Source: an uncultured Candidatus Saccharibacteria bacterium (GTDB taxonomy: Bacteria; Patescibacteriota; WWE3; UBA101185; UBA10185). Taken from it: a DNA stretch of 64,000 bases. Positions 1 to 64,000 of this stretch are shown one piece after another (position 1 is the first letter of the stretch; each line of letters starts with the position of its first letter). The translations under genes were made by a program, and so were the position numbers. The notes beneath the pieces are model-generated. The model made no database searches. It saw only the letters and a list, made by a program, of their open reading frames with translations, and had not been told where the DNA came from. Location of the stretch: positions 52,627 through 116,626 of the forward strand of contig CAZEBU010000001.1 in NCBI GenBank assembly GCA_964510435.1, given 5' to 3'.

Positions 1-249
1 CCCGCCGATAATACCGATCATAACAAGCCTGAACACATTTTTTCCGTCAAGTTGCTTGATCTTTCTCCACTTACCGGAAACCAAGAGTAAGGTTAACAAA
101 ATCAGCCCTACTCCTAAATTTTTAGTAGCAGTAAAAACTAAAGGGGGAGTAATAAAACCCACGGCAAATTTATTAATGAAAATAGACACCCCGGAGACAA
201 GTGCCGTTAGTAAAGCCAAAACAATACCTCTATCGTTACTGGAAAACAT
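1..249 (-). CDS. EamA/DMT-family transporter, N-terminal part; the gene runs off the window start
   Basis: The reverse-strand translation from the ATG at 247-249 reads MFSSNDRGIVLALLTALVSGVSIFINKFAVGFITPPLVF..., which is a TM-rich EamA-like N-terminus. AGGAG lies upstream. The plus-strand ORF 56-262 is antisense to it and is likely spurious. Confidence 0.4.
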   Translation of the reverse strand, partial: MFSSNDRGIVLALLTALVSGVSIFINKFAVGFITPPLVFTATKNLGVGLILLTLLLVSGKWRKIKQLDGKNVFRLVMIGIIGG

Positions 250-293
250 AAATTTCTCCTAAAATTAAAAAAAGCAAACTTTGCTTTGTAAAA

Positions 294-587
294 CTAGGCA
301 GGCCAAACTTGCTGCCCGGTCTCGGTATCAACAATAATTATTGCTTTAGTCGGACACGATTGCGCAGCTAAGAGCAGGTTTTCGGGAGTGTCCGTACTTT
401 CCTCCTGAATGACAGCTTTTTTATCACCGTCCAACACAAAGGTCTCCGGGGAAAAAGCGAGACACGAAGCCGCCCCAATACACAGGTCGCGGATCACCTG
501 AACTTTATATTTGCCAATTTGTACAACTTTGTCTTGTCCTTGTTCGTCCATAAATTTAAGGATATAGGTTTTTAAAAAAATATTCAA
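294..587 (-). CDS. small single-cluster [3Fe/4Fe-4S] ferredoxin (Pyrococcus/Thermotoga type), probable electron acceptor of the adjacent oxidoreductase
   Basis: Motif DLCIGAASCLAFSPETF...AAQSCPT. It is the last gene of the por/acd operon on the minus strand. Confidence 0.6.
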   Translation of the reverse strand: MNIFLKTYILKFMDEQGQDKVVQIGKYKVQVIRDLCIGAASCLAFSPETFVLDGDKKAVIQEESTDTPENLLLAAQSCPTKAIIIVDTETGQQVWPA

Positions 588-598
588 GAACCCTTTAA

Positions 599-1456
599 TT
601 AAATATAGTGCTTAAACAATTCACCCACGTTGTCTCTAACAATCCTATGCGCTATCAAAGGCATTTCGCTAATTTGTGGTAACAACGATTCATAAGTTGG
701 TTTTTCTTCCTTGTAAAAAACTCCCAGAGGTATTTGTTTTTCAGCAAATTCCTGTACTTTCATGAAAGCGGCCTGTTTATCAGCGGGATCATGATCATCA
801 CCTAAATGGTAGGTATTAGCCTGTAAAAATTCGTGAGTCATCGTTTTATTGAAGGCAGTGCACGGCTGAAGAATATCCAATAAAGCAAAACCTTTATGCT
901 CAACAGCTTGCATCATCATTTCCTTAACATGCATAATGTCCCCAGCATAGGCTCTGGCCACAAAGGTAGCTCCCGCCGCAATAGCCACCAGCAAAGGGTT
1001 CAACGGGTTATCCGGATTTCCTTGAGGAGTCGATTTTGATTTATACCCGTGAGGCGTAAGAGGAGAAGTCTGACCCGTGGTCAAAGCATACAAAGCATTG
1101 TCATGTAGAAAAACTGATATGTCATGGTTTCTGCGAGCTGAATGAATAAAGTGATTTCCCCCCTCACCTAAACAATCTCCATCGCCGGTGAAGACAAAGA
1201 CATTGAGCATATGATTAGCTATTTTAATTCCAGTGGCCACAGGAAGTGGACGTCCGTGTAAACCTTCAAAGGAAGTCATTTTGGTGAAATTGAGAATATG
1301 CCCGTGACAGCCTATCCCAGCCACCATAACGGAATTCTTATTATTCCAGTCTTTTTCTACCGCTGCGTTTTTGAAAGCAGCCCAAATAGGCAGGTTGCCA
1401 CATCCGGGACACCAGTTAGGATCGCAGGTTGTTTTTAGATCGTTAAGCGTGGTCAT
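599..1456 (-). CDS. 2-oxoacid:ferredoxin oxidoreductase beta subunit (TPP-binding)
   Basis: CPGCG near the N-terminus and the GDGD TPP motif, with typical PorB/KorB length. It overlaps the upstream gene by 4 bp, which suggests translational coupling. Confidence 0.85.
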   Translation of the reverse strand: MTTLNDLKTTCDPNWCPGCGNLPIWAAFKNAAVEKDWNNKNSVMVAGIGCHGHILNFTKMTSFEGLHGRPLPVATGIKIANHMLNVFVFTGDGDCLGEGGNHFIHSARRNHDISVFLHDNALYALTTGQTSPLTPHGYKSKSTPQGNPDNPLNPLLVAIAAGATFVARAYAGDIMHVKEMMMQAVEHKGFALLDILQPCTAFNKTMTHEFLQANTYHLGDDHDPADKQAAFMKVQEFAEKQIPLGVFYKEEKPTYESLLPQISEMPLIAHRIVRDNVGELFKHYI

Positions 1457-3189
1457 GACTTACCTCCTTCCAACACTGAACTTATTTTTTCCACAAGCTC
1501 CTCTACATAAAAAGGCCTTCCGTCGTATTTAATGAAATTATCCGTGATATCAAAGCCTGTCTGTTCTTTCACAATTCCCCGCATCTGCATAGTGAAGTTT
1601 GCCTCTATATTAACTACGTGCTTGGCTTTTTCTAAAACCTGCTTAACTGCCTCCATCGGAAAGGGACTAACCCAAGTCAAATGTAAGAAGTTTACATTAC
1701 TAAATTCTTTTAGAGCTTGTAGAATAGGCCCTTTATTGCTCCCCCAGGAAACCAGTGTCACCTCCGCTTGCTCCGGCCCAAACAACTGCGGTTGGGGCAT
1801 ATCCTCCTTTTTGCAGGTTTCCAATTTCTGCATTCTTTTCTCCATCTGTTGATTGCGGTTGTCTATTTCTTCGTTGGAAAATCCTATTTCATCATGCTCA
1901 TCCGAATTGGCAATAAAGAAATTACCTACACCGGGAATGCTTCTAGTGGAAATACCGTCTGCTTCCGGTTTGTATCTCCGATAGTTTTCATCAAATTCGG
2001 TAGTAAGTTTTCCACGGTTAATCTCGTAACGGGAAATATCAAACATGGCTACGCTCTGATCGCATTCGCAAATATCCTTGTTAATCAAAACTACTACCGG
2101 GGTCTGGTATTTTTCCGCTAAATTAAAGGCCTGCATGGTCATGTGGAAAGTTTCCTCTACATCACCGGGTGTTAAAACAATGCGCAGAAAATCATCTTGG
2201 TGAGCATGCAAAACAAATCTTAGATCCCCCTGAGCACTCCAAGTAGGAATTCCCGTACCGGGACCGCCTCGCATGCCTTCGATCATGACCACCGGAGTCT
2301 CCGTAATTCCTGCCAAACCATAACCTTCCGACATCAAACAAAAACCACCGCCTGAAGTAGCAGTCATAGATCTGGCGCCGGCAAAAGCTGCCCCCAAAGC
2401 CATATTTATAGCCGCTATCTCATCTTCGGGCTGCTTGTAGACATACTTGTATTCTTCCTGATGCTTAGCCAGCACATGCAAAATGTTGGAAATGGGTGAC
2501 ATAGGATAAATAGAGGCAAACTGCAATCCGGCTGAGATGGCTCCTAGGGCTACTGCTTCGTTACCGTTTAGCACCATCTTTGCCACAGAAGAATCTACGT
2601 TGCCTTCTAACTTAACGGTACTCTTCACTTGATGGGCATAATTTTCTTTCACGAAATTATAACCCAATTCAACCGCTTTTTGATCAGCTTTAACAATATC
2701 TTCACCCTTATCAGCATATTCTTCAGTCACAAGTTTTTTCATCACATGCAAATGCCCATCCATTAAAGCTGTGGCTGCTCCCAAGGCAACTATATTTATC
2801 AACAACTCTCCGCCTCCGGCATCTTTTGCCATATTAAATAAAGGTACGGGACACAAGTTAACCCCCGAGGGAACTTTTGAAGTATCAAGCTTACGATCAC
2901 CGTCAAAAATTATTCCGGATCCCTCCGCTAATTCTCCCAGATGAAAATCTATGGATTCCTGATTTAAAGCCACCAATAATTGCGTGGTCAAACTAGGCCC
3001 CGTAACTTCTTCCTTAGAAACATTGACTTGCATAACATTGTGCCCACCCTTAATGATGGAAGGGTACTCCACAAAGGTAAAAACGTTGTATCCAGACCTA
3101 CTGATAAATCTGGCAAAAGTGATCCCTGAAGATTTTATTCCTTGTCCGGCTTTACCGGCAATTTTAAAGGTAAATACATCTTGTTTCAT
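1453..3189 (-). CDS. 2-oxoacid:ferredoxin oxidoreductase alpha subunit with an N-terminal gamma domain (gamma-alpha fusion)
   Basis: The N-terminus FKIAGKAGQGIKSSGITFA is gamma-like, followed by the alpha core domains; total 578 aa. Confidence 0.85.
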   Translation of the reverse strand: MKQDVFTFKIAGKAGQGIKSSGITFARFISRSGYNVFTFVEYPSIIKGGHNVMQVNVSKEEVTGPSLTTQLLVALNQESIDFHLGELAEGSGIIFDGDRKLDTSKVPSGVNLCPVPLFNMAKDAGGGELLINIVALGAATALMDGHLHVMKKLVTEEYADKGEDIVKADQKAVELGYNFVKENYAHQVKSTVKLEGNVDSSVAKMVLNGNEAVALGAISAGLQFASIYPMSPISNILHVLAKHQEEYKYVYKQPEDEIAAINMALGAAFAGARSMTATSGGGFCLMSEGYGLAGITETPVVMIEGMRGGPGTGIPTWSAQGDLRFVLHAHQDDFLRIVLTPGDVEETFHMTMQAFNLAEKYQTPVVVLINKDICECDQSVAMFDISRYEINRGKLTTEFDENYRRYKPEADGISTRSIPGVGNFFIANSDEHDEIGFSNEEIDNRNQQMEKRMQKLETCKKEDMPQPQLFGPEQAEVTLVSWGSNKGPILQALKEFSNVNFLHLTWVSPFPMEAVKQVLEKAKHVVNIEANFTMQMRGIVKEQTGFDITDNFIKYDGRPFYVEELVEKISSVLEGGKS

Positions 3190-6065
3190 TAGATAAACCT
3201 CTCTGCATAAATTCTATCCTTAGAACACCCCGCGGCCAACAACAAGTCAGTCGCATCGGATATCATGGCACGATGTCCGCAGAGGTAAGCCGAGACTTTG
3301 CTCGCATCCTTATAATCCTCTTTGACATATTTGGTAATAAATCCCGTACACCCCTGCCATTCTTCTCCCGGTTCACAAACCACTATCCTGTAATCAAAGT
3401 TGGGGTATTTTTCTTTTAATTCCTTAAAATGATCCTCCCAAAATACCTCTTCCTGATAAGTTAGTCCAAAATAAAGTTTAACAGGTTTCTTTACACCGTA
3501 TTCCTGCAAAGCAGTGTCCATCATACATCTCACGGCACTCATACCGGAACCTGTGGCTAGCAGTAATATTTCCTCGCCCCCATCATCCTTGTTAAAGGTA
3601 AAGACTCCAAATGGTCCTAGAAAGGGTACCGTATCACCCGGTTTTAGGTTTTCAAAAAATTTAGAGCCCGGACCTCCCGGCCTAGTATCCACTAAAAGAT
3701 AAAACTTATTTGGCCCATCGTGTGTGGCAATAGAATAAGCTCTAATAGCATCGGGGGCTACCTTAACACTAATATATTGTCCCGGTTCGAAATTAAATGG
3801 CTCTTGGGTTTCCAGTTCGTAGTAATGATACTGACTTGCCAGCACTTGGTGATCTTTACAGGTGGCAACTTTCATCTGAGGGGGTACGGCTTTTACTGTT
3901 GCTTCCACCTCTTTCATGACTACTTTACCGTCTACCGCCCAGGCTTCGTCCATGGTGACAATGACGGGGTTGATCTCTATTTCCTCCGCTTCCGGGACCA
4001 TGGTTTCCAGCTTGCTTACTCGCACAATAAGATCGTATAGTTTTTCCATAGCATACTCCGGCTGGCTGTCATGCCCTTGTAATATTCCGTAGATCCTTGA
4101 TTTTTCCACCAGTTTCTTGGCTTGTGCTAAGTTAATAGGTAAAAGATGTAGATTTCTATCCGCGATCAATTCCGCGTAGGATCCTCCCGCGCCAAAAAGC
4201 ATCACAGCGCCAAAAGTGGGGTCGTGCTTAAAACCGACTATTACCTCGATCCCGTGTGGTATGTCTTTCTGGATCTGAAAAGACATATGGTCCTTGACGC
4301 CATCATGCAGCTGCTCCACTTTTCTTTCCATCTTATGCCAAGCATCATCAAGTTGTTCCTCATTAATAATCTCCGTAATTACCCCGCCTATATCTTTTTT
4401 ATGCAAGAGACCGGGTGAAGATAACTTGAGAACCACCGGCCATCCGTACTCCAGAGCAAATTCTTTAGCTTCCTCCAAATTACTCACTAGCCTTGTAGGT
4501 GGTGTCTTGATACCAACTGAAGATAAGATCTTATCTGCAGCTAGATTATCCAAAGTTTTGTGTTTTTCATTGATCGCCCTCTGAATAATTTGCCTAATAT
4601 CATCACCGCCTGTTTCCAGCTTGATCGACTCCTCAGGAGATGTGTCCTCCGGCGGTTCTTGCTGGACTTTTTTAAATTGCCACATCTTGCCTACAGCCCA
4701 GATAGCTCTTTCGGGAAACCTAAAAGAGGGTATTTTATAGGCGTTTAATTTATTTTCTCCTTCCGAAACTAGCTTTCCTCCCATAAAAGAACAAAAAATG
4801 GGTTTACCGTATTTCTTGGAAAGATTACCAATAACTTCTGCCGTTTTTTCGATCTGCGTCATTATCTGAGGTGTCAGAATAACTACTAGAGCATCCGCCT
4901 GATCGTTTTTTAGTATTATCTCCAGGGAATCGGCAAACCTATCAGCCAAAGCATCTCCTAAGATATCTACAGGATTCACAATACTGGCAGATCGCGGCAG
5001 AGCCTCCTTAAGCTTTCCTTTAGTTTCCTCATCAAACTCTGTCAGCTCCAACCCCTCTTCCACCACGGCATCGGCACTTATTACAGCCGGGCCTCCTGCG
5101 TTAGAGACAACTGCTACTTTAGGACCTTGAGGAAGATCCTCCCAAGCAAAAGCCCGCGCCAGATCAAAAAAATCTTCCAAAGTTTTACATCTAATAACAC
5201 CTGCTTGCTCTAAAACAGCTTCCATCACCGAATCCTCACCGGCAATGGCTCCTGTATGAGATTGCATTGCTTTAGCGGCCGCTTTAGTTTTTCCGGGCTT
5301 TATGATAAAAACAGGATCTTTCTTGGTAATTTTTCTGACTATCTCTAAAAATTCTCCGCCCCGAGAAATTGACTCCAAATAAAGTCCGATGGGATTTAAG
5401 TCGGATAGCCCTTCTCCGTTATGAGAAATCAGAGTGTTCTGTGATTGTTCGTAAAAATAATTTAATATGTGGTTTTCATTTAAACCTGCTTTATTTCCCA
5501 AGGTCACAAATTCGCTTATACCCACACCGTTAGAATTACACCAATCAAAAAGACTGGCAGCTATGGCACCTGATTGGGTGATAAATCTTAAATTACCTAC
5601 TTCTTTGACCGGCTCCCCAAAAGTCACATTAATCGGCGATAAATTATTTACAAAACCAAGACAATTGGGGCCCAAAAGGTTAATTTGGTATTTTTTCACT
5701 ATTTCCACCAAATCTTCCTCGAGTTCCTCCCCTTCTTGGCCGATTTCTTTAAATCCTGCCGATAAAACAACCACATTTCTTACACCTTTTTCACCTACCT
5801 CGTTAACCACCTGTAATACAGAGGATGCCGGGATAGCAATAACCACCAACTCGGGTACTTCGGACAAAGCGCTCACGTTTGGAAAAGTCTCTAATTCATT
5901 TATCTTTTCCGCATTTGGATTGATAGGATAAACTTTACCTTTATAACCCGAATTGATAATGTTTTTAAGGATGATTGCTCCTAACTTTTCAGGATTTCTG
6001 GAAGCCCCAACAACTGCTACTGAGGCAGGATAAAATAGCGATGTTACCTCTGTGGGCATATACAT
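3189..6065 (-). CDS. ADP-forming acetyl-CoA synthetase (NDP-forming acyl-CoA synthetase, alpha+beta fused) with a C-terminal ferredoxin-NADP reductase-like FAD/NAD(P)-binding domain
   Basis: The N-terminus has the CoA-binding motif SVAVVGASRNPEKLGAIILKN, followed by a succinyl-CoA-synthetase-like ligase domain and an ATP-grasp domain. The last ~245 aa carry the FNR signatures RAYSIAT (the RxYS FAD motif), ATGSGMSAV and YLCGHRAM. Confidence 0.75.
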   Translation of the reverse strand: MYMPTEVTSLFYPASVAVVGASRNPEKLGAIILKNIINSGYKGKVYPINPNAEKINELETFPNVSALSEVPELVVIAIPASSVLQVVNEVGEKGVRNVVVLSAGFKEIGQEGEELEEDLVEIVKKYQINLLGPNCLGFVNNLSPINVTFGEPVKEVGNLRFITQSGAIAASLFDWCNSNGVGISEFVTLGNKAGLNENHILNYFYEQSQNTLISHNGEGLSDLNPIGLYLESISRGGEFLEIVRKITKKDPVFIIKPGKTKAAAKAMQSHTGAIAGEDSVMEAVLEQAGVIRCKTLEDFFDLARAFAWEDLPQGPKVAVVSNAGGPAVISADAVVEEGLELTEFDEETKGKLKEALPRSASIVNPVDILGDALADRFADSLEIILKNDQADALVVILTPQIMTQIEKTAEVIGNLSKKYGKPIFCSFMGGKLVSEGENKLNAYKIPSFRFPERAIWAVGKMWQFKKVQQEPPEDTSPEESIKLETGGDDIRQIIQRAINEKHKTLDNLAADKILSSVGIKTPPTRLVSNLEEAKEFALEYGWPVVLKLSSPGLLHKKDIGGVITEIINEEQLDDAWHKMERKVEQLHDGVKDHMSFQIQKDIPHGIEVIVGFKHDPTFGAVMLFGAGGSYAELIADRNLHLLPINLAQAKKLVEKSRIYGILQGHDSQPEYAMEKLYDLIVRVSKLETMVPEAEEIEINPVIVTMDEAWAVDGKVVMKEVEATVKAVPPQMKVATCKDHQVLASQYHYYELETQEPFNFEPGQYISVKVAPDAIRAYSIATHDGPNKFYLLVDTRPGGPGSKFFENLKPGDTVPFLGPFGVFTFNKDDGGEEILLLATGSGMSAVRCMMDTALQEYGVKKPVKLYFGLTYQEEVFWEDHFKELKEKYPNFDYRIVVCEPGEEWQGCTGFITKYVKEDYKDASKVSAYLCGHRAMISDATDLLLAAGCSKDRIYAERFI

Positions 6066-6154
6066 AGTCTATTGAACTTTCTAATTTGTGTCAAAGGCAA
6101 AAACCCCTGTTTTATAGTCCTTAACACTAATGATAAGATAGTCTTGTAACTGCC

Positions 6155-7078
6155 ATGAAAAAGGTTTTTAAACTTTCAATTCTTATTATTTTCTTAACCA
6201 TCGCGGCTTATATTGCCATGCCCGCATATTTATTTGCTTCCAGGTGGATCAATTTCTCATTTTGCGACCAACCCATCACTTTTTCTGTTAATCATATAGA
6301 TCCCAGTTTTAATATTTCTAAAAAACAAGTAATAAAAGATGCCAGGGAGGCTGCAAACATTTGGAATAATCTAGCCAAGAAGACTATTTTCCTATACGAC
6401 CCTTCCTCAGCGTTGGATATAAACCTGGTTTACGATGAAAGGCAGAGCAACATTACGCAAATATCCGAAAAAAGAGAGCAGATCGACGAAAAACAAAATG
6501 AGCTTTCCTCCAGTGTAGAGGAATTCGAAGAGAGAAGAGAAAAGCTAACAGAGGATCTAGACAACCTAAACGAAGAAATCTCTTATTGGAACGAAAAGGG
6601 ACGTACCTCAAGGGACATTTATAACCAGCTGATCAGAAAGCAAAAAAATCTGCAAAAAGAGGTGGATAAGATCAACAAAATGGCCGAGCAGCTTAACACC
6701 ACGGCGGACCAGATAAACCAACAAATAACCTCCGTCAACAACAGCGTCAAAAAGTTTAACGAACTCCTTACCGTAAAACCGGAGGAGGGTGTTTATCTGG
6801 GAGGACCTAATAAAATAAATATTTTTATTTACGAGAACGAAACCAGCTTTAGACATACCGTAACCCACGAACTTGGACACGCATTAGGATTGGGCCACGT
6901 GGAAGAAGTGGACTCAATAATGTATCCCATTTCCTCAGAAAACTCGCGTGCCACCGAGGCGGATAGAAGGTTGCTGCAAAATTACTGCCTGGAGCAAAAC
7001 CGCTTAGACTTAATACTAAACGACTTAAAAAACATGTTTTATATACTTTATTCAGAAATAAATAATGTGGTAACATAA
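6155..7078 (+). CDS. membrane-anchored matrixin-like (M10 metzincin) zinc metalloprotease with a coiled-coil insert
   Basis: The N-terminus has a TM helix, and the sequence carries the HExxHxxGxxH motif HELGHALGLGH. It is divergent from the acd/por operon. Confidence 0.6.
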   Translation: MKKVFKLSILIIFLTIAAYIAMPAYLFASRWINFSFCDQPITFSVNHIDPSFNISKKQVIKDAREAANIWNNLAKKTIFLYDPSSALDINLVYDERQSNITQISEKREQIDEKQNELSSSVEEFEERREKLTEDLDNLNEEISYWNEKGRTSRDIYNQLIRKQKNLQKEVDKINKMAEQLNTTADQINQQITSVNNSVKKFNELLTVKPEEGVYLGGPNKINIFIYENETSFRHTVTHELGHALGLGHVEEVDSIMYPISSENSRATEADRRLLQNYCLEQNRLDLILNDLKNMFYILYSEINNVVT

Positions 7079-7083
7079 TTTCT

Positions 7084-7497
7084 ATGCGCAAAACAGTAAA
7101 ACTAATCCTCATAGGAGTTATTATAATAGCCGTTTTATCAATATTTAAAAATGAATCCATTGAAGACATTAAGTTAAGTGAAAATTTGCAAGATATAATT
7201 CCTCCCATTGAGCTCAACGACGCACGACATAACATGGTTAATTTCTCCGTTTGCGATCCTGAGGATAGTTTTTCCTTAGATACTGGGTTGGGTTCAGGTG
7301 GTATAAAAGTTGTTGGTCCAAAAGATGATCACTGCCTGGTAGAAACCCGTTATGAAATAGAGGGCGGTTACTTTATCAATGAATGCCGTATACCCCAAAA
7401 GCTGGGAGAAATGCAATTTGAAGAAACTAATTTTGACGAGCTAGCCCCATACTGCCAACTAAAAAATGAGGGGAACGCCCTTTTGGAGCTAAACTAA
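7084..7497 (+). CDS. hypothetical secreted or membrane-anchored small protein (4 Cys)
   Basis: An N-terminal hydrophobic helix; no recognisable domain. Confidence 0.3.
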   Translation: MRKTVKLILIGVIIIAVLSIFKNESIEDIKLSENLQDIIPPIELNDARHNMVNFSVCDPEDSFSLDTGLGSGGIKVVGPKDDHCLVETRYEIEGGYFINECRIPQKLGEMQFEETNFDELAPYCQLKNEGNALLELN

Positions 7498-7551
7498 TGG
7501 GCGATTATCTTTAGTTTCGAAACTAATATAAAATGTAGTTAGTAAACTGCT

Positions 7552-8799
7552 ATGCCTCAAGAAACTGCCGAAAACACAACTGCAGCAAAACAGCTGCAAA
7601 ATCCTACACTGACTAATTTGCTATCTACCCAGGATGTTGACCCCGTACAAGTCATTAATGCCATCCTGCACGAACTGGCCTATTTGCTGGCCTCCGATAT
7701 TTTGTTCGAGCCGGCTAAAGAAAAAGTGGTTATAAGAGCAAGAATTGACGGTGTGCTCTATAACGTGGGTGATATCGGTCATGACCTATATGCTGCAGTC
7801 TCTTCCAGAATTAAAGTTATTTGTGATCTTGATATAACCAGAAAAAGCCAGATCCAAGAAGGTCAGTTTACCGTCGAACATGAAAACGGCATTATCAATT
7901 TAAGGGTGGAGATAGTAGAAACGGTGCACGGCGAGTTGATCGTCTTAAGACTGCACGAAAAAAGAACCATTGTCATGAAGCTATCCGAATTGGGCTTTAG
8001 TAAAGACGCCTACGACAAGTACTGGAAAATGCTCGACCAAAAAAGCGGCTTAATACTGGTTTGCGGTCCAACCGGTACCGGAAAAACCACCACCATATAC
8101 TCAACTATTACGGCTATCAAGAAAAAGGGAAATTTTAATATCATGACCATTGAAGACCCCGTAGAATTTCATTTGCAGGATACCAACCAAATACAAACCA
8201 GCAAAGAAAGGGATTTCACCTTTGCGGCGGGCTTGAGAACCGTTTTAAGACTCAGTCCGGACGTTGTTTTTGTAGGAGAGATCAGAGATAAGGAAACAGC
8301 CGAAATTGCCGTAGAATCAGGGCTTACGGGATTGTTGGTTCTCTCCACTGTACACGCTGAAGATTCGGTAGGGGCTCTGTTTAGGATGCTCGACTTGGGA
8401 GTAGAGACTTATTTATTAAACTCATCTTTGGTGGGCATAGTTTCTCAAAGACTTGCTCGAAGAAACTGCCCTGTCTGTTTGGAAAGTTACACACCAAATC
8501 AGGAAGAACTAGATATATTTAACGGTATCATGGGAAGACCACCTACCAGATTAGTAAAATCAAAAGGTTGCCCTTCCTGCCAAAATCTTTCTTATAAAGG
8601 AAGGATCGGTATTTACGAAGTTTTAAGAATAGATGCCAAAGTGAGAGGACTGATCAGAAATAAAGCCAGCGAAGAAGAGTTTAGGGAAACTTTAAAACAA
8701 ATGAACTTCACTACTCTTCTAAGAGATGGCTTGCTCAAATGTGAGCAGGGTATTACTACCATTGACGAGGTTTTAAGAAACAGCTTAAGAGTCGAGTAA
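7552..8799 (+). CDS. GspE/PilB-family secretion/pilus-assembly ATPase (minimal form lacking the N-terminal GSPII domain)
   Basis: Walker A GPTGTGKTTT, the Asp and His boxes, and the tetracysteine motif CPVC...CPSC. Confidence 0.8.
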   Translation: MPQETAENTTAAKQLQNPTLTNLLSTQDVDPVQVINAILHELAYLLASDILFEPAKEKVVIRARIDGVLYNVGDIGHDLYAAVSSRIKVICDLDITRKSQIQEGQFTVEHENGIINLRVEIVETVHGELIVLRLHEKRTIVMKLSELGFSKDAYDKYWKMLDQKSGLILVCGPTGTGKTTTIYSTITAIKKKGNFNIMTIEDPVEFHLQDTNQIQTSKERDFTFAAGLRTVLRLSPDVVFVGEIRDKETAEIAVESGLTGLLVLSTVHAEDSVGALFRMLDLGVETYLLNSSLVGIVSQRLARRNCPVCLESYTPNQEELDIFNGIMGRPPTRLVKSKGCPSCQNLSYKGRIGIYEVLRIDAKVRGLIRNKASEEEFRETLKQMNFTTLLRDGLLKCEQGITTIDEVLRNSLRVE

Positions 8800-8840
8800 T
8801 CATCTTGCTAAATTCATGAAAATGTGGGAAGAATATTAGT

Positions 8841-9221
8841 ATGAACGCATTTATTACCAATATAGAAAATGAAACTTTAAGCAACGAAAATTTCCGTAAA
8901 GTCCTTTACACAGGCACCTATAGTCAACTGGCAGTGATGACCTTGCTTCCGGAAGAAGAAATAGGGGAAGAAATCCACCCTGATGTGGATCAATACATCA
9001 GGATACAAACAGGTGTAGCTAAAGTAATCATAGACGGCGAGGAATCGGTAGTAGGTCCGGACTACATTGTACTCATTCCCGCAGGAGCACGGCATAATGT
9101 GGTCAATGAATCAGTTGATGAGAACCTGAGATTATACACCATATATACACCACCCGAACACCCTAAGGGCACGATACATCGTTCGAAAGAAGAGGGCAAA
9201 AAGCACGAGCCCAGTCATTAG
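8841..9221 (+). CDS. cupin-domain protein
   Basis: A small beta-barrel signature (G-x5-H...H) and 126 aa. Confidence 0.45.
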   Translation: MNAFITNIENETLSNENFRKVLYTGTYSQLAVMTLLPEEEIGEEIHPDVDQYIRIQTGVAKVIIDGEESVVGPDYIVLIPAGARHNVVNESVDENLRLYTIYTPPEHPKGTIHRSKEEGKKHEPSH

Positions 9222-9255
9222 TTATTTTTGATGTAGTTAGGTTGCAAAAAACCTC

Positions 9256-10827
9256 ATGAAAAAAGAAAAGATCTTTTTATCGCTTACTATCATATTAATC
9301 GTAGCCACTATCCTATTTATTACTCTTTTTTCGGATAAGGATAGGGAGGTTAGAAAAGAAAACAAAAGTCTTATCACAGAAACGCAAGACTTAGTAGCAA
9401 GCAATCTGGAAAACGCTTCCAAAAAAATAAGAAATTCTGCTGTTGCCGGACAATTCTACCCCGGAGAAGCGGAAGAACTAAGAACACAGATCAGAGGTTA
9501 CCTGGAATCTGCAGAAAAGATATACAAGGAAGGAAAAATCAGAGTACTCATAGCCCCTCATGCCGGATTAGATTTCTCCGGGAAAACTGCGGGTATGGCA
9601 TTTAAACAGATTCAGGGAGAAAAATACTCCAAAGTAATAGTCTTGGGTATTAACCACAAAGAACCTTTTAAACACGCGGCTGTCTTTCCCAGCGGAAACT
9701 GGGCAACTCCTCTGGGAAATGTACCCATAGACCAAGAGCTAGCTGCTAGAATCGTCAACGGCACGGATATCATTTTCGACACGCAAGCTCACAAAAATGA
9801 ACATAGCATAGAGATGGTGGTACTCTTTCTTAAAGAAGCACTGGCTGATTTCGAACTCGTGCCCATCATGCTGGGAGCACCAAAAGCGGATACTACTGAG
9901 AGGCTGGCTTACAAATTAGCCGGTGTCATGGATGAAGATACCTTAATTGTGGTCAGCACAGATCTCTCTCACTACCCTACCTGGGAAGTTGCCAATGAAG
10001 TCGACAGAAAAACGATAAATGGCGTACTCTCCGGCGAGGTAAAAAAACTTGACCATGCCTCTGCTTTTAATTACGCCAAAAAATATCCCGATTTAAGTAC
10101 CTCCGCCTGCGGATTCCAACCACTCAGAGTTAGTATGAGGGTCGCCGAGATACTAAATCTGGGCAAATTTACGGAAATCGACTATACCAATTCCGGGGAT
10201 ATAACCGGTAATAAAGAAAGGGTAGTGGGTTATGCGGCTCTTGGAGTCTGGAGTACCAGTTTGCAGAAACCTGTACTTGATAAAGAGGCTAGAGAAGAGA
10301 CCATAAAGCTGGCTAGAGATACCCTGGATGAATACTACCGAACTAATTTAAAAATGTACTACGAACCTAAAAGTGAGGTGCTTAAAAAACCAATTGGGGC
10401 TTTTGTTAGCATGTACAAATCAGATAGCCTTAGAGGCTCCATAGGGCGTTTTGACCCAGACATTCCTCTGTACGAAGTGATCCAAGATATGGCCATCGCC
10501 GCTGCAACCCAAGACCGCAGATTTACTCCAGTTAAAGAGGAGGAGCTTTCAGATATAGATATGGTGATATCTGTCATGGGTCCACTAGAAATTATTGATG
10601 ATTGGAGGAAAATTAAGCTTGGTGTACACGGAGTGAGGATTGTTCAGAATAGGAAAACCGGAGTTTTATTACCCCAGGTTGCTACAGATAATAATTGGGA
10701 CTTGGAAACTTTTCTAAATACTACATGTACTCAAAAGGCGGGCTTGGGAAGGGAATGTTACAAAGATCCTAAAGTCAAGATATATACTTTCGAAGCAGAC
10801 ATTATCAGGGAGCAGGAAACCCTATAG
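9256..10827 (+). CDS. fusion protein with an N-terminal TM anchor, a MEMO1-like domain (AmmeMemoRadiSam system protein B) and an AMMECR1 domain
   Basis: The N-terminal half reads AGQFYPGEAEELRTQIRGYLE...IAPHAGLDFSG, which is the Memo/dioxygenase class III fold. The C-terminal half reads GAFVSMYK...LRGSIGRFDP...DRRFTPV, which is AMMECR1. Confidence 0.7.
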   Translation: MKKEKIFLSLTIILIVATILFITLFSDKDREVRKENKSLITETQDLVASNLENASKKIRNSAVAGQFYPGEAEELRTQIRGYLESAEKIYKEGKIRVLIAPHAGLDFSGKTAGMAFKQIQGEKYSKVIVLGINHKEPFKHAAVFPSGNWATPLGNVPIDQELAARIVNGTDIIFDTQAHKNEHSIEMVVLFLKEALADFELVPIMLGAPKADTTERLAYKLAGVMDEDTLIVVSTDLSHYPTWEVANEVDRKTINGVLSGEVKKLDHASAFNYAKKYPDLSTSACGFQPLRVSMRVAEILNLGKFTEIDYTNSGDITGNKERVVGYAALGVWSTSLQKPVLDKEAREETIKLARDTLDEYYRTNLKMYYEPKSEVLKKPIGAFVSMYKSDSLRGSIGRFDPDIPLYEVIQDMAIAAATQDRRFTPVKEEELSDIDMVISVMGPLEIIDDWRKIKLGVHGVRIVQNRKTGVLLPQVATDNNWDLETFLNTTCTQKAGLGRECYKDPKVKIYTFEADIIREQETL

Positions 10828-10903
10828 CATTGACTGCCAAAACACCTTATTATATAATGCCAACAACCTACAAAAAATAGTAGAAAAAGAGAGGAGCTGT
10901 GTC

Positions 10904-11323
10904 ATGTTGTTGAAGAGAATCTTTTCGGTGATCTTCCCACCTATAGAGTTTGTGAAGGGAAAGCTGTACATTCGTGTGCTTAGTGGAAAACCGAAGCTGC
11001 TGTTCTACCCTGATGAGGATGTTCAATTCAATTACCGTAGCTTCCAAACGCAAGACCTTGTGCAGATGCTTTGGGGTGACTCTAAACCACATTTTGGTGG
11101 AGGCACTGATTTTGCACACCACGGAGAACAAATAGGATCACGGGTTCTGGTAGAGTTTCGGGAAGCCGGCGATGATGACATTCGTGCAATCTTTGACAAT
11201 TGGTCGGAGCAACATGGAATACCTACCATTGCAGAATTTTCTGACGAAGTGCAAAGACAATGCAACGATTTGTTAGCTAACGAGAAAGATCGTATAGCTC
11301 GCATTGCCGGAAACTATCAGTAA
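10904..11323 (+). CDS. hypothetical protein (139 aa) with locally elevated GC
   Basis: It has a good RBS (GAGAGGAG) and is followed by a clean hairpin terminator. About 46% GC against about 35% for its neighbours. Confidence 0.35.
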   Translation: MLLKRIFSVIFPPIEFVKGKLYIRVLSGKPKLLFYPDEDVQFNYRSFQTQDLVQMLWGDSKPHFGGGTDFAHHGEQIGSRVLVEFREAGDDDIRAIFDNWSEQHGIPTIAEFSDEVQRQCNDLLANEKDRIARIAGNYQ

Positions 11324-11340
11324 CTTCACTGAGTTAACAA

Positions 11341-11377
11341 CCCTCTTCGTTTCTCCCGGAGAGGGTTTTTCTTTTTT
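11341..11377 (+). terminator. rho-independent terminator
   Basis: A CCCTCT...AGAGGG stem followed by TTTTTCTTTTTT. Confidence 0.6.
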
Positions 11378-11380
11378 AAT

Positions 11381-13120
11381 TTAATTATTAAGCAAAATAA
11401 GTTGTTTTATTACATGCTCATTTTCAGGGTCTAAGCTTAAAGCATGTAGATACAAATTTTTTGCGTGTTCTGCCAACCCCAGATTATAGTACAAATCTGC
11501 AGTTATAATCGCAGTGTCTATAGAATTTGGATTATAGGCCAAGGCTTTATTTAAAAAATACGACACTGTTCTGGGTTCTTCTTGTTGTTGCAGGTAATTT
11601 ATACCGTTATCCAGCATAATTTTCGCATAATTCTCGTCCACCTCTTCTGGTTTAAATTCGTCCCAAAAAATTAGGGGTTTGTGCTCCAGGTAGATAAATC
11701 CCAGATTATTTATAGCCGTACCGGAGGTTTCCACCACTGTAAGAGCCTGCTCATAGTATTCCACCGCTTTATTGACATCACCCTGGTAATAATAATGCCC
11801 GCCAATGTCGTTATATGGTCTGACGCTCAACGGCGAGGCCCTCATATTAGCAAAAGATAAAGTAACCGTATTTTGCCATTCATCATTTCTTATGTACGTC
11901 AATATGGAAAAGACCACTAAAATAGGCGCTAAAATAAGATAAGGCAGGTACTTGATCTTAGTTACTCTACCCAAATATAGCAAGGCAATGGAAACAAGAA
12001 TGGCAAAGATGGCAGTGCCGGAATATAAGTAACGTTCTGCTAAAAACCAGGTGATCTTCACCGGAGAGTAGGTTGGCCCCAGCATAATAGGCATAATAAT
12101 AAAAAGTCCCGCCAGCTCCCTGTTACGTTTCCACAGGTAGATCAATACGATGGCATAAACAATAAAGATCGTGTACATGGAAAAGTATAAAAGCTTGGTA
12201 ACCTCCATGCCGTCGTAATAAACAGTGAGGTTGTGGGGAAAAACATAAAGCCTGCTCATTAAAAAAGTAGTGTACGGATAGCCTTCAACTACAGGCTTTA
12301 AGGCTTGTGTATTTAAGGTCACCCTTTTACCCCCTTCGGACCTAGTGGCTACTCTGTTTTCGTAGGCTTCGCCGAAATAAGTAAAAAGATATATGCTAAT
12401 GGGTATGGCGTACAAGGCTACCCACCAAAGTTTGGAGAGATCAAACTTATCCTCCAGAATAAATTGATCCAGCACTACCATGGTCATAGGCACAACCAGT
12501 ATCCACGGGGCTCGTACCAAATAGATCATAAGTACGTAAACCGCTAACGAAAAATAAAGGTATCTTTTTTTCTGTGAATGCTTATACGAAAGGTAGAGTA
12601 ATAAGATTATATAGGTGAATAAAGCAACGTATAGATACGGACTGCCACTGATCCAAGTAGCTGCTTCCGTATTTATAGGGTGCACTGCAAAGATAAGAGC
12701 AGACATCATGGCTATCTTTCTGCCATAGATCTTGTAAACAAAAAGGAAAACCAGCAAAGTAACCGTCGTATGTAAAGTAACTGACACTACTCGTAAGGGA
12801 AGAGGATCATACTCCCAGTACCTATAAGAAATGGCATAGACAATCTTCTGGATCTGACCAAATCTTAACGATTCCTGCAAGTCTGTGGTTCTTTCGTCAA
12901 AAACAAATGATTGCATGTCATCTACAAGAGTTACTTCGTTGTCCAAAGAATTGTAATAAAGCCCCACAGACAACAAAACTAAGATCCCCATAAAAAAGAG
13001 GTTTTTTCTGAGAATCGTTTTTATACCGGGGGGACTTTTTAACTTAAATCCTACATGTTGTTCTTTTTGTTTCTGGAGTTTCCTTAGCCTTCTTCTTTCC
13101 TTTTTGGTCAGTTTTCCCAT
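11381..13120 (-). CDS. polytopic membrane protein with C-terminal TPR repeats (TMTC/PMT-like glycosyltransferase architecture)
   Basis: About 11 predicted TM helices followed by TPR-like repeats (the segment YYNLGLAEHAKNLYLHALSLDPENEHV). Confidence 0.45.
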   Translation of the reverse strand: MGKLTKKERRRLRKLQKQKEQHVGFKLKSPPGIKTILRKNLFFMGILVLLSVGLYYNSLDNEVTLVDDMQSFVFDERTTDLQESLRFGQIQKIVYAISYRYWEYDPLPLRVVSVTLHTTVTLLVFLFVYKIYGRKIAMMSALIFAVHPINTEAATWISGSPYLYVALFTYIILLLYLSYKHSQKKRYLYFSLAVYVLMIYLVRAPWILVVPMTMVVLDQFILEDKFDLSKLWWVALYAIPISIYLFTYFGEAYENRVATRSEGGKRVTLNTQALKPVVEGYPYTTFLMSRLYVFPHNLTVYYDGMEVTKLLYFSMYTIFIVYAIVLIYLWKRNRELAGLFIIMPIMLGPTYSPVKITWFLAERYLYSGTAIFAILVSIALLYLGRVTKIKYLPYLILAPILVVFSILTYIRNDEWQNTVTLSFANMRASPLSVRPYNDIGGHYYYQGDVNKAVEYYEQALTVVETSGTAINNLGFIYLEHKPLIFWDEFKPEEVDENYAKIMLDNGINYLQQQEEPRTVSYFLNKALAYNPNSIDTAIITADLYYNLGLAEHAKNLYLHALSLDPENEHVIKQLILLNN

Positions 13121-13178
13121 AGGTTAACTTATGATATACAAAAGTATGGTTTTTTCAAATTTTTGTTAGAATCTAACC

Positions 13179-13565
13179 GTGACTATCTTAAATATACAAA
13201 CCAAAAAACAAAAGGAGATTTTGGACATCAGCAACGAAATTAATGACAATCTTAGTATTGAAAACGGAGTTGTGCACCTATTCATCTTACACACCACTGC
13301 GTCTATCACTATTGCGGAACCTGAACCGGGAATTGACCGGGATTTCCTGGATGCAATTGAGGCAATTTCCCCTAAACTTAACTACAAACATCCCCACGAT
13401 CCCGCACACGCTCCAGATCATATCATGACCTCCATTATAGGTAACTCATTAACAATTCCGGTGGAAAACGGTAAGTTGTTATTAGGTACCTGGCAAAGCG
13501 TGGTACTTGTAGAGTTATACGGACCAAAAAGTAGAAATATCGTCTTAAAACAAATGGAGTGCTAA
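13179..13565 (+). CDS. yjbQ: YjbQ/UPF0047 family protein (secondary thiamine-phosphate synthase-like)
   Basis: HTTASITIAEPEPGIDRD...HIMTSIIG...LGTWQSVVLVE matches the YjbQ pattern. Confidence 0.7.
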   Translation: MTILNIQTKKQKEILDISNEINDNLSIENGVVHLFILHTTASITIAEPEPGIDRDFLDAIEAISPKLNYKHPHDPAHAPDHIMTSIIGNSLTIPVENGKLLLGTWQSVVLVELYGPKSRNIVLKQMEC

Positions 13566-14132
13566 TTAGATTCTAAATTCCTGCAAGAGTCTTTGTGCGT
13601 TGCTGCCTTGTTCTCTTCCATAACTACATATTTTAGTAAGCTCGAATTCCCAATCTATTTGCTTAATTATCTCTTTGATCTTCTCTTTATTATCCATAAA
13701 TTTACCGGCTATCTTTCTGTTTGAAATTCTTGCCAAGGTAAGATGTGGTTTATAATCGTTATTGGAAGGTATAAAAAGATGTGAAAGATCAGCAGAAATT
13801 TTATTTTGAAAATCCCAGAGATTTTTATTAAAATTTACCTTCGAAAAAACCACCCGCGGAGATTTTTCGTTAAAGAAGCCAGGTCCTGATATTTTTATAT
13901 AAACACCTGCAAGTAAATGCCTATGTCTATCAATTGCACCGGAAACATTCGAAAAAACCTCTTCAGGCTGATTTCCCATAAAGATAATTGTGAAATGAGG
14001 AAAATCTGTCTTGGTAACAGACAGGCCTAACGAAGCATCTTCGAGTTTCTTCAGTATTTTTTTGTACTTAGGAAGAAAAGCGTCGTGCAAAGGAGCCCCG
14101 ACAAAAAAGTTTCTGTATTCTTTTTTTACCAT
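13566..14132 (-). CDS. 2H phosphoesterase (LigT/ThpR-like RNA 2',3'-cyclic phosphodiesterase)
   Basis: Two H-x-T-x motifs, HFTIIF and HLTLAR. Confidence 0.65.
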   Translation of the reverse strand: MVKKEYRNFFVGAPLHDAFLPKYKKILKKLEDASLGLSVTKTDFPHFTIIFMGNQPEEVFSNVSGAIDRHRHLLAGVYIKISGPGFFNEKSPRVVFSKVNFNKNLWDFQNKISADLSHLFIPSNNDYKPHLTLARISNRKIAGKFMDNKEKIKEIIKQIDWEFELTKICSYGREQGSNAQRLLQEFRI

Positions 14133-14190
14133 CTTTCCTCCTCACAAAAGTAATTATGCCGCATCTAATTGCCATGTTAACATTACCGAC

Positions 14191-14754
14191 ATGAAAGTAG
14201 CCATTATACACGGAACAAAAAGACAAGGTAACGAGTCTATCAAAGCAGCACGCTTGATATTAAAAATCGGTCAAGAGCTCGAAGAAATCGAACCAACTCT
14301 TATAGAACCGAAGGATTACCCGGAGATCAGAAATGATGGTAGTGGTACAAAAGAGGATACAAAATATAATGAACTAATTAGAAAAGCTGATGCCTATATA
14401 ATAGTGACTCCGGAATACAATCATTCCTATCCGGGCGCCTTAAAAACTCTTCTGGATAGCGCCTATAAAGAATATGTACATAAGCCCGTTGTCATTGCAG
14501 GTGTCAGCGGTGGTCCTTGGGGAGGCACACGTGTCGTAGGGTCTCTAGTCCCGGTCTTGAGGCAGTTTGGTATGCTGGTTTCTTTCGCCGATCTTTATTT
14601 TCCAAAAGTAAAGGAATTATTTGATGAAAACGGGAATCTGAAAGATGAGTCATACATAGACAAAATTAAAACATCCTATACAGAACTCTTATGGTTGGCA
14701 AAAACTCTCAAATGGGGGCGAGAAAATTTAGCTAACAAACACCACCACATCTAA
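14191..14754 (+). CDS. NAD(P)H-dependent FMN reductase (flavodoxin-like fold)
   Basis: MKVAIIHGT...IIVTPEYNHSYPGALKTLLDS. The start was moved to the internal ATG at 14191, because the track's 14011 start overlaps the convergent gene. Confidence 0.65.
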   Translation: MKVAIIHGTKRQGNESIKAARLILKIGQELEEIEPTLIEPKDYPEIRNDGSGTKEDTKYNELIRKADAYIIVTPEYNHSYPGALKTLLDSAYKEYVHKPVVIAGVSGGPWGGTRVVGSLVPVLRQFGMLVSFADLYFPKVKELFDENGNLKDESYIDKIKTSYTELLWLAKTLKWGRENLANKHHHI

Positions 14755-14757
14755 AAT

Positions 14758-15441
14758 TTACTTGTCCGAATAGCAAAAAACTTCAACATTGGGTAGATTT
14801 TTCAGCATCAATACCGGAAATTTACTTACATCCTTTTCAAACTGCATAATTCTATTGAAAACACCGCATTTTTCATCACCGTTAACCAATAATACAGACC
14901 TCGAAAAGTTCTCAATTAGACATTTTAGCGTGACCGTTAGCCTATGTTGATATTCATCGTGGCTTTCGTAGGCAATAAAAATTTTGTCAGATTCAACACC
15001 TGCGCTATTGGGCAGGATACCTGCAATGTGTCCATCTAAACCCATACCCAAAATGGCAAACACTTTTTTTTCATACACTTCAAAAAGATTTATAAGCTCG
15101 CTTTCATAACCACCAGCTTCAACTTTAGGATTAATAGGCTTCATACCCAGCACGGGGTGAAAATTTGATTTTGCCCATCTGGTTCTTCCCAACAATCCGC
15201 AATTTTTAATTATGAGCTCGTTGCTGTTTTGATGCTGACTGTAGTTTCCCCATCTTTCGTCCACCATGGCAATATCTTTCGGAAAAGGGTAATTAAAACT
15301 AAATGATAGATGATTGTAAAGCTCTTTAGGAGATTTACCACCGGATAACATCAAAAGATAATTTTCGTCCTCGTAGCTATTAATAATATCAATTACTCTC
15401 TGGATATGCTCTGACCTGGAACTAAGATTAACAACATTCAT
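14758..15441 (-). CDS. pgl: 6-phosphogluconolactonase
   Basis: LSGGKSP...GMGLDGHIAGILP, the 6PGL/glucosamine-6-P isomerase fold. Confidence 0.65.
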   Translation of the reverse strand: MNVVNLSSRSEHIQRVIDIINSYEDENYLLMLSGGKSPKELYNHLSFSFNYPFPKDIAMVDERWGNYSQHQNSNELIIKNCGLLGRTRWAKSNFHPVLGMKPINPKVEAGGYESELINLFEVYEKKVFAILGMGLDGHIAGILPNSAGVESDKIFIAYESHDEYQHRLTVTLKCLIENFSRSVLLVNGDEKCGVFNRIMQFEKDVSKFPVLMLKNLPNVEVFCYSDK

Positions 15442-15448
15442 CTGATCC

Positions 15449-15685
15449 TTAATTGGAGGTAATCATATAAGCTATATTCATCACCAAACCAATAAAAATA
15501 AAAATTATGCCTAATATAACTAAAACTTTTTCGGTGTGCATTTGCTCGATAACTTCCTTATCAACAACTTTTTCGTGCGAAAGAACCATATGCACCCTCA
15601 ACACCGCGAGACCTATCAGCACATCCCCCACAGCCGTGAGAATTACAGAGGTTACAGGTAATACCATGAATAAATAGTAACACAA
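15449..15685 (-). CDS. small membrane protein (2 TM)
   Basis: The hydrophobic 78-aa ORF in operon position. Confidence 0.3.
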   Translation of the reverse strand: MCYYLFMVLPVTSVILTAVGDVLIGLAVLRVHMVLSHEKVVDKEVIEQMHTEKVLVILGIIFIFIGLVMNIAYMITSN

Positions 15686-15730
15686 GGCAAGTGATTATAT
15701 CTCGCTTTGCTCGATGTAATCGGCAATTAA

Positions 15731-16066
15731 TTATAGATCGGAGATGTCTTCGTCATCTTCGTCCAGAGAGAGGATTATTTGGTCTAGTTCTTCTAATACC
15801 TCGTTGTTGATTTCCTCAGGAGTATCTTCATCTTCATCAAGGTCTTCGAAAGATACCAAAAAAGGTTCCTCATCCTCTGCCATGTCCCTAGCCGAAGTAT
15901 CCTGTGTTTTTTTGATCAACACGGTTCTTTCTTCATCTGTACCAGGGGTTTGGCGTTTCGGTCGTAAATTTAAGTACCAATAAGCCGCCAGACCCAGTAA
16001 GACTGAAAGGAGAATAATTATTATTAGTGCGGCGAGGCCTTTTTCTTTTTGTATATTAGTAGACAT
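15731..16066 (-). CDS. hypothetical single-TM protein with a highly acidic tail
   Basis: The N-terminus is hydrophobic and the C-terminus is D/E-rich. Confidence 0.3.
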   Translation of the reverse strand: MSTNIQKEKGLAALIIIILLSVLLGLAAYWYLNLRPKRQTPGTDEERTVLIKKTQDTSARDMAEDEEPFLVSFEDLDEDEDTPEEINNEVLEELDQIILSLDEDDEDISDL

Positions 16067-16068
16067 AT

Positions 16069-16689
16069 TTAATCCTCAACAGAACCTTCCTCCTCCGCTT
16101 CATACAACTCGGAAGCTTGTTCCCTTAAATCCTTAATATCCTCTCTGATTACATCTTTATAGTAATCTCTGATCTCTTTCCTAAGTTCTTTCACCTTTGC
16201 CAGCATCTCCCTTGCCCCGCCTAAAGAGTCCCTAAAATCACCCTCTGATTTTCCGCAGGCGTATCCCTTTGTAAATCTCAAGCTTTCTATAAAATCGGAG
16301 TAAGCTTTGGCATATTGTTTGATAAGATCATCCAATGCCGGCAGATGATCCTCAAGTTGGCTAACATCAAAGCCCTTGTCTTCCAGCTTATCTAACACCC
16401 TCTCCAACTTCTCTTTAAGGCGCTGATATTTAGCTACATGAACCCCTTTGTTCTTATCAAATCTGGCTAATTTAAGGTCAATTTTTTTCTCCAGGCGCTC
16501 GCAAATCCTCTCTTTAACTTCCTCCTTCAATTCCTCTCTGTTTTCCTTAGCTTCCTCGATCATTTCTTTCCTACCCTCTCGAATAGAATCCTTGTAGTCT
16601 TCAATTGTTTGGGAGTCTTGGTTTGCTGCAAAAGTAACGGAGGACAGAAACAGGACTAAAACCAGAACAACTAACACCTTTTTGAGCAT
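16069..16689 (-). CDS. secreted coiled-coil protein
   Basis: A signal peptide followed by charged heptad-like repeats. Confidence 0.3.
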   Translation of the reverse strand: MLKKVLVVLVLVLFLSSVTFAANQDSQTIEDYKDSIREGRKEMIEEAKENREELKEEVKERICERLEKKIDLKLARFDKNKGVHVAKYQRLKEKLERVLDKLEDKGFDVSQLEDHLPALDDLIKQYAKAYSDFIESLRFTKGYACGKSEGDFRDSLGGAREMLAKVKELRKEIRDYYKDVIREDIKDLREQASELYEAEEEGSVED

Positions 16690-16744
16690 ATCTAAATCCT
16701 AGGAGAAATACCTCAGCATGTCAACGCAAATTTAGATTTAATTT

Positions 16745-17833
16745 TTATAATAATTGTTTTATTAACTCCATAACTTGCGTATAAAACCTCAAATTGTGCA
16801 TGGTAGCCAATCTATATGCGGAGGTATCACCAATTTTAAACAGGTGCCTCAGATAAGATCTGGAAAAATTACTGCATACATAACAATGGCAATACTTGCT
16901 TATAGGGCTTTGGTCATCCTTGTACTTGCCCTTATCAATATAAATATATTCGTAGGTTTTTTGGTTTTTCATATCCTTAAGGTTCTTTGGTTTTTTCGAA
17001 AAAGCATACAGCCTCTTATGCCTGGCATCCCTGGTAGGCAAAGTGCAATCAAAAACATCCCAGCCCATCTCAGATAGTCCGGCAATATCATTTGGGCGTC
17101 CCATGCCCAAGGCAAATTTAATTTTGTCATTAGGAAGCAGGCCGGCAATATATTTGGAAAGGGAGAGATCAAGATTCCCCGCTTCATCAATGACATAACC
17201 ACCATAACCATAACCGTCAAAACCAACTTGCTGCAATTCCTCGGCACATCTTTTTCGAAGATCTTTAAAATAACCACCTTGTACGACAGCCAAAAGCAAA
17301 GGTCTGTTTTTTTGGGAAATACCTCTTCTCTCAAGTTGCTTCTCATACTCCATCCTGCTAACCTTGGCCCACTTTACCGTTCGCTCTACAGTTTTTTTAG
17401 CTTCGCTTTTAGATGCGTTAGGTGGCGTAAAATCATCCAGACAAATAATTATGTCCGAACCGATATCAAATTGCGCTTGCAGGGATTTTTGAGGAGTAAA
17501 TATCTCTTTTTTACTCACGCCAAGAGTAAAAACAACACCCGCATCGGTGATCTTTCCTTTTTTATTACTTCTATGAATAAGGGAAAAAACCTGCCAGCCA
17601 CCACTATCCGAAACTACTAAGCCGTGGTAATTCATAAATTTCTTGATCCCCCCGGCTTTTTTCAACACTTCAATACCAGGATTAGTCAGTAAGTGATAGG
17701 TATTTACTACCACACCCTTAACCCCGGAAGACTTCAAATCTAAAGAATCAACTCCCTTAGTAACCGCTTTTGTAGCATCAGGAAGAAAAACGGGTAGTTC
17801 ATATACTTTACTTTTGATCTTAACCTCTTTCAT
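16745..17833 (-). CDS. tgt: tRNA-guanine transglycosylase (queuine tRNA-ribosyltransferase family)
   Basis: A TIM-barrel TGT core with a C-terminal zinc motif CHCYVCSNF...H. Confidence 0.7.
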   Translation of the reverse strand: MKEVKIKSKVYELPVFLPDATKAVTKGVDSLDLKSSGVKGVVVNTYHLLTNPGIEVLKKAGGIKKFMNYHGLVVSDSGGWQVFSLIHRSNKKGKITDAGVVFTLGVSKKEIFTPQKSLQAQFDIGSDIIICLDDFTPPNASKSEAKKTVERTVKWAKVSRMEYEKQLERRGISQKNRPLLLAVVQGGYFKDLRKRCAEELQQVGFDGYGYGGYVIDEAGNLDLSLSKYIAGLLPNDKIKFALGMGRPNDIAGLSEMGWDVFDCTLPTRDARHKRLYAFSKKPKNLKDMKNQKTYEYIYIDKGKYKDDQSPISKYCHCYVCSNFSRSYLRHLFKIGDTSAYRLATMHNLRFYTQVMELIKQLL

Positions 17834-17854
17834 TCCTGAGGTGATTTTATCATT

Positions 17855-18844
17855 TTAGTATAGTTGTGTAGTTGGATTAAAGGCGGCCCAGGCAAACCAA
17901 AATCCCCTTAAAGGAATGTACTCCTCTCCGCTGGACTTGTCTGTAAAAGTCACCTTCCCGTCTCCGGAATACTCCACTACCACAGTTGTACTGCCTATAG
18001 TATCCTCGAATGATCTTTGGGCTTCTATCTTATCCAAGGGATAGGCTTTGGGTTCTTCGTTAACAATTATCCCGTAAACAACTTTTTTAGGATGTAGTCT
18101 CTCATCCGAATTTTCAATGCCAAAGTATATTTCTCCATCCTCTTCATAGGTTCCATAAGGATAGCGGCTATAATCACGGAGAAAATTCTTAGGTTTTGAC
18201 AGCACCTGAGAGTCAGGATGCTCGCTCTTCCAGTCTTCCCAGGTAGCAGTTATGGTGTTTAGCAACTCCAGTTTTTCATCCCTTCGAGCGGCAGGACCTA
18301 CAATAGCTTCCGCCGTAATTTGCTGCCAGAGATTTCCTTCCAAGCGGTCGTACATCACCAGATCGCTGTTATGCAAGAATCCGGAAACTCCAAATTCCGC
18401 CGTCTGTCCGCTCACTTTGCGAACAAAGGAAACGGCTGTACCGCAGAGAGGGCAAAAGGTCATAGCAATGGGATCACCGGCAATCTCGTCGTTGACTATT
18501 TCGTGCCAGTTAAGGATCCTTTGCGCGTAAGCTCTCTCTACACCTTTATAAACAACACCAAAGATGCGATCATCGTTACCCAGCCATTCATCTGCTTCAG
18601 AGACAGTCTCAAACTGAGGCTCATCTATTGAGGGGATACAGTCTTTTCTAGGGCAACCTCTTTGCAAATCGCTCTTTTTTACTTTTGCACCTTCAAAGTC
18701 ATCTGCCAGTTTGATGCTTTTTGAGTTGCCCAATAAAGGTCTGCCTGTCGCAGCTTGTTCACTATATTTAGTATAAGTTTTAAACATAAAGTAAATAAAT
18801 AAAAGTAGAATAGGAATTATGAGAATGAAGAGTACTTTTTTCAT
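17855..18844 (-). CDS. DUF3179-family exported protein
   Basis: AYAQRILNWHEIVNDEIAGDPIAMTFCPLCGTA...LVMYDR...LWQQ is the signature. Confidence 0.6.
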   Translation of the reverse strand: MKKVLFILIIPILLLFIYFMFKTYTKYSEQAATGRPLLGNSKSIKLADDFEGAKVKKSDLQRGCPRKDCIPSIDEPQFETVSEADEWLGNDDRIFGVVYKGVERAYAQRILNWHEIVNDEIAGDPIAMTFCPLCGTAVSFVRKVSGQTAEFGVSGFLHNSDLVMYDRLEGNLWQQITAEAIVGPAARRDEKLELLNTITATWEDWKSEHPDSQVLSKPKNFLRDYSRYPYGTYEEDGEIYFGIENSDERLHPKKVVYGIIVNEEPKAYPLDKIEAQRSFEDTIGSTTVVVEYSGDGKVTFTDKSSGEEYIPLRGFWFAWAAFNPTTQLY

Positions 18845-19749
18845 TAGGACATTGTCTCATGAGGTGCCGATTTCACAAAATTAGAAAACGGGCTTTTTAG
18901 TTTCTGAGACAATAGCACAAACCCACCGTAAATACCTGAATTATCACCTAAAACAGCGTTTACAATTTTTGGCAGAGTAAAAAAATTCTGCTTGTTTAGC
19001 TCATCAAATAGGGGTTCGCGGAAATATTCTTCGAACTTATTAGATATGCTACCTCCCAAAACAATGACCTCCGGAGCCCACATAGAAATAACGTTAATAA
19101 TTCCTAGAGATAGTTTTTTGGCGTAATCATGCCAAATACCATTGTCTTTACACTCAGCGGGAGACACCTGATAGATATCGTAAAAGGCAGTTCCTGAAAC
19201 ATAGGCCGCCAAACAACCGTTCTGCCGGCATGTTTCAAAATACCTACCCTCTTCCACGATGATCATGTGTCCGGGTTCATTGTGCCTTTGGAAAGGATCT
19301 ATCTTTTTACCGGCGATCCTCACCCCTCCCACACCTGTGCTAATAGTTAAAAACACTACCACTTCGTCATCTTTCCCTGCTCCCAGTACTGCTTCACCTA
19401 GTCCAGCTAAGGCGGCATCATTCTCGACTAAGATTATGTCGGAAGGGTATTTATCATCCAGCAATTGGGCGTAAGACAAATTACTTAGTGAGGGAATATT
19501 TACTATGTAATTTAACCTTCTGTTCTTTGTATCTACAAATCCGGGGACACCCACACAAATCCCTTTTACTTCCTCGTTGGTTCTCACCTCATCAATACCG
19601 GAAATAATTAATTTCTTTTGCTCTTTTAAGTCGTGGCTGCTACTAAATTTTACTTCCTGAAAAATATCCCGCAAATCACGAGAGGACGCTATTCTGGTAT
19701 TCGTACCACCAATATCTATGGATATATACATCTTGATATTATTATACAC
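18844..19749 (-). CDS. ROK-family sugar kinase (glucokinase-like)
   Basis: SIDIGGTNTRIA at the N-terminus and the ROK central motif ISTGVGGVRIAGK. Confidence 0.65.
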   Translation of the reverse strand: MYNNIKMYISIDIGGTNTRIASSRDLRDIFQEVKFSSSHDLKEQKKLIISGIDEVRTNEEVKGICVGVPGFVDTKNRRLNYIVNIPSLSNLSYAQLLDDKYPSDIILVENDAALAGLGEAVLGAGKDDEVVVFLTISTGVGGVRIAGKKIDPFQRHNEPGHMIIVEEGRYFETCRQNGCLAAYVSGTAFYDIYQVSPAECKDNGIWHDYAKKLSLGIINVISMWAPEVIVLGGSISNKFEEYFREPLFDELNKQNFFTLPKIVNAVLGDNSGIYGGFVLLSQKLKSPFSNFVKSAPHETMS

Positions 19750-19779
19750 ACGGGTAAATTTATAATATACTTACCTCAT

Positions 19780-20289
19780 ATGAGACCTAGAATCGCTGCC
19801 TTAATACTCGTTCTTTTGCTGGCCTCATTTGGCTTGGTTGCTTTTGCTCAAGAAAATACTGAGGATGTTGATGATGCTTTAGATTGTGATGCCTTGGAGG
19901 AATTAGTTGATAAAAAAGTCGCAGGGTATTTGGCCAGGGAAACCGAACACACGCTAACATATCAAATTCTTTGGCTAAAAGTTGCTGCTTTGGCACGAAA
20001 AGCGGACGTCTACGGTTTGGATACTGCTGACCTTTATGATGATTTAGACGAATTAGATGAGTTAACCGATGAGTTCACAAAAAACTTTGCAACCTTTACC
20101 AAATCACTGAACAACACAAAGAAATATATTTGCTCAACCAATGAAACCAAATATGCCAACTCCCTAAAACAAACTAAAGAGGATCTTGGGGACTTAAGAA
20201 AAACAACTAAGGATATCGCACAGCTTTACAATGAAGATATAAGAAAGGATATTCTAGATCTTAAGGAGGGCACAGATGAACAAGAATGA
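19780..20289 (+). CDS. secreted acidic hypothetical protein
   Basis: Signal peptide MRPRIAALILVLLLASFGLVAFA. The start was chosen at the internal ATG at 19780 because the longer ORF overlaps the ROK gene. Confidence 0.4.
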   Translation: MRPRIAALILVLLLASFGLVAFAQENTEDVDDALDCDALEELVDKKVAGYLARETEHTLTYQILWLKVAALARKADVYGLDTADLYDDLDELDELTDEFTKNFATFTKSLNNTKKYICSTNETKYANSLKQTKEDLGDLRKTTKDIAQLYNEDIRKDILDLKEGTDEQE

Positions 20290-20665
20290 TCTCCCGGAAA
20301 ATGAAATAAGGCAGGATAGACCACCTCAGCCTCAATCTCAGCCCCAACCTCAACAGGAAGCCCGGAAACTGCCGACTCAACACTTACATGACACAAAAAC
20401 CGCCTTTCTTATGATAATTACTCTTGTCCTGGGGCTTCTGGCCATTATCAGCCTATTTTTCGCCCTTCGTATGAGAAATCAACCATTCACTGGAATGCCG
20501 GAAACAGAAACGTCACAAAAACTTACACAAGAAGAGACAGAAAAATTCATGGAACCGGAAAAAGTGGAGGGGGAATTAAATATTGACGCTGTAATTTTTG
20601 AACTGGACAAACTAAACCTGGAAAATATTGAAGACTCCTACTCTTTTGGTCTCCTGGAAAACTAA
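20276..20665 (+). CDS. hypothetical single-TM protein with a Pro/Gln-rich N-terminus
   Basis: ORF with one TM helix. Confidence 0.3.
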   Translation: MNKNDLPENEIRQDRPPQPQSQPQPQQEARKLPTQHLHDTKTAFLMIITLVLGLLAIISLFFALRMRNQPFTGMPETETSQKLTQEETEKFMEPEKVEGELNIDAVIFELDKLNLENIEDSYSFGLLEN

Positions 20666-20684
20666 CCCGGTAGACTTACATTAG

Positions 20685-21473
20685 CTACTGCTTAGTCTTT
20701 TCACCGCCGAATGACCTATCCCTTTCAGCATAAGCTATAATAGCTTTCTTAAACTCTTCCTCGCTCATTTCAGGTAAGAGAAGTTTTGTTGAATAATACT
20801 CAGAGTACACGCTTTGCCAAGGCATAAAACCGCTTAATCTATGCTCACCGGCTGTTCTTATGATGAGGTCAGGATAGGGATGGGGCTGGCCTTTAGTGTC
20901 TAAATATTCGATAAATGCCTGATAGGGATATTTATCTTGGTACATACCGGTAACTTTCTTAAGATCTTCAAATTCAATTTTGCCGGCCTGAATATCATCA
21001 AAGGCGGATTTCATGGCTCTAAATAACTCGTCATGCCCGCTGTAGGCAAAGGCAATATTAGCAATGTGCTTAGTATTGTTTTTTGTTATCTCCTCCCACT
21101 TGCTCATCAATTTGGCAACGTCTCTAGGAAGAAGATCCTTATTACCTAAGTGGATAAGTCTTGCTCCATCTTGGTGAGCCTCTTCAGCTGTGGTGCCCAA
21201 AACGTATTTTAATAACCTAAATAAATTTGCCAGCTCAGCAGGTTTTCGTCTTTGCAAATTTTCAGTGGAAGTCCCCCACACTGTGCCGGTGTGAATTCCC
21301 CATTTTCTTATCATGCGGGCAAAATTGATCAGTATCTCTACTCCTGCGTTATGACCATCAGCAGCTTTTAATCCTTGCTTTTTTGCCCAAGTTCTGTTGC
21401 CATTGGGGATGATAGCTATGTGCTTAGGTAAAGCTTCTTTTGGCAATGAATTAAATTTTTCGTCAATGTTCAT
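20685..21473 (-). CDS. uppS: undecaprenyl-diphosphate synthase (cis-prenyltransferase)
   Basis: HIAIIPNGNRTWA and the conserved C-terminal RxG motifs. Confidence 0.8.
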   Translation of the reverse strand: MNIDEKFNSLPKEALPKHIAIIPNGNRTWAKKQGLKAADGHNAGVEILINFARMIRKWGIHTGTVWGTSTENLQRRKPAELANLFRLLKYVLGTTAEEAHQDGARLIHLGNKDLLPRDVAKLMSKWEEITKNNTKHIANIAFAYSGHDELFRAMKSAFDDIQAGKIEFEDLKKVTGMYQDKYPYQAFIEYLDTKGQPHPYPDLIIRTAGEHRLSGFMPWQSVYSEYYSTKLLLPEMSEEEFKKAIIAYAERDRSFGGEKTKQ

Positions 21474-22573
21474 TATTTCTCTCTGGAAATCACAAACTCT
21501 GATATTAAGTTTAGCAACTCTTGATATTCCTTGTCTTTTGTAATCTCCGGTATAAATTTGTTACCTTCTATAACTAATTTTTCACTCAGATCTTGCGAAT
21601 ACTGTAACGCTCCTGTTTTTACCACAATTTCCTTCACTTTTTCAAGATCTTCCTTCTTAGCATTGGGGTTTCCATGTACCGACTTTAGAAATTCCAGTTC
21701 TTCTTGATCAGCATTTTCGAAAGCTTTGGCAAACAGCAACGTAACCTTTCCCTGTCTTAAGTCAGAGTAAATTGGCTTGCCCATCCTTTCTTCACTGGAA
21801 AACAAGCCCATTTCATCATCCTTAAGTTGGAAGGCTACCCCCACAGGCAGCCCATAGCCCTCTGTAGCCTTGTATCTTGGGTCAGCTTCATCTACTCCGG
21901 CTAGTATTGCTCCAAATTGCAATGGGCCTGTCACAGTATAATAGGCCGTTTTATATTTATGCACTTGCAAAACTTCCTCTTCAAGTATGCCTTCTTTTTC
22001 TTCAAAGCTAACATCCAGTCCCTGCCCATAAATTGTGTTGATAAACACTTCGCTCATCCTTTTAATTAGTTTCATTTTTCTCTCTGAGGGAAAGTTGGTT
22101 TTTTCCACAAGTAGATTTGCAAAAAACACTCCTAGATCCCCCGTGTTAACAGCCATAGAAAGAGCGTAGTGTTTCCTATTTTTTCCTAGCGGATAACTCT
22201 TGTCGTGAAGGTCCTCGTATTGCACATGCACCGTCGGTTCACCTCTTCTAAGATCGTCTTTGTCCATAATATCGTCATGTACTAAGGCAAAACCATGAAT
22301 TGCTTCCACAAACAAAGAGGCGTACGAAATATCGTAGTCCTTCTCCCCTGCAAACATTTCATATGACTTCTTCGTTAAATATCCTCTCAACCTCTTGCCG
22401 CCTAGGAAATTCTCATATCTTTCTACCATATCTAAAGCAATGGGAGAGATCTTTCTGGCATATTCTTTTTGCTCCAAGAAAAATTCCTTAAAATAGGGGG
22501 TGACTTCATCTACATAACCGTTTAATAGCGCTTTTATCTTTTGGTTAATTGTGCCACTTTCTTCTTTAGGCAT
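21473..22573 (-). CDS. trans-polyprenyl diphosphate synthase (FPP/GGPP synthase family)
   Basis: FARM motif LVHDDIMD and SARM motif FQLKDDEMG. Confidence 0.8.
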   Translation of the reverse strand: MPKEESGTINQKIKALLNGYVDEVTPYFKEFFLEQKEYARKISPIALDMVERYENFLGGKRLRGYLTKKSYEMFAGEKDYDISYASLFVEAIHGFALVHDDIMDKDDLRRGEPTVHVQYEDLHDKSYPLGKNRKHYALSMAVNTGDLGVFFANLLVEKTNFPSERKMKLIKRMSEVFINTIYGQGLDVSFEEKEGILEEEVLQVHKYKTAYYTVTGPLQFGAILAGVDEADPRYKATEGYGLPVGVAFQLKDDEMGLFSSEERMGKPIYSDLRQGKVTLLFAKAFENADQEELEFLKSVHGNPNAKKEDLEKVKEIVVKTGALQYSQDLSEKLVIEGNKFIPEITKDKEYQELLNLISEFVISREK

Positions 22574-22584
22574 AAGATAATTTA

Positions 22585-22710
22585 CTAGGAGATACGTTTA
22601 CTCTTTTTTCGCTCTCTTCTGCGAATGCGGTTCGCTTGCGCATGCTTTTTCTTCTTAGTATGCTTTCCGGTTACGGATTTTATATGCTTGTATTTTTTAC
22701 TTTTGGCCAT
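22585..22710 (-). CDS. small, very basic 41-aa ORF (MAKSKKYKHIKSVTGKHTKKKKHAQANRIRRRERKKSKRIS), possibly a ribosomal-protein-like peptide; absent from the ORF track because it is under 60 aa
   Basis: It fills the 170-bp gap upstream of the polyprenyl synthase on the same strand. Lys/Arg make up more than 50% of the residues. Confidence 0.25.
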   Translation of the reverse strand: MAKSKKYKHIKSVTGKHTKKKKHAQANRIRRRERKKSKRIS

Positions 22711-22742
22711 AAATCATCTTTATAAATAATTTGTACTTCTAT

Positions 22743-23120
22743 TTAACCATTAACTAACTGTACTGAAAACTTTATTTTCTTGGTATTTCCTTTCTTATCG
22801 ACAATTTCTAATTTCCCGGTCTCCCTGTAGTAGTCAATAAGCTCCCTGGCAAGAATTTCCTTGTTTTCTTTTAGATCCAATCGTAGCTCTTTTAGATGCT
22901 CTTCGTACTCACGTATAACCGGGCGGGTGGACATCTTCATTTTGTGAATCTTCAATTCCTCTCTAGCTTTTTTGTTTTCTTCCTGCATGCTTAAATAGTT
23001 ATCATCCTCTTCTAGATTCTCATCATATTCTGCTTTCACTTTTTTAATGTCTTCTTTTATATCGACAATTATTCTTAATCTGTTTGTTATTTTTTCTGTA
23101 GACATAAGTGCAGAAAACAT
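22743..23120 (-). CDS. hypothetical charged, coiled-coil protein
   Basis: ORF only. Confidence 0.3.
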   Translation of the reverse strand: MFSALMSTEKITNRLRIIVDIKEDIKKVKAEYDENLEEDDNYLSMQEENKKAREELKIHKMKMSTRPVIREYEEHLKELRLDLKENKEILARELIDYYRETGKLEIVDKKGNTKKIKFSVQLVNG

Positions 23121-23151
23121 TTTACCACAGCTGATTTTGTGTGATAAATCA

Positions 23152-23964
23152 TTAATTCAAATAATTTCCTTCAAGTTCGTCTTTTGTAAAAAGTTCATTG
23201 AGATTTTTACAGTCTTTTTTGTGATAATTTCCGTTCTTTTTTCTAACAATCGATCCGGCAAACCCTAGAGTATTAAGGCTTTGGCAAATATCTCTTGCTA
23301 GAGATCTAATATAAATGCCCTTGGTTGTTATTACCTCAAATTCAGCAAATAACAAATATTTTGGGATGTTTTCATCTTTAAGAAATTCCTCCCAACCTTG
23401 ACGTATCCGTTTTTGACGAAAATCTCCCCTAACTCGGTTTATTTTTTCCAGTTGCTCACCAATAATTTTATGCGTTTTTTCTTGGCGGAAACTTTTTAAT
23501 TTTAAGTTTATTATTTCTCCTTCTTTTTGAGGAAGAGCAATGTCCTCTCCTCTCCTGGCATATTGGTGTAAGTGCTTTCCTCTGACTTTTTTAGTGGAAA
23601 ATTTTGGTATGGTTTGCTTGTATTTTCCTATTAATTCTCTTGCTGTTTTATCTAATTCACTGCTTTTTATTTCCAAAAAGTTTGTTCCTTCTATTAAACC
23701 CAAGCCATCCAAAGAATCAGTGGAAACTCCAAAGACTATGGTAAAACTATAACCTTTTAACCACTCGGCATACTCTTTCTTCTTTAATCTTTCCTCACCC
23801 TTCAGGACAATGATCACTCCTTCCGCCATGGGATCCAAAGTTCCTGTATGAGAGGTTTTTACATTATTTTTCTCAGCTATTCTCTGGCTAATCAGATGAG
23901 TCGAATATCCAATCGGCTGCCAGATAGGTATGATAGATTCTAAATTAGGTTTTTTTGATTCCAT
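23152..23964 (-). CDS. truB: tRNA pseudouridine(55) synthase
   Basis: HTGTLDPMAEGVIIV with the catalytic Asp, and a YARRGE motif. Confidence 0.8.
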   Translation of the reverse strand: MESKKPNLESIIPIWQPIGYSTHLISQRIAEKNNVKTSHTGTLDPMAEGVIIVLKGEERLKKKEYAEWLKGYSFTIVFGVSTDSLDGLGLIEGTNFLEIKSSELDKTARELIGKYKQTIPKFSTKKVRGKHLHQYARRGEDIALPQKEGEIINLKLKSFRQEKTHKIIGEQLEKINRVRGDFRQKRIRQGWEEFLKDENIPKYLLFAEFEVITTKGIYIRSLARDICQSLNTLGFAGSIVRKKNGNYHKKDCKNLNELFTKDELEGNYLN

Positions 23965-23989
23965 AACGGCTTTATCTTATCATTAGGAC

Positions 23990-24625
23990 GTGAAGGTTGT
24001 TAAAGGCAACAAAGAATTCGACATATCAGAGGAGCAGTATAAAAAGCTAATCAACAACTATAAAAATATTATTCTCGATATAGGAACGGGGGACGGAAGG
24101 TTCATCTATAAAAATGCTTTAGAAAATATAGAAGAATTTTATATCGGATTAGATCCTAGTGCAAAACAACTGAAAAACTACTCCAAGAAAGCAGTAAGAA
24201 AAAAATTGCCTAACGCTTTATTCGTCATAGGTTCCTCCCATAACATTCCAAAAGAGTTAGAAAACACTATAAATACCCTCTACGTAATTCTGCCCTGGGG
24301 AACCTTATTACAAAACCTGGTATTACCATCACGAGAATTCATAAACAGCTTAAGTAAATTATTAATAGCAAATGGGAAAACAATGTTTATCTTAAGTTAT
24401 TCCCTGGAATTTGAACCGTCAGAGACTAATAGGTTAAGTTTACCGGAACTTTCAGAAGAACATTTAAAAACACATCTAATGAGTACCATGGAGAAAGAGA
24501 GGTTTAAAAACATAAAAATTATCGGCATGGAAAAGGGTAGCTTAAAATCTTTAGAGAGTACTTGGGGCAAAAAGCTCGCTTACGGTAATATTCGAAAAAT
24601 ATTCAAAATTACCGCAGAAAGGTAG
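23990..24625 (+). CDS. class I SAM-dependent methyltransferase
   Basis: Motif I ILDIGTGDGRF. Confidence 0.5.
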   Translation: MKVVKGNKEFDISEEQYKKLINNYKNIILDIGTGDGRFIYKNALENIEEFYIGLDPSAKQLKNYSKKAVRKKLPNALFVIGSSHNIPKELENTINTLYVILPWGTLLQNLVLPSREFINSLSKLLIANGKTMFILSYSLEFEPSETNRLSLPELSEEHLKTHLMSTMEKERFKNIKIIGMEKGSLKSLESTWGKKLAYGNIRKIFKITAER

Positions 24626-24641
24626 ACAGAAAAAGAAACGC

Positions 24642-25208
24642 CTATTTCTTTGCCTTTACCACTACGCTCTTACCCAACTTATCGTGCCAACACTGTTTTT
24701 TATCATCCCAAAGCATCCATAAATATCCAACCATAAATACGGCCATAGAAATAAATTTCCCAACTACCTCTCTCAAAACCGCACCGGCAGCATCCAGATT
24801 TTCTCCTGTGTCTACATCCTGAACCCGTATCCCTACGGACATTTTTCCAAGTGTCGCACCAAACTTCATCACCATTATAACCGGATAGATCCAAGCAACT
24901 AAGCCGGAAAGAGACCCTACCAAATTACTATCACCAAATAAAACACCTGTTGCGGCAATAAAAGATCCCATTATAACTGTGTCTATAATGGCGGCTAGTG
25001 CTCTTTTGAAAAATGAGGCATATTCAATACCTGCGTTAACTATTATCTCGGGTCCGGCAGGTGTTTGTGAAGTTGGAGGAAGTGGAGGTAACTGAGGCTC
25101 TGCAGGAATATCCGGTTTAGGTTGAGGTTCAGGTTGTTGTGGCTGCGATTGCCCTTCGGATTTCTCATTCAACTGTTCGTCCAACTTTTCATCACCTCCT
25201 AAAAACAA
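24642..25208 (-). CDS. RDD-family membrane protein with a Pro-rich N-terminus
   Basis: RALAAIID...W..LWD...WHDKLGKSVVV. Confidence 0.55.
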   Translation of the reverse strand: MFLGGDEKLDEQLNEKSEGQSQPQQPEPQPKPDIPAEPQLPPLPPTSQTPAGPEIIVNAGIEYASFFKRALAAIIDTVIMGSFIAATGVLFGDSNLVGSLSGLVAWIYPVIMVMKFGATLGKMSVGIRVQDVDTGENLDAAGAVLREVVGKFISMAVFMVGYLWMLWDDKKQCWHDKLGKSVVVKAKK

Positions 25209-25261
25209 ATTATCTACAACAATTTTATTTTAACACTAGTTATCTTGTATCATTAGAGTAT

Positions 25262-26329
25262 ATGTATTCAACGCTGGAAAACATTAGAACATCACTAAAA
25301 CTGGCTTGGAAACATAAAACTCTCTGGATTTTTGCCCTACTAATAGCCGCGGGTGGAGGCATGAATTTCGGCGGATTTGATGGTTTTGGTAAAAAACAGT
25401 ATCAGGAGGAAGATTACCTTCAAGAACCCTATTATTCCGGCACAAAAAAGCTTTCGTACACCTTTTCACCGGGCATTGAGGAAATGCCGAGAATTTCAGG
25501 AGCTAGCGTTTTGGGAGCAGAAGCTCGCCCTCAGGACTTCTTTTTGGAAAAACTTGGGGAAGTAGACCTTGTTTACAGAGGCATTGCCGTGGGTATAGGC
25601 TTCTTGATCTTTTTGATCTACGCGGTATTTGTGGGATTTTTATTGAGAGGATGGTCAAGAGGCGCTTTTTTGGCGGGTACTTTCAAAGGCATCAAAAACC
25701 ACGACTTTAACCTGAAGGGCTTAGGAAAAATCGCCTTAACCAATATGTATAGATTTGTTAAGCTCGATCTCCTTTTGACAGGTGTCATCTTAGCTTCGTT
25801 ATTAATTATCGGCATAGTTTACTTCCTAAATTCGCAAATTTCGGACAACGCAGTTCTAATATCTGTCTTATTGTCTATCTTCATGATGATTCTGCTATCT
25901 CTTTTCGTACTATCACTTACTTACTCGTACAGGAGAGTTCTGACTAAAAAGGAATCGTCGCTGGAAACTCTGGTTTTTGGATTTAGAACTTTTAAAAACA
26001 ACATCGGCAAGACTATTAAACTTGTCTTGGGTAATTTTTTAGTGGCTTCCGTTTTATCCATTGGACTTATCATGATAATGGGAGTACTTGCCGGCATACT
26101 TTTTTTGACAGGTACGTTACTTTTCAGAGATGATTCTATTACCCCATTACTAATTGCCATAGGAATCTTATCCGGACCACTTCTTATTACACTTGTGATT
26201 CTCATACAAGCGTTTGCAGGTTACGTTAATACTTTTAAGGAGTTTGCCTGGTCCGGTTTATACATGTACATCGAAGGCATTGACGAAAATACGGTCTCAA
26301 ATTTAATTGGAGAGCGGCAGAATGAATGA
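25262..26329 (+). CDS. polytopic membrane protein, hypothetical
   Basis: Six or more TM helices. The start was taken at ATG 25262. Confidence 0.35.
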   Translation: MYSTLENIRTSLKLAWKHKTLWIFALLIAAGGGMNFGGFDGFGKKQYQEEDYLQEPYYSGTKKLSYTFSPGIEEMPRISGASVLGAEARPQDFFLEKLGEVDLVYRGIAVGIGFLIFLIYAVFVGFLLRGWSRGAFLAGTFKGIKNHDFNLKGLGKIALTNMYRFVKLDLLLTGVILASLLIIGIVYFLNSQISDNAVLISVLLSIFMMILLSLFVLSLTYSYRRVLTKKESSLETLVFGFRTFKNNIGKTIKLVLGNFLVASVLSIGLIMIMGVLAGILFLTGTLLFRDDSITPLLIAIGILSGPLLITLVILIQAFAGYVNTFKEFAWSGLYMYIEGIDENTVSNLIGERQNE

Positions 26330-26864
26330 GTTAAATGTTAAAAATGCGGGATATGCCATTAGATTTCTAGCCATGCTGGAGGAATTATTTCTTAGCGGTA
26401 TCACTTATTTTGGCTTGATGTATCTCATCTTGCTGGGAATCAATGAAAATAATTTAACTACCAAAACCGCTGACGTTGTAGTTTATATTTTGCTGTTTAT
26501 CTTTCTCTCAGCACCAATTTGCGCTCTATATAACGCCTTTTTTATCTCGAAATTCGGAGGAACTTTGGGAAAACTAGCTTTCCGTCTAAAAATAAAGGAC
26601 GAAAACACCAACGATTATCTGTCGTTTAAAAAAGCTTTTTATAGAACAGTTTTGGGTTATATATTTTCCACGAAATTTTTTGGGCTGGGATTTTTACAAA
26701 TTGTAAGAAGACAAAATAGAAGAGCTTGGCACGATGACTTGTTTGAAACAAAAGTGGTCAGCGAAAAAAACTCCTGGCTGGGTTATCTTATTCTCCTGCT
26801 ATCCTTTACGGTCATGGGTGCGCTTATCTACCTTAACGTTGTTACTATTCTCCCGCTTTTCTGA
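26307..26864 (+). CDS. RDD-family membrane protein
   Basis: RRAWHDDLFETKVV and TM helices. Confidence 0.5.
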   Translation: MESGRMNELNVKNAGYAIRFLAMLEELFLSGITYFGLMYLILLGINENNLTTKTADVVVYILLFIFLSAPICALYNAFFISKFGGTLGKLAFRLKIKDENTNDYLSFKKAFYRTVLGYIFSTKFFGLGFLQIVRRQNRRAWHDDLFETKVVSEKNSWLGYLILLLSFTVMGALIYLNVVTILPLF

Positions 26865-26915
26865 AGCTAAAGAATTTTTTGATTTTAAGCAATTAGTATA
26901 AAATATGTATATGTT

Positions 26916-26980
26916 TCGGGGTGTTTAACTCGCTTCGCTCGTTAGCGATCGTCGCTGACGCTCCGATCTAGTGCACAGTA
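26916..26980 (+). promoter_or_regulatory. conserved ~65-nt 5' leader/upstream element of tRNA-Pro; a paralogous copy lies at 50105-50170
   Basis: About 88% identity between the two copies, which is higher than between the two tRNAs themselves. Both copies begin with TCGGGGTGT, the same bases that start the tRNA. Confidence 0.5.
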
Positions 26981-27000
26981 CATATCTTTATATTATCGTC

Positions 27001-27077
27001 GGGGTGTGGCGCAGTTGGCTAGCGCGCACGCATGGGGTGCGTGAGGTCGCGGGTTCGAGTCCCGCCACCCCGACCAT
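27001..27077 (+). tRNA. tRNA-Pro (anticodon GGG), CCA encoded
   Basis: Hand-folded cloverleaf: acceptor CGGGGTG/CACCCCG; D-stem GCGC/GCGC; anticodon stem CACGC/GCGTG with loop AUGGGGU; T-arm GCGGG-TTCGAGT-CCCGC. Confidence 0.85.
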
Positions 27078-27200
27078 TTAAAAAACCAGTCCTCAAATAC
27101 TTTATTATTCGGTGTTATACCAACTAATACTCCTGGTTCGATAGTTTCCAGTTTTGCATTAACCATTTCGCTATTTCCTTTAAATGCTATGAACGGTTTT
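27078..27200. repeat. conserved tRNA-Pro 3' flank (pseudo-ORF remnant on the minus strand); a paralogous copy lies at 50265-50390
   Basis: The minus-strand translations are ...NAKLETIEPGVLVGITPNNKVFEDW and ...NAKLKSVKPFELVTIGKNIGAFKY. Neither copy has an intact ORF. Confidence 0.45.
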
Positions 27201-27374
27201 TGCAGGTCAATATCAAGTATTCCGCCTTTTATAGTAAAGTTCGAGCCTAAACTTCTTAATATCAACGTTTTATCCTCGGCTGTTACTAGTTAATATATAG
27301 CACCTATAGTAATTATTGACATCGTAAGCTGCTTAGGTTATCATTCAGACATAGACAGAGAGCGTGGGTTCGCC

Positions 27375-28184
27375 CTAGTTGGCGCTTGTACCCAAAGCAC
27401 TGTCTATTTTCTTTTCTATATTTCCTTTAAACTCTGTAATTTCAAAACTACGTCCATAACCCAACCTATAGCTACCAGTTTCTGCCATTTGCTTAACGCC
27501 CAGCTTTTTCTGAACGTGAGCCATCAACCTATATTTTGCACTTTTCCTACCACCCCTGATAGAAATTAGCCCATATTTCAGTTTAAAGGCGTAGGCAACA
27601 CATCCAATAAGCACATCGACCAATTGAATTTCGCTCACAGCGTGTGATTCGACACGACAAATACCGTATAATGCGTTTCTTCTTGTACTCGCTCTTATTT
27701 TTCGCTTAGTATCTTTTTCGAACGTGTCTGCTTTTGGAGTACTTACATCATCAGCCAACACAACCATATATTCTCCAGCACCTAGGGAACTGGCAATCAA
27801 CTTACCAGCAAACGCGTTATAGGCTTTGTTGTGGTTGCTTTTGAAATATTTTTTTATGTCTAAACCCTGCTTATCGAAAAAAAGGCTATTGAATTTAAGG
27901 TGTGGAGTACTGAAAAATATATCTACCAAACCTTTGTAAAGCGTTAAATTGTCGTCACGGACATTACTAAATTTAAATTCTCCACGAAAATCAGTTTTAT
28001 CCTTGTAACTAACTATTTTCTTATGAAGAGCGGAAGGTTTATGTACATACAATAGTCCCAAACCGAATACCCTATCTTCTTTTGGGGAATGAAGAAGACC
28101 AACTTCATCTAAAAACCCAAAATAGTTGATTTTTTGCTTTGGTCCAGGTTTTGCTGCCATAGTAGGTTCTACTTCGTTTCGCAA
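27375..28184 (-). CDS. DUF3800-family protein
   Basis: The N-terminus has YFGFLDEVG (cf. the DESG motif) and the C-terminus has SEIQLVDVLIGCVAYAF (cf. QLADLIAYA). Confidence 0.45.
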   Translation of the reverse strand: MRNEVEPTMAAKPGPKQKINYFGFLDEVGLLHSPKEDRVFGLGLLYVHKPSALHKKIVSYKDKTDFRGEFKFSNVRDDNLTLYKGLVDIFFSTPHLKFNSLFFDKQGLDIKKYFKSNHNKAYNAFAGKLIASSLGAGEYMVVLADDVSTPKADTFEKDTKRKIRASTRRNALYGICRVESHAVSEIQLVDVLIGCVAYAFKLKYGLISIRGGRKSAKYRLMAHVQKKLGVKQMAETGSYRLGYGRSFEITEFKGNIEKKIDSALGTSAN

Positions 28185-28273
28185 TTATTACAACACAATT
28201 GTACGCAATAATTGTATGTTAATCAAGTGCATCTATTGTTATTTATCAATTTGTAAGGCGAACACACAAAAGA

Positions 28274-28305
28274 GTTACAAACATAGTCTAATATGGTAGA
28301 CCAGG
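28274..28305 (+). repeat. junction repeat, copy 1 (divergent)
   Basis: GTTACAAACATAGTCTAATATGGTAGACCAGG. Confidence 0.4.
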
Positions 28306-28354
28306 CTTTTTGACTGCTCTTACAACAAATTTTATCATCGTGTATAATGAGTCC

Positions 28355-28789
28355 ATGAACGAAATTGGTACTCAAATTAGAGGAGACCACAAAAACCCTT
28401 ATCACCTTTCGGTTGGAGCAGTTGTTACCAACAACAACCTGGTTGTTCTTATAAAAAAAGGTGGCAACTTTTATACATTGCCAAGAGAAACTATTTATTC
28501 CCTGGAAAACGTACACGGGGCTGTGCAAAGAGGTCTGGAAGAAGAAGTGGGGATTAACTCCGAGGTTGTAAAGTTTTTAGGTTCAGTAATTGAACATTTT
28601 AATCGTCCAGACGGTACAAAAGTAGAAAAAACAACTTTATACTTCTTGTGTGAAAAAGCTTCTGATTATAAAGAAGACGAGACGGACGAGGAGGTTATTT
28701 GGGTTGAGAACCAAAAAGCCCTAGAGTTGCTTAAAAAGTGTGGTAATGAGGAATACAATATAGTAGACAGAGCTTTCAATAAGACCTGA
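28355..28789 (+). CDS. NUDIX hydrolase
   Basis: Nudix box GAVQRGLEEEVGI. The start is ATG 28355; the track uses an upstream TTG. Confidence 0.6.
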   Translation: MNEIGTQIRGDHKNPYHLSVGAVVTNNNLVVLIKKGGNFYTLPRETIYSLENVHGAVQRGLEEEVGINSEVVKFLGSVIEHFNRPDGTKVEKTTLYFLCEKASDYKEDETDEEVIWVENQKALELLKKCGNEEYNIVDRAFNKT

Positions 28790-28817
28790 CTGCTACGTTC
28801 CCCGAACTTATCAAAAA

Positions 28818-28847
28818 GTTGCAAACGTCGTTCACTATGGTCGACCA
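28818..28847 (+). repeat. junction repeat, copy 2
   Basis: GTTGCAAACGTCGTTCACTATGGTCGACCA, 29 nt after the NUDIX stop. Confidence 0.6.
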
Positions 28848-28852
28848 GTGGA

Positions 28853-28895
28853 AAAGCGGGTGTTGCCCAAAGGGTAATAGCCGCTTTTTCATTTG
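28853..28895 (+). terminator. rho-independent terminator-like hairpin
   Basis: AAAGCGG-loop-CCGCTTT followed by TTTTCATTTGTT. Confidence 0.5.
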
Positions 28896-28898
28896 TTA

Positions 28899-29001
28899 TG
28901 GCGGGACGAGAATGATTCGCAGCGAGCGGAGGCGAGCGAGAGGGGGTCGACTGGCTCGCCAGCAGGCGAGAACAGGTGACCGAGTCCCGCCACCCCGACC
29001 A
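28899..29001 (+). repeat. tRNA-Pro 3'-half-like element: GGCGGG...(~70-nt insert)...GAGTCCCGCCACCCCGACCA
   Basis: The last 21 nt (28981-29001) are identical to the 3' end of tRNA-Pro(GGG) (T-loop/stem, acceptor and CCA). The 5' GCGGG can pair with CCCGC like a T-stem, with a large insert in place of the T-loop. Confidence 0.55.
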
Positions 29002-29119
29002 GATTGGGCAGCGTTGTAACCACGATGCCTCAAAAACCCTTTAACCGCTTGCAAAAAGACCCCTCATTTTTCCAACATTCGAACCGCTGTTTTGCTTATT
29101 TTGGTCCGGCTAGAAATTC

Positions 29120-29968
29120 CTAATCTATGGAACATACCTGTTCTGCTTCAGTTACAAGTTCCATTACCCTTTTAGAATCAAATGATTTATCTAGCAATAC
29201 CCTCCGGCTTTTTTCTTCTCTAAGATCCCTACATAAAACGATGCCACAGTCTAACAAATCCTTTTTCTCTTGTTGTGTAATACTCTTTAAACACGTTATT
29301 GGATGTAAACCGGAATCATCTATAAGTTTTTGTAACGATGCATCATTTGGATACCCCCAGCCCAACATCTTAACACCGGCACATTCCCCAAATTTTATAG
29401 CATCAGATGTAAACTTAGTGTTTGTGACAACCCATCCTTGATGGAATTTATTCATGTGACCTTCTTTTTTTTCCCACACATCAGCTACGTCCTCGAACCT
29501 AGATTTTATATACATTGGAACCTTTACATCTGTTTTATAACCCTGCCTATTATGATATTTACACTCAATCATAAAATGCTCATTATCCTTCAATGCGACA
29601 ACGTCAACCTCGTGACTAACACACTTCCCTTGCACAATTGCCCCCACCTCCACCTTGTACCCATAATTCTCCAAAATCCTACCGATATATCTTTCAAACG
29701 GGAAACCTGTTGGTCCTAATTGCATAATTGCCTTTTTCAGATTATATCTGGATGTTGTATGAGGTTCATGTTTGTTAAGAAAATCTACTATGATCTCGTG
29801 AATTTCTTTGGTTGATATGTTGTTGTAAAGCTTCGCAAGCACAAATTCTCGGGCCCTCTCCTCAAGACCTCTATTTATCCCAGCATTTCTTATGGACCTA
29901 ATTAGCTTTTCGGCCGAAAAAAGTTGCTGAGAAGAATCATACTTCGTTACATAAATTTTTTCAGTCAT
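29120..29968 (-). CDS. ATP-cone domain fused to an Mrr-like (PD-(D/E)xK) restriction endonuclease domain
   Basis: The N-terminus KIYVTKYDSSQQLFSAEKLIRSI is an ATP-cone. The centre FERYIGRIL...HEVDVVAL...MIECKYH is the Mrr catalytic core. Confidence 0.55.
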   Translation of the reverse strand: MTEKIYVTKYDSSQQLFSAEKLIRSIRNAGINRGLEERAREFVLAKLYNNISTKEIHEIIVDFLNKHEPHTTSRYNLKKAIMQLGPTGFPFERYIGRILENYGYKVEVGAIVQGKCVSHEVDVVALKDNEHFMIECKYHNRQGYKTDVKVPMYIKSRFEDVADVWEKKEGHMNKFHQGWVVTNTKFTSDAIKFGECAGVKMLGWGYPNDASLQKLIDDSGLHPITCLKSITQQEKKDLLDCGIVLCRDLREEKSRRVLLDKSFDSKRVMELVTEAEQVCSID

Positions 29969-32231
29969 TTGAAACTTTAATTAGATTTTTCTCAACTCGT
30001 TTTAGTAGAACGGCATTTGTAGCAACTATTATTGAAGATGCTGACATTAATAATGCCGATATTTCAGGGCGTAACGTAATCCCATAAGCCGGGTATAGAA
30101 TTCCTGCTGCAATAGGTATAGCAAGAACGTTATATACACTTGCCCAAACCAAATTCTGTTTCATTTTTGTGACAGTTGCCTTAGATAACTTAATAGCATT
30201 CAATACATCAAGAGGGTCTGATTTCATTAAGACGATATCTGCGGTCTCAATGGCCACATCAGTTCCAGCGCCAATTGCAATTCCAACGTCTGCCTGGGCT
30301 AGCGCTGGAGCATCATTAACTCCATCACCAACCATTGCGGTAAATTTTCCTTCCGATTGAAGTTGCTTTATATGGTTAGCCTTATCTTCAGGAAGAACTT
30401 CTGCAAAAAACCTTTTGATATTAAGGTCCTTTGCAATATGCTCTGCAGTTTTAAAATTATCTCCCGTAATCATCACAGCTTCTATCCCAAGCTTGTTTAA
30501 CATGGAAATTGTCATTTTAGCACTTTCTTTAACAGGGTCCATAGCAGCAACTACGCCTGCTATTTTTTTATTTATTGCTAACAACATAATTGTTTTACCC
30601 TGTTCCAAAAGATTATTTAGAGGAACCTCAATTTCTTTAAGCTCAACGTTGTTATTTCTCATTAGTTTTGCTGTACCTACTAAGACTTCTTTACCAGCAA
30701 CAGTAGCTACTACGCCATGCCCGGACAAACTCTTAAACTTTGTCACATCATTTGATATCCTGCTCTGTAAATTCCTTCTTTCAACTTCTTCTAAAACTGC
30801 TGTGCTTAGTGGGTGACCTGATTTTTTTTCAGCGGCGGCGTCCAAAAGTAATATTTCTTCTTCAGAAAAATCGTTAACGGCTATTACGTCAGTGATTTTA
30901 GGTTTACCTTGAGTTAACGTTCCAGTTTTGTCCAGTACAATAGCCTGAATCTTAGAGGCCTGCTCCAAAGTTACTGCATCTTTGATTAAAATGTTGTTCT
31001 TAGCTCCAAGACCTGTTCCGACCGCTACTACTGTTGGTGTCGCTAAACCTAGAGCATCTGGACAGGCAATAATAATAGCTGAAATAGCGAATGTTAAAGC
31101 GAAGAGTAGGGGTTGTCCCACGAAAATATACCAAATCGAAAATGTTATAATTCCACTTCCCACGGCTAGTATTACTAAGTAAGCTGCGGCTTTGTCTGCA
31201 ATTCTTTGCCCAGGTGCTTTTGAGTTCTGAGCGGTTTCGACTAACTTCACTATCTGAGCCAGGGCAGTGTCTCCACCAACCTTCATAGCTCTAAACTTTA
31301 TAGACCCGGCTTGGTTTATAGATCCACCTATTACCTTGTCACCTAATTGCTTACTAACGGGAAGTGATTCCCCTGTCACCAAAGATTCATCAATTGAAGT
31401 CTCTCCCTCTATAATCTCCCCATCTACTGGAATCTTGTCTCCCGGTTTTATAAGTACAATGTCCCCTAATATAATTTCGGCGGTATCTATAAGCATTTCC
31501 GAATTGTCTTTAATAACAGTCGCTTTTGGAGGTACCAAATCAAATAAGGCTCTTAATGAGTCGGACGTCCCCCGCCTAGACTTCATTTCCATCCAATGGC
31601 CAAACAAAACAAATGTTACAAGCATTGCAGCAGCTTCATAGAAGGTTTCTTGGCCAAAAAGAGTCAAAGCTATACTAAACAAGTAAGCTGCTAGAACCCC
31701 CGTGGAAATTAACACAGACATATTTAGTTTCTTAGCTTTAAGGGAATTGTAAGCGCCCCTTACAAAAATATTCCCAGTGCCTAAAACTATTGGTGTAGTT
31801 AATAGAAAAAGCAAAACACCTACAGGTATGGGAGACGGTAAAATGAGACCAAACACCTCAGTTGCTAAAGGTGAATATAGGATAACTGGTATAGAGAGAA
31901 TGAAGGAGATAAAAAACCTTCGCTTCATATCCTTTTCCATTTGTTTAGCCATACTGGGATCGGACATAGCAGCCTCGTGGTCCTGATGGCTCATATGCTC
32001 ACTTTTTAGTTTTAGGTCTTCACCATCGGAGTGCTTATACTCATGTCCGTCATATTCATGCTTGCTTTTAAGATTGTACTCATACTGTTTCGCCTCCATA
32101 TCAGATCCGCATGTAACGGTTATTTTTTCTGCTATGCAGCAAAAACAGGAATCTGTGGTTTTTGGATTTTCATGTTCTTTTTTATGGCTCTTCATAATAA
32201 TTATCTCCTCCTTGTACTTATTGTGTACCAA
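29961..32231 (-). CDS. heavy-metal (probably copper) translocating P1B-type ATPase with a His-rich N-terminus
   Basis: DKTGTLT, GDGVNDAP, the TM motif ACPDALGLATP (CPD rather than CPC/CPH), and an N-terminal His-rich stretch. Confidence 0.8.
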   Translation of the reverse strand: MVHNKYKEEIIIMKSHKKEHENPKTTDSCFCCIAEKITVTCGSDMEAKQYEYNLKSKHEYDGHEYKHSDGEDLKLKSEHMSHQDHEAAMSDPSMAKQMEKDMKRRFFISFILSIPVILYSPLATEVFGLILPSPIPVGVLLFLLTTPIVLGTGNIFVRGAYNSLKAKKLNMSVLISTGVLAAYLFSIALTLFGQETFYEAAAMLVTFVLFGHWMEMKSRRGTSDSLRALFDLVPPKATVIKDNSEMLIDTAEIILGDIVLIKPGDKIPVDGEIIEGETSIDESLVTGESLPVSKQLGDKVIGGSINQAGSIKFRAMKVGGDTALAQIVKLVETAQNSKAPGQRIADKAAAYLVILAVGSGIITFSIWYIFVGQPLLFALTFAISAIIIACPDALGLATPTVVAVGTGLGAKNNILIKDAVTLEQASKIQAIVLDKTGTLTQGKPKITDVIAVNDFSEEEILLLDAAAEKKSGHPLSTAVLEEVERRNLQSRISNDVTKFKSLSGHGVVATVAGKEVLVGTAKLMRNNNVELKEIEVPLNNLLEQGKTIMLLAINKKIAGVVAAMDPVKESAKMTISMLNKLGIEAVMITGDNFKTAEHIAKDLNIKRFFAEVLPEDKANHIKQLQSEGKFTAMVGDGVNDAPALAQADVGIAIGAGTDVAIETADIVLMKSDPLDVLNAIKLSKATVTKMKQNLVWASVYNVLAIPIAAGILYPAYGITLRPEISALLMSASSIIVATNAVLLKRVEKNLIKVSND

Positions 32232-32902
32232 TTTAAATGTTCATACAACCCCGACCACAAAAATCCTAGTACAAGGGCGAATAGTAGCTCTTCTAGAGGT
32301 ACTTTGAGTACCATAATCCCCGTCAGTTTTCCTAAATTCCACACCTCCATCGTCCAGTTAGGGAAAAAGAGGTTAAGTGCTACAAAAAAAATAAAATAAA
32401 AAGCAAAGAAAATAATAGAACCTAGAAACATCTTGTACTTGAGATCGGGCCTACAATAGAGTGAAAAAACACCTCCGATGAATAGAGAAGCTATTGTTAC
32501 ATAAATAATATTCCAGCCAGTAAATGTGTAAAGAAGTATAAATGCTAAAGGAGCTGACATGATGATTAGCTTATGGTAACGGTGCCTAAGGTGTTGCTTG
32601 TCTAGCTTGGAAAATTTTAAATATCTGGTCTTTCTAATCACTTCATAAGATACTGTAGCTAGACCGCCAATACTAAATGCGAATATTAGACTTTCTATGT
32701 CAAAGCCAGTTGTTTGAGCCAAATTGAACAAAGATGGCGGCTCCCAATATTCAGGTACAAAAAAAGGCTCTGTCAAACCAAAAAAGGAAGTAAGAACGCT
32801 AACGTATATCATAGCCCTTTTACTATCCTTATTAATCTTCAAGTAAACAAGAACCCAAACGAGCAAAAATATTAAACTACCAATAAGCCAAGTATATTGC
32901 AT
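32201..32902 (-). CDS. lycopene-cyclase-domain (CrtYcd-like) membrane protein
   Basis: Two PxEE motifs, FVPEYW and VPLEELLF, in a 7-TM protein. Confidence 0.45.
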   Translation of the reverse strand: MQYTWLIGSLIFLLVWVLVYLKINKDSKRAMIYVSVLTSFFGLTEPFFVPEYWEPPSLFNLAQTTGFDIESLIFAFSIGGLATVSYEVIRKTRYLKFSKLDKQHLRHRYHKLIIMSAPLAFILLYTFTGWNIIYVTIASLFIGGVFSLYCRPDLKYKMFLGSIIFFAFYFIFFVALNLFFPNWTMEVWNLGKLTGIMVLKVPLEELLFALVLGFLWSGLYEHLNWYTISTRRR

Positions 32903-32906
32903 AATT

Positions 32907-33173
32907 TTATTCTTTTAACTTTAGCAAAGCGTCATCATATTCTCTCTCACCTATTTCCCCCTCCGCAAATCTTCTCTTAAGAATATCAGTAGGATTTTCT
33001 GTATCCGTATCTCTGGATTCTGATTGTTTGCGACCCATCATATAAACGAAATAAACTAGCAGTGCTAAAGCAATTACCCCAAAAAACATCATATACATTA
33101 CTCCGCCAAAACTTGTACTTGGAAGATGGTGAGAGTACAGCTCTGTGTTTGTACTATGCGCTAATTGCTCCAT
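32907..33173 (-). CDS. SHOCT-domain membrane protein
   Basis: C-terminal ILKRRFAEGEIGEREYDDALLKL. Confidence 0.5.
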   Translation of the reverse strand: MEQLAHSTNTELYSHHLPSTSFGGVMYMMFFGVIALALLVYFVYMMGRKQSESRDTDTENPTDILKRRFAEGEIGEREYDDALLKLKE

Positions 33174-33191
33174 GTTCAGTAGTTAAATGGA

Positions 33192-33398
33192 CTAAACTCC
33201 AACATATTTTTGCGGGTCGTCTACAAAATGAATTTTGCAGTGTTCAGAGCAAAAGTGATATTCTTTCCCCTTGTAAATAAAAATAAAATCGGTTTCATTC
33301 GTAAACTCCATACCACAAACTAGATCTAGTAAAACCTTCTCAGCATAAGCAAACTCTTTTGGCCTTTTTAGCTTTTTCATAAAAAAATTACTTCCCAA
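33192..33398 (-). CDS. YHS/TRASH-domain metal-binding protein
   Basis: CGMEF...YHFCSEHC. Confidence 0.55.
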   Translation of the reverse strand: MGSNFFMKKLKRPKEFAYAEKVLLDLVCGMEFTNETDFIFIYKGKEYHFCSEHCKIHFVDDPQKYVGV

Positions 33399-33510
33399 CT
33401 AAAGCCACTTTAATTTTAGACAATAATGAAAAATTACCATTGGCTTCCGCCTTACCGCGTTTGACCTTAACTTTCTTTTTCTTTTTATTACCTCCGCAGC
33501 ATCCTGACAT
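33388..33510 (-). CDS. small Cys-rich basic peptide (MSGCCGGNKKKKKVKVKRGKAEANGNFSLLSKIKVALVGK), not in the ORF track
   Basis: 40 codons inside the copper cluster with an N-terminal CC motif. Its last codons share a few bases with the start of the YHS gene (33398). Confidence 0.2.
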   Translation of the reverse strand: MSGCCGGNKKKKKVKVKRGKAEANGNFSLLSKIKVALVGK

Positions 33511-33763
33511 ATTAATACTCCTTTAAAATTAAATTATTAATTACCTTTTTCATTTTCTATTAGTGTTCGCACCCAACTATACGTAAAACCTGTTATCCAG
33601 GCAGAAAGCGCTAAAGACACGCCTCCAAATAGTAATCCCGAAAAGGTCATATTCCATAACCCCAGTACATCAATGTTAAGACCGTGTAACCACTAACGGG
33701 TGATTTGCTAGTGTGTATTTATTTTTCATAATAATCAATATCTCCAATAACAAAACGTTAAAT

Positions 33764-34180
33764 TTATACTTTTTGATTGAGTTTTGCGATTGCTTTCTCC
33801 AAAGCAGCACTGAGCTTAGTTTCTATAACTCCTGCTATTTCCTTAATTTGTTCATTATCGCTAAACCCCAGCACACTTGTTGGTTTCATAAAACCAACTT
33901 TGACCTCTCCAGAATCCTCAAAAACAACTACGTTGCATGGAAGTAGGGCGCCTATTTCGGGTTCTGAAAGTAGTGCTCTATGTGCAAACTTTGGATTACA
34001 TGCACCAAGAATTATGTATTTTGAGTAATCTATATTGAGCTTATTCTTTATAATTTCCTGCACATTTATTTCTGTGATAATACCAAAATCTTCATTTTTT
34101 AGACTCTCTCTTATTGCCTTTTCCGTCTCTTCAAAACCGGAACCAGAAATTTGTATAACTGTATATGCTGCTTTTGTCAT
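33764..34180 (-). CDS. DUF302-domain protein
   Basis: The ILGACNPKFA...LPCNVVV pattern. Confidence 0.55.
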   Translation of the reverse strand: MTKAAYTVIQISGSGFEETEKAIRESLKNEDFGIITEINVQEIIKNKLNIDYSKYIILGACNPKFAHRALLSEPEIGALLPCNVVVFEDSGEVKVGFMKPTSVLGFSDNEQIKEIAGVIETKLSAALEKAIAKLNQKV

Positions 34181-34181
34181 C

Positions 34182-34454
34182 TTACGAACTCCTTTGCCTT
34201 TTTTTATAAATTTCTATTAATTCTTTTATAGCCTTATCTTTTTGGTTACTAAACTGCTCTGAAACATGAATTTGTAGATGCCTTTCAAGAACCACAACGT
34301 CGACGCTCTTAAGAGAGTTCTGAATTGCATAACTAAGATCCAATACATCAATACAATAAGCCTCCTCGTTGATCATTTTGGCAAGGCCATCCAATTGACC
34401 CTTAATTATATTGATTCTCCTTTCAATATCTTTTTTATTATATTCATCTTCCAT
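34182..34454 (-). CDS. csoR: CsoR/RcnR-family metal-sensing transcriptional repressor
   Basis: RINIIKGQLDGLAKMINEEAYCIDVLDLSYAIQNSLKSV...H, a 90-aa DUF156 fold. Confidence 0.7.
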   Translation of the reverse strand: MEDEYNKKDIERRINIIKGQLDGLAKMINEEAYCIDVLDLSYAIQNSLKSVDVVVLERHLQIHVSEQFSNQKDKAIKELIEIYKKRQRSS

Positions 34455-34465
34455 ATATATACCCT

Positions 34466-34482
34466 ATACCCCCCCGTGGTAT
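34466..34482. promoter_or_regulatory. candidate CsoR operator (ATACC-N7-GGTAT pseudo-palindrome)
   Basis: ATACCCCCCCGTGGTAT sits 12 nt upstream of the csoR start. CsoR operators are GC-rich TACC...GGTA palindromes. Confidence 0.45.
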
Positions 34483-34546
34483 CCGTCAAGAGCTTTTTTA
34501 TTACCATTATTAGAGAGGTTTCCTTATTTATAGCCTGGAGAATGTA

Positions 34547-34574
34547 GTTGTCCGTGACCGCCATGCTCGACCAG
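34547..34574 (+). repeat. junction repeat, copy 3 (divergent 5' half)
   Basis: GTTGTCCGTGACCGCCATGCTCGACCAG. It is followed by a hairpin with a T-run at 34577-34616 and by GGCAGGACGAGAA at 34622-34634. Confidence 0.45.
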
Positions 34575-34812
34575 AAAAAGCTAGATATCACCGCAGGTGG
34601 TAGCTAGCTTTTTTTAGTTGTGGCAGGACGAGAATAATTCGGACTGAACGAATGAAATGAGTGAAGGAGAGGGGCTAATGCTTTCGTAATAGACGCAGAA
34701 AATAATTTCCTAATAATTCAAAAGAATATTTATGATGATGGTCAATTGGACTATGCAAACAAAGCCATTAAAGATTTTGAATCTCAAGGGCTCCTAAACT
34801 AAGTTCATAAAA

Positions 34813-34823
34813 GTTACAAACAT
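34813..34823 (+). repeat. junction repeat half-site (5' half only)
   Basis: AAAAGTTACAAACAT, immediately 3' of the PIN gene. Confidence 0.25.
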
Positions 34824-34831
34824 TCTCCACC

Positions 34832-35281
34832 CTAAATTTTATAGTTAGCACGTATAAATTGCATGAAATCACCTGGGCTTATAACAATAATTCCAAAATC
34901 TCCTTTTATCACATCTAGTTTAAAGTGTTTTAAATTATAAGTAATCAGAAATCTAGCCTTTGTAATTACAGCTCCGGCTAAAACATGACTATCATACATA
35001 TCCAACAAATAACTTCCATATTTTTCTACTAAGGATGCTGGAGAACCGTGCAAATTAGTAATTTCAAATTCCTTATTGAATGACTTGGCTAAAACCTTGT
35101 TTGGTAGACTCAGTCTTTTTGCAACACCTCTAGTTTCTTTTAAAGATAGTTGTGTAGTAAGTTTAGTAACTTTTAGATCGTTGATAATAAAGTGAGCGGC
35201 ACCTTTTCTAGAAAAAAGAGACGAAACTATCACATCTGTATCCGGGAAGATTCTTATATCTTCAAGCTTATTTACTCTCAT
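34832..35281 (-). CDS. PIN-domain (PIN_3-like) toxin component
   Basis: N-terminal DTDVIVSSL and C-terminal D..D.HVLAGAVITKARFLITYNLKHF. Confidence 0.45.
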   Translation of the reverse strand: MRVNKLEDIRIFPDTDVIVSSLFSRKGAAHFIINDLKVTKLTTQLSLKETRGVAKRLSLPNKVLAKSFNKEFEITNLHGSPASLVEKYGSYLLDMYDSHVLAGAVITKARFLITYNLKHFKLDVIKGDFGIIVISPGDFMQFIRANYKI

Positions 35282-35543
35282 AAGCTTTAGACCTAAGTTC
35301 TTTTATAGTCTTTTGTATCTTCTCAATGTTTTTAAGATCCTCCTGCTCAGCTTGATATATATCGTAATCCAAACCTGTAAAGGCAAAATAGATAGACTTG
35401 GCTGGAATCCTATAAACACTGCCAAACCTTTTAGCAATAATTTCACCTCGCCTAATTAAATCGTAAACGGTATTCTTGTTAAGCTGAAGTATTTCTGCTA
35501 CTTCAACGGGGGTATAAGTTTTTGTATATAACATCTTACTCAT
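35268..35543 (-). CDS. excisionase-family helix-turn-helix DNA-binding protein (probable antitoxin of the PIN gene)
   Basis: TPVEVAEILQLNKNTVYDLIRRGEI. It overlaps the PIN gene by 14 nt. Confidence 0.55.
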   Translation of the reverse strand: MSKMLYTKTYTPVEVAEILQLNKNTVYDLIRRGEIIAKRFGSVYRIPAKSIYFAFTGLDYDIYQAEQEDLKNIEKIQKTIKELRSKAYESK

Positions 35544-35618
35544 TATGACCAGACTATACTATACAGTATAGAACTTGTCAATTACGTACTGATTAGGTAG
35601 GCTCGCACTCATCAAATG

Positions 35619-35648
35619 GTTGCAAACGTCGGTTACTATGCTCGACCA
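35619..35648 (+). repeat. junction repeat, copy 4
   Basis: GTTGCAAACGTCGGTTACTATGCTCGACCA. Confidence 0.55.
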
Positions 35649-35695
35649 GAAATCCCTATTGACGTCGAACAAACTCATATATACAATGTATACAC

Positions 35696-35962
35696 ATGTA
35701 CTTTGATTGGGATGGAAAAAAGAGCAAGAAACTCCAATCAATACGCAACATTAGTTTTGAGCAAATACTGGTAGAGATTAATAATGGCAACTTATTAGAC
35801 GTTATTGAGAATCCAAATCAAAAAAAGTATCCCAATCAGTTGATATACATAGTGAGATCGGGAAACTACGTTTATTTAGTTCCTTTTGTGATGGATAAAG
35901 AAAAGATTCTCTTGAAAACAATTTATCCTAGCAGAAAGTTTAAGAGATTATATGAAAAATAA
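35696..35962 (+). CDS. brnT: BrnT-family (DUF497) ribonuclease toxin
   Basis: MYFDWDGKKSKK...ISFEQI...YIVRSGNYVYLVPFV...KTIYPSRKFKRLYEK matches the BrnT pattern. Confidence 0.6.
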   Translation: MYFDWDGKKSKKLQSIRNISFEQILVEINNGNLLDVIENPNQKKYPNQLIYIVRSGNYVYLVPFVMDKEKILLKTIYPSRKFKRLYEK

Positions 35963-36248
35963 TAAAAACATGTATAAACCACTTGACGAATACGAAAAAG
36001 ATCTACAGGAAACCATTGATAAGGTGGATTCTTTTAAAAGACCTAAAAACTATAAGAAGGTTTTAGCGAAAGCATTAATAGCTGCAAACAACACCTCTTC
36101 AAAATCCAAGACTCTTAATATCCGTATTGCTGAAAAGGACTTAATTATGCTTAAAACTAAAGCTGAAAAGGTTGGTATGCCTTATCATACGCTTATTAAT
36201 ACTGTTTTACACCAGTATGCTAAGGGAGAATTAAAGGTCGATATTTAA
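35952..36248 (+). CDS. brnA: BrnA antitoxin (RHH)
   Basis: KTLNIRIAEKDLIMLKTKAEKVGMPYHTLINTVLHQYAKGELKV. It overlaps brnT by 11 nt. Confidence 0.6.
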   Translation: MKNNKNMYKPLDEYEKDLQETIDKVDSFKRPKNYKKVLAKALIAANNTSSKSKTLNIRIAEKDLIMLKTKAEKVGMPYHTLINTVLHQYAKGELKVDI

Positions 36249-36253
36249 AAAAA

Positions 36254-36283
36254 GTTCAAAACATCGTTCCTTATAGTCGACCA
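36254..36283 (+). repeat. junction repeat, copy 5
   Basis: GTTCAAAACATCGTTCCTTATAGTCGACCA, starting 6 nt after the brnA stop. Confidence 0.6.
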
Positions 36284-36394
36284 TGAAATTATGTAATCAC
36301 ATTTATGTGGTTAATTAACAAACTTTATAGCGGGTGATGGGTTTAGAAACCGTACTAGGCTCAAAGGGGGCATCCTGAGCGGAAATGCTGAAGA

Positions 36395-36712
36395 TCAAAC
36401 AACTTTAACTCCATTTTTCTTTATCTCAGTCACAAGCGGGTTGTACTTGTTATTAAAATCTTCAACCAAAAACGGGTGAGGCTCAATTAAATCACTTATA
36501 TCACGTCTAAGATGCATAAGTCTTACTCTCTCTCCATGCAAATCGTCGCTAAAGTCGGCTGAGACTATGCCTACATCCAAATCACTCCACTTGCTATTAG
36601 TACCCTTTACTCTTGATCCAAAAGCATACATTTCCTGCACGTTTATACCATTACTTTCAAGGACAGCTCTATATTCATTAAGAATGTCTAAATATTCTTG
36701 TGTTAAACTCAT
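36395..36712 (-). CDS. minimal nucleotidyltransferase (MNT) antitoxin
   Basis: FGSRVKGTNSKWSDLDVGIV, the GS...DxD motif. Confidence 0.65.
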   Translation of the reverse strand: MSLTQEYLDILNEYRAVLESNGINVQEMYAFGSRVKGTNSKWSDLDVGIVSADFSDDLHGERVRLMHLRRDISDLIEPHPFLVEDFNNKYNPLVTEIKKNGVKVV

Positions 36713-37092
36713 AGTGACCCTTCAACCCATGTATACAAATCTATGGAAACCTTTACCCATTTTTCAGCGTATTCTTTTGTAGCTTTTTTATAAAAACTTA
36801 GTTTGTAGTCATCATAACGTGTATCTAAGTTGAAGGTAGTTATTTCGTTAAGTCTTTCTTCAGTTTTGTTAGTGACTCCTAAATCAGCTTCTTTTGCCAA
36901 TCGTTTTAAATCGTGCGTGTATGGGATTTCCTTTCCCTGACTAACTAATAGCCCCTTTAATAGTTTTTCAAGAGATAGTTGCCAAAAAAACAAACACCAA
37001 TGATAGTAACCAAGGTCAAACATACCTTGTGCAGCATTTTTACTCTCTTCTGAGCCATCAATCCAATATTTTAAAGCTTCTTCCCTTTTCAT
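36709..37092 (-). CDS. HEPN-domain protein (partner of the MNT)
   Basis: LSLEKLLKGLLVSQGKEIPYTHDLKRL, with a 4-nt overlap with the MNT gene. Confidence 0.6.
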   Translation of the reverse strand: MKREEALKYWIDGSEESKNAAQGMFDLGYYHWCLFFWQLSLEKLLKGLLVSQGKEIPYTHDLKRLAKEADLGVTNKTEERLNEITTFNLDTRYDDYKLSFYKKATKEYAEKWVKVSIDLYTWVEGSL

Positions 37093-37180
37093 ATAGGCAT
37101 TATACTAGATTGAAAGTTGCAAACATAATAGTCCGCTATAGACAACACAAAATTATACCTGAAGGGCATGACACGAAGTA

Positions 37181-37210
37181 GTGGCAAACGTCGTTTACTA
37201 TGGTCGACCA
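37181..37210 (+). repeat. junction repeat, copy 6
   Basis: GTGGCAAACGTCGTTTACTATGGTCGACCA. Confidence 0.55.
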
Positions 37211-37233
37211 TGGAAGTTTGTTAATATTAGGAT

Positions 37234-37968
37234 GTGAACAAAAAAGGTTTTTCTGCTATTTTAGTTTTAACGCTGGTAGTTGTTACCGTAACTGTTTTTG
37301 TTCTTTACACAATACACTCTTCAAAGAAATCGACAGCACAGTTTTTTTCAACTCAAAAGCTTGCATACAGTAGTAATGGTATGGCCAGAGTGTACGATTT
37401 TTCGTCAAATAATCAGCTAGATCTGAAGATATTGTCAGTTACAAGCTTTTTGTGGTCCCATAATGGAAAAGAACTTGCATTAATGGTTCAAGGGGAATAC
37501 GATCCCGGCAAACTTACGTTCATACCTATTAAAAGAGTTTATGCAACAACTGCAGGATTTAATTACATGGTCTATTTAGTGGATCTGGAAACTGGGATCA
37601 CAACCTTGCTATTGGATAAAGTTTTTGGAAAAGTTCGGTGGTCAAAAGACACTACAGGACTATATTTTACAGAACAGTACCGTCAAGGAAGGCCGCTTAT
37701 CCTGGGAAATCAATCAGGCTTGCCACCAGACCAAGAGGAATATTTTTTCATATCTTTGGATGGAGAAAAGAGGAAAACAACAAAAAAAGAATTTGACGAA
37801 ACTTCTTACTTTAATACAGCAAGTTCACTAAACTCCCCCGATGGGAAACTCATCATAGAACTGTCTGATAACATTGTGGGGGATAAACAAATGAAAATAA
37901 AAGACCAAAACAACAATATAGTTGTTGAGCTTACAGGGCAACTCCCTGTATGGGCACCTATCCTGTAA
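37234..37968 (+). CDS. membrane-anchored protein with PD40/TolB-like beta-propeller repeats
   Basis: An N-terminal TM helix and repeated W/SxDGKxL motifs. Confidence 0.35.
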   Translation: MNKKGFSAILVLTLVVVTVTVFVLYTIHSSKKSTAQFFSTQKLAYSSNGMARVYDFSSNNQLDLKILSVTSFLWSHNGKELALMVQGEYDPGKLTFIPIKRVYATTAGFNYMVYLVDLETGITTLLLDKVFGKVRWSKDTTGLYFTEQYRQGRPLILGNQSGLPPDQEEYFFISLDGEKRKTTKKEFDETSYFNTASSLNSPDGKLIIELSDNIVGDKQMKIKDQNNNIVVELTGQLPVWAPIL

Positions 37969-37992
37969 AACTTCGTTCCGTATAGTCGAGCA
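37965..37992 (+). repeat. junction repeat, copy 7 (overlaps the stop codon of the preceding gene)
   Basis: GTAAAACTTCGTTCCGTATAGTCGAGCA. Confidence 0.5.
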
Positions 37993-37996
37993 GATT

Positions 37997-39418
37997 TTAA
38001 ATAATATGCTTTAACCTATTCAGACTATAAGCATACCCTAATTCGTTGTTGTTAAAATTGCTGGTAGAAAGAACTCTTAAACCAATTTGAAGTTGACAGA
38101 TCCTATGGCGTTCCCAATAATTCGATACATTTAATCCCCTATCTTTTATGTAACTAAGATATTTTTTGCTAAAATCGTCATCTTTGTGCCAAAAGTCATA
38201 CCACGCCGGATCATACACAAAATCACCAATCATCGAATTTGCCCAATCTAGTACAGTAACCTGCTTTGTTTCCGGATTATAAATTACATCAGCATAACCA
38301 TAATCACTGTGGACTAAATATGCATCTTTTAACTGGGTGTATTTTAACAATATCTTCATCTCGGTTAATGCAGACTTAAATATATTTTTGTGCTCTACAC
38401 CATCTTTGAGTAGTTGTTTATATTTTTTCTCATGCAAAAATTTCAATAAAAAATCTTCCCAATTTTGATAGAGAGCGCTTCTTTTCTTATTCCAAGACCC
38501 AAAACCCCCGAACTTATCTATTCGCGCAGTGTGTATTTTATATAAGGTCTGTATAACATAGGGTAAGGCTGTGGAATACTCATCTTTATCCAAATCATAT
38601 AAAACACGTCCCAAAACTCTTTCTGATATGGCGTAATAAACTTTTTTACTATATCTACCTAAATTAGTAACCTCGGGAATAGAAAAATATTCAGAGAAAT
38701 CCTCATAAGCAAGTTTATCTTTGTAGAGATTTTCATAATTTTTGCTGAACCTAACAACATACTCTTTTTCTTTATGCACGAATGTGAAAGTGTTGGTTGT
38801 AGAACCATACTTTATTTCTTCAATATTATTTGCTTCTATGTTCAGTTCTTTTCTGAGAAAATTCATTGCGTCACTTTTCCCAACTGAAGGTTTATTGCCA
38901 ACGGTATTAGCATAGGTTTCAATGTGCGGCAGAATTCCTACATAACACAATAAATAACTATCCTTAGAAATTGCACCTGTTTCTATGCCAACCAAGAACG
39001 CTATGATCCTATGTAGTCCGTCTACGAGCTGCCTATTATTCTTTTCATATGACTCATTGAGAACTAAAGCCGGATTAACTCTTCTGCCAATACTAAAAGA
39101 TTCAACGATATTTTCTATTTTGACTACAAAATTAAGGTCAACATTCTTAATTTCTTTATAATTATTACGATAGTTTGCAGCCATTTCAGCTGCCGAAAAT
39201 TGTGAATAGTTTTTTGTCAGGTAGTAAGATGTTGTGTTTGGAGTTTTTTTAGGATCAGACCAAAGAAGGGTACTAACTAAATTGTTGTAGAAAAACCTTT
39301 TTGAACCTAACCAACTATACTTAATAATCATATCGGATACATCCCAACCTCTTTTTTCTTTCCCAGCTTCCACCTTTTCGAAAACATCCAAAATCACACT
39401 ACGTGGGACATACTCCAT
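37997..39418 (-). CDS. two-domain protein: N-terminal ParB/Srx-like domain fused to an APH/choline-kinase-like phosphotransferase domain
   Basis: The N-terminal part has QLVDGLHRIIAFL (cf. the ParB DGHHR motif). The C-terminal part has VHSDYGYADVIY...VLDWANS, the kinase catalytic loop and DFG-equivalent. Confidence 0.45.
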   Translation of the reverse strand: MEYVPRSVILDVFEKVEAGKEKRGWDVSDMIIKYSWLGSKRFFYNNLVSTLLWSDPKKTPNTTSYYLTKNYSQFSAAEMAANYRNNYKEIKNVDLNFVVKIENIVESFSIGRRVNPALVLNESYEKNNRQLVDGLHRIIAFLVGIETGAISKDSYLLCYVGILPHIETYANTVGNKPSVGKSDAMNFLRKELNIEANNIEEIKYGSTTNTFTFVHKEKEYVVRFSKNYENLYKDKLAYEDFSEYFSIPEVTNLGRYSKKVYYAISERVLGRVLYDLDKDEYSTALPYVIQTLYKIHTARIDKFGGFGSWNKKRSALYQNWEDFLLKFLHEKKYKQLLKDGVEHKNIFKSALTEMKILLKYTQLKDAYLVHSDYGYADVIYNPETKQVTVLDWANSMIGDFVYDPAWYDFWHKDDDFSKKYLSYIKDRGLNVSNYWERHRICQLQIGLRVLSTSNFNNNELGYAYSLNRLKHII

Positions 39419-39453
39419 GGCTACATACTAACAGTCCTTGTATCAACAGAAAA

Positions 39454-39492
39454 GTTCAAAACATCGTTCCGTCGAGTCGGCCACCCCGACCA
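39454..39492 (+). repeat. junction repeat copy 8 fused to a tRNA-Pro 3'-end-like sequence
   Basis: GTTCAAAACATCGTTCC followed by GTCGAGTCGGCCACCCCGACCA. The final 20 nt differ by 1-2 nt from the 3' ends of both tRNA-Pro genes. Confidence 0.55.
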
Positions 39493-39507
39493 TGATAAAA
39501 TCAACTC

Positions 39508-39840
39508 ATGATAATTACCCTCGACAGAAAAATAACACCCGAGGAGTTTGAGAAAGCAAGGGAAGTTTACAATGACTATATAAAAACCGTCATCGATGTG
39601 GAAAGAAATATACTAGTAGTCGGCGGCGAGTACCATATAGATTGTGAAGAAGTTTTGCTTAAAACGGGAAGTAAACTTGAAAACCTTTACGGTGGGGGTT
39701 ATAAGGTCAGCACAAAGGAGGTTGAGTATATGGCAATGAGTAATTACAAACCTGCTTTAGGAAAAACAACCTATGAAATAATGGACAAAGAAATTCGTGA
39801 CAAATTATATAAGTTAACAAAGAAGTACTTGGAAATATGA
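39508..39840 (+). CDS. hypothetical protein
   Basis: ORF in a cassette. Confidence 0.3.
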   Translation: MIITLDRKITPEEFEKAREVYNDYIKTVIDVERNILVVGGEYHIDCEEVLLKTGSKLENLYGGGYKVSTKEVEYMAMSNYKPALGKTTYEIMDKEIRDKLYKLTKKYLEI

Positions 39841-40115
39841 ACAGAGATAAACAATTCATTATAAACTCAATAAAGATGGATCTTCATAGGGTCGTAACAG
39901 CCGCGGGTGATATAACAAAAAAAGCGCCCACAGAATCGATAAGAACATTCATGGAACATGCAGATAAAGACTTTGATAAAACCGAATTAGATGAAAGGGA
40001 AAAAAGTATCAGACAGGAACTAAAAGCGCTTGCAAATAATCTGGAGGCCTTGTCAGATCCACACACCAGGCTGAGATGGACCGAGGATGTCATGACTGCC
40101 CGGTGCAGGTTGTGA
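39837..40115 (+). CDS. hypothetical protein
   Basis: ORF with a 4-nt overlap with the upstream gene. Confidence 0.3.
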   Translation: MNRDKQFIINSIKMDLHRVVTAAGDITKKAPTESIRTFMEHADKDFDKTELDEREKSIRQELKALANNLEALSDPHTRLRWTEDVMTARCRL

Positions 40116-40121
40116 TAAAGC

Positions 40122-40147
40122 GCAAAACTTCGTTCCGTATAGTTAAC
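40122..40147 (+). repeat. junction repeat, copy 9 (3' half degenerate)
   Basis: GCAAAACTTCGTTCCGTATAGTTAAC. Confidence 0.45.
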
Positions 40148-40191
40148 TGTAATCTTTGGTCGCTGTCACAACAAAAATAACTGAGTTAAAA

Positions 40192-40965
40192 CTAAAAATC
40201 GTACAATACTTTCAATCTCCTTAGTTCAATAATTCCTTTATCAAAGTAGGTATTCCAATCAGTTGCTATCTGGGGCTCATAAGAAAATTTCAAACCCCCG
40301 TTTGTGATATTAATCTCAGAAAGCGTTACACCGCTGGGTTTGGAGTCTAAATTAGACTGCGCCAGTAAAAGTGTACTATCTTTTTCAACAATCAAAGCCA
40401 TGTGTGTATACTCACCTTTTAAGTTAATCAATACTAAATCTAGAGGTTGTATTTCATCCTGGGCTATCTCTGTTGAAGCGTGACCTGCAAAAACAAATAC
40501 ACCGGCATGACTAACCTGGTGTTTTTCGTCATGCGCCCAGGCCAGGGAGTTGATAAACTCCTCTAATCGCTCTAATTTTTCGAAAGCAAAGTGCAGAACA
40601 TGAAATACAAATCCGGAACAGTCAACTCCCAATCCATATAGTTTCATAAACTCCCTAATACCTTCGGGGTTTGCGTTCTCAAGATTAAACTCTAGTTGTT
40701 TTGAAATCTCAATTACTGCCGATTCAAGTTCCTCGGGGCTGCCCTTTCCTCTATACCAACCGAAAGGAGCTTCCTTGTTTTTATACATCTCGTGAACTTT
40801 CTTAGCGTGTTCCTCCGGAACTTGTGCTTTTTCCATCAAACCGTCCACAACATACAGCCCAACATTATTTATATAGTATGGTGTTCTCACCTTCTTTTTG
40901 TAAACTCGGAGATTAAGATAGTCGTCGATTCTATCAAGTGCGTGCTCATTTAATTTGCTAAGCAT
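40192..40965 (-). CDS. NlpC/P60-like papain-fold cysteine peptidase domain protein
   Basis: A GVDCSGFVFHVLH Cys motif and downstream His residues. Confidence 0.35.
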   Translation of the reverse strand: MLSKLNEHALDRIDDYLNLRVYKKKVRTPYYINNVGLYVVDGLMEKAQVPEEHAKKVHEMYKNKEAPFGWYRGKGSPEELESAVIEISKQLEFNLENANPEGIREFMKLYGLGVDCSGFVFHVLHFAFEKLERLEEFINSLAWAHDEKHQVSHAGVFVFAGHASTEIAQDEIQPLDLVLINLKGEYTHMALIVEKDSTLLLAQSNLDSKPSGVTLSEINITNGGLKFSYEPQIATDWNTYFDKGIIELRRLKVLYDF

Positions 40966-41019
40966 AGCAGTATTATAACGTGTTTATGTATTGAGTTTTT
41001 CAGATGGTAGAATTACCCT

Positions 41020-41994
41020 ATGAAAATAAAAGATAGAATTTATGGTGATATAGAGATAAAAACTCCCGTTTTAGTTGAGCTGATAGGATCAAAACCTTTC
41101 CAAAGATTAAAGAGAATAAGTCAAGATGGCGTCACCCACTTTATTCAACCAGGTAGAGATGTGACTAGATATGAACACAGTATTGGGGTTTGGTATTTAT
41201 CAAACAAATACAAAAGACCAATAGAAGAACAAATAGCAGCCCTCTTACACGACATACCACACACAGCATTTTCGCATGTAATAGATTTTGTTGTTAAAGA
41301 CGAAAACCACGAGTTTCACGAGAGATTCACTAGGAAAATAATACTGGATTCTGAAATACCATCCATATTAACGAAAAACGGGATAGGTACAAACAAGGTG
41401 TTGCAAAAAGAAAATTATGATCTACTAGAAAACGACTTGCCGGATATATCCGTAGACCGATGGGATTATTTTATGCGGGATGGATACACAATTGGTTTTC
41501 TACCAAAAACATTGATACATGAATTTCTAAACGGTATCTACTTAGAAAACAATAAGTTTTACTTCGAAGATATAAGATTGGCTTCCGTATTTTCCATACT
41601 CTTTGTAAACTTCTCCCGGCTCATATGGCTGGATCCCACGTCACATGGAGCGTTTTCCCTACTTGCAAAGGCGCTTAGGATTGCTATGGAAAACAATAAC
41701 ATTACCGAAGAAGACTTCTTCACAGATGATGAAACATTACTAGAAAAGCTGAAAAGCGCAAACAACAGTGACATAAATAAGCTGCTAAGTAGACTAGAGC
41801 CAGGTAATGAATTTGTGTACGCAGAAGAGCACGAGGCAGAGTTTTACGGACCAGACAAACCAAGATATGTAAATCCACTGGTAAAAACTGAAAAAGGCTT
41901 ACAAAGAATATCTGAGCTAGTTCCCAGTTTAGGTTACTTCTTTAAAGAATTTACAAAAAACTATAAGTACTTAGGAGTAAAACAAGAGTGCTAA
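41020..41994 (+). CDS. HD-domain phosphohydrolase
   Basis: YEHSIGVWYLS...LLHDIPHTAFSH. Confidence 0.6.
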   Translation: MKIKDRIYGDIEIKTPVLVELIGSKPFQRLKRISQDGVTHFIQPGRDVTRYEHSIGVWYLSNKYKRPIEEQIAALLHDIPHTAFSHVIDFVVKDENHEFHERFTRKIILDSEIPSILTKNGIGTNKVLQKENYDLLENDLPDISVDRWDYFMRDGYTIGFLPKTLIHEFLNGIYLENNKFYFEDIRLASVFSILFVNFSRLIWLDPTSHGAFSLLAKALRIAMENNNITEEDFFTDDETLLEKLKSANNSDINKLLSRLEPGNEFVYAEEHEAEFYGPDKPRYVNPLVKTEKGLQRISELVPSLGYFFKEFTKNYKYLGVKQEC

Positions 41995-42025
41995 CACAAA
42001 GCAGATACACACGATCTGGAAACCT

Positions 42026-42058
42026 ACATGTTAGACATAGTGTCTAACACATGTTAGA
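42026..42058. promoter_or_regulatory. operator-like repeat upstream of phd-vapC
   Basis: ACATGTTAGA-CATAGTGTCTA-ACATGTTAGA: direct repeats of ACATGTTAGA flanking an inverted segment, 9 nt upstream of the antitoxin start. Confidence 0.4.
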
Positions 42059-42066
42059 ATCGCCTC

Positions 42067-42360
42067 ATGCAAAAATTAAAGTCAATAAACATAAGAGATT
42101 TTCAACATAATTTATCCATGTACCTAGACTTAGTTAAATTGAAGCCTTTGGTAATAACAAGAAATGGTGTGGAAGAAGCCGTTTTTATCGATCCTGCTTC
42201 GTATGAATACAAGAAAAAGTCAAAAAAATCAGTTAGAAAGTCTCAAGATATGATGGATTCTGCATTTATTGGTATGCACAAAAATAGAAAAGGCTGGAAA
42301 ACAAAAACTAACGCAGCGATTGCAGGTAAGTTGAGGGGCAATGCTTGGAGTGGTAACTAA
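42067..42360 (+). CDS. Phd/YefM-type antitoxin
   Basis: INIRDFQHNLSMYLDLV...PLVITRNGVEEAVFIDPASYE. Confidence 0.55.
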   Translation: MQKLKSINIRDFQHNLSMYLDLVKLKPLVITRNGVEEAVFIDPASYEYKKKSKKSVRKSQDMMDSAFIGMHKNRKGWKTKTNAAIAGKLRGNAWSGN

Positions 42361-42730
42361 AATACTTGCTGACACCTCTATCATAATAGGTCTACAAAGA
42401 GCTGACGAACCTGTCACCAATTTATTTTCGAAGCACCAAAAACACATAAGAGTGTCTAGAATTACAGCCTGTGAGCTACTTTATGGATCCAGAAACAGCA
42501 AAGAGAAGAAATTGAACAAAGACTTTATAGACAAACTCAATATAGTTGAAATTGACCCTGAAATATCGCTATTATCATATAAATTAATAGATAAATATGG
42601 ATTAAAGACCAAGTTTGGGATAGCAGACTCTCTAATAGCAGCTACGGCTATTTCGAGAAAGCTATCTTTGTGGACAGAAAATACAAAGCATTTTAGATCG
42701 ATCAAAGAAGTTTCTATTTTCAAACATTAG
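42341..42730 (+). CDS. vapC: VapC-type PIN-domain toxin
   Basis: ADTSIIIGL...ITACELLYG...IADSLIAATA. It overlaps the antitoxin by 20 nt. Confidence 0.65.
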   Translation: MLGVVTKILADTSIIIGLQRADEPVTNLFSKHQKHIRVSRITACELLYGSRNSKEKKLNKDFIDKLNIVEIDPEISLLSYKLIDKYGLKTKFGIADSLIAATAISRKLSLWTENTKHFRSIKEVSIFKH

Positions 42731-42741
42731 GTGTAAAAAAA

Positions 42742-43179
42742 GTGATCCACGTGGCCATACTAAAAAAACAATGGAAACTTATGCAAAAAATCCTTTCAGG
42801 AGAAAAAACTATTGAGTCAAGATGGTATAAAAACAAAATAGCTCCCTGGAACAGAGTAGAACCCGGAGATACCATCTATTTTAAAAACTCGGGGGAAGAA
42901 ATTAAGGTTAAAGCTCAAGTTACAAAAGTTGAGCAGTTTAGAATAGAAAGTAAGAAGCAAGCGTTTGAGATCATGAAAAAATACTCTAAACAAATTCTAG
43001 GCTCAGCCAATATTCCAAAATCAGTTAATAACTACATTTCCGGTAAAAACTACACCATTTTAGTTCATTTTAACAAAGTGGAAAAGGTCACACCCTTTAA
43101 TATTGATAAAACCGGATTTGGAACACAAGCTGCTTGGCTAATTACAGATGATATCAATAAATTAAGGCAATCGGATTAA
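42742..43179 (+). CDS. ASCH-domain protein
   Basis: GEKTIESRW...GDTIYFK, a PUA-like fold. Confidence 0.55.
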   Translation: MIHVAILKKQWKLMQKILSGEKTIESRWYKNKIAPWNRVEPGDTIYFKNSGEEIKVKAQVTKVEQFRIESKKQAFEIMKKYSKQILGSANIPKSVNNYISGKNYTILVHFNKVEKVTPFNIDKTGFGTQAAWLITDDINKLRQSD

Positions 43180-43236
43180 CTATTGTACTACGCCAACCTT
43201 GAATTGATAACATAATCCTAGTACACTTCTTAAACA

Positions 43237-44049
43237 GTGCTGGATTTACGACTAGTACCACTCTCCACAATTAAATTGCAAGAAGAAGTTGATCTGGAAA
43301 GACTTGGTGGTTTGGTAGAGGCGTTTAAGAAATCACAGATCTTAATAGATCCTCCTGTTGTCACAAAAGGATTAGGTAAGAGATTAATGCAAATCGATGG
43401 TGCAAATAGGATATCCATATTAAGGCTATTAGGTTGCAGTCACGTGGTCGTTCAGTTCGTTGACTATCAGGATACCTCTCAAGTATCAATTAAATCTTGG
43501 ACGCATGTTTCTAAGGTAAACAAGAGTGCGTTTACGAAAAAATTAAGGCGGATAGAGGGTGCGAAAACAGAAAGATTTAAACTAGGTCTGGGTGTAACAC
43601 TCACCGGTCATCCTCTCGCTTCGGCAACGGTAATTTTTAGAGACGGAAACGGACTTAGTGTTTACCCCGACTCTAACCTCTACAAAAGAGTTAAATTGAT
43701 GAGGAGAGTGGTAAAACTTTATGAAGAATCAATCGTGAGAGACAATATAGTCACCGTCGAAAGTAGAAATGCCTTGACCCAGTTTTTCAAAAAACACAAA
43801 GATAGCAATGTGGCCTTACTCTTCCCTACTTTTTCGAGCCATGAGATCTACAGTTTATTGGAAAGGGGCATCACTTTACCAACCGGTGTGACAAGACATT
43901 TAATTAATGAGCGGGTTTTAAGAATCAATTACCCCCTTGAGATGTTAAAAAAGCAGGTGAGCGCCGGCGAAAAGGAAAAATATTTTAAAAAATTCCTCTC
44001 CAACTTAAACCTACGTTTTTACGAAGAGTCAACCTACATAGTTGAGTAG
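43237..44049 (+). CDS. ParB/sulfiredoxin-like nuclease-domain protein
   Basis: LVPLSTIKLQEE...IDGANRISILRLLG, the ParB N-terminal domain motif. Confidence 0.45.
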   Translation: MLDLRLVPLSTIKLQEEVDLERLGGLVEAFKKSQILIDPPVVTKGLGKRLMQIDGANRISILRLLGCSHVVVQFVDYQDTSQVSIKSWTHVSKVNKSAFTKKLRRIEGAKTERFKLGLGVTLTGHPLASATVIFRDGNGLSVYPDSNLYKRVKLMRRVVKLYEESIVRDNIVTVESRNALTQFFKKHKDSNVALLFPTFSSHEIYSLLERGITLPTGVTRHLINERVLRINYPLEMLKKQVSAGEKEKYFKKFLSNLNLRFYEESTYIVE

Positions 44050-44062
44050 TTTCTCAATCCCC

Positions 44063-44968
44063 CTATGGTTTTTCCTCAACAGGATGTCCGCCAAACTGCC
44101 CACGCATAGCAGAGATTATTTTTCCTAAATAGCTTGGTTTTTCCTGACTCTTTATCCTTGTTTGCAGTGCGTGTTCAATGGCTCCCACTTCCAAACCTAA
44201 TTCTTTTCCTGTTTCCACCGTCCACTGACCTTCCCCGCTATGGCTTGCTCTACCACTTATAGCTTCTAAGTCTGCGCCGTATTTTTCGAAAGCTTTGGCT
44301 AAGTCACTAATCAATCTTGACTCTATCACCGAACCCTTGCCATACGGTTTCATAACTTCCTGTAAATCTAAATTAAATTCCGAATTCTTCAAAATATTAA
44401 AACCTTCCGCAATAGACTCCATCATACCGTATTCGATCCCATTGTGCACCATTTTCACAAAATGACCGGCGCCACTTTTTCCTAAATAAGCATAGCCTCC
44501 TGCTACTGCTAAATCCGCAAACATATCCTCGAATTTTACAAAGAGTTCTTTATCGCCTCCAATCATCAATGATGCTCCGTTTCTGGCACCGCTCGGTCCC
44601 CCGCTCACTCCAACATCCAAATAGCCTATACCTTGCTTTTCTAGTTCTGATGCACGACGCATAGACTCTTTGTAATTACTATTTCCACCATCAATGATCA
44701 CGTCACCCTTTTCCAGTAAAGTTAATAATTCTCCTAAAACTTCGTCAACTACTTTGTGAGGAACCATTATCCACACTAGTCTGGGTTTAGAGAGCTTTTT
44801 CACTAACTCAGCAAACGAATAAGCAGCAACTGCGCCTTTCCGGGTTGCTTCCTCAACAGGCTCCCTGGAGCGATTAGTCACTACTATGTCGTAACCCTTC
44901 TCTAACAATCTCTCTACCATGTTCGAGCCCATTTTTCCTAGCCCAATATAACCTATTTTAAAATTCAT
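44063..44968 (-). CDS. gnd: 6-phosphogluconate dehydrogenase (decarboxylating), short ~300-aa form
   Basis: IGLGKMGSNMVERL Rossmann motif and the conserved C-terminal 6PGDH domain. Confidence 0.75.
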   Translation of the reverse strand: MNFKIGYIGLGKMGSNMVERLLEKGYDIVVTNRSREPVEEATRKGAVAAYSFAELVKKLSKPRLVWIMVPHKVVDEVLGELLTLLEKGDVIIDGGNSNYKESMRRASELEKQGIGYLDVGVSGGPSGARNGASLMIGGDKELFVKFEDMFADLAVAGGYAYLGKSGAGHFVKMVHNGIEYGMMESIAEGFNILKNSEFNLDLQEVMKPYGKGSVIESRLISDLAKAFEKYGADLEAISGRASHSGEGQWTVETGKELGLEVGAIEHALQTRIKSQEKPSYLGKIISAMRGQFGGHPVEEKP

Positions 44969-46088
44969 TTATCTTAAAGGAAATTTTTACACGGTCGGGA
45001 TCTTCCAAAAAAAAGCCTTTTTCATAATCCTTAAGAGCAAAGGTGTGCGTTAGGGCACGCTTTAAAATTCCATCAAATTTATTGTTTACCTCCGCCATAG
45101 TAATCAATGCCTGAGAAAAATGTTTGGCATTGCTATTGACACTGCCCACAATAACCTGATTTTGCCTGACCAAATTTCTCATCAGGGCATTAGCATCTAT
45201 AGAAACCTCATTGGGATCTTTTCTGGGTATTCCCGTCATGAGATAAACCGCGTTTCTACTTAAATGAGGGATATATTTTAAGGCCAAACCACTAGCACCA
45301 CTGGCTTCAAAAACAATATCAGCCTGGCCAACGCTTTCCAAGACCTGCTCCGGGGAAAATGCCTTGCCATCAATATACTTTGCACCCATTTCTTTTGCTA
45401 ACTTGATCTTAATATTATTCTCACCCACTATTTCTACCACATACGTTTCTACACCGGATAATCTTAAATAAGCTACTGCTAAAAATCCCAGAGGCCCTGC
45501 CCCTATCACAATAGCTTTCTTGCATTTACCCCATTCCTTTGTATTCCAGTCATGCTCTATATGTTCGCAGCCATAAGGTAGGCGTGACTGCACGACTCTC
45601 ATCACCTCAAAGGCTTTTTCTACAACACTGAGAGGTTCGGTCCAAACAGCACTCTCTACTAGATTTTTGGGAAGAGAAACCAAATACTGCTCTTTAGCTT
45701 TCGTATATGAAGTCAAAAAACCGTGTAGTTTATGAATGCCGTGCTCTTTATATAAACCTGTATAACAATAATCAGAGTGCTTATTTTTGCATGAAATACA
45801 AATGCCGCACCCTCGCCTAACTGTGGGTACAACCAAATCACCAACCTTAAACTTTTTTACCTTAGAGCCGACTTCTTCCACAACGCCGTAACTTTCGTGG
45901 CCTAAAACCAAAAACTCTTCATTTTCCGGGGAGTCCACCAAATGATGCTTCAAAAGGTTATAGTCTGTTCCATCTATGCCGGTTTTAATAATTTTTATGA
46001 GTACTTCATCTTCTTGGGATATTTCCGGTTTTGGGATGTCAAAGTTAAACACGCCCTCTTTGTTTTTGTCCAAGCCTACCGCAAACAT
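44958..46088 (-). CDS. zinc-dependent medium-chain dehydrogenase (glucose/alcohol dehydrogenase family)
   Basis: GHESYGVVEEVG, the structural-zinc Cys cluster CGICISCKNKHSDYC, and the Rossmann motif GAGPLG. Confidence 0.6.
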   Translation of the reverse strand: MFAVGLDKNKEGVFNFDIPKPEISQEDEVLIKIIKTGIDGTDYNLLKHHLVDSPENEEFLVLGHESYGVVEEVGSKVKKFKVGDLVVPTVRRGCGICISCKNKHSDYCYTGLYKEHGIHKLHGFLTSYTKAKEQYLVSLPKNLVESAVWTEPLSVVEKAFEVMRVVQSRLPYGCEHIEHDWNTKEWGKCKKAIVIGAGPLGFLAVAYLRLSGVETYVVEIVGENNIKIKLAKEMGAKYIDGKAFSPEQVLESVGQADIVFEASGASGLALKYIPHLSRNAVYLMTGIPRKDPNEVSIDANALMRNLVRQNQVIVGSVNSNAKHFSQALITMAEVNNKFDGILKRALTHTFALKDYEKGFFLEDPDRVKISFKINEF

Positions 46089-46110
46089 TTATATATTATT
46101 GCACGAAGGT

Positions 46111-46494
46111 TTATTTTTTCCTATCTTCCCAAATGCCCATAACCACACCCTCGGTGTCAGTAAATCTTGCGTAAAAACCCATATCACCAACCTCGGTTTT
46201 TGGCATAACCATTTTACCTCCCGCTTCCTCGATTTTTTTCACATAGTCATCTATGGAAGGTACTGTAATGACCAAGACGGGATTAGTGCCCCCGTTATCT
46301 TCTTCTGATATCATGCCTCCATTGATGGCACCCATTTTTTGGGGCATGTTATCCTTGTCGGTTTCCACAGTGTGCAGCATGGTATAACTCATCTCCAGTA
46401 TATCATGTGCATGCCAACTAAAAACATTGGCATAAAACTTTTTTGATCTTTCCAAATCTTTTGCGGGTATTTCAAAATGTCCTACATAATCCAT
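46111..46494 (-). CDS. VOC (glyoxalase/bleomycin-resistance/dioxygenase) family protein
   Basis: A beta-alpha-beta-beta-beta module with the HFEIPAKD start. Confidence 0.55.
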   Translation of the reverse strand: MDYVGHFEIPAKDLERSKKFYANVFSWHAHDILEMSYTMLHTVETDKDNMPQKMGAINGGMISEEDNGGTNPVLVITVPSIDDYVKKIEEAGGKMVMPKTEVGDMGFYARFTDTEGVVMGIWEDRKK

Positions 46495-46565
46495 TTTAAA
46501 TTCCTTTCGAAAAATTTTTTACGGTTTTTTGATGATATCGTGAAAATAAATATGTACCTATATGT

Positions 46566-47033
46566 TTATTTTAACTTCTTCACATCCTCCAATACCTGCT
46601 GTGCGTGTTCTTTAGGTTTTACATTTTTATAAATTTTGGCTATTTCTCCTCGAGGATTAATTAAAAATGATGACCGTACCGTACCCATATATTCCCGTCC
46701 CATCATTTTTTTCTTCTGCCACACACCGTACAAGTCCACCACTTCTTTATTTTCGTCAGCTAGTAGAGTAAAGGGCAGATTATACTTTTCAGCGAATTTT
46801 TTATGAGAGGCAACCGAATCAACGCTCACCCCCAAGACAGTAATTCCCAAATCCTTAAAATCAGGAAAACTATCCCTTATTTGGCAGGCTTCCGTGGTAC
46901 AACCCGGTGTACTATCTTTAGGGTAAAAATAAAGTAACACCCGGTTTCCCAGATATTGTTCCAAACTGTGATTGACCCCATTTTGATCAGGTAAATCAAA
47001 TTTGGGCGCTTCTTCACTTAGCTTCAATTCCAT
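46566..47033 (-). CDS. bcp: peroxiredoxin, Bcp type
   Basis: FYPKDSTPGCTTEAC. Confidence 0.8.
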   Translation of the reverse strand: MELKLSEEAPKFDLPDQNGVNHSLEQYLGNRVLLYFYPKDSTPGCTTEACQIRDSFPDFKDLGITVLGVSVDSVASHKKFAEKYNLPFTLLADENKEVVDLYGVWQKKKMMGREYMGTVRSSFLINPRGEIAKIYKNVKPKEHAQQVLEDVKKLK

Positions 47034-47057
47034 ACGCGTCCTTTCTTAACTCACAAC

Positions 47058-47576
47058 TTACTGAACCTCTACCACTAAAGTTCCCACCATACCAAGTTCA
47101 CGATGCTTTCCCACGCTGCAGTAATACTCAAACGTGCCTGCTTGATCTGCTATAAAAGTAACTTCGCTGGTTTGCCCTGTACCTATAGTATCCGTACTCG
47201 CGTTAAACTCGTCTATTACCCAGTTGTGAGTGCCTCCCACGTTATTAAAGACAATTTTAACCGTTTCACCCTGCTTAACTTTTATGTCCTTTAACGAGAA
47301 GGAATAGTTTCCTCCATCTACGTTAAAAACCCGCATCCCACCTTCCATTACACCCTCGTCCATCATCTTATCTTCTTCCATCATTCCCTCGTCCTCTTCC
47401 ATCATTCCCTCGTCTTCTTCCAAAACCACTTCTTTTTTGTCTAGCGCTGCCGGTGCAGGCGGCACACCGTTAGTGGCAAATTGTTCTTGTGCAGGATTAT
47501 TTTGTCTGAAAAACAAAAGTCCTCCAAAAACGATCACGATCAAAGCTATTACTAATAAAGATTGTTTATTCATCAA
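47058..47576 (-). CDS. membrane-anchored cupredoxin (plastocyanin-like type-1 copper protein) with a Met-rich repeat linker
   Basis: Type-1 copper ligands H(GTHNW)...C-x4-H-x4-M (CSVGKHRELGM), the EEDEGMMEEDEGMMEEDKMMDEGVM repeats, and an N-terminal TM helix. Confidence 0.6.
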   Translation of the reverse strand: MMNKQSLLVIALIVIVFGGLLFFRQNNPAQEQFATNGVPPAPAALDKKEVVLEEDEGMMEEDEGMMEEDKMMDEGVMEGGMRVFNVDGGNYSFSLKDIKVKQGETVKIVFNNVGGTHNWVIDEFNASTDTIGTGQTSEVTFIADQAGTFEYYCSVGKHRELGMVGTLVVEVQ

Positions 47577-47660
47577 GACACCCCCTTCGAGTCGATAATA
47601 AAATTTAATACGGCCTAATCAAAAAGTATTATTTAGAGTAATATAAATATCGATTGTTGT

Positions 47661-49367
47661 CTATATACAAAAACTGCCTACATAAGCTTTTTTACCTATT
47701 GGGTTATACAAAAACGAAAAGTATTGCTGATCATATTCCAGTTTATGTAGATTGTTCTTTATTCTAGGCTGCCCGGAAGGCTTCCTTCCCTCATATATTC
47801 TAGGGTTTTTTAACATTCCTTTATCCAGATGATCATCAACCCTCTCAAAAACTTTTAATACTTGTGAATCGGTATCCAAAGTATAGTTATAGACAAAACA
47901 TTTATATTCTCCGGAAGGGAGTTTATCGTAACCGTCAAAATTATTATTTTTTACCGCGTACATATATTTATCATACGGACCTAATAGGTATATATTTGTC
48001 ACCAGTTCATATTTATCCCTTAGTAAAGAGGCTTGCTGCCAGCTTAATCTTGTTCTTTGAAAAAAATCTATTTGCAGAAAAAACGATATGGCTATGAACA
48101 AAATAAGTACACTTGTGGCAATTTTTCCTGAGTAAGCAAGCTCATATGATCTAAAATAATTTACAGAATAGAAAATTAATAGTGTAATTCCCGGAACTAG
48201 AAGATATCTATCGTAGAAATCTGCTGAGAATAAAAGTGCTCCAACGTTTAGCGCTATTACCATAATGAGAAACTTATTTGTATTATTTTTCATTAAGTCA
48301 CTTCTTTTTGTTAAAGAATAAAGTAAATAAGAAGTACTAAAAGAAATTAGGGAGGAAAGAAATATTTTAAAAACAATGTTATCAAAAACACTTAAATTAT
48401 GTTGCGCAAATGATTTAACATGCAAACCCTCTAGGTAGAAAACACTTCCTATGGGGAACAGATCAAATTTATAGATCGGATAGAATAAAACTACACTAAT
48501 TACCAGAATGATCAGTAAATTTTTATTTCCTTTTATTTTTTCGGGAAAAAAAGTTAAAACCGGCACTAGAAAATAGGCAAAATAGGGCAGGGCAAACAAA
48601 TACAAGACCCATCTCATCTTAAAACCCTCCCAAGTGTTAATACTTTTCAAAGTATTGGTTAAAAAAGAAGCGGTTTCAAAACCAACATCCGAAGGAAATC
48701 TCTGCCAAAAAGCAAAAACCAAAATTGCTATTGCCAAAGGTAAAAAGCCGATTAAAACAGACTTTATTAACTTCTTTTTCTCTAATTTCTCCTCACTAAA
48801 CAAAAACGTAAAGATCAAAGCCAAAAAAGAAATCAAACCAATTTGTCTTACCAAAAATGAGAGTCCGCAAAACAAGGAGCCAAGAAACAAATCCTTTTTA
48901 CTTTTAAACTTTAAAAACTTTAGGTAATAAAATAAGGTAAAGATAAAAAAAAATAAAAAGTAATTTTCTGTCATGAAAGAAAAGGCTGAGGTATAAACCA
49001 GCGGATTAAACAAAAAGGTCAAAAGAATGATTCTCTGCGCAAACTTGGAAATTTCAAATATAGATAAGATTTTTTTAATGCCAAAAGCCGTCAGGAAAGT
49101 TACAATAATAGTTAAAATTCTCAACGCAGTATGGGAAAAACCAAATACCAAGACCCACAAATACCCCAACACAGCCTGAGCAATAAAAACCGGATCAATG
49201 AGTGAACTCATGGTAAATTTACCCAAACTAAAAGCCAGAACCTGTCGGGAAAAAATCCAGTCATCATTAATGACAAACTCACCAAGAGGATTAACAAAAA
49301 TTACAGAAAGTAAAAATAGACTGAGAGGCAGAAAGAGTGATGATTCGAAAAGTTTCTTCTTTAACAT
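47661..49367 (-). CDS. large polytopic membrane protein, glycosyltransferase family 39/83-like (ArnT/PMT fold)
   Basis: About 14 TM helices and 568 aa. Confidence 0.35.
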   Translation of the reverse strand: MLKKKLFESSLFLPLSLFLLSVIFVNPLGEFVINDDWIFSRQVLAFSLGKFTMSSLIDPVFIAQAVLGYLWVLVFGFSHTALRILTIIVTFLTAFGIKKILSIFEISKFAQRIILLTFLFNPLVYTSAFSFMTENYFLFFFIFTLFYYLKFLKFKSKKDLFLGSLFCGLSFLVRQIGLISFLALIFTFLFSEEKLEKKKLIKSVLIGFLPLAIAILVFAFWQRFPSDVGFETASFLTNTLKSINTWEGFKMRWVLYLFALPYFAYFLVPVLTFFPEKIKGNKNLLIILVISVVLFYPIYKFDLFPIGSVFYLEGLHVKSFAQHNLSVFDNIVFKIFLSSLISFSTSYLLYSLTKRSDLMKNNTNKFLIMVIALNVGALLFSADFYDRYLLVPGITLLIFYSVNYFRSYELAYSGKIATSVLILFIAISFFLQIDFFQRTRLSWQQASLLRDKYELVTNIYLLGPYDKYMYAVKNNNFDGYDKLPSGEYKCFVYNYTLDTDSQVLKVFERVDDHLDKGMLKNPRIYEGRKPSGQPRIKNNLHKLEYDQQYFSFLYNPIGKKAYVGSFCI

Positions 49368-49377
49368 CTTAACCCCA

Positions 49378-49926
49378 TTATAAAATAGAGTTATTTGCCC
49401 TTATTACATAAGCAACAATTTTAACAAAAAAGTGAAAGATCAAACCCATAATTATCGTTAAAACCACAAATGCTATGTCCACATTAACAAACACCAGCTG
49501 CATTACTAAAATACCCACGATCCAAGCTGTCTGATCAAAAGGAAACCACGGAGATCCTGGTTTTCTCCCCTGACGACGCTTGAAAAAACTTTTAATGACA
49601 TCTCCCCCTAAAGCGCCTATACCAAGGTACAGTCCATAATATGCAGGCAGTGTTTCCAGGTTGGGCTCAACAGAAGCGAGAAAACTTTCCGGATTGCGGG
49701 TTAGAAAGAAATTCTGCAAGACAAAAGTGAGGTGAGCAAACAGCATGCCTGTAAGAACTCCTCTAAAAGTCTTTTGATAACCAAGGATTCTCTTACCTTT
49801 AATTTTTCTATTAAGATCCAGAGGATAGTAAAGCTTTGGGAAGAGCCTGGTCGCAATCGGCGGCGTAGCGTTAGCTAAAGCACCGGACAGACCCAGCCAA
49901 ATCACTCTCACAAGCAAATAAAGCAT
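49378..49926 (-). CDS. CDP-archaeol synthase-like (CarS/DUF46) CTP-transferase family membrane protein
   Basis: LANATPPIA...GKRILGYQKTFRGVLTG...GALGGDVIKSFFKRRQG matches the CarS pattern. Confidence 0.55.
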   Translation of the reverse strand: MLYLLVRVIWLGLSGALANATPPIATRLFPKLYYPLDLNRKIKGKRILGYQKTFRGVLTGMLFAHLTFVLQNFFLTRNPESFLASVEPNLETLPAYYGLYLGIGALGGDVIKSFFKRRQGRKPGSPWFPFDQTAWIVGILVMQLVFVNVDIAFVVLTIIMGLIFHFFVKIVAYVIRANNSIL

Positions 49927-50009
49927 ACTTTATTATACCTCACCGCGTTCGGTGCGTTCCTTCGGAACTAAGCTCGCTATGCTCGCTACGTCACTGCGTG
50001 ACTAAACTC

Positions 50010-50090
50010 ACTTCGTAATATATCTGACTTCGTTTGATGTATTACTTCGTAATATATCTGACTTCGTTTGATGTATTACTTCGTAATATA
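50010..50090. repeat. tandem direct repeat, 2.4 x 34 bp (ACTTCGTAATATATCTGACTTCGTTTGATGTATT)
   Basis: Units at 50010-50043 and 50044-50077, partial at 50078-50090. Each unit holds two ACTTCGT half-repeats and TTGATG/TAATAT promoter-like hexamers. Confidence 0.8.
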
Positions 50091-50104
50091 ATATACTGGT
50101 AATC

Positions 50105-50170
50105 TCGGGGTGTATAACTCGCTTCGCTCGTTAGCGATCGTAGCTAACGCTCCGATATCTAATGCTCAGT
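50105..50170 (+). promoter_or_regulatory. conserved tRNA-Pro 5' leader (copy 2)
   Basis: See 26916-26980. Confidence 0.5.
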
Positions 50171-50188
50171 AGGAAAAGTACCTCTCTG

Positions 50189-50264
50189 CGGGGTGTAGCT
50201 CAGTTGGAAGAGTGCACGATTCGGGTTCGTGAGGCCGTCGGTTCGAGTCCGACCACCCCGACCA
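50189..50264 (+). tRNA. tRNA-Pro (anticodon CGG), CCA encoded
   Basis: Acceptor CGGGGTG/CACCCCG; anticodon stem CACGA/TCGTG with loop UUCGGGU; T-arm GTCGG-TTCGAGT-CCGAC. Confidence 0.85.
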
Positions 50265-50531
50265 AACTTGAAAAATCAGTATTTGAAAGCCCCAATATTT
50301 TTTCCAATAGTAACTAATTCGAACGGTTTAACACTTTTCAATTTTGCATTTACCAGTAAGTTATTTTTCTTAAGCAGTACAAAAGACTAGTATAGAGAGG
50401 TATCAAATCTTCCACTTCTTATATGAAGATTCCTATTTTCACTTTTAACTTGTTCAAAAAAAATACATTCAGAAATTATGTGCGTGCTAAAATAGTTTTG
50501 CTAAGAATCATATTGAGTATTAGCTACAAAG

Positions 50532-52286
50532 ATGCCACATTCTAAAAGGGGGAAATTAGGAATAATGCTAAAAAGCAGAACTTTATACATTTTTTTAATA
50601 ATATCCTTAGTACTCACATATCTACTAGCAAAAGCGCGCTACACAGATTTATTAACTTATTCTTTGACTCAGAGAACTTTTATCTATAATGAGGTGCTTG
50701 AATCAGAAAGCCAAATATCGTCTTTGTTATTTGAAAATTTCAATTGTGGATTCAAAGAAGCATCCACCTCATGTTTCTTGTCATATAGACTGTATATACT
50801 GGCACTCTTGGCCCTTGGTCTAACCAACATATTTATTTTTACTAGATATATAGGGCGTTTTAGAAAAAGAGTTATTCTAATATTAATAGTAGCATCTAAC
50901 TTATATCTACTTTTTCTTACATATCTTATTGCAGTTACTTCCGAAATCTATTTAATTGAAGAGCTATCAAATCAAGCTAACGGGGATTTATCTTCATATA
51001 TCCAAGAGGTTAGAAAGGGCGATTTCGTTAAAACTAATCCAAATTTTAGCTTATTAGATTTATCTAAAGATATCGAAATAATTGATGTTAATCCAAAAGA
51101 GGAGGGCTTTCTTGAGTATGCAGGTGTCGAGCTTAATGAAGAAAACACACTGTATAAATCTGTAGTACTGCCCTGGTATGCATATTCGGCTCACTCGTAT
51201 CCGCTTATTGATAGTCTCTCTTTTGAAATCATACTAATAGGGAACAGGGTGATAGTTGTAAACAGCATCAGTAAAGAAAGTCTTGATTTTATTGCACCTA
51301 AATTAGTAAAAAGTGTAATTACCAAAAACTATCCTGAAGTTCTCTTAGAACAAAACGTAGAGTTTTTCATTCTCGACGTTGAAGAATACAATAAGGTACT
51401 CAACAAAGAAATCGATGAAGCAAAAGCAGAAGCTCACAAAACAATTTCCAACATTAACTACAAAATAAGTCAGGTAAATGACGCTATCGCTAATAATAAC
51501 GAGATAATAAACAATCTACAGAACAATCTTAATGAACTGGATGAGGTGTATGAAGAATGGAAGGAAGAAGTTGAAAATGAATATGATTACTACTGTAGTG
51601 GTATCTATTACTCACAAAACCGAAGCTGGTGTGAAAAAACCAGAGATGTTATCGATGAGGGTAAAGACCAAGCAGAAAAAGATAAACAAAATCTAATAAA
51701 GGATGCAAATCTCGCAAGGCAGTACAACGCTGAGTGGGCATTAACGCTCAACGAATACCACTCATATTTGAAAAGTTTACAGGACTACTTAGAGCAGATA
51801 GAAAAAGATCCAGTTACTCCTGAGCTTCAAGCTGGAGTCACGTATAGCGAAGGTGGAATAAAAAAGATATATATTAAATACTACGGATCCAAAGAACATT
51901 TGTTCTCATACTATACACACGTCGCACTACATGAGTATTTACATATCCTTTCCAACAGTGATGGCGGTGGTTGGCCTACTGGATTAACAGAAGGTATGAC
52001 AGACTACTTAGCTGATGAATTAAATAACGGAATCCTCAAGTATAGGTATAAACCAGGGGATCTAATTGGTTATCAAAACGAAGTTGAGATACTGAAAGAT
52101 ATACTTGAAGATGTTAACGAAGATCGGTTTATACACATGTATTTCTTTGATATGAGTGAAGAAACTTTGGAAGATTTCATCGAGGGCGCCTACCAAAACC
52201 TAGATTACGACAAGTTCTCAATTTTAATTGACGAAATATATTATTCTCAACAATTGAACAGTAACAACCTGCTAGATATTCTATAA
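50532..52286 (+). CDS. membrane protein with a coiled-coil region and a C-terminal HExxH (putative zinc-metallopeptidase-like) domain
   Basis: N-terminal TM helices, VALHEYLHIL followed by GLTEGMTDY, and 584 aa. Confidence 0.35.
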   Translation: MPHSKRGKLGIMLKSRTLYIFLIISLVLTYLLAKARYTDLLTYSLTQRTFIYNEVLESESQISSLLFENFNCGFKEASTSCFLSYRLYILALLALGLTNIFIFTRYIGRFRKRVILILIVASNLYLLFLTYLIAVTSEIYLIEELSNQANGDLSSYIQEVRKGDFVKTNPNFSLLDLSKDIEIIDVNPKEEGFLEYAGVELNEENTLYKSVVLPWYAYSAHSYPLIDSLSFEIILIGNRVIVVNSISKESLDFIAPKLVKSVITKNYPEVLLEQNVEFFILDVEEYNKVLNKEIDEAKAEAHKTISNINYKISQVNDAIANNNEIINNLQNNLNELDEVYEEWKEEVENEYDYYCSGIYYSQNRSWCEKTRDVIDEGKDQAEKDKQNLIKDANLARQYNAEWALTLNEYHSYLKSLQDYLEQIEKDPVTPELQAGVTYSEGGIKKIYIKYYGSKEHLFSYYTHVALHEYLHILSNSDGGGWPTGLTEGMTDYLADELNNGILKYRYKPGDLIGYQNEVEILKDILEDVNEDRFIHMYFFDMSEETLEDFIEGAYQNLDYDKFSILIDEIYYSQQLNSNNLLDIL

Positions 52287-52301
52287 GTAATTTATAGGTC
52301 T

Positions 52302-52850
52302 ATGTCAAGCTCAGAAGAACAAAAGACATATCTGGAAAGCATTGCTAAAGAGGTTCTATCAAAGTACAGACGACCAGATAGTGTGTTAACCCATTCTCCT
52401 AGTATTGGAAACTATCATGAAAGAATTTTACGTAATGTTATAAAAGAATACTTGCCTAACTCCTTTAATGTAGGTGAAGGTTTTATTATTAACAACAACG
52501 GTGACGCCAGTCATCAAATAGATACCCTTGTCGTAGACAGTTTAGACCCTAGGTCATATGTTTACAAAGAGAAGGGTTTCTTTATAGTTTCAAATATCGC
52601 TGTCGTAAACTTCAGCGAAGTAAAAACATACTGCAATAAAAATGATTTTATAAAATCTTTCCACAAACTAATAAGAACTTCTTTGCTACTAGGTGACGAC
52701 CACTCGTCTCGAGCTACTTCATTTATATTCTGCTATGACGCTAGAGTGAGTGCAGAAACATTCAAAAGCTGGCCTGATAATGCTATAAGTAAATTAGAAA
52801 ACATGATGTTACTAACTCGTGGAATTATCCAGATTTTATCTTTTGCTTGA
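52302..52850 (+). CDS. hypothetical protein, possible PD-(D/E)xK nuclease fold
   Basis: QIDTLVVD...NFSEVK spacing. Confidence 0.25.
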   Translation: MSSSEEQKTYLESIAKEVLSKYRRPDSVLTHSPSIGNYHERILRNVIKEYLPNSFNVGEGFIINNNGDASHQIDTLVVDSLDPRSYVYKEKGFFIVSNIAVVNFSEVKTYCNKNDFIKSFHKLIRTSLLLGDDHSSRATSFIFCYDARVSAETFKSWPDNAISKLENMMLLTRGIIQILSFA

Positions 52851-53068
52851 AAAAAAATGTCATGCTTGAAAGAAAACCTATAAGAGGTAGTTTTTACATA
52901 TTTTTACACTATTGATACAAACAAAAAATCTAATCTCGTAAAAGAGATTATAATGCAGAGTGTTTTCCAATGTATAACCAATGAGTGTGGACGAACGAGA
53001 ACGCAGCAGGGCATACGACTACCTGGTCTTAGCTAAAATACGCACTTGGTAACTTTTAGTGAACCAAA

Positions 53069-53599
53069 ATGTATAATTTAACAGTGGATGAATCTAATCT
53101 CTCAACTACATTAGACATTACGAATATGCTAATAGGTCGCTTAGATCTCTTTATCAATTTCGTTGGAGTGATTTCTACAATATCTCTGGGTTTTATAGCT
53201 TTCCTTGCTTGGAAACACAATGAGCTGAGAAAGCAAGCAGAAAATGAGGTGGAAAAGGCTAAGAAACTAGGTAATGAGATTTCTATCTTAAACACAAGTT
53301 TCAATGAATTACTAGAAAAACAACGTGAACAAGCCTTAAAAATTGATGAATTATTCAACACAGCGGATAGAGACGTAGAGGAAATTAAAGAGTTGGCTCA
53401 AAGTATAAGTACAAGCGATGAGGAAATAACAAAGATTAAAAATAAGCTAAATGAAAAGATTCAGATCGTAGAAAAGACGCTTAGTAGCCTTGCTACCACA
53501 TCTAGATACACTCCTGGAGATGTACCTACTGAAACAAGTAAGGATTCGGGTTTCGATGTATTAAGAAGCTTTCTATGGCCAGATAAAGATAAGAAGTAA
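53069..53599 (+). CDS. hypothetical TM and coiled-coil protein
   Basis: ORF. Confidence 0.3.
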   Translation: MYNLTVDESNLSTTLDITNMLIGRLDLFINFVGVISTISLGFIAFLAWKHNELRKQAENEVEKAKKLGNEISILNTSFNELLEKQREQALKIDELFNTADRDVEEIKELAQSISTSDEEITKIKNKLNEKIQIVEKTLSSLATTSRYTPGDVPTETSKDSGFDVLRSFLWPDKDKK

Positions 53600-53701
53600 G
53601 AGTTGTAAAACTATAGAAAAGTGCTGAAAATTCAGTGTATAGCATGCCTTAAGCAGATAGAGCAAAAACCCTAAAACGTATGGTTCAGCAAGCACTATGA
53701 A

Positions 53702-53733
53702 GTTTAAAACATCGTTCTGTATAGTCGACTATA
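53702..53733 (+). repeat. junction repeat, copy 10
   Basis: GTTTAAAACATCGTTCTGTATAGTCGACTATA, with a perfect palindrome TATAGTCGACTATA. Confidence 0.55.
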
Positions 53734-54303
53734 CTAGAAACTTAACCAACTGAGAATTAAGCTCAGTAAGGTCTGTTGCACATCCACTACCATTCCGCTC
53801 TCATCCAGTAGAAGCTTCTTTTCAATCTTTACCGGTATTATAAAGAATAGCTTCTCATCTTCAAATACAATAACAACGTCATCGCCCACGGGAATAAATT
53901 CACTAACATCAATATCCTCAATGTTAACTCCGGATCTTACCGATTTTTCATCAACAGATACTTCTGACACAACGGAGGGTGTGCTGACTTCGTCTATAGA
54001 AGGTGTACTAACCTCATCCACAGAGGGGGTGCTGACTTCATCCACCGATGGTGTGCTGACTTCATCGATAGAGGGTGTACTAACCTCATCGACGGATGGA
54101 GTACTTACCTCATCGTCGCCATTGGAAGCCTCAGAGGATCCGCTGCTCTCATCAGCGTATGTGGTAGATAATGAACCATTGCTCACTAACACACTAACTA
54201 CTATGGCTAAAATTAATATACCTATAAAAGACAGAAGAATTTTTTCTGTTTTAGGCAGTTTTTTCATAGTATTAAATATCCCATATAATGGTTTAAATTT
54301 CAA
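53734..54303 (-). CDS. secreted protein with seven tandem VDEVSTPS(I/V) octapeptide repeats
   Basis: An N-terminal signal anchor, with 24-bp DNA tandem repeats at about 53972-54117. Confidence 0.4.
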   Translation of the reverse strand: MKFKPLYGIFNTMKKLPKTEKILLSFIGILILAIVVSVLVSNGSLSTTYADESSGSSEASNGDDEVSTPSVDEVSTPSIDEVSTPSVDEVSTPSVDEVSTPSIDEVSTPSVVSEVSVDEKSVRSGVNIEDIDVSEFIPVGDDVVIVFEDEKLFFIIPVKIEKKLLLDESGMVVDVQQTLLSLILSWLSF

Positions 54304-54964
54304 CTTCGCTAATCACGGCGTGTTTATTGATGTTTAAATAAGCCAAGATACCAAAACCAAAAACCTCAAGACTTTCCTCAAGAAGCCGAAAAAGATGTTC
54401 AACGGTAGAACTGCACCCAGGATCAAAGCAGAACACCAAAGTTTTACTTTTCCCTACCCACCCATCTATCATATCCAACAGCAAGGACACGGCCAAGACA
54501 AAAACTGCTGTGTATAAAAGCCTTCTTTCCTTGGGAGAGGCTTTTTTCCAAAGTAAAAATATGAGAGCACCTAAACTAAAAATTAATAATGGTAGATAGA
54601 GAATAACCCAACTGTAACTTGGAAAGGATGCTAAAAAAGGAGAGAGTTCTTGTGCCGCAGCGCTGAAACGCTCATGAAAATAGGTAGCATCGTCCATACT
54701 GAAAAATAAAAATGTTAGTGACAAAAAATACCAGATTATTCTCTTGGATCTCATATACACAGTGGCACTTGATAGAGCTATCAAAAGCAAGGCAATAACA
54801 CTCACCCAAGTCAACGGGGTCTGTTCTCTAGTTGCCAGAAAGATCTCCCCAAAGATCGTTTCGGGATAAAAAAAGTATGTAAGAATATCCAATAGCAAGA
54901 GCGCTACTGTTAATAACAGACCCAACCTAAAAATTTTATTTACAAAAGACTTTGTAAAATACAT
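54293..54964 (-). CDS. polytopic membrane protein, hypothetical
   Basis: Five or six TM helices. Confidence 0.3.
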   Translation of the reverse strand: MYFTKSFVNKIFRLGLLLTVALLLLDILTYFFYPETIFGEIFLATREQTPLTWVSVIALLLIALSSATVYMRSKRIIWYFLSLTFLFFSMDDATYFHERFSAAAQELSPFLASFPSYSWVILYLPLLIFSLGALIFLLWKKASPKERRLLYTAVFVLAVSLLLDMIDGWVGKSKTLVFCFDPGCSSTVEHLFRLLEESLEVFGFGILAYLNINKHAVISEVEI

Positions 54965-55089
54965 TTATAATTAGTATTTCATTCTCGTTTGGGGTTGTAA
55001 ATAAGCGGTTTTATCACAATACCAACTTGGTACGTTAGTGAAATTGTTCCTTGGGATAGAATAAAAACCGGAGATACTGTATTAACAAA

Positions 55090-55764
55090 CTAGGGCAAAA
55101 GACTTAATATCTCTGTGGCACGTTTTGGGTTACCCCTGCCAACAGGAAAATAACAGGGGATAACATTATAACTTTTACAATTGAGTTTAAATTTATAAAG
55201 TTTAATTTGACCTTCGGCGTTGACAGCATCGTAGTAATCACCTAGTTTTATTTTTTCACCAACAAGGGCATTAAAAGGTATAAGACCAAAAGTCACGATA
55301 TATTCCGGATCAACTAGCTCGATTTCCTTTTGCAGGACGGGTAAAAACGTTTTTATCTTGTCATTATTCGGAAGGGCTGCGTCCTCTCCGGTCCACTTCA
55401 CTATGTTTGTAAAATAAAACCCTCTCTCAGTCAGGTGGCTGTACACCTTGTCTGCAAAAGTCGTATCCCACTTTTTTCTTTTTGTTATTTCACTTAACAA
55501 ACTCTCATCAAGATGGCCTGCGTTTTTAAATATTTTCCAAATGTATTTTGTACCTGTCCAAGGTCTTCTTTTTCCTGTCCAGTTAGGGTCGGAGGAAATA
55601 TTTCTATAGGTAGGGTTAATAAACACAAACATATATCTAGGTTTGTGCAACTTACCACCTGCCATAATAGGTTTTTGTTTGCTTTCAGGAAAATATTCAG
55701 AATGTAGTATTTTGGTATACGTCCAAAGTTCCTCCAAGGTTTTTATGTGACTTAATTCTTTCAT
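55090..55764 (-). CDS. uracil-DNA glycosylase superfamily protein
   Basis: KPRYMFVFINPT, YFTNIVKW and a C-terminal CYFPVGRGNP resemble the family 4/5 UDG motifs. Confidence 0.45.
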   Translation of the reverse strand: MKELSHIKTLEELWTYTKILHSEYFPESKQKPIMAGGKLHKPRYMFVFINPTYRNISSDPNWTGKRRPWTGTKYIWKIFKNAGHLDESLLSEITKRKKWDTTFADKVYSHLTERGFYFTNIVKWTGEDAALPNNDKIKTFLPVLQKEIELVDPEYIVTFGLIPFNALVGEKIKLGDYYDAVNAEGQIKLYKFKLNCKSYNVIPCYFPVGRGNPKRATEILSLLP

Positions 55765-55798
55765 GCAGCATTATGTTAACATTCGAAGTCGTAACAAA

Positions 55799-55830
55799 GT
55801 TACAAACATCGTCCTGGGTAGTCGACTATA
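55799..55830 (+). repeat. junction repeat, copy 11
   Basis: GTTACAAACATCGTCCTGGGTAGTCGACTATA. Confidence 0.55.
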
Positions 55831-55875
55831 GCTTGGCAGACAGACCCTTGTGGTCTAGCTGGCAAGATATTGTGG

Positions 55876-55937
55876 TGGGAGGACGAGAACTCCATGTGCG
55901 AGCGAAGCGAGCACACTTCGAGTCCGGCCACCCTCCC
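55876..55937 (+). repeat. tRNA-3'-half-like element: GGGAGGACGAGAA...TTCGAGTCCGGCCACCCTCCC
   Basis: The same GGNRGGACGAGAA...GCGAGCG.AGCGAGC layout as at 28899-29001. The 5' GGGAGG pairs with the 3' CCTCCC, and there is a T-loop-like TTCGAGTCC. Confidence 0.45.
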
Positions 55938-55956
55938 TACATTGTACATCTAAAAG

Positions 55957-56289
55957 ATGTACACTAATTTACCGCTCATGTACAATGCAGACGTGGGCTA
56001 TTCAATAAGATTTGATGAGAAAAAAAATCAATTATTGAAAGCTTCCCGTGATGTTTGCTTCGATGGTGTTGTAGACGCAATTGAGCAAAACAGACTTGTG
56101 GGTAACATAAAACACTTTAAAAAAGACAAATACCCAAATCGGTATCTGTTTTTAGTTGAGGTAAATAACTATATTTACATAGTTCCTTACCTAAAGGACA
56201 TAAAGAAAAAAGAACTATATTTAAAAACTGTGTATCCAAGTAGAAAGTTTACAAAGATGTATAGGAGAAATAATGAAAAAGAAAAATAA
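55957..56289 (+). CDS. brnT: BrnT-family (DUF497) toxin, second copy
   Basis: YSIRFDEKKNQLLKASRDVCFD...YIYIVPYL...KTVYPSRKFTKMYRR. Confidence 0.55.
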   Translation: MYTNLPLMYNADVGYSIRFDEKKNQLLKASRDVCFDGVVDAIEQNRLVGNIKHFKKDKYPNRYLFLVEVNNYIYIVPYLKDIKKKELYLKTVYPSRKFTKMYRRNNEKEK

Positions 56290-56584
56290 TAAAAAAAATC
56301 TATTTGACGATTTGGTTCTAGACACAAATGAACAAGAACTGGAAGATTCTATTCCTAAGCATATGGCTTTTCCGAAAATTTCCGAAAAAGAGAGGGCTGA
56401 TTTTGCACAAGCCGCTTCGAGACATAAAGAGCTTAAAAGATCAAAGAGGATCAATATTCGTATAAACAACCAGGATTTGGCAAAAGTCAAAGCTAAAGCC
56501 AAAGTAAATAACATCCCCTATCAAACTTTAATAAGTTCTTTGGTTCACAAGTATGCCGAAGGGGATTTAAAAGTAACAGTTTAG
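56273..56584 (+). CDS. brnA: BrnA antitoxin, second copy
   Basis: RINIRINNQDLAKVKAKAKVNNIPYQTLISSLVHKYAEGDLKV. Confidence 0.6.
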   Translation: MKKKNNKKNLFDDLVLDTNEQELEDSIPKHMAFPKISEKERADFAQAASRHKELKRSKRINIRINNQDLAKVKAKAKVNNIPYQTLISSLVHKYAEGDLKVTV

Positions 56585-56605
56585 TTTCCCAGATCGTATA
56601 AAAAG

Positions 56606-56634
56606 CTGCAAACGTCGTGTACTATGGTCGACCA
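56606..56634 (+). repeat. junction repeat, copy 12
   Basis: GCTGCAAACGTCGTGTACTATGGTCGACCA, 22 nt after the brnA stop. Confidence 0.6.
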
Positions 56635-56653
56635 AAAACACAATAGAGTCCGG

Positions 56654-58120
56654 TCAATTTTCAGAGGTCTCTCTATACCATACATAAACCTTATTCATGG
56701 TACGGCCCTCATCATTTTTTAACTTCAATACCTCCTTCTTATTCCTGTACTTACCAAATCTTGTGTCGGCGACAAAGCTGGCGGGATCTTTGACTGCAAA
56801 AATGAACATCTTATCCGAGCCGTCTTTATCAAGCTCAAGATAATACTCTGCAATCTTCTTGTTTTCGTTTGTATCAAAAGTAAATTCTTCATAGTCGGGA
56901 TACATTTTTCTAAGTTCTATTGCTGACTCTTTAAAGTAGCGGTTAATTGGAAATCCAATCATATATCGGGACGAATTTTCATGTGTGTATTCCACCGTTT
57001 CCCACTGGTTAAAAAAAGTTTCGCGTTGCCAGGGATATTCTTTTTCCAAATCAACAAACAACATATAACTCTGATATGTAAAAAACACTACCAATACAAT
57101 GATCGGAACTCCAAAAATGACATACCCAACTTTTTTTGTTTTTTCTAAAGCCCAGTCAAGTGCCAATGAAAAGCTAATAAACAAAGGGGTTAAAACAACG
57201 TAAATATGAGTTCCGGAACTTTTAATGAAAAACAAAAACACTAGCACTATCGTCACCAACCACAAGTACTCAAAACGCTCCTTAATTATCGAAAATACTG
57301 AAAACACAAGCGCAAAAACAAAGAAATTTAAAAACAGAAACGGGTTGTACAAAGTTATCAGATATCTATAATTTTCAAGTCTTTCCTGCAAGGACATTTC
57401 ACCTACTGCTCCAGTCCTACCTAACAAATAGACTGCGGTTCCGGTTTCTCCTGAGGCTAAGATATAGGGAATTATATATAAAACAAGTAGCGGTGCTACA
57501 CTAAGCAAAAATGGTAAAACATGGCTTTTTCTTAGTCCTCTAAAAAGATACACCAAAATGATCGGTCCGATAAATACCATGTCCCAATGAAAATAAAAAC
57601 CTAGAGAAAATGTCAACGCACCTAATATCAACGTCCCAAGCCTGCTATTTTTAGAATATAAGTGGAACAAATAAAGAGAGCTTACTGAAAATAGCATCAC
57701 AAAGGAATGATATTGAACTATCTTGCCCAGACCAACGGTAAATCCGTTTACAGCAAATAACAGCGCTCCCGCCACGGCGGTGAGAGGATTAGCGGTGAGT
57801 CTATTGATATATAAAAATAAAATTAAGGTGCTAAAAAAACCCGCTAAAGTGTAAGGAAAACGCATAATAGCTTCGTTATCTAGATCTGCCCCCAATACAA
57901 AAAGTATTTGTGCTACTTGGTATTGAAGTGGGGGCCTTTTGGTTTTGAAAATAAACTCTTTCGAAAAAGTATTAGTGCCTTTTTTTATATAGGTCAAAGT
58001 ACTTGCTTCGTCTTTTGCATAGCCATAAGCACCTATGTTAATTCTCAAAAGTCCGGAAAAAACCACCAACACAAACACGCATATGTAAAATATGTACGAA
58101 CTTCTCTTTGACATACTCAA
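56654..58120 (-). CDS. polytopic membrane glycosyltransferase (GT39/GT83, ArnT/PMT-like)
   Basis: About 12 TM helices and 488 aa. Confidence 0.4.
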   Translation of the reverse strand: MSMSKRSSYIFYICVFVLVVFSGLLRINIGAYGYAKDEASTLTYIKKGTNTFSKEFIFKTKRPPLQYQVAQILFVLGADLDNEAIMRFPYTLAGFFSTLILFLYINRLTANPLTAVAGALLFAVNGFTVGLGKIVQYHSFVMLFSVSSLYLFHLYSKNSRLGTLILGALTFSLGFYFHWDMVFIGPIILVYLFRGLRKSHVLPFLLSVAPLLVLYIIPYILASGETGTAVYLLGRTGAVGEMSLQERLENYRYLITLYNPFLFLNFFVFALVFSVFSIIKERFEYLWLVTIVLVFLFFIKSSGTHIYVVLTPLFISFSLALDWALEKTKKVGYVIFGVPIIVLVVFFTYQSYMLFVDLEKEYPWQRETFFNQWETVEYTHENSSRYMIGFPINRYFKESAIELRKMYPDYEEFTFDTNENKKIAEYYLELDKDGSDKMFIFAVKDPASFVADTRFGKYRNKKEVLKLKNDEGRTMNKVYVWYRETSEN

Positions 58121-58170
58121 ATTATAACTTACTCACTTAACCACCAAGAAAAAAGTTATACTTAATAGAG

Positions 58171-58749
58171 ATGAGCCTCATGCTAAGATACGTACCACCC
58201 ATAAGAAGGGGCTTCACAACCCTGGTTTTTGTCAGCTATTTCGCGGTTCTTTTGGTGCTTTTTCTAGTTTTTACCCAGTACGGTATCATTTCCGTCCTCA
58301 TCTTTACGTTGGCCTACACTATTTTCATGCTTTTTGCCTTCATAACGCTTAGCCAGAGGCACTATATTCAATTATTAGAAGGGGAGGGAGTGCTTATTAT
58401 CCATAGAACATTTAAAAAAATCATGCTGGATATAAATCAGATCAGCAAAATTGACTTATTCGAAACAAAAAGGTCGTACATTCTTTCCATTGGTACTAAA
58501 GATAAAACTAAAGATTATTCACTTTCCGGCTCGTTAAGCTTCGAAGAACCTCCTTTTGTACCGTTTTTAAGACAAATAGAAACTTTGAAACCAACCATAG
58601 AGCTAGGAGATTATTGCCGGCAAATCCTCCATGGAGATGCAAATTTCAACCCCTGGTCGCCAAAAATGTACTATGCCTACTGGACTTATATTGTTGTTGT
58701 CGTCGTTTATTATCTAGCCCTCCTTGTCGCCCTTAATATCCTCAAGTGA
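58171..58749 (+). CDS. hypothetical membrane protein
   Basis: Four TM helices. Confidence 0.3.
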   Translation: MSLMLRYVPPIRRGFTTLVFVSYFAVLLVLFLVFTQYGIISVLIFTLAYTIFMLFAFITLSQRHYIQLLEGEGVLIIHRTFKKIMLDINQISKIDLFETKRSYILSIGTKDKTKDYSLSGSLSFEEPPFVPFLRQIETLKPTIELGDYCRQILHGDANFNPWSPKMYYAYWTYIVVVVVYYLALLVALNILK

Positions 58750-58794
58750 GCTATGTGAGGGCGCTGTCTTTACCTTTGGTACAATAAATTCATC

Positions 58795-59970
58795 ATGAAA
58801 AAGATCCTCATTATAATCCCTTTGCTTCTTATACTCTTGGTGGGGTTTTCCTTTGTACGAAAAAACACTCATATCCTTACCATTAATCCGTCGGCGGAGA
58901 TAGAGGTGGAAAAAGAACTTGGCAACTTAGTTTCGCAAAATATTAATGTAGACGGGGTCGAAAGAATTTTATACCTCCCAAAAGGCTATAAGATCTCCGT
59001 CTTTGCCAGGGGTTTTAGTAAACCGCGCTCTTTTGACTTTGACAATAAAGGTAACATTTACCTTGCTGACAAAGGAACCGGTCAAGTCATGATCATTAAA
59101 CCAAGCGGAACTACCACCGAACTGGAAAGCGGCTTAAGAAATATCCATGGCATAGATTGGTATAACAATGATCTTTATGTAGCCGAAGAAAACCAAGTTA
59201 TTGTTTATAGACAAATTACTGAAAATGCCGATTACGCAAAAAAAGAAGTACTCATAGAAGATCTTCCTTCAGGAGGAAATCACACAACACGCACTATTGC
59301 CATTTCTCCTGACGAGAAATTATTTGTTTCCGTGGGATCAAGCTGTAATGTATGTGAGGAAAAGGACGAGAGACGCGCTGCTCTTTTGGTTTATGATCTA
59401 GATGGTTCCAATGAAGAAATATTTGCCGTAGGACTAAGAAACACCGTTGGCTTTATCTTTAAAGAACTGATCAACGGTTATGAGATCTGGGGGGTCGATA
59501 ACGGACGTGATCTAATTGGCGATGATACCCCCGTAGAAGAAGTGAACGTCATTAAGAAAGGTATGCACTACGGCTGGCCTTACTGTCACGGTAGCGGCAT
59601 TCCCAACCCGGAATATCCCTCTAAAGAAAATTTCTGCCGACATAGTTCTGTATTTCCCACCTTCGAAATGCAGGCCCACTCCGCACCTTTGGGTTTAAGT
59701 TTCGCGCCGGGAAAATTTGCCAAAAACAGGCTTAGGGACAACTTATTAATTACTTTTCACGGTTCCTGGAACAGAACCATCCCCACCGGCTATAAAGTGG
59801 TAAGAATAGACACCTCAGATCCACAAGCGAAACCGGTTAATTTCATCACAGGCTGGCTCATGGAAAACGGGCAGGCCTGGGGCAGACCGGTGGAAATTAA
59901 ATTTTTCGGTGATATGTTATTTATTACCGATGACAGAGCAGGTGTAATTTACAAAGTCATATATAATTAA
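58795..59970 (+). CDS. PQQ-dependent sugar dehydrogenase (soluble aldose/sorbosone dehydrogenase family beta-propeller)
   Basis: An N-terminal signal anchor and propeller motifs, including the HGIDWYNNDLYVAEEN and GRPVEI stretches. Confidence 0.5.
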   Translation: MKKILIIIPLLLILLVGFSFVRKNTHILTINPSAEIEVEKELGNLVSQNINVDGVERILYLPKGYKISVFARGFSKPRSFDFDNKGNIYLADKGTGQVMIIKPSGTTTELESGLRNIHGIDWYNNDLYVAEENQVIVYRQITENADYAKKEVLIEDLPSGGNHTTRTIAISPDEKLFVSVGSSCNVCEEKDERRAALLVYDLDGSNEEIFAVGLRNTVGFIFKELINGYEIWGVDNGRDLIGDDTPVEEVNVIKKGMHYGWPYCHGSGIPNPEYPSKENFCRHSSVFPTFEMQAHSAPLGLSFAPGKFAKNRLRDNLLITFHGSWNRTIPTGYKVVRIDTSDPQAKPVNFITGWLMENGQAWGRPVEIKFFGDMLFITDDRAGVIYKVIYN

Positions 59971-59973
59971 GGC

Positions 59974-60498
59974 ATGTACCGCACAGTTTATACGGTAAGA
60001 CATGGGCATTACAGAATACCGCATCCGAGAAAAAATCCTGATGGATCGGAACCCTCCGTTTTAAGCATTATGGGCATAGAGAGTATTGTTACTTTGTCAC
60101 ACAAATTAAGGCACATAGATAAAGATATTAAAAAAATTTACGCCAGCCCCCTAAAGAGAACTATGGAAACTGCAGAGATACTTGCCAAGATCCTTAGAGT
60201 AGATGTTACCGTTAGAGACAACATTCGAGAAAATTATTTCAAAGATGGTAATTTAGACCATTTAAAAGACGTCTACATGAAATTCAGAGAGTGCACTGAT
60301 GAGGTACTGGATTTTAAAGATGGTAACTCCATCATTGTTTCCCATAAATTCCCCATGAGCCTCTTTGTGGCTAGAGCCTCCGGTTTTTCTTTCAAGGAGA
60401 TCTCTGAGGATAGAAGGCATATTAACTTGGTGCGAATGGGAGATTGCCTAAAACTGGAATTTAATAACCGTGACCTAGTAAAATACGAAAGAATATAG
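59974..60498 (+). CDS. histidine phosphatase (phosphoglycerate-mutase-like/SixA) family protein
   Basis: An N-terminal RHG motif, VYTVRHGHYR. Confidence 0.55.
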   Translation: MYRTVYTVRHGHYRIPHPRKNPDGSEPSVLSIMGIESIVTLSHKLRHIDKDIKKIYASPLKRTMETAEILAKILRVDVTVRDNIRENYFKDGNLDHLKDVYMKFRECTDEVLDFKDGNSIIVSHKFPMSLFVARASGFSFKEISEDRRHINLVRMGDCLKLEFNNRDLVKYERI

Positions 60499-61221
60499 CT
60501 ACATCTCTCCCAGTAATTTTAGTTCAAGCTCAGAAACTTTATATATACCCGACTCAATAAGATAAGTTTGAATATTTTTATCGAATCCGGTAATGATCAA
60601 CAACCCGACTACTATGAAAATGATTCCTAAAACCTTCTTAAATTTACTATGAGGATCCGCCAGCCAAGACAGTTTGGACACTATCCTCTGCCCGAAAACA
60701 GCAATGAGTAATAACACGATGGCTAAACCTAAAACATAGACTATAACGTTTACCAAGCCAACTAAAAAACTTTGGGGAAGAACGGTAGCCACTATAAGTG
60801 CGTAAGTAGGACTGCAGCTGGAAAAAACAGGTCCTAAGGCAGAACCCATCATGATATCTCCCAAGTAACCTTTTTTACGAGACGAGCTCTGCAATAGAGC
60901 ATGAGAGGAAGATGTGAGCTTGAGTTTTTTGGAAACCTTGTCCCATAATCCGGGGAACAAGGTAATAATTCCAAACACCAAGACAATGCTTCCGGAAATA
61001 ACTGCCCAAACCATAGTATCCACACCCAATAAAAGTGAGGTAGCCTTAAGAAGAAGTGTAAAAATCACTAAGGAGATGCTCAAGGATAAAATGATAATGT
61101 AGGGTTTTTTCCTATTACTTCCCGGCACTGAACTACCTATAATGACCGGTAGTAAAGGCAAAACACATGGTGCTGCAATAGTTAAGATGCCAGCTATAAA
61201 AGATGTAAATAAAAGTGCCAT
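60499..61221 (-). CDS. ccdA: cytochrome c-type biogenesis / disulfide-reductant transporter CcdA (DsbD transmembrane domain)
   Basis: GILTIAAPCVLPLLPVIIG and a second conserved Cys in FSSCSPT. Confidence 0.7.
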   Translation of the reverse strand: MALLFTSFIAGILTIAAPCVLPLLPVIIGSSVPGSNRKKPYIIILSLSISLVIFTLLLKATSLLLGVDTMVWAVISGSIVLVFGIITLFPGLWDKVSKKLKLTSSSHALLQSSSRKKGYLGDIMMGSALGPVFSSCSPTYALIVATVLPQSFLVGLVNVIVYVLGLAIVLLLIAVFGQRIVSKLSWLADPHSKFKKVLGIIFIVVGLLIITGFDKNIQTYLIESGIYKVSELELKLLGEM

Positions 61222-61236
61222 ATATTTATCCCCGGA

Positions 61237-62133
61237 CTAAATTATCTGCGAAAGAAGCCGTTCTAGAGTCAGGCTGCCATTCCACTTGGTCAGCTCATTG
61301 CCATTCTCATCTACCTGCACTAAAGTATGTTGAATTCTCACATTATATTTTTTCTTCATCGCCGTACTGGTATCATAATCAACCTTCAATATGGAAACAT
61401 CAGCAGGTATTTTGTCTAAATTGTTGTTGATATCTCTAGTCAAAGCATTACAAGTCGGGCACCAGGAGGCGGTAAAAAATATAATAACATCTCCATCCCT
61501 AGCATTAGCCAATAGAGCAGGATCGTAATCTTGGAAAATACCTGTGGAAGGTCCACTATTGTTGTTTTGCATCTCCCAATCAAGAGGTCCCGCTAAAATA
61601 TGTGTTGCCAGCGCAGGATCTCCATCCCTCGGTTCCAACGTGAGAACATACCTTTTATACATCATGATAGCAACGTTATCGAAAGTAGCCTCATTTACAT
61701 GAACTCCATTTTTATTGAGTACTGCCTCTCCTGTACTGGTAACACTACCACCGGTTGAGGTATCCACAAGCCAGCCTTCGTAAAAAAAACCATCACCTAA
61801 TACAGGTAAGTTTTCAAAATCGGCATTAAGCATGTACACGCCGTTCTTTTCGCTGATGACAACTGTTCCGAAAGCTTCTTCTTCCGGGGAATAACCGGGA
61901 ATGTCCTCACCCCCTGTAACATCCTCCAGATAAGAAACGTGTTCAACGCTGGCTACTCCATTTGGGGTAGGTACCGTTCCGGTTTTCCCTCCTGCAGATT
62001 TTTGTGATACTTGAGTATCCGAAACACCGCTTCCGGGTGTGTCTTTATTTTGGTTAGCCACAAACAAAAATCCGCCTGCTACAAGCAAGCCAATGATGAT
62101 AAACAATGGGATTAAATTGGAGTATATTTTCAT
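61237..62133 (-). CDS. membrane-anchored thioredoxin-fold thiol:disulfide oxidoreductase (TlpA/ResA-like) with a large N-terminal extracytoplasmic domain
   Basis: C-terminal FFTASWCPTCN. Confidence 0.55.
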   Translation of the reverse strand: MKIYSNLIPLFIIIGLLVAGGFLFVANQNKDTPGSGVSDTQVSQKSAGGKTGTVPTPNGVASVEHVSYLEDVTGGEDIPGYSPEEEAFGTVVISEKNGVYMLNADFENLPVLGDGFFYEGWLVDTSTGGSVTSTGEAVLNKNGVHVNEATFDNVAIMMYKRYVLTLEPRDGDPALATHILAGPLDWEMQNNNSGPSTGIFQDYDPALLANARDGDVIIFFTASWCPTCNALTRDINNNLDKIPADVSILKVDYDTSTAMKKKYNVRIQHTLVQVDENGNELTKWNGSLTLERLLSQII

Positions 62134-62196
62134 AATATATCTATAATAATCGATATGTTATTTCTGTCAACTCTCCTTGGCTGATACAATTAGCCT

Positions 62197-63135
62197 ATGA
62201 AAAATGCTGTAGTCACCGGAGGCGCCGGTTTTTTGGGAAGTCATCTCTGCGATTACCTTATCAACAAGAAATACAGCGTGATCTGTTTGGATAATCTCTT
62301 CACGGGAAGTAAAGAAAATGTCAGACATTTACTCGAGCATGATAATTTCCATTTCATCAACCACGACATCATCGAACCAATTTTTTTAGACGAACTCATC
62401 ATCGACGAAATATACAACCTTGCCTGTCCCGCTTCTCCAATTCATTATCAACACAACCCTGTACGTACCATAAAAGCTAATACTATTGGTGTGATCAATA
62501 TGCTGGGTTTGGCTAAAAAACATAAGGCGAAGATACTACAAGCTTCCACTTCCGAGGTCTATGGAGATCCTCTGGAACATCCCCAAAAAGAATCTTATAG
62601 AGGAAACGTGAATCCTATTGGTCCTAGAGCCTGCTATGACGAAGGAAAAAGAGTCGCTGAAACACTGTTTTTTGACTATCACAGAAAACACAAATTGGGC
62701 ATTAAGGTAGTAAGAATATTTAACACTTACGGTCCTCGCATGGATAAAAATGATGGACGCGTAATTTCAAATTTCGTTATGCAAGCCTTAAATAATAAGC
62801 CAATAACCATCAACGGGGATGGTACACAGACTAGATCTTTTTGCTACGTTAGCGATGAGGTAGAGGGTATTTACAAAACGATGCAGAAAAAAGATTTCAT
62901 AGGTCCGGTGAACATAGGAAACCCCAATGAAATAACCATGCTGGGTTTGGCAGAAAAAATAATAAAAATCACCAACTCAAAATCGGAAATAACTCACCGG
63001 GAATTACCCGAAGACGATCCTAAAAAACGAAAGCCGGATATTAGTTTGGCCAAAAAGGAGCTCGGCTGGATGCCAAAAATCGGTATTGAGAAGGGATTAA
63101 AAGAAACAATAGATTATTTTAAGAGTCTTAAGTAA
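62197..63135 (+). CDS. uxs: UDP-glucuronate decarboxylase (UDP-xylose synthase), an SDR-type NAD-dependent epimerase/dehydratase
   Basis: VTGGAGFLGSHL, a YxxxK catalytic motif, and whole-length similarity to UXS-type enzymes. Confidence 0.75.
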   Translation: MKNAVVTGGAGFLGSHLCDYLINKKYSVICLDNLFTGSKENVRHLLEHDNFHFINHDIIEPIFLDELIIDEIYNLACPASPIHYQHNPVRTIKANTIGVINMLGLAKKHKAKILQASTSEVYGDPLEHPQKESYRGNVNPIGPRACYDEGKRVAETLFFDYHRKHKLGIKVVRIFNTYGPRMDKNDGRVISNFVMQALNNKPITINGDGTQTRSFCYVSDEVEGIYKTMQKKDFIGPVNIGNPNEITMLGLAEKIIKITNSKSEITHRELPEDDPKKRKPDISLAKKELGWMPKIGIEKGLKETIDYFKSLK

Positions 63136-64000
63136 CTTCTCTAACAACAAAAGTATCTTTTCCACTGGCTTCAAAATAAACTCTCATCATGAGTTCTCCC
63201 AGCATACCGATCATCATGGACTGCACCCCCAAAACCAGCATTAAGATAGAAACAATAAATAAGGGTCTACTGCCAATACTCTGCCCCATAATTTTCAAAA
63301 CCAGCATATAAGACGTCCCCAAAGCACCCACACCGGCGATAATAGCGCCCGTAAACCCAAAAAGTCTGCCTGGCATGGCATAAAAAGGTTTTTTAGCAAA
63401 ATAAAGCATAAAGGTCAACGTGACAATATCCAGTAAAACCTTAACGGTTCTTCGTTGCTTGCTGTAGGTGGATGCCCCATAATCCCTATCTTGAAAATCC
63501 ACTTCGAACTCGGTCATTTTCGCACCATACAAAGTTAGATAGTCGGGAATAAACCTATGCATTTCACCGTATAGTTTTAAGTTGTCCAGTAATACGCGTT
63601 TAAAGCCTTTCATGCCGGAACCTCTGTCTTTCATCCGTACTCCGGAGATCCTGTCGATTATTTTATTAGCTAAACTGCTCTTCACTGCTCTATCTTTGCC
63701 CCACCTACCCACCCGATTGGTATTTACAAAATCATACCCTTCGTCTAAATATGCGATCACTTTTTGCATATTGTTCACAGGTATTTCCAGATCCGCGGCC
63801 ACCGTTATAACATAGTCTCCTTTAACCTCCTTAAATCCTGCCATGTAGGCCTGAGATAGTCCGTAATTGGTCATCAAGTTAACACCTGTGATGTGCACAT
63901 TACTTTTGGCATATTCTTTAATTATCTCCCAGGTTCCATCACTGCTGCCGTCATTTACCGCGATTATTTGCAAGTGATATTTTTTTTCTTCTGCCAAAGC
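63128..64000 (-). CDS. GT2-family glycosyltransferase (dolichyl-phosphate mannose/glucose synthase-like with a C-terminal TM), 5' end outside the window
   Basis: IIAVNDGSSDGT, a DxD-type motif (VAADLE) and C-terminal TM helices. The reading frame stays open to the window end. Confidence 0.6.
   Translation of the reverse strand, partial: ALAEEKKYHLQIIAVNDGSSDGTWEIIKEYAKSNVHITGVNLMTNYGLSQAYMAGFKEVKGDYVITVAADLEIPVNNMQKVIAYLDEGYDFVNTNRVGRWGKDRAVKSSLANKIIDRISGVRMKDRGSGMKGFKRVLLDNLKLYGEMHRFIPDYLTLYGAKMTEFEVDFQDRDYGASTYSKQRRTVKVLLDIVTLTFMLYFAKKPFYAMPGRLFGFTGAIIAGVGALGTSYMLVLKIMGQSIGSRPLFIVSILMLVLGVQSMMIGMLGELMMRVYFEASGKDTFVVREVT

Follow-up and report, generated by a model that had tools for sequence, protein, structure and literature searches.

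An ADP-forming acyl-CoA synthetase fused to a ferredoxin-NAD(P) reductase-type module, encoded with a 2-oxoacid:ferredoxin oxidoreductase in Patescibacteria

The 64-kb stretch of DNA analysed here (the window) encodes a single polypeptide in which an ADP-forming acyl-CoA synthetase (ACD) is continued by an FAD/NAD(P)-binding module of the ferredoxin-NAD(P) reductase (FNR) type. This fusion is genuine, found widely within a single clade and maintained by selection, and it heads a five-gene, probably catabolic module conserved in Microgenomates/WWE3-type Patescibacteria, which are tiny and uncultured. Gene order, domain content, fold, conservation of catalytic motifs and co-occurrence across genomes together portray an enzyme that probably connects the NAD(P) pool with ferredoxin reduced during 2-oxoacid oxidation. 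The architecture is apparently new, as the original prediction had supposed: no paper describing an ACD-FNR fusion was found.

Synthetase and reductase in one reading frame

The fusion gene (3189..6065, minus strand, stop codon included) is delineated by its open reading frame, Pfam and NCBIfam matches and homologues. It encodes 958 amino acids, a 100% match to P0001 in the homologue search; a second ATG at 6059 may be the true start. Domain search bore out the earlier assignment of ACD alpha and beta parts followed by an FNR module. The alpha part (residues 1-473; 4647..6065, minus strand) holds CoA-binding, Succ_CoA_lig and Ligase_CoA_2 domains (E = 6.8e-23 for CoA_binding_2, 3.9e-40 and 1.4e-09), and the beta part (residues 481-720; 3906..4625, minus strand) an ATP-grasp_5 domain (2.5e-60) matched over profile positions 2-220 of 221, so that CoA_binding/CoA_binding_2, Succ_CoA_lig, Ligase_CoA_2 and ATP-grasp_5 extend over residues 13-716. 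The beta part also aligns to 1WR2 (E = 4.5e-34). In the alpha part the phosphohistidine-type His270 (5256-5258) lies in an SHTGA motif that aligns with the SHTGA of 8WZU and 9Y43; in the beta part His555 (4401-4403) aligns with the HK histidine of the ACD beta subunits 1WR2 and 4XYL_B. As both ACD histidines are invariant in all 51 aligned sequences, the ACD body is probably catalytic. With its alpha domains, ATP-grasp beta part and both histidines it belongs to the NDP-forming acyl-CoA synthetase superfamily. The acyl substrate of the predicted ACD need not be acetate, since the score of 488 bits against TIGR02717 (acetate--CoA ligase equivalog) stays below the cutoff of 567; the remaining equivalogs score far under theirs. 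Identity as a Pat-type acetyltransferase was considered and rejected, the C-terminal domain being an FNR and Pfam finding no GNAT domain. In Pat acetyltransferases the ACD-like body has no catalytic role, and the JGI label "acetyltransferase" on some homologues is a name transferred from that family.

A short linker (residues 721-728; 3882..3905, minus strand; pLDDT < 50 in the full-length AF2 model) leads from the ATP-grasp domain into the FNR-type module (residues 729-958; 3192..3881, minus strand), which comprises about 230 residues and not the ~245 first estimated. Pfam places FAD_binding_6 at 741-823 and NAD_binding_1 at 835-938 and detects no Fer2 domain in the 958-residue protein, in line with the predicted lack of a 2Fe-2S domain; the module carries no Fe-S domain. 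The stretches RAYSIAT, ATGSGMSAV and YLCGHRAM on which the first assignment drew are all present, and the module displays the motifs RAYS, GGPGS, TGSG and YLCG, an acidic E873 and a penultimate Phe957. Across the 51-sequence alignment there is no variation at Y777, S778, G798, G800, S801, T838, G839 and G930 and little at C929 (49/51) and F957 (46/51), with R775 of the RxYS motif replaced by Asn in 19 of the 51 relatives. The expected FNR fold was recovered: AF2 models the module (pLDDT 96) as a six-stranded beta-barrel leading into a Rossmann-like domain, and Foldseek superimposes these two domains on NqrF, GcoB, BenC and Fre (2R6H, 5OGX, 1KRH, 1QFJ) with TM 0.85-0.89 and a best E of 5.6e-23. 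The full-length model has a pTM of 0.66 and a low-pLDDT loop at residues 259-267 of the ACD part. By sequence the module matches MmoC, BenC and NqrF in the PDB, and NCBIfam models of the BenC/MmoC/NqrF type match through their C-terminal flavin/NAD part only (MmoC, 135-341 of 343), far below the cutoffs. Residue 873 is acidic (E/D) in all aligned relatives and aligns with the E/D of NADH-dependent MmoC and BenC, a lead towards NAD as the nucleotide. The module is probably an FAD-binding member of the Fre/BenC class that uses NAD rather than NADP.

It is hardly credible that a frameshift or faulty assembly created the fusion, or that one of its halves is an inactive remnant. One relative (L049) does show an internal frame change in its ACD part, and the Arg-to-Asn replacement in RxYS might hint at decay of the module. 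However, an open frame of ~940-1000 codons recurs in 53 independent species genomes, and the fusion is full-length in 120 of 120 homologues (each a homologue cluster) among the matches listed. Of the 80 species-genome loci inspected, 53 carry it in one frame (all Patescibacteria-type). Little or no variation affects His270, His555, YS, GGxGS, TGSG, CG and the C-terminal Phe, and the structure models are confident. The original prediction, which had taken the long uninterrupted frame as an argument against an artefact, was right on this point.

The gene cluster and its conservation

Transcription on the minus strand runs from ACD-FNR through OFOR gamma-alpha, OFOR beta and ferredoxin to EamA, where OFOR denotes 2-oxoacid:ferredoxin oxidoreductase. 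The four genes originally proposed are indeed co-directional and closely packed (6065 to 294). The overlap of start and stop codons claimed for them holds at the ACD-FNR/alpha junction (TAATG, 1 nt) and the alpha/beta junction (ATGA, 4 nt, with GGAGG upstream); a gap of 47 nt separates the stop of OFOR beta from the ferredoxin ATG. Upstream, a promoter-like TTGACA-17-TAGACT (6066..6094, minus strand; 10/12 match) abuts the first ATG of ACD-FNR and may, tentatively, indicate a leaderless or near-leaderless transcript; the number of promoter-like sites in the region does not exceed shuffle expectation.

OFOR alpha (1453..3189, minus strand; 578 aa) comprises, in this order, gamma-like POR, POR_N and PFOR_II domains and scores 607 bits against TIGR03710 (cutoff 482.75). 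OFOR beta (599..1456, minus strand; 285 aa) is a TPP-binding subunit with a single [4Fe-4S] site (CPGC, GIGC, QPC). It scores 309.6 bits against TIGR02177 (cutoff 261.9) and aligns to Sulfolobus tokodaii 5B46_B (E = 5.8e-64) with these three segments conserved. Pfam finds no Fer4 domain in either subunit, and the pair is a two-subunit OFOR devoid of a delta/ferredoxin domain. Two-subunit OFORs are described as having no built-in ferredoxin domain (PMC5020499); an external ferredoxin is therefore needed.

A gene for such a protein follows. The ferredoxin (minus strand) is encoded at 294..587 from a TTG (97 aa) or at 294..551 from an ATG (85 aa), the shorter form agreeing with homologue sizes of 82-85 aa. 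It has a single cluster motif of only three cysteines (CIGAASC...SCP) and no canonical 4-Cys motif; three cysteines with Ala at the variable position, CxxAxxC...CP, recur in 55 of 56 ferredoxin homologues. Since CxxA/GxxC(x)nCP with three cluster cysteines is the motif of [3Fe-4S] single-cluster ferredoxins (PMC6237146), the protein would by its motif be of the [3Fe-4S] type. Beyond it lies the 5' part (1..249, minus strand; 83 codons) of an EamA/DMT-family transporter gene, which is preceded by AGGAG-N6-ATG, runs off the window edge and is 47% identical to the EamA of locus L001. The three-Cys motif, this fifth gene and the stand-alone FNR-ferredoxin pairs beside SUF operons described below had escaped the original prediction.

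Among the 53 fused loci OFOR alpha lies directly downstream of the fusion in 48. The ferredoxin is present at 37 of the 41 fused loci with room for its gene, no more than 250 nt from OFOR beta in 27 of these 37 and farther off in the others; EamA comes after the ferredoxin in 25 of 39 loci, and lies on the same strand after it in 33 loci. The fusion is retained while the FNR modules of fused relatives diverge to 41-68% identity with that of the window, which argues for a selected functional link. Unfused variants are instructive: the FNR stands immediately upstream of OFOR-ferredoxin in three of them (L026, L027, L028), and ACD is nearby as a separate gene in two (L045, L054). The FNR therefore tracks OFOR plus ferredoxin, not ACD alone. 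More distant stand-alone FNRs have the same type of ferredoxin within 700 nt downstream in 10 of 19 loci, a pairing which points to the ferredoxin as the very likely direct partner of the FNR module, and which is an older and more widely conserved association than OFOR adjacency. Just upstream of the FNR gene, suf genes occur in 10 of these 19 loci (contiguously in L077 and L078), and SufS-SufU follow the ferredoxin in L027; within 7 kb in the fused clade there are none.

Direction of electron transfer

The reading we favour, at a probability of about 0.55, is that electrons pass from OFOR through ferredoxin and FNR to NAD(P)+, alongside an ATP-forming ACD and EamA transport. The two-subunit OFOR would convert a 2-oxoacid, probably pyruvate, and CoA into acyl-CoA and CO2, reducing the co-encoded ferredoxin. 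From acyl-CoA, ADP and Pi the ACD part would form acid, ATP and CoA. The C-terminal module would exchange electrons between ferredoxin and the pyridine-nucleotide pool, with flow from reduced ferredoxin to NAD(P)+ most likely during 2-oxoacid oxidation. One polypeptide would thus regenerate both co-substrates of the OFOR, free CoA and oxidised ferredoxin, and the EamA permease would transport substrate or product. With the 2-oxoacid couple at about -500 mV and NAD(P) at -320 mV, this direction is allowed and its reverse is not. A fermenter that makes additional NAD(P)H needs somewhere to dispose of the electrons, and no such sink was identified in the 64-kb window, which counts against the scheme. 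POR, ACS and a ferredoxin-NADP reductase were independently put forward as a redox scheme in a paper on Microgenomates genomes (PMC7143001). Against the scheme also stand the potentials of characterised [3Fe-4S] ferredoxins (-203 to -85 mV; -340 to +230 mV in one M. marinum set) (PMC6237146), by which transfer from ferredoxin to NAD(P)+ would be uphill unless the ferredoxin pool is highly reduced. The original prediction that the FNR module re-oxidises ferredoxin accordingly stands for the link between FNR, ferredoxin and OFOR, seen in gene order and unfused variants; for the direction it is less secure, given the [3Fe-4S] motif, the NADH-to-Fe-S relatives and the SUF neighbours. The physical coupling of phosphorylation to redox balancing that it also suggested is conjectural, the linker being short and of low confidence and the pTM of the model 0.66.

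It is possible, if rather unlikely, that the FNR works mainly in the opposite sense, from NAD(P)H via FAD to the [3Fe-4S] ferredoxin, which would supply SUF or other enzymes with a moderate-potential reductant while OFOR served as a second, independent reducer and the ACD fusion was neutral and uncoupled. The near-universal [3Fe-4S]-type motif, with a usual potential range above that of NAD(P)H, is consistent with this, as are the closest characterised relatives (MmoC, BenC, AntC, NqrF, GcoB, CarAd, Fre), all of which take electrons from NAD(P)H and deliver them to Fe-S or flavin. For the stand-alone FNR-ferredoxin pairs beside SUF operons a donor role from NAD(P)H to ferredoxin is the natural reading, and ferredoxin together with FNR and NADPH is known to feed electrons to IscS/IscU when the ISC system assembles Fe-S clusters (PMC4547094). 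Yet the fused clade lacks suf genes within 7 kb, and its FNR is tied both to OFOR, in 48/53 loci, and to an ACD that yields ATP; were OFOR and FNR both only reducing, the cluster would have no ferredoxin oxidiser; and retention of the fusion despite the divergence of the FNR modules speaks against neutrality.

Improbable, too, is direct docking of ACD-FNR on OFOR, with FAD drawing electrons straight from the [4Fe-4S] cluster of beta in a PNO-like 2-oxoacid:NAD(P)+ oxidoreductase/ATP-forming metabolon, and with ferredoxin as a side branch. The overlapping junctions of the ACD-FNR, alpha and beta genes would suit such a complex, and OFOR alpha adjoins the fusion more regularly (48/53) than ferredoxin lies close to beta (27/37). 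There is precedent in PNO, where PFOR electrons reach NAD(P)+ via a covalently recruited FNR-type flavoprotein (PMC3129679). The greater age and breadth of the FNR-ferredoxin pairing, the absence here of the additional FMN domain of PNO, and the pTM of the full-length model with its low-confidence linker argue otherwise. More improbable still is an assimilatory 2-oxoacid synthase module, in which ACD activates an acid with ATP and OFOR carboxylates the acyl-CoA with electrons that NAD(P)H passes to ferredoxin by way of FNR. In principle each of the three enzyme types can run in either direction, the nearest characterised homologues of the FNR transfer electrons from NADH to Fe-S, and the EamA permease might import acids; but reductive carboxylation requires electrons near -500 mV, for which NAD(P)H (-320 mV) via a [3Fe-4S]-type ferredoxin is far too weak without bifurcation, and the cluster contains no bifurcating components.

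An extension of the favoured scheme, which we regard as speculative and doubtful, would see ACD-FNR and OFOR alpha-beta as a stable soluble metabolon, with CoA and the three-Cys ferredoxin as captive, recycled cofactors, that replaces pyruvate dehydrogenase plus Pta-Ack while balancing ferredoxin; the missing electron donor of SUF would originally have been this same FNR-ferredoxin pair. If true, the metabolon would overall convert 2-oxoacid + ADP + Pi + NAD+ -> acid + CO2 + ATP + NADH and would be a ferredoxin-wired stand-in for pyruvate dehydrogenase and Pta-Ack in a large clade of ultra-small bacteria.

Comparison with known systems

With known ACDs (Pyrococcus ACD, Ca. Korarchaeum 4XYL and the fused alpha-beta 8WZU) the fusion shares the five-subdomain body in alpha-beta order, His270 of SHTGA and the beta His555 (E = 1.8e-116 to 8WZU; 4e-90 to 4XYL_A); unlike them, it has an additional C-terminal FNR module of ~230 residues. 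Pat-type acetyltransferases (9IT0, 9ISQ) and the DMSP lyase DddX (7CM9) likewise have an NDP-forming acyl-CoA synthetase-like body of ~700 residues extended or repurposed, the C-terminal domain being GNAT in Pat and FNR here. The FNR module has the fold and motifs common to Fre/LuxG and to the FAD/NAD domains of the oxygenase-reductase branch (BenC, MmoC, AntC, NqrF, GcoB, CarAd). It lacks an Fe-S domain, as does Fre, whereas BenC, MmoC and NqrF each include a plant-type [2Fe-2S] domain in the same chain; in contrast to the whole group it is joined to ACD and partnered by a separate three-Cys ferredoxin, and its physiological direction may be reversed.

The OFOR resembles that of Sulfolobus tokodaii (StOFOR, 5B46-5B48) in its alpha subunit (gamma-like plus TPP), its beta subunit (TPP, one [4Fe-4S]) and its external ferredoxin. 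It differs in its bacterial setting (Patescibacteria) and in being, by gene layout, presumably cotranscribed with the genes for ACD-FNR, the three-Cys ferredoxin and the permease. The ferredoxin/FNR supply of ISC has its likeness in the distant stand-alone FNR relatives, which with the same type of ferredoxin end suf operons. The ISC precedent uses a [2Fe-2S] ferredoxin, the SUF-linked role of the [3Fe-4S] ferredoxin/FNR pair is suggested by gene order, and the fused copy of the window does not adjoin suf genes. PNO (Euglena, Cryptosporidium, Blastocystis) was rejected as an identity, Pfam finding neither a flavoprotein domain on the OFOR subunits nor a flavodoxin-like domain. The likeness is one of logic, a functional analogy only, in that electrons of a 2-oxoacid oxidoreductase are passed to NAD(P)+. 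PNO carries FMN and FNR domains of the P450-reductase type on PFOR itself, whereas here a bare FNR extends ACD, which acts one step later in the pathway, and the cluster includes a gene for a free ferredoxin.

Operon layout and sequence context

The four ORFs of the original prediction are found at exactly the predicted coordinates in the ORF listing and are co-directional as proposed; they lie, however, on the minus strand, so that the gene order runs with ACD-FNR first. The ACD-FNR ORF (6065..3189, 958 aa) is followed by OFOR alpha (3189..1453, 578 aa), which passes the TIGR03710 cutoff (607 bits versus 482.75), by OFOR beta (1456..599, 285 aa), which passes that of TIGR02177 (309.6 bits versus 261.9), and by a ferredoxin (587..294; 97 aa with a TTG start, 85 aa with the ATG start at 551) with matches to Fer4_13 and Fer4_15. 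Sequence and locus comparison adds a fifth co-directional ORF, an EamA-family permease with an AGGAG-N6-ATG start, which begins at 249 and runs off the window edge at 1. The predicted overlap of start and stop codons holds for the ACD-FNR/alpha junction (TAATG) and for the alpha/beta junction (ATGA, with GGAGG 8 bases upstream), but not for the ferredoxin, whose ATG is preceded by a spacer of 47 nt. Inspection of the sequence reveals a weak hairpin and T-run directly 3' of the ferredoxin stop.

A promoter-like TTGACA-17-TAGACT (6094-6066, minus strand; 10 of 12 positions matching) abuts the first ATG of ACD-FNR. Were transcription to start about 7 nt past this site, the second ATG (6059) would form the 5' end; this suggests that the mRNA is leaderless and its product 956 aa long, which fits the 954-956 aa of many homologues. 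Promoter and terminator scans of the operon region gave site numbers not above those in shuffles, and a terminator-like site at 205-185, within the EamA ORF, is probably due to chance. The Rfam search of the window returned two tRNAs only, none of them near the operon.

Divergently upstream of the operon lies a matrixin-like Peptidase_M10 gene (6155-7078, plus strand), which takes the same divergent position in the locus of the listed homologue P0081. GC skew over window 1-12000 tracks transcription, with plus-strand values of -0.07 to -0.24 over the minus-strand operon and a turn to positive past ~6.5 kb, where the genes are on the plus strand; an unusual strand composition disparity has been noted for Microgenomates (PMC7143001). 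Farther along (29961-37100), an E1-E2 (P-type) ATPase precedes a group of small genes, devoid of long ORFs, in which reading by eye gives a putative zinc-ribbon/YHS-like protein, a putative CsoR-like metal sensor and several putative toxin-antitoxin-like pairs (PIN-like with HTH; nucleotidyltransferase with HEPN-like). A single 523-aa ORF at 9256-10827 (plus strand) combines Memo-like and AMMECR1 domains, which are usually separate proteins.

Domains, conserved residues and predicted fold of ACD-FNR

Pfam assigns residues 13-716 to CoA_binding/CoA_binding_2, Succ_CoA_lig, Ligase_CoA_2 and ATP-grasp_5, and the tail to FAD_binding_6 (741-823) and NAD_binding_1 (835-938). It detects no Fer2 domain in the 958-aa protein, in agreement with the original description of the tail as FNR-type and devoid of a 2Fe-2S domain. 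The NCBIfam models of MmoC, BenC and AntC match the tail in their flavin/NAD portions, and that of Fre-type NAD(P)H-flavin reductases does so end to end (positions 4-230 of 233), every one with a score below its curated cutoff. An FAD/NAD-binding fold of the C-terminal region, on which the prediction depended, is obtained with high confidence (pLDDT 96, pTM 0.90) when the C-terminal 234 residues are modeled by AlphaFold2 from a 23-sequence alignment. In a Foldseek search of the PDB, TM-scores of 0.85-0.89 and E values reaching 5.6e-23 tie this model to the FAD/NAD domains of NqrF, to carbazole dioxygenase reductase, GcoB, BenC and E. coli Fre. Modeled at full length, the protein (pLDDT 85, pTM 0.66) shows confident domains and low-confidence segments at 259-267, just N-terminal to His270 in the phosphohistidine loop, at 358-371, in the alpha-beta linker (474-480) and in the 8-residue linker ahead of the FNR module (721-728).

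In an alignment of 51 diverse ACD-FNR members, His270 (SHTGA loop) and His555 are invariant and align with catalytic-type histidines of solved ACDs. Because both are invariant, an inactive, Pat-like ACD body is unlikely. Invariant in the FNR part are Y777-S778, G798/G800/S801, T838-G839 and G930, with C929 and the penultimate Phe957 nearly so. The acidic residue 873, also invariant, aligns with E/D in MmoC and BenC, which use NADH, and may be taken as a lead to NAD, over NADP, as the nucleotide of the FNR module. The FAD-binding Arg of RxYS (R775, codon at window 3741-3743) is Asn in 19 of the 51 members. By eye, Asn at 775 seems paired with CGN in place of CGH at residue 931 and with a C-terminal EKF, a pattern suggestive of two subfamilies.

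Distribution and origin of the fusion

The matches listed from a search of 5.8 billion proteins comprise one identical protein plus another 119 clusters of 54-74% identity. An FNR-type NAD_binding_1 accompanies the ACD Pfam domains in all 120 listed clusters, with FAD_binding_6 also recorded for 118, and the carriers named are WWE3, Roizmanbacteria, Woesebacteria and 'Patescibacteria group'. A scan with the FNR-module profile, using one genome per GTDB species, identified 163 genomes with a relative, the best 80 of which were analyzed at locus level by a custom tblastn/ORF script. Among these 80, FNR and full ACD share one open frame of ~940-1000 codons at 53 loci, some of them partial at contig ends. 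The shared frame in 53 species genomes and in 120/120 listed clusters rules out a frameshift or assembly artefact and bears out the original view of a genuine fusion. The surroundings are conserved as well in this set: OFOR alpha overlaps the fusion gene or starts within 200 nt in 48 of the 53 fused loci, and a ferredoxin of the same type follows downstream in 37 of the 41 that have enough sequence. An EamA gene comes after the ferredoxin in 25/39 fused loci with room; in total, 33 loci have it 3' of the ferredoxin and in the same orientation, mostly no more than 70 nt away, and the window's EamA ORF is 47% identical to the permease so placed in one of them (L001). One locus (L049, 4849-6976) has a frame change within the ACD part and is either misassembled or a pseudogene. 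Several TPA_asm records bearing the operon (L024, L025, L044, L054, L066 and others) are titled Saccharibacteria, Gammaproteobacteria or Pseudomonadales, and such MAG titles look at odds with the Patescibacteria-type gene content.

A profile search that covered 1.84 billion cluster representatives exhaustively yielded 971 FNR relatives at E≤1e-30; most of these stand alone and are 225-250 aa long. Just a few of the 50%-identity representatives are fused (clusters P0035, P0125 and P0129, plus fragments), and no other large fusion partner of the FNR module was found among the best 150 of the 971. The ACD-FNR fusion is therefore limited to one clade within a far larger family of small FNRs.

Five loci of the same clade are unfused and have OFOR and ferredoxin downstream. 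In three of these (L026, L027, L028) a stand-alone FNR gene stands directly 5' of OFOR alpha, beta and ferredoxin, with no ACD within 7 kb upstream of the FNR, and in L027 SufS-SufU follow 3' of the ferredoxin. The other two (L045, L054) encode the ACD separately (~714 aa), 1.7-2.5 kb upstream. L045 (3133-7699), from a single-cell genome, encodes ACD (714 aa) and FNR (232 aa) with a Pyr_redox_2 flavoprotein (407 aa) and, in opposite orientation, a flavodoxin (158 aa) between them, hence a redox neighbourhood. In a sixth unfused locus (L062) the contig stops within the FNR gene.

Nineteen remoter loci (L065-L083; 31-37% identity), from Beckwith-, Collier-, Dojkabacteria and other Microgenomates, carry a stand-alone FNR of ~240-290 codons. 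A three-Cys ferredoxin of the same type lies within 700 nt 3' of the FNR in 10 of them; SufB, SufD, SufS or SufU lies just 5' in 10/19, contiguously in L077 and L078; and neither OFOR nor EamA is near the FNR in any of the 19. In L077 (3009-8029) and L071 (2203-8059) the FNR sits at the end of SufB-SufD-SufS-SufU operons. For Beckwith-, Collier- and other Microgenomates, these associations suggest that FNR/ferredoxin serves as an electron donor to the SUF pathway of Fe-S assembly. Beckwithbacteria genome CP011210, which is complete, has at L067 (6303-7948) two tandem FNR paralogues (221 aa; ~230-262 aa) followed by a three-Cys ferredoxin.

A neighbour-joining tree of the FNR modules, which is without support values and thus indicative only, places the SUF-linked stand-alone FNRs outside one OFOR-linked clade, with L045 and L054 as the first branches inside that clade and L026-L028 nested among fused sequences. 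The simplest reading is that an old FNR-ferredoxin pair was recruited beside OFOR and ACD, that ACD and FNR became fused once by loss of a stop codon, and that fission or loss occurred occasionally thereafter.

Proposed electron path and relation to known systems

In the mechanism we propose, OFOR would take electrons from the 2-oxoacid, with the co-encoded ferredoxin as its obvious carrier. Two-subunit OFORs are described as having no internal ferredoxin domain (PMC5020499), and Pfam finds none in the OFOR subunits of the window; the enzyme should therefore need an external carrier. The ferredoxin is likely the partner of the FNR module, given that FNR accompanies this ferredoxin across deep divergence. 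The ACD part would convert acyl-CoA to acid and ATP with release of CoA and the FNR module would accept the ferredoxin electrons, so that both co-substrates of OFOR would be regenerated by the fusion protein; the EamA permease plausibly carries the acid or the 2-oxoacid. With the acyl-CoA+CO2/2-oxoacid couple at about -500 mV and NAD(P) at -320 mV, electrons could run from 2-oxoacid via ferredoxin and FAD to NAD(P)+ and not in reverse, and a reading of the OFOR as a reductive 2-oxoacid synthase is considered highly improbable. To the model as a whole, inferred from the observed domains, motifs, fold and co-occurrence, we assign a probability of roughly 0.55.

The chief reservation about this model concerns the direction of transfer, on which the type of ferredoxin bears. 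The operon protein contains three Cys and no more (CIGAASC...SCP); where CxxCxxC has its second Cys, 55 of 56 ferredoxin homologues from related loci (L001-L081) have Ala, and this conserved three-Cys CxxAxxC...CP rules out a canonical low-potential 4-Cys [4Fe-4S] ferredoxin. By motif it is of the [3Fe-4S] type, characterized by CXXA/GXXC(X)nCP; previously characterised members span -203 to -85 mV and the M. marinum set -340 to +230 mV (PMC6237146). Such ferredoxins usually have potentials above that of NAD(P)H, every close characterised relative of the FNR module transfers from NAD(P)H to Fe-S or flavin, and the remoter SUF-linked relatives suggest a donor role of the kind that ferredoxin/FNR plays in ISC assembly (PMC4547094). 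For these reasons, transfer from NAD(P)H to ferredoxin is retained as a less probable alternative.

Patescibacteria (CPR) are abundant, uncultured and metabolically minimal fermenters, and how they re-oxidize ferredoxin and supply NAD(P)H without respiratory chains has so far been inferred from gene lists only. The fusion, in linking an enzyme of substrate-level phosphorylation to an FNR beside OFOR and a dedicated ferredoxin, bears on how CPR balance ferredoxin and NAD(P), and offers a concrete four-protein system that can be reconstituted directly. The electron donor of SUF-type Fe-S assembly is poorly defined, and the suf-attached stand-alone FNR-ferredoxin pairs are a candidate for it.

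ACD-FNR is common in public data yet unremarked. In many database entries, automated names of homologues ('acetate--CoA ligase family protein', 'acetyltransferase') conceal the redox domain. The WWE3 RAAC2 genome paper gives the gene simply as ACD (PMC3812714), and the Ch65 genome paper gives a scheme of POR, ACS and ferredoxin-NADP reductase (FNOR) with no fusion mentioned (PMC7143001). In keeping with the original prediction, no earlier account of the architecture was found in the full-text literature searched, the coverage of which is incomplete, so that this is absence of evidence only.

Its parts each belong to a known family: ACD, the FNR superfamily, two-subunit OFOR, [3Fe-4S]-type ferredoxin and EamA. 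It is the joining of ACD to FNR that sets the protein apart from the known systems compared. BenC-type reductases have their own [2Fe-2S] domain whereas ACD-FNR has none, which rules out its membership of the BenC/MmoC/NqrF-type reductases. In PNO the reductase is fused to PFOR itself, FMN domain included (PMC3129679), whereas here the FNR is joined to ACD; a direct PNO-like complex is regarded as improbable. Pat acetyltransferases, finally, carry a C-terminal GNAT where ACD-FNR carries a flavin- and nucleotide-binding module.

Follow-up and report, generated by a model that had tools for sequence, protein, structure and literature searches.

The reading favoured here, at a probability of roughly 70%, is that the gene at 9256..10827 encodes a real, signal-anchored fusion of AmmeMemoRadiSam proteins B and A that is an ordinary member of its subfamily, likely faces outward from the membrane, and belongs either to a reduced system or to one whose partners are encoded elsewhere in the genome. 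"The window" denotes the whole 64-kb stretch of DNA analysed. The fusion as a single gene and its place in a widespread family are observed directly, while its orientation is predicted from the N-termini of its homologs and from those of the radical SAM (rSAM) enzymes encoded beside them.

The fusion gene and its two domains

The features of the locus are as follows, with residue numbers referring to the fusion protein.

7552-8799, strand not given: GspE/PilB-type ATPase, a neighbour of the fusion
8841..9221, + strand: Cupin_2 gene, 126 aa, no signal (PF07883, E 5e-12), directly upstream of the fusion
9256..10827, + strand: Memo-AMMECR1 (AmmeMemoRadiSam B/A) fusion ORF, stop included, ATG start, 523 aa
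9256..9333, + strand: N-terminal signal anchor, a 21-residue hydrophobic run free of charges (residues 6-26) behind the sequence MKKEK
9334..9435, + strand: polar, charged linker from the anchor to the catalytic domains (residues 27-60; pLDDT blocks of 42-66)
9436..10239, + strand: Memo domain (residues 61-328; PF01875, TIGR04336)
10306..10803, + strand: AMMECR1 domain (residues 351-516; PF01871, TIGR04335)
10438..10440, + strand: codon TCC of Ser395 at the Cys position of the LRGCIG motif, read from the DNA
10904-11323, strand not given: 139-aa ORF downstream of the fusion, no family match and no homolog in related loci

Pfam matches the fusion to Memo (PF01875, E 2.4e-58, residues 61-328) and AMMECR1 (PF01871, E 1.2e-46, residues 351-516), and NCBIfam identifies the same regions as AmmeMemoSam_B (TIGR04336; 240.2 bits against a cut-off of 26, residues 59-329) and AmmeMemoSam_A (TIGR04335; 146.8 bits against a cut-off of 99, residues 349-516). 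The hydrophobic segment at residues 6-26 has a 19-residue Kyte-Doolittle mean of 2.88. An AlphaFold2 model of the fusion (pLDDT 90.7, pTM 0.81) places a helix at residues 2-25 (pLDDT of the blocks 81-93); the linker behind it, at about residues 27-56, is modelled with low confidence and varies in sequence and length among homologs. The original prediction had described a 523-aa Memo-like/AMMECR1 fusion with an N-terminal helix, and the ORF, both domain collections, the hydrophobicity and the model all agree with it, each of the two domains being matched by Pfam and by NCBIfam.

The possibility that a frameshift or an assembly error had joined two separate genes was already raised with the original prediction, and it can be set aside as extremely improbable. 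The identical 523-aa protein is encoded on three further independent contigs (two from NCBI assemblies and one from a Logan assembly, each of 5.6 kb or less), the single-ORF architecture is near-universal among homologs, being found in the 120 best matches and as a full-length fused ORF in 78 of the best 80 genome loci, and the structure model continues confidently across the domain junction. Nothing was found in support of such an artefact; at one locus elsewhere (L063), the two domains are encoded in separate adjacent ORFs. The ORF is thus one real gene for a signal-anchored Memo-AMMECR1 fusion.

Fused B/A homologs are widespread, with 1103 proteins matching at E<=1e-10. All of the best 120 of these are fused two-domain proteins of 460-548 aa, except one fragment, and the label given by JGI to fusion matches is 'AmmeMemoRadiSam system protein B/AmmeMemoRadiSam system protein A'. 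Among species-representative genomes, at least 600 fusion loci are spread over many phyla, and the best match to the window protein in the searched genome collection is 42% identical. With its Memo and AMMECR1 domains following one another in a single chain behind an N-terminal hydrophobic signal or anchor, the window protein is an ordinary member of this large subfamily of fusions, which occurs in many bacterial phyla; the combination of fusion and anchor is an already known kind, and databases name the fusion. The fusion had initially been put forward as a departure from a three-protein norm, a view that the best 120 of 1103 matches, the 600 or more loci and the JGI name do not bear out. It had also been taken to support a direct interaction between the two domains. 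This is reasonable as a Rosetta-stone argument and compatible with the single-chain model (pTM 0.81), but the naming of the three genes as one system already implies it.

The Memo domain contains a MEMO1-type metal site formed by H102, H134, D236, H239 and C285, which align with H49, H81, D189, H192 and C244 of MEMO1 in an alignment to 7kq8 and 3bcz and are invariant in an alignment of 29 sequences. The site retains in full the two His and one Cys ligands and the Asp/His pair of MEMO1. The Memo domain is predicted to catalyse redox reactions that depend on Fe or Cu and act on a substrate associated with the membrane or envelope, and the tightly packed AMMECR1 domain to bind or co-process this substrate.

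Membrane orientation

An N-terminal hydrophobic signal is present in 63 of 78 genome-derived fusions, including lipobox-plus-Cys and AxA-type, cleavable-looking signal peptides, and an uncharged hydrophobic run of at least 15 residues lies near the N-terminus in 91 of the best 120 matches. The closest homologs (P0002-P0013) share the 'MKK + hydrophobic' N-terminus of the window protein. Membrane anchoring, singled out as unusual in the original prediction, is therefore the norm for the fused family. Because members of the subfamily nearly always begin with an export or anchor signal, both catalytic domains are predicted to lie on the outside of the cytoplasmic membrane, in an N-in/C-out orientation and tethered by a flexible linker about 30 residues long. 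The window protein is best read as a signal-anchored, probably surface-facing and stripped-down member of a known system.

The charges flanking the hydrophobic segment agree with this orientation at the level of the family. Across 85 homologs, the net charge averages +1.96 on the N side versus +0.36 on the C side, and the N flank is the more positive one in 55 and the less positive one in 18. This family-wide positive-inside bias speaks against the opposite topology, in which the helix would tether the domains at the cytoplasmic face of the membrane, where they would cooperate with a cytoplasmic or membrane-tethered rSAM encoded elsewhere and act on a membrane lipid from the cytoplasmic side. 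For the window protein itself, the bias is weak (net +2 on the N side versus +1 on the C side) and K/R residues are more numerous on the C side (5 versus 3 on the N side), which would suit that topology. So would the rSAM partners in Patescibacteria, which bear the same non-Tat anchor, and three CPR-like loci (L004, L015 and L021) in which an anchored fusion accompanies a signal-less rSAM. Radical SAM catalysis depends on an Fe-S cluster, SAM and a reductant, which as far as is known are all cytoplasmic, and we know of no pathway for Fe-S cluster insertion or SAM supply outside the cytoplasm; since the Patescibacteria rSAMs also carry a non-Tat anchor, the versions in this phylum could face the cytoplasm. 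Nevertheless, this topology is considered unlikely, as unambiguous export signals occur among homologs (lipobox-plus-Cys and cleavable-looking signal peptides included), partner rSAMs carry Tat signals in many phyla, and a DsbD_2-type membrane protein is found with exactly those systems whose rSAM bears a signal peptide or an anchor of non-Tat type.

Partner genes and the Ser395 substitution

The original prediction that no radical SAM gene lies nearby holds throughout the window. No stop-to-stop ORF of at least 60 aa in the 64 kb contains CxxxCxxC, 47 AmmeMemo-type rSAM queries gave no tblastn match in the window (best E 0.055), and a profile built from 47 AmmeMemo-type rSAMs had no match there at E<=10. 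A TIGR04337 rSAM gene beside the A and B genes is thus missing within the 64-kb window. Such an enzyme adjoins the fusion in 47 of the best 80 loci, and all 8 partner rSAMs tested pass TIGR04337 (337-387 bits against a cut-off of 220), two of them also passing TIGR01409. A missing rSAM neighbour is not rare, although the original prediction implied that it was: about one third of the fusion loci with flanks of 4 kb or more on either side (14 of 44) have no nearby rSAM, and no AmmeMemo-type rSAM is found within 10 kb in the syntenic relatives (L084-L086) or at two further loci (L087 and L088).

The N-termini of the partner rSAMs at the 47 loci include 27 with RR or KR Tat-like signals and 8 with hydrophobic anchors or signal peptides, as counted by manual reading, since an automatic hydrophobicity cut-off under-called the Tat signals. 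That the partner rSAMs of many phyla carry Tat- or Sec-type signals suggests a radical SAM system located outside the cytoplasm. At eight loci, a signal-bearing fusion is accompanied by a signal-less rSAM, and fusion and rSAM therefore need not share a side of the membrane. The idea that an exported fusion must work independently of the rSAM was ruled out, as most signal-bearing fusions have an adjacent rSAM that often bears a signal itself. Some partner rSAMs, including those at L061 and L044, have a conserved extra AR[FY]W...CxxCH module. Its identification as a recognised cytochrome c domain is unsupported, and with no Pfam cytochrome match and only weak zinc-ribbon matches, it could be a Cys-knuckle metal site.

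It could tentatively be proposed that the fused B/A family as a whole is an extracytoplasmic AmmeMemoRadiSam, of which the window protein would be a minimal, surface-anchored and rSAM-free form that tolerates Ser at the LRGCIG position. As part of this proposal, the rSAM of diderm phyla would be exported by Tat, sometimes with the CxxCH module, while that of Omnitrophota and Patescibacteria would carry a Sec-type signal or anchor and have a DsbD_2-type companion; in most lineages, a polytopic spermidine-synthase-like protein might complete the set. If true, radical SAM chemistry would occur outside the cytoplasm, which is unexpected and directly testable. No report of a Tat-exported or periplasmic radical SAM enzyme was found in the searchable literature, and a literature search on AmmeMemoRadiSam returned gene-table mentions only, with no biochemical function found for any member. 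PMC7159879 cites the key comparative study, by Burroughs et al. 2019 (J Biol Chem 294:10211).

The cupin and the PilB-like ATPase named as neighbours in the original prediction are present as a Cupin_2 gene (8841-9221) and a GspE/PilB-type gene (7552-8799). Cupin homologs with 53-70% identity are found beside or near the fusion at four other loci (L085, L086, L090 and, in a different context, L087). Cupin_2 thus recurs next to the fusion in Patescibacteria, and any functional link between the two is putative. The full Patescibacteria cluster consists of DsbD_2, a small membrane protein, an anchored rSAM, the fusion and a polytopic spermidine-synthase-like protein of the NF037959 type; at L090-L092, DsbD_2 and the spermidine-synthase-like protein are found with an rSAM that has its own MKK+TM anchor. 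A fused MFS/spermidine-synthase-like gene neighbours the fusion in 38 of the loci examined. The window has neither this gene nor DsbD_2 beside the fusion, and tblastn of spermidine-synthase-like and DsbD_2 proteins against the 64 kb gave nothing. In the clade of the window protein, the fusion sits in a different conserved neighbourhood, with no partners within 64 kb. The loss of the DsbD_2 and membrane spermidine-synthase-like partners is an additional observation that did not form part of the original prediction. The system in the window may be a reduced version without the radical SAM step, or its partners may be encoded elsewhere in the genome.

The AMMECR1 domain of the window protein reads LRGSIG in place of the hallmark LRGCIG, and the codon TCC is one transversion away from TGC. 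Of the listed homologs in which the motif is present, 118 of 119 have Cys at this position, as do all 77 genome loci that contain it; among about 196 homologs, Ser occurs in the window protein alone. All other invariant columns of the 29-sequence alignment are kept. As the AMMECR1 domain still matches at E 1.2e-46, the protein is a variant member of the family and not a non-member. A connection between the Cys-to-Ser change and the loss of the rSAM was ruled out, since Cys is present in all 30 other loci without a detected rSAM in the DNA examined. The substitution, which had not been remarked on before, is a natural variant and offers a handle on what the LRGCIG cysteine does. Together with the absence of the usual partner genes from the window, it is what makes this locus unusual.

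The same change could be an early inactivating mutation in a decaying remnant that has lost its partners and no longer functions in its original role. The absence of all known partners from the 64-kb window fits such decay, as does the replacement, by a single-nucleotide change, of a Cys that all the others of the about 196 homologs share. However, the ORF is full-length and intact, the other invariant alignment columns and the whole Memo metal site are kept, and the structure model is confident. The syntenic, partner-less homologs P0007, P0011 and P0028 (47-49% identity) are likewise intact, full-length and with Cys, indicating that the orphan state has been maintained over long divergence, and Cys is also kept in the 30 other loci without a detected rSAM. 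Decay is regarded as very unlikely.

Taken alone, the gene matters little: it adds one copy to a set of fused, anchored proteins for which databases already have a name. It does represent a natural experiment, as one clade of Patescibacteria has kept the fusion intact after losing linkage to all other components, which suggests that the two domains have a function without the rSAM, as in eukaryotes. Memo and AMMECR1 are disease-linked human proteins. The larger value lies at the level of the family, as the fused bacterial proteins point to a membrane or envelope substrate and possibly to an extracytoplasmic rSAM.

Comparison with known systems

Of the three AmmeMemoRadiSam components (TIGR04335 for A, TIGR04336 for B and TIGR04337 for the rSAM), the window protein contains both non-rSAM ones. 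It differs from the system in having A and B in one chain, a membrane anchor and no TIGR04337 gene within 64 kb. The full clusters of Patescibacteria and Omnitrophota (L090-L092, L003, L005, L059 and L065) encode the same fused, N-terminally anchored B/A protein, and the Patescibacteria full-cluster fusions P0071, P0096 and P0105 are 38-39% identical to the window protein. In the window and its syntenic relatives, by contrast, all four partner genes are missing from the vicinity of the fusion.

The archaeal AMMECR1 protein PH0010 (1vaj) has the same fold as the AMMECR1 domain (Foldseek TM 0.83, rmsd 1.3; sequence match E 1.9e-24). Together with ST0229 (1wsc) and MM0484 (1zq7), it shares 33-36% identity with that domain, but all three are stand-alone proteins with the LRGCIG Cys, in contrast to the LRGSIG of the window fusion. 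Human MEMO1 (PDB 3bcz, iron-bound 7kq8 and copper-bound 7l5c) also has the same fold as its counterpart in the fusion (Foldseek TM 0.80-0.81), although it is only about 23% identical and has neither an AMMECR1 domain nor an anchor. MEMO1 is a soluble, cytosolic eukaryotic protein. Like the reduced system envisaged for the window, eukaryotic MEMO1 and AMMECR1 work without an rSAM partner.

The fusion gene and its protein

Features of the fusion (nucleotide positions in the window; residues of the protein)
9256-10827, + strand: Memo-AMMECR1 fusion ORF, ATG start, 523 aa
Residues 61-328: Memo domain, PF01875 (Pfam, E 2.4e-58)
Residues 351-516: AMMECR1 domain, PF01871 (Pfam, E 1.2e-46)
N-terminus: MKKEK, then a 21-residue uncharged hydrophobic run
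10438-10440: Ser codon TCC, one transversion from TGC (DNA sequence)

As originally predicted, Memo and AMMECR1 share one 523-aa chain behind an N-terminal hydrophobic helix, and on this the ORF, Pfam, NCBIfam and AlphaFold2 agree. Both domains are also backed by NCBIfam, with 240 bits against TIGR04336 (AmmeMemoRadiSam protein B, cut-off 26) and 147 bits against TIGR04335 (AmmeMemoRadiSam protein A, cut-off 99). The AlphaFold2 model, built with 29 homologs, is confident (pLDDT 90.7, pTM 0.81) and predicts a helix for residues 2-25, then a linker of low confidence (~27-56) and two packed globular domains. The modelled Memo part matches MEMO1 (TM 0.80-0.81), and the modelled AMMECR1 part matches the AMMECR1 protein PH0010 (TM 0.83, rmsd 1.3 Å). 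Since the closest relatives, the Patescibacteria proteins P0002-P0013, all start with MKK and a hydrophobic helix, the annotated start codon is supported. An artefactual fusion by misassembly or frameshift was ruled out, as three further contigs, drawn from two NCBI assemblies and a Logan assembly, code for an identical protein, and the homologs likewise speak against it: the best 120 of 1103 database matches carry both Pfam domains within 460-548 aa, one fragment excepted.

By alignment, the MEMO1-type metal site is kept (H102, H134, D236, H239 and C285), as are all invariant columns apart from one: LRGSIG stands where AMMECR1 proteins have their hallmark motif LRGCIG. This Cys-to-Ser change is unique to the window protein among the homologs and loci compared, with Cys in 118 of the 119 listed homologs having the motif and in 77/77 such genome loci. 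The identical protein on the three other contigs rules out a random read error. A tie to loss of the radical SAM (rSAM) partner was also rejected, as Cys is kept in 30 other loci without a detected rSAM gene.

Fused homologs and their conserved partners

The original prediction implied that the fusion is rare and called its membrane anchoring unusual, neither of which was borne out. Scanning a single genome for each species gave at least 600 loci, in Omnitrophota, Bacteroidales, Acidobacteriota, Saccharibacteria, Planctomycetia, Nitrospiraceae, Syntrophales, Anaerolineae and others, and JGI already names such proteins 'AmmeMemoRadiSam system protein B/AmmeMemoRadiSam system protein A'. The fused ORF is full-length in 78 of the best 80 loci, and 63 of these 78 fusions have a hydrophobic segment ahead of the Memo domain. 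These segments include lipoprotein signals with a lipobox and Cys (LLSAC, LVSGC, FASC) and cleavable-looking signal peptides (e.g., ...IPASA|VIK, ...SVQA|AS), while the remainder are signal anchors resembling that of the window protein.

An rSAM gene with a GCxxxCxxCQN motif is found in the flanks of 47 of the 80 loci, directly upstream of the fusion on the same strand in 29 of the 47. All eight enzymes tested pass TIGR04337, the AmmeMemo-type rSAM model (337-387 bits, cut-off 220). The N-termini of the 47 enzymes were classed by manual reading.

N-terminal signals of the rSAM enzymes
20 loci: textbook RR Tat signal (e.g. MEGITRREFIKKAAVVGAGLGV)
6 loci: KR Tat-like signal, mostly Bacteroidales and related Bacteroidota
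1 locus: RRR, then a TM segment
8 loci: hydrophobic anchor or Sec-type signal peptide, mostly Omnitrophota, one Planctomycetia
12 loci: no signal

Tat-signal enzymes, whose gene lies just upstream of the fusion (~10001), occur in loci L068, L049, L061, L044, L046, L053, L056, L077, L026, L034, L037, L039, L060 and others, and two tested enzymes pass TIGR01409, a curated Tat-signal model. No report of Tat-targeted rSAM enzymes, or of a signal-bearing rSAM pattern, was found in the literature searched, and this family-level pattern is a more interesting lead than the window gene. In locus L057, a signal-less fusion (512-2080) is paired with a Tat-signal rSAM (1989-3242), raising the possibility that the fusion is co-exported by 'hitch-hiking'. 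Seven RR-Tat enzymes from several phyla (L044, L046, L053, L061, L067, L071, L077) share a conserved AR[FY]W(x9-11)CxxCH module that follows the Tat signal and precedes the rSAM core. The module matches no Pfam cytochrome family, and may serve to attach a c-type haem or, instead, form a Cys-knuckle metal site.

Unbiased clustering of neighbour genes revealed a second partner, a polytopic membrane protein of ~740 aa (range ~700-850) whose central part is a spermine/spermidine-synthase domain; 38 of the collected loci have it. It matches PF01564 (E 1.8e-30) and NF037959 'fused MFS/spermidine synthase' (59 bits, cut-off 40), and is the third conserved member beside the rSAM and the fusion. DsbD_2 (PF13386) homologs occur in seven loci (L003, L005, L059, L065, L090-L092). 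In 7/7 of these the rSAM carries a Sec-type signal or an anchor that is not of Tat type, and none of the collected loci has DsbD_2 beside a Tat-type or signal-less rSAM.

Partner genes of the fusion (locus positions)
L068 12745-14901 (-), L008 1300-3411 (+), L090 9500-11755 (-), L092 9508-11736 (-): spermidine-synthase-like gene, examples
L090 6099-6734, L091 5831-6451, L092 5941-6564: DsbD_2 gene, just upstream of the rSAM gene

Full cluster and partner-less block in Patescibacteria

Three anchored Patescibacteria fusions on long contigs (P0071, P0096, P0105; loci L090-L092) each lie in a full cluster, in the order DsbD_2, small membrane protein, rSAM, fusion and spermidine-synthase-like membrane protein. 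The small protein has 104 aa and three helices (L091, L092), and the rSAM (368-370 aa) has an MKK+TM anchor of its own. The window shares a different conserved block with its closest relatives on long contigs, P0007, P0011 and P0028 (loci L084-L086): an acetate-CoA ligase/FNR-like fused gene (opposite strand), an M10 peptidase, a ~137-aa protein, a GspE-type ATPase with a cupin, the fusion, and a TPR multi-pass membrane protein (opposite strand). L084 is missing both ATPase and cupin; in the window, Cupin_2 and GspE/PilB-type ATPase genes neighbour the fusion as stated originally.

Genes of the shared block and related cupins (window or locus positions)
Window 3189-6065 (-), L084 5709-8570, L085 3276-6146, L086 3983-6844: acetate-CoA ligase/ferredoxin-reductase-like fused gene
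Window 8841-9221, L085 9237-9617, L086 9579-9977, L087 11559-11939 (-), L090 4056-4454: Cupin_2 gene

The ~955-aa ligase-reductase protein combines an ADP-forming acetate-CoA ligase (alpha and ATP-grasp parts) with a C-terminal ferredoxin-reductase-like FAD/NAD-binding module, and adjoins pyruvate:ferredoxin oxidoreductase genes, an arrangement conserved in the window's clade. The ATPase is intact in the window (415 aa) and is split in L085 into ORFs of 266 aa (8004-8804) and 137 aa (8798-9211), probably by a frameshift or sequencing error. In five Patescibacteria contexts, among them L087 with its otherwise unrelated neighbours, the well-conserved cupin (126-132 aa, 53-70% identity) lies beside the fusion or close to it, and this may reflect a functional link or leftover synteny. 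Another Patescibacteria locus, L088, encodes a stand-alone Memo protein (264 aa, 2435-3229 (-)) ~7 kb from its fusion, flanked by an alpha-2-macroglobulin-like protein (1742 aa, 3233-8461 (-)) and a PGA_cap protein (1309-2415 (-)).

In the window's clade, no AmmeMemo-type rSAM is found within 10 kb of the fusion. No window ORF of at least 60 aa has a CxxxCxxC motif, neither tblastn with the 47 rSAM sequences nor a profile built from them matched the 64 kb window, and DsbD_2, the 104-aa protein and the spermidine-synthase-like protein are likewise not encoded there. The predicted absence of an adjacent rSAM thus holds, yet it is not rare: among the 44 loci flanked by at least 4 kb on each side, 14 have none, indicating that 'orphan' fusions are common. 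L089 (8001-9449), which has the signal-less fusion P0097, and L090 (8001-9530), with its anchored fusion in a full cluster, are syntenic, sharing EF-P upstream and ferredoxin, DUF4446, IF-2 and RbfA downstream. All partners are missing in L089; this looks like a recent loss of partners along with the anchor. In the window's clade the partner-less state is conserved. The window gene belongs to a known, already annotated kind, set apart by this conserved context and its unique Cys-to-Ser change.

Membrane side and possible function

Among 85 homologs with a hydrophobic N-terminus without a lipobox, the mean net charge is +1.96 in the N flank vs +0.36 in the C flank, the N flank being the more positive one in 55 homologs and the less positive in 18, with 12 ties; in the window protein alone the bias is weak (+2 vs +1). 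The family bias favours an N-in/C-out orientation, the lipoprotein and cleavable signals of other phyla point the same way, and outward-facing catalytic domains are the best inference for the window fusion. The non-Tat-anchored rSAMs of Patescibacteria and Omnitrophota fit this topology awkwardly, because we know of no route for Fe-S cluster assembly or SAM supply outside the cytoplasm for proteins exported unfolded. Either these enzymes are oriented inward, in which case the argument for outward-facing anchored fusions in the same phyla would be weaker, or something new is involved, as the DsbD_2 association hints.

In the window protein, the N-terminal anchor is followed in the same chain by a flexible linker, by Memo with its metal site intact, and by AMMECR1, which the model packs against Memo. 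If outward-facing, its domains could act on a membrane or envelope-associated molecule. Burroughs et al. (2019) reportedly linked Memo contexts to nucleotide-base and isoprenoid modification. It could be speculated that a lipid substrate better fits the membrane location. The Memo domain may provide redox chemistry that depends on Fe or Cu; iron-bound and copper-bound crystal structures of MEMO1 exist. The rSAM step may have been dropped in the window's clade, or the enzyme may be encoded elsewhere. Function without the rSAM has a precedent in eukaryotes, which possess MEMO1 and AMMECR1 but not this enzyme.

Follow-up and report, generated by a model that had tools for sequence, protein, structure and literature searches.

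Remnants of large serine recombinase genes and a lineage-specific leader hairpin at two tRNA-Pro genes of an uncultured bacterium

Results

Two tRNA-Pro genes preceded by a shared leader block

The window analyzed here is a single stretch of 64,000 nucleotides from an uncultured bacterium. The nearest named homologues are found in candidate division WWE3. Two tRNA genes were detected in the 64 kb by both ARAGORN and Rfam, and both are tRNA-Pro, with the anticodons GGG (locus A) and CGG (locus B) that a first-pass annotation of this DNA had read. The genes and the elements upstream of them are as follows.

27000-27076, plus strand: tRNA-Pro(GGG), locus A (ARAGORN, Rfam)
50189-50264, plus strand: tRNA-Pro(CGG), locus B (ARAGORN, Rfam)
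26916-26967, plus strand: leader hairpin, copy A (repeat D5), a 52-nt GC-rich imperfect palindrome; covariance-model score 94 bits
50105-50156, plus strand: leader hairpin, copy B (repeat D5); covariance-model score 100 bits
26968-26981, plus strand: block tail, copy A (CTAGTGCACAGTAC), aligned to 50157-50172 and overlapping the native leader of locus A
50157-50172, plus strand: block tail, copy B (ATCTAATGCTCAGTAG), by alignment to copy A
26982-26999, plus strand: native 5' leader of tRNA-Pro(GGG), locus-specific (33% identical to the locus B spacer)

The leader repeat is identical at 49 of 52 positions (94.2%) between 26916-26967 and 50105-50156, and at 60 of 68 (88.2%) when the block is extended to 26981 and 50172, which bears out the earlier estimate of about 88%. 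The two tRNAs were said to be less alike than their leaders, at about 75%; the ranking holds, with the tRNAs clearly below the leader, and their measured identity is 62/77 (80.5%). A 26-mer from the leader core occurs at two sites in the whole window (chance expectation 0), and TCGGGGTGT is present three times, at 26916, 26999 and 50105, versus 0.18 expected. The leaders do begin with the first bases of the tRNA itself, as first described: an 8-9 nt copy lies at position -83 in both loci, with the first 8 nt of the tRNA repeated there at A and B alike. The edges of the block are sharp. Between loci A and B, identity is down to 33% in the 16-18 nt that separate the block from the tRNA and to 57% in the 40 nt upstream of the block. 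The earlier description of leaders and flanks is confirmed with small numeric corrections, and it joined two unrelated things, a hairpin in the 5' leader and an integrase relic in the 3' flank.

Large serine recombinase relics in the 3' flanks

Downstream of each tRNA gene, a remnant of a large serine recombinase (LSR) gene was identified on the opposite strand.

27077-27289, minus strand: LSR C-terminal relic, locus A, 71 codons (phmmer); open, reading into the antisense strand of the tRNA (ORF 26993-27265)
50267-50431, minus strand: LSR C-terminal relic, locus B, pseudogenised, with two in-frame stops (BLASTP against protein P0019)

The first-pass annotation had called these flanks homologous, devoid of an intact reading frame and possibly relics of a gene that once ended at the tRNA, and this description stands. 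The flanking DNA is 58.5% identical in an ungapped comparison of 130 nt at a 2-nt offset. Its local alignment has a z of 4.8, a score reached by 0 of 500 shuffles. For the minus-strand peptides the score is 97, where shuffles average 22.5 (z 18). No intact frame survives at locus B, where the two stops interrupt it, and at locus A the frame is open into the antisense tRNA. Between the two relics, identity amounts to roughly 33% for amino acids and 58% for DNA.

Comparison with integrase C-termini, proposed earlier as a check, led to the tail of large serine recombinases. Among 1.84 billion representative proteins, the 71-residue peptide of relic A has 15 relatives. By phmmer it matches P0019 (8e-20, 65% identity), P0020 (1e-13) and P0028 (1.5e-4). 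P0019, a protein of 209 aa, aligns to residues 342-521 of P0028 (E 1e-28 over 180 aa), and P0028 is a 568-aa protein with Resolvase, Recombinase and Zn_ribbon_recom domains. Relic B matches P0019 by BLASTP (E 2e-8, 38% identity over 55 aa, ungapped). Both window relics correspond to the part of P0028 past the zinc ribbon (residues about 470-520). The ORF at 26993-27265 has no Pfam match and lacks the Resolvase, Recombinase and zinc-ribbon domains. A homologue search with P0019 returned P0019 itself alone, and in viral contigs neither the recombinase nor the putative attachment sequences described below (the D1 arm and the attP form) were found.

The position of the relics against the tRNA also recurs elsewhere. 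At locus L026, a complete tRNA-Ile (6624-6701) lies antisense within the intact gene of the 568-aa recombinase (5001-6707), whose frame passes through it, and several short relatives of the relic end in antisense translations of tRNA 3' ends. Another organism (locus L027) carries the equivalent relic 3' of its tRNA-Pro(GGG). Judging from these matches, the 3' flanks are the decayed C-terminal ends (about 55-70 codons) of LSR integrase genes. Relic A shares 59-65% identity with those of other organisms, whereas the two window relics are only about 33% alike; they are old, derive from separate events and represent different family members. Since only the C-terminal tail is left in the window, no recombinase activity is possible.

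Islands and attachment sites downstream of the tRNA genes

LSR-bearing mobile elements integrated at the very end of each tRNA gene, with CGACCA as core. Their integrase gene adjoins the junction on the opposite strand, and its frame runs into the tRNA. The putative att core lies at 27071-27076 in locus A (attL) and at 50259-50264 in locus B. Two further repeats mark the DNA downstream.

28981-29001, plus strand: 21-nt exact direct repeat (repeat D4) of the tRNA-Pro(GGG) 3' end at 27056-27076, CGAGTCCCGCCACCCCGACCA; distal boundary of the first island segment
28803-28848, plus strand: reference copy of repeat D1 (...GTTGCAAACGTCGTTCACTATGGTCGACCA), taken as the att arm at the right end of the recombinase elements

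A further repeat of the tRNA-Pro(GGG) end, of 13 nt, is located at 39480-39492. D1 measures 30-46 nt and is present in nine to ten copies, all on the plus strand and all inside the islands. Besides the reference copy, D1 begins at 28259, 35604, 36239, 37166, 39439, 53687, 55784 and 56590, and also at about 34545, a copy picked out by eye and not by the repeat search. Its role was deduced from L027, where a single D1 lies 2 kb beyond the tRNA and is followed immediately by a homologue of the native 3' flank of the tRNA at the island-free locus L024. As the junction of D1 and CGACCA abuts native flank there, D1 is the right-end arm of the element and CGACCA the shared core. At locus L028, a D1-like arm, the core and an integrase-relic arm are joined in an attP-like arrangement. 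The reconstructed attP reads ...TATGGTCGACCATTTAAAAAACC... and has a palindromic core. The reconstruction also includes a 12-bp palindrome, ATGGTCGACCAT.

The extent of the islands was evident from relatives. In L003, 4.7 kb separate the two tRNA-Pro genes, compared with 23 kb in the window, and conserved genes lie to either side of them; in L024 a thymidylate kinase gene follows 180 bp after tRNA-Pro(GGG). Relatives with the same neighbors lack the downstream DNA, which identifies about 27077-47000 and 50265-58170 as island DNA. The proposal that something inserts at these tRNA loci is thus supported by the 21-nt repeat of the tRNA end and by the absence of the islands from relatives. Encoded in the islands are a NUDIX protein, an Mrr-type nuclease, a PIN protein, a HEPN/nucleotidyltransferase pair, a BrnA/CopG-type antitoxin and a DUF6602 protein, among others, together with a weak match to DUF3800 below Pfam's cut-off. 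The window islands contain no intact recombinase gene, and the D1 array is therefore a fossil. This one-directional array of att arms at tRNA ends is the most interesting material in the window and lies beyond the leader and flank observation from which the analysis started.

A predicted hairpin in both leaders

Each 52-nt palindrome, which stands 32 nt before its tRNA, is predicted to fold into a hairpin. Its outer stem, UCGGGGUGU(U)/(G)ACGCUCCGA, has 9-10 pairs, 2 of which are G-U, and its inner stem is UCGCU-CGUU-AGCGA. The fold of copy A reaches -22.1 kcal/mol (z -3.3; equalled by none of 200 shuffles) and that of copy B -20.7 kcal/mol (z -3.3), while the minus strands fold worse (-15.1 kcal/mol for A, -17.0 kcal/mol for B). 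The 5' arm has the sequence of the tRNA's first 8-9 nt, and the 3' arm, which contains wobble pairs, resembles the 3' acceptor strand with the discriminator A. The two copies differ by three substitutions, all in the central part, leaving the outer stem untouched. In minimum free energy predictions of the whole precursor, the leader segment UCGGGGUG pairs at both loci with the tRNA's own 3' acceptor strand. The 3' arm of the hairpin may therefore matter by occupying this extra strand, and the hairpin would thereby keep it from competing with the fold of the tRNA itself.

The sequence around the hairpins was also inspected for transcription signals. One candidate was retained.

50068-50097, plus strand: promoter-like site TTGATG-18-TATACT, from a consensus scan alone, which is no proof of function

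This site ends 7 nt before hairpin B. Upstream of hairpin A, the consensus scan gave no plus-strand promoter; the weak boxes present there are homologous to those of L024. No intrinsic terminator (a GC stem followed by a T run) was found at either leader region, and the leader is not a terminator because the T run is missing. Because promoter-like boxes lie just upstream, transcription of the hairpin is probable. Both pre-tRNA-Pro transcripts would then carry a stem-loop at their 5' end or close to it, which RNase P would remove together with the leader.

One reading of this arrangement is that of a lineage-specific functional RNA, a minihelix in the pre-tRNA leader that resembles the acceptor stem and would tune tRNA-Pro maturation or stability or, as a speculation, be released as a decoy for acceptor-end enzymes or toxins. 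It draws on several of the properties above: the stable fold favors the tRNA-sense strand, on which both non-Watson-Crick outer pairs are G-U, the 5' arm copies the start of the tRNA, the substitutions spare the outer stem, and locus B has a promoter-like site just upstream. The -83 register is kept at both loci despite an indel, and the islands encode PIN and HEPN/nucleotidyltransferase toxin systems. We nevertheless consider a functional RNA unlikely. With two near-identical copies there is no covariation, recent copying explains the 94% identity equally well, Rfam has no matching family, and the hairpin is absent from all relatives examined (see below).

The two ends of the hairpin look like the two acceptor strands of tRNA-Pro, and a discriminator-like A comes next. 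A pseudo-tRNA, that is, a tandem tRNA-Pro duplicate that lost its interior, would have left such ends behind. Such an origin is very improbable. The Rfam tRNA model (RF00005) has no match at 26916-26981 or 50105-50172 even at E up to 5, ARAGORN finds two true tRNAs only, and the interior, judged by eye, is unlike tRNA arms. Tandem tRNA-Pro genes occur in no relative examined, and copying to a second locus would still be needed.

The palindrome was further considered as a DNA site for a recombinase. It might extend the att site, be a secondary one, or serve another serine integrase as an attP-like site. Recombinase relics adjoin both tRNAs, and the palindrome has 10-bp outer inverted repeats 32 bp apart and a total of about 52 bp, a size and arm spacing that presumably resemble those of phiC31 and Bxb1 attP. 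The D1 arm, the CGACCA core, the P' arm and the palindrome ATGGTCGACCAT are nevertheless all unlike the leader, and a fuzzy search with D1 (up to 8 mismatches) and P' (up to 3) returned no match in the leaders. Integration falls at the 3' end of the tRNA, the dyad is imperfect in the manner expected of RNA, with G-U pairs, and L027 has an island and no hairpin in the 41 nt available upstream of its tRNA-Pro(GGG). A recombinase site is thus about as improbable as a pseudo-tRNA. The related suggestion of the first-pass annotation, that the leader is part of an extended att target, fails on the same grounds, since the core is at the tRNA 3' end and the arms in the window, L027 and L028 do not resemble the leader.

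The hairpin is absent from relatives

We then compared the leaders with orthologous loci. At three orthologues of locus B (L003, L005 and L007), where tRNA-Pro(CGG) lies beside a CarS-like gene, the hairpin is absent; only 83-95 bp separate the CarS-like gene from the tRNA. The tRNA-Pro(CGG) sequence of L003 equals that of the window, and those of L005 and L007 differ at four T-stem positions. The hairpin is likewise missing from two orthologues of locus A (L024 and L025), in which tRNA-Pro(GGG) is found 43 bp after an RDD gene. Neighboring proteins at these five loci are 56-72% identical to those of the window. The leader had been put forward as a conserved processing or promoter element; loci with the same tRNA and the same neighbor gene lack it, and it is therefore not a conserved processing signal.

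None of 6 other tRNA loci has an upstream copy of the first 7-8 nt of its tRNA within the 200 nt checked, and Rfam 15 contains no model matching either leader. Exact-word scans with the leader core returned one chance match (Leifsonia) in 596 Gb of genomes, the organism's own contigs plus chance matches only in JGI metagenomes, and nothing in IMG/VR. The leader covariance model recovered only the two window copies (filters off) and the organism's own contigs. Within the window, the best non-self local score of the leader (26-27) was reached by 15-33 of 60 shuffles. A GC-rich junction at 55872-55939, which has the 13-mer CGAGCGAAGCGAG (55899-55911) in common with the leader, was tried as a candidate homologue of the leader and rejected, as its similarity was no better than that of shuffles. 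The hairpin is a lineage-specific orphan repeat outside every described family tested.

Probable insertion at locus A and probable recent copying to locus B

The origin of the block can be traced in part. The 32 nt before the tRNA of locus A align to the native leader of L024 (z 4.3, 0/500 shuffles), whereas alignments of non-orthologous leader pairs are not significant. The motif CTAGTGC, present in block tail A, occurs at the matching place in the hairpin-free L024. When the locus B spacer was aligned as a native leader, z was only 0.7-0.8. These alignments suggest that at locus A the hairpin was inserted into the native leader at about -32. The shared block holds about 14 nt native to locus A, which makes A to B the most likely direction of copying, and the copy to locus B was probably recent.

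The high identity of the leaders thus reflects a recent, sharply bounded copy and not deep conservation, and such copying would account for leaders that resemble each other more closely than the tRNAs, which diverged long ago. Gene conversion in one simple tract starting at the tRNA is excluded, given that the 16-18 nt between block and tRNA differ. The -83 register is the same in both loci despite a 2-nt indel, an agreement that selection on spacing or an insert of fixed length would explain no better and no worse than chance. The age of the insertion is poorly bounded because the relatives are distant (56-72% protein identity).

Another possible origin is a 75-nt miniature transposable element that entered the 5' end of the tRNA and produced an 8-9 bp target duplication (TCGGGGTGT), the downstream copy restoring the tRNA. 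The perfect direct repeats, of 9 nt at A and 8 nt at B and exactly 75 nt apart in both, are what such an element would leave. At locus A, however, its last 32 nt are the orthologue of L024's native leader (z 4.3), and its right-hand 16-18 nt are unrelated between the copies (33%). It has no terminal inverted repeats, and no further copies were seen in the window, the loci or public collections. An element of this kind is highly improbable on the whole, and as an insert lying inside the tRNA 5' end it was rejected on account of the L024-like 32 nt at locus A together with the differing right ends.

Discussion

The account that we favor, with a probability of roughly 0.6, is that the two tRNA-Pro genes carry integrase relics at their 3' ends and a recently copied hairpin in their leaders, and that these have two independent histories.

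The history of the 3' flanks is a standard one, that of an ordinary tRNA-linked island with a decayed integrase, the LSR type being the variation. As in other islands and prophages at tRNA 3' ends, the window island starts exactly at the 3' end of the tRNA and has a repeat of the tRNA end at its far boundary. Directly after the tRNA comes the integrase relic, relatives lack the islands, and the cargo includes toxin-antitoxin, restriction-type and NUDIX genes. Integrases at tRNA sites are usually of the tyrosine type. In contrast to the usual tRNA islands, the integrase of the window is a large serine recombinase, and its frame enters or crosses the tRNA in antisense. The shared core, CGACCA, is no longer than about 6-7 nt. 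The domain set of P0028 and a reconstructed attP with a palindromic core are in keeping with LSRs of the phiC31 and Bxb1 type. For the use of a tRNA end as target, and for a gene end that overlaps the att site, a limited literature search gave no counterpart among LSRs. The D1 arms, pointing in one direction between units of 1-2 genes and next to a fixed docking site, superficially resemble tandem accretion and integron cassette arrays. Unlike those arrays, the one in the window is built from the site arm of a serine-recombinase element and is docked at a tRNA end.

The hairpin shares with REP and MITE repeats its short, GC-rich and imperfectly palindromic sequence, its AT-rich intergenic setting, its presence in more than one copy and its restriction to one lineage. 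REP-type repeats number many per genome; the covariance model with filters off finds two leader copies in the 64 kb covered. The two known hairpin copies differ from such repeats in standing at the same distance and in the same orientation from paralogous tRNAs. Unlike a MITE, the hairpin lacks terminal inverted repeats other than its own two arms, and no transposase was seen with it. As a predicted stable stem-loop near the 5' end and upstream of the RNase P site, it recalls 5'-terminal stem-loops and structured pre-tRNA leaders, and it differs from them in that the acceptor stem of the tRNA that follows is copied in its arms. In its strongest form, the functional reading would make the hairpin an RNase P-released acceptor-stem mimic that either controls folding and maturation of tRNA-Pro, through competition for the 3' acceptor strand, or decoys acceptor-end enzymes such as the HEPN-type toxins of the neighboring islands, with the register and the strand-specific G-U pairs owed to selection and not to recent copying. 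We see little chance that this holds. Only if functional would the hairpin matter, as a rare case of a tRNA precursor whose leader imitates its own acceptor stem.

The leader carries a caution for the reading of tRNA neighborhoods. Highly identical flanks of paralogous genes may signal recent copying, not constraint. The apparently conserved DNA after the tRNA gene is here the fossil tail of an integrase gene. The bacterium probably belongs to the candidate phyla radiation. Mobile elements in such uncultured bacteria are poorly described, and the two loci document serine-recombinase elements docking at tRNA ends in one of them.

Leader and upstream sequences of the tRNA-Pro genes

In the predicted minimum-energy folds of both whole precursors (tRNA-Pro(GGG), 26910-27085; tRNA-Pro(CGG), 50099-50273), UCGGGGUG of the leader pairs with the 3' acceptor strand of the tRNA; on this purely thermodynamic prediction, it would displace the tRNA's own 5' strand in both. 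Two short stretches of the window resemble the leader core, one at 15690-15713 (GTGATTATATCTCGCTTTGCTCG) and an exact 13-mer on the opposite strand at 55899-55911 (CGAGCGAAGCGAG); shuffled controls score as well.

Upstream of the leader hairpin of tRNA-Pro(CGG), positions 50010-50095 hold two exact tandem copies and a partial third of a 34-bp unit (ACTTCGTAATATATCTGACTTCGTTTGATGTATT), the partial copy extending into the promoter-like site 5' of the hairpin. Between this repeat and a CarS-like gene lies a GC-rich stretch (49938-50009) with three small hairpins (CACCG-CGUU-CGGUG, GUUCC-UUC-GGAAC and GUCAC-UGC-GUGAC), whose predicted fold is no better than shuffles (z -0.9). Relatives lack both the tandem unit and the GC-rich stretch.

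D1 repeats divide the islands 3' of the tRNA-Pro genes

Nine to ten copies of D1, a repeat of 30-46 nt (...GTTGCAAACGTCGTTCACTATGGTCGACCA), are present in the window, all on the + strand and confined to the islands 3' of the two tRNA-Pro genes (28259-39492 and 53687-56635). They delimit units from about 0.5 kb upward, the shortest of which hold one or two genes: NUDIX, HEPN/nucleotidyltransferase, or a gene for a BrnA/CopG-type antitoxin preceded by a small ORF. Three copies are followed by a terminator-like hairpin and then the motif TGGCRGGACGAGAAT; at two of these three sites a GC-rich hairpin comes next, its 3' arm a tRNA-Pro-like 3' fragment.

Features of the islands (window coordinates)
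28259, 28803, about 34545, 35604, 36239, 37166, 39439, 53687, 55784, 56590 (+): starts of D1 copies
28849-29001, 34576-34641, 55830-55939: stretches following a D1 copy, with terminator-like hairpin and TGGCRGGACGAGAAT (the first and third also with the GC-rich hairpin)
28899-28992: GC-rich hairpin GGCGGGAC...GTCCCGCC, predicted fold -47.6 kcal/mol, z -3.5
55874-55932: GC-rich hairpin GGTGGGAGGAC...GTCCGGCCACC, predicted fold z -2.2
27375-28184, 29120-29968, 34832-35281, 36395-37092, 52302-52850, 56273-56584: cargo regions

Toxin-antitoxin and defence-associated families are abundant among the cargo, which includes PIN, the HEPN/nucleotidyltransferase pair, BrnA/CopG-type antitoxin, Mrr-type nuclease with ATP-cone and DUF6602; a match to DUF3800 is weak, under Pfam's cut-off.

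Recombinase and att arrangements in other contigs

An intact gene for a large serine recombinase (568 aa) occupies 5001-6707 of contig L026, and a complete tRNA-Ile(TAT) gene (6624-6701), read in antisense, makes up its final 26 codons; here the integrase reading frame traverses the att-site tRNA. In L028, positions 5588-5650 join a D1-like arm (AAAAGTTG...), CCCGACCA and an integrase-relic arm with no tRNA at the junction, an arrangement repeated in L029-L032. This attP-like junction lies within a chromosome from a bacterium of the candidate division WWE3 type, and a NUDIX gene adjoins it, as in the window and in L027.

In L027, a single D1 copy (3212-3241) directly adjoins the native 3' flank of the tRNA, which identifies D1 as the att arm at the right end of serine-recombinase elements. 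Taken together, the D1-divided islands look like a fossil cassette-like array assembled at a tRNA end.
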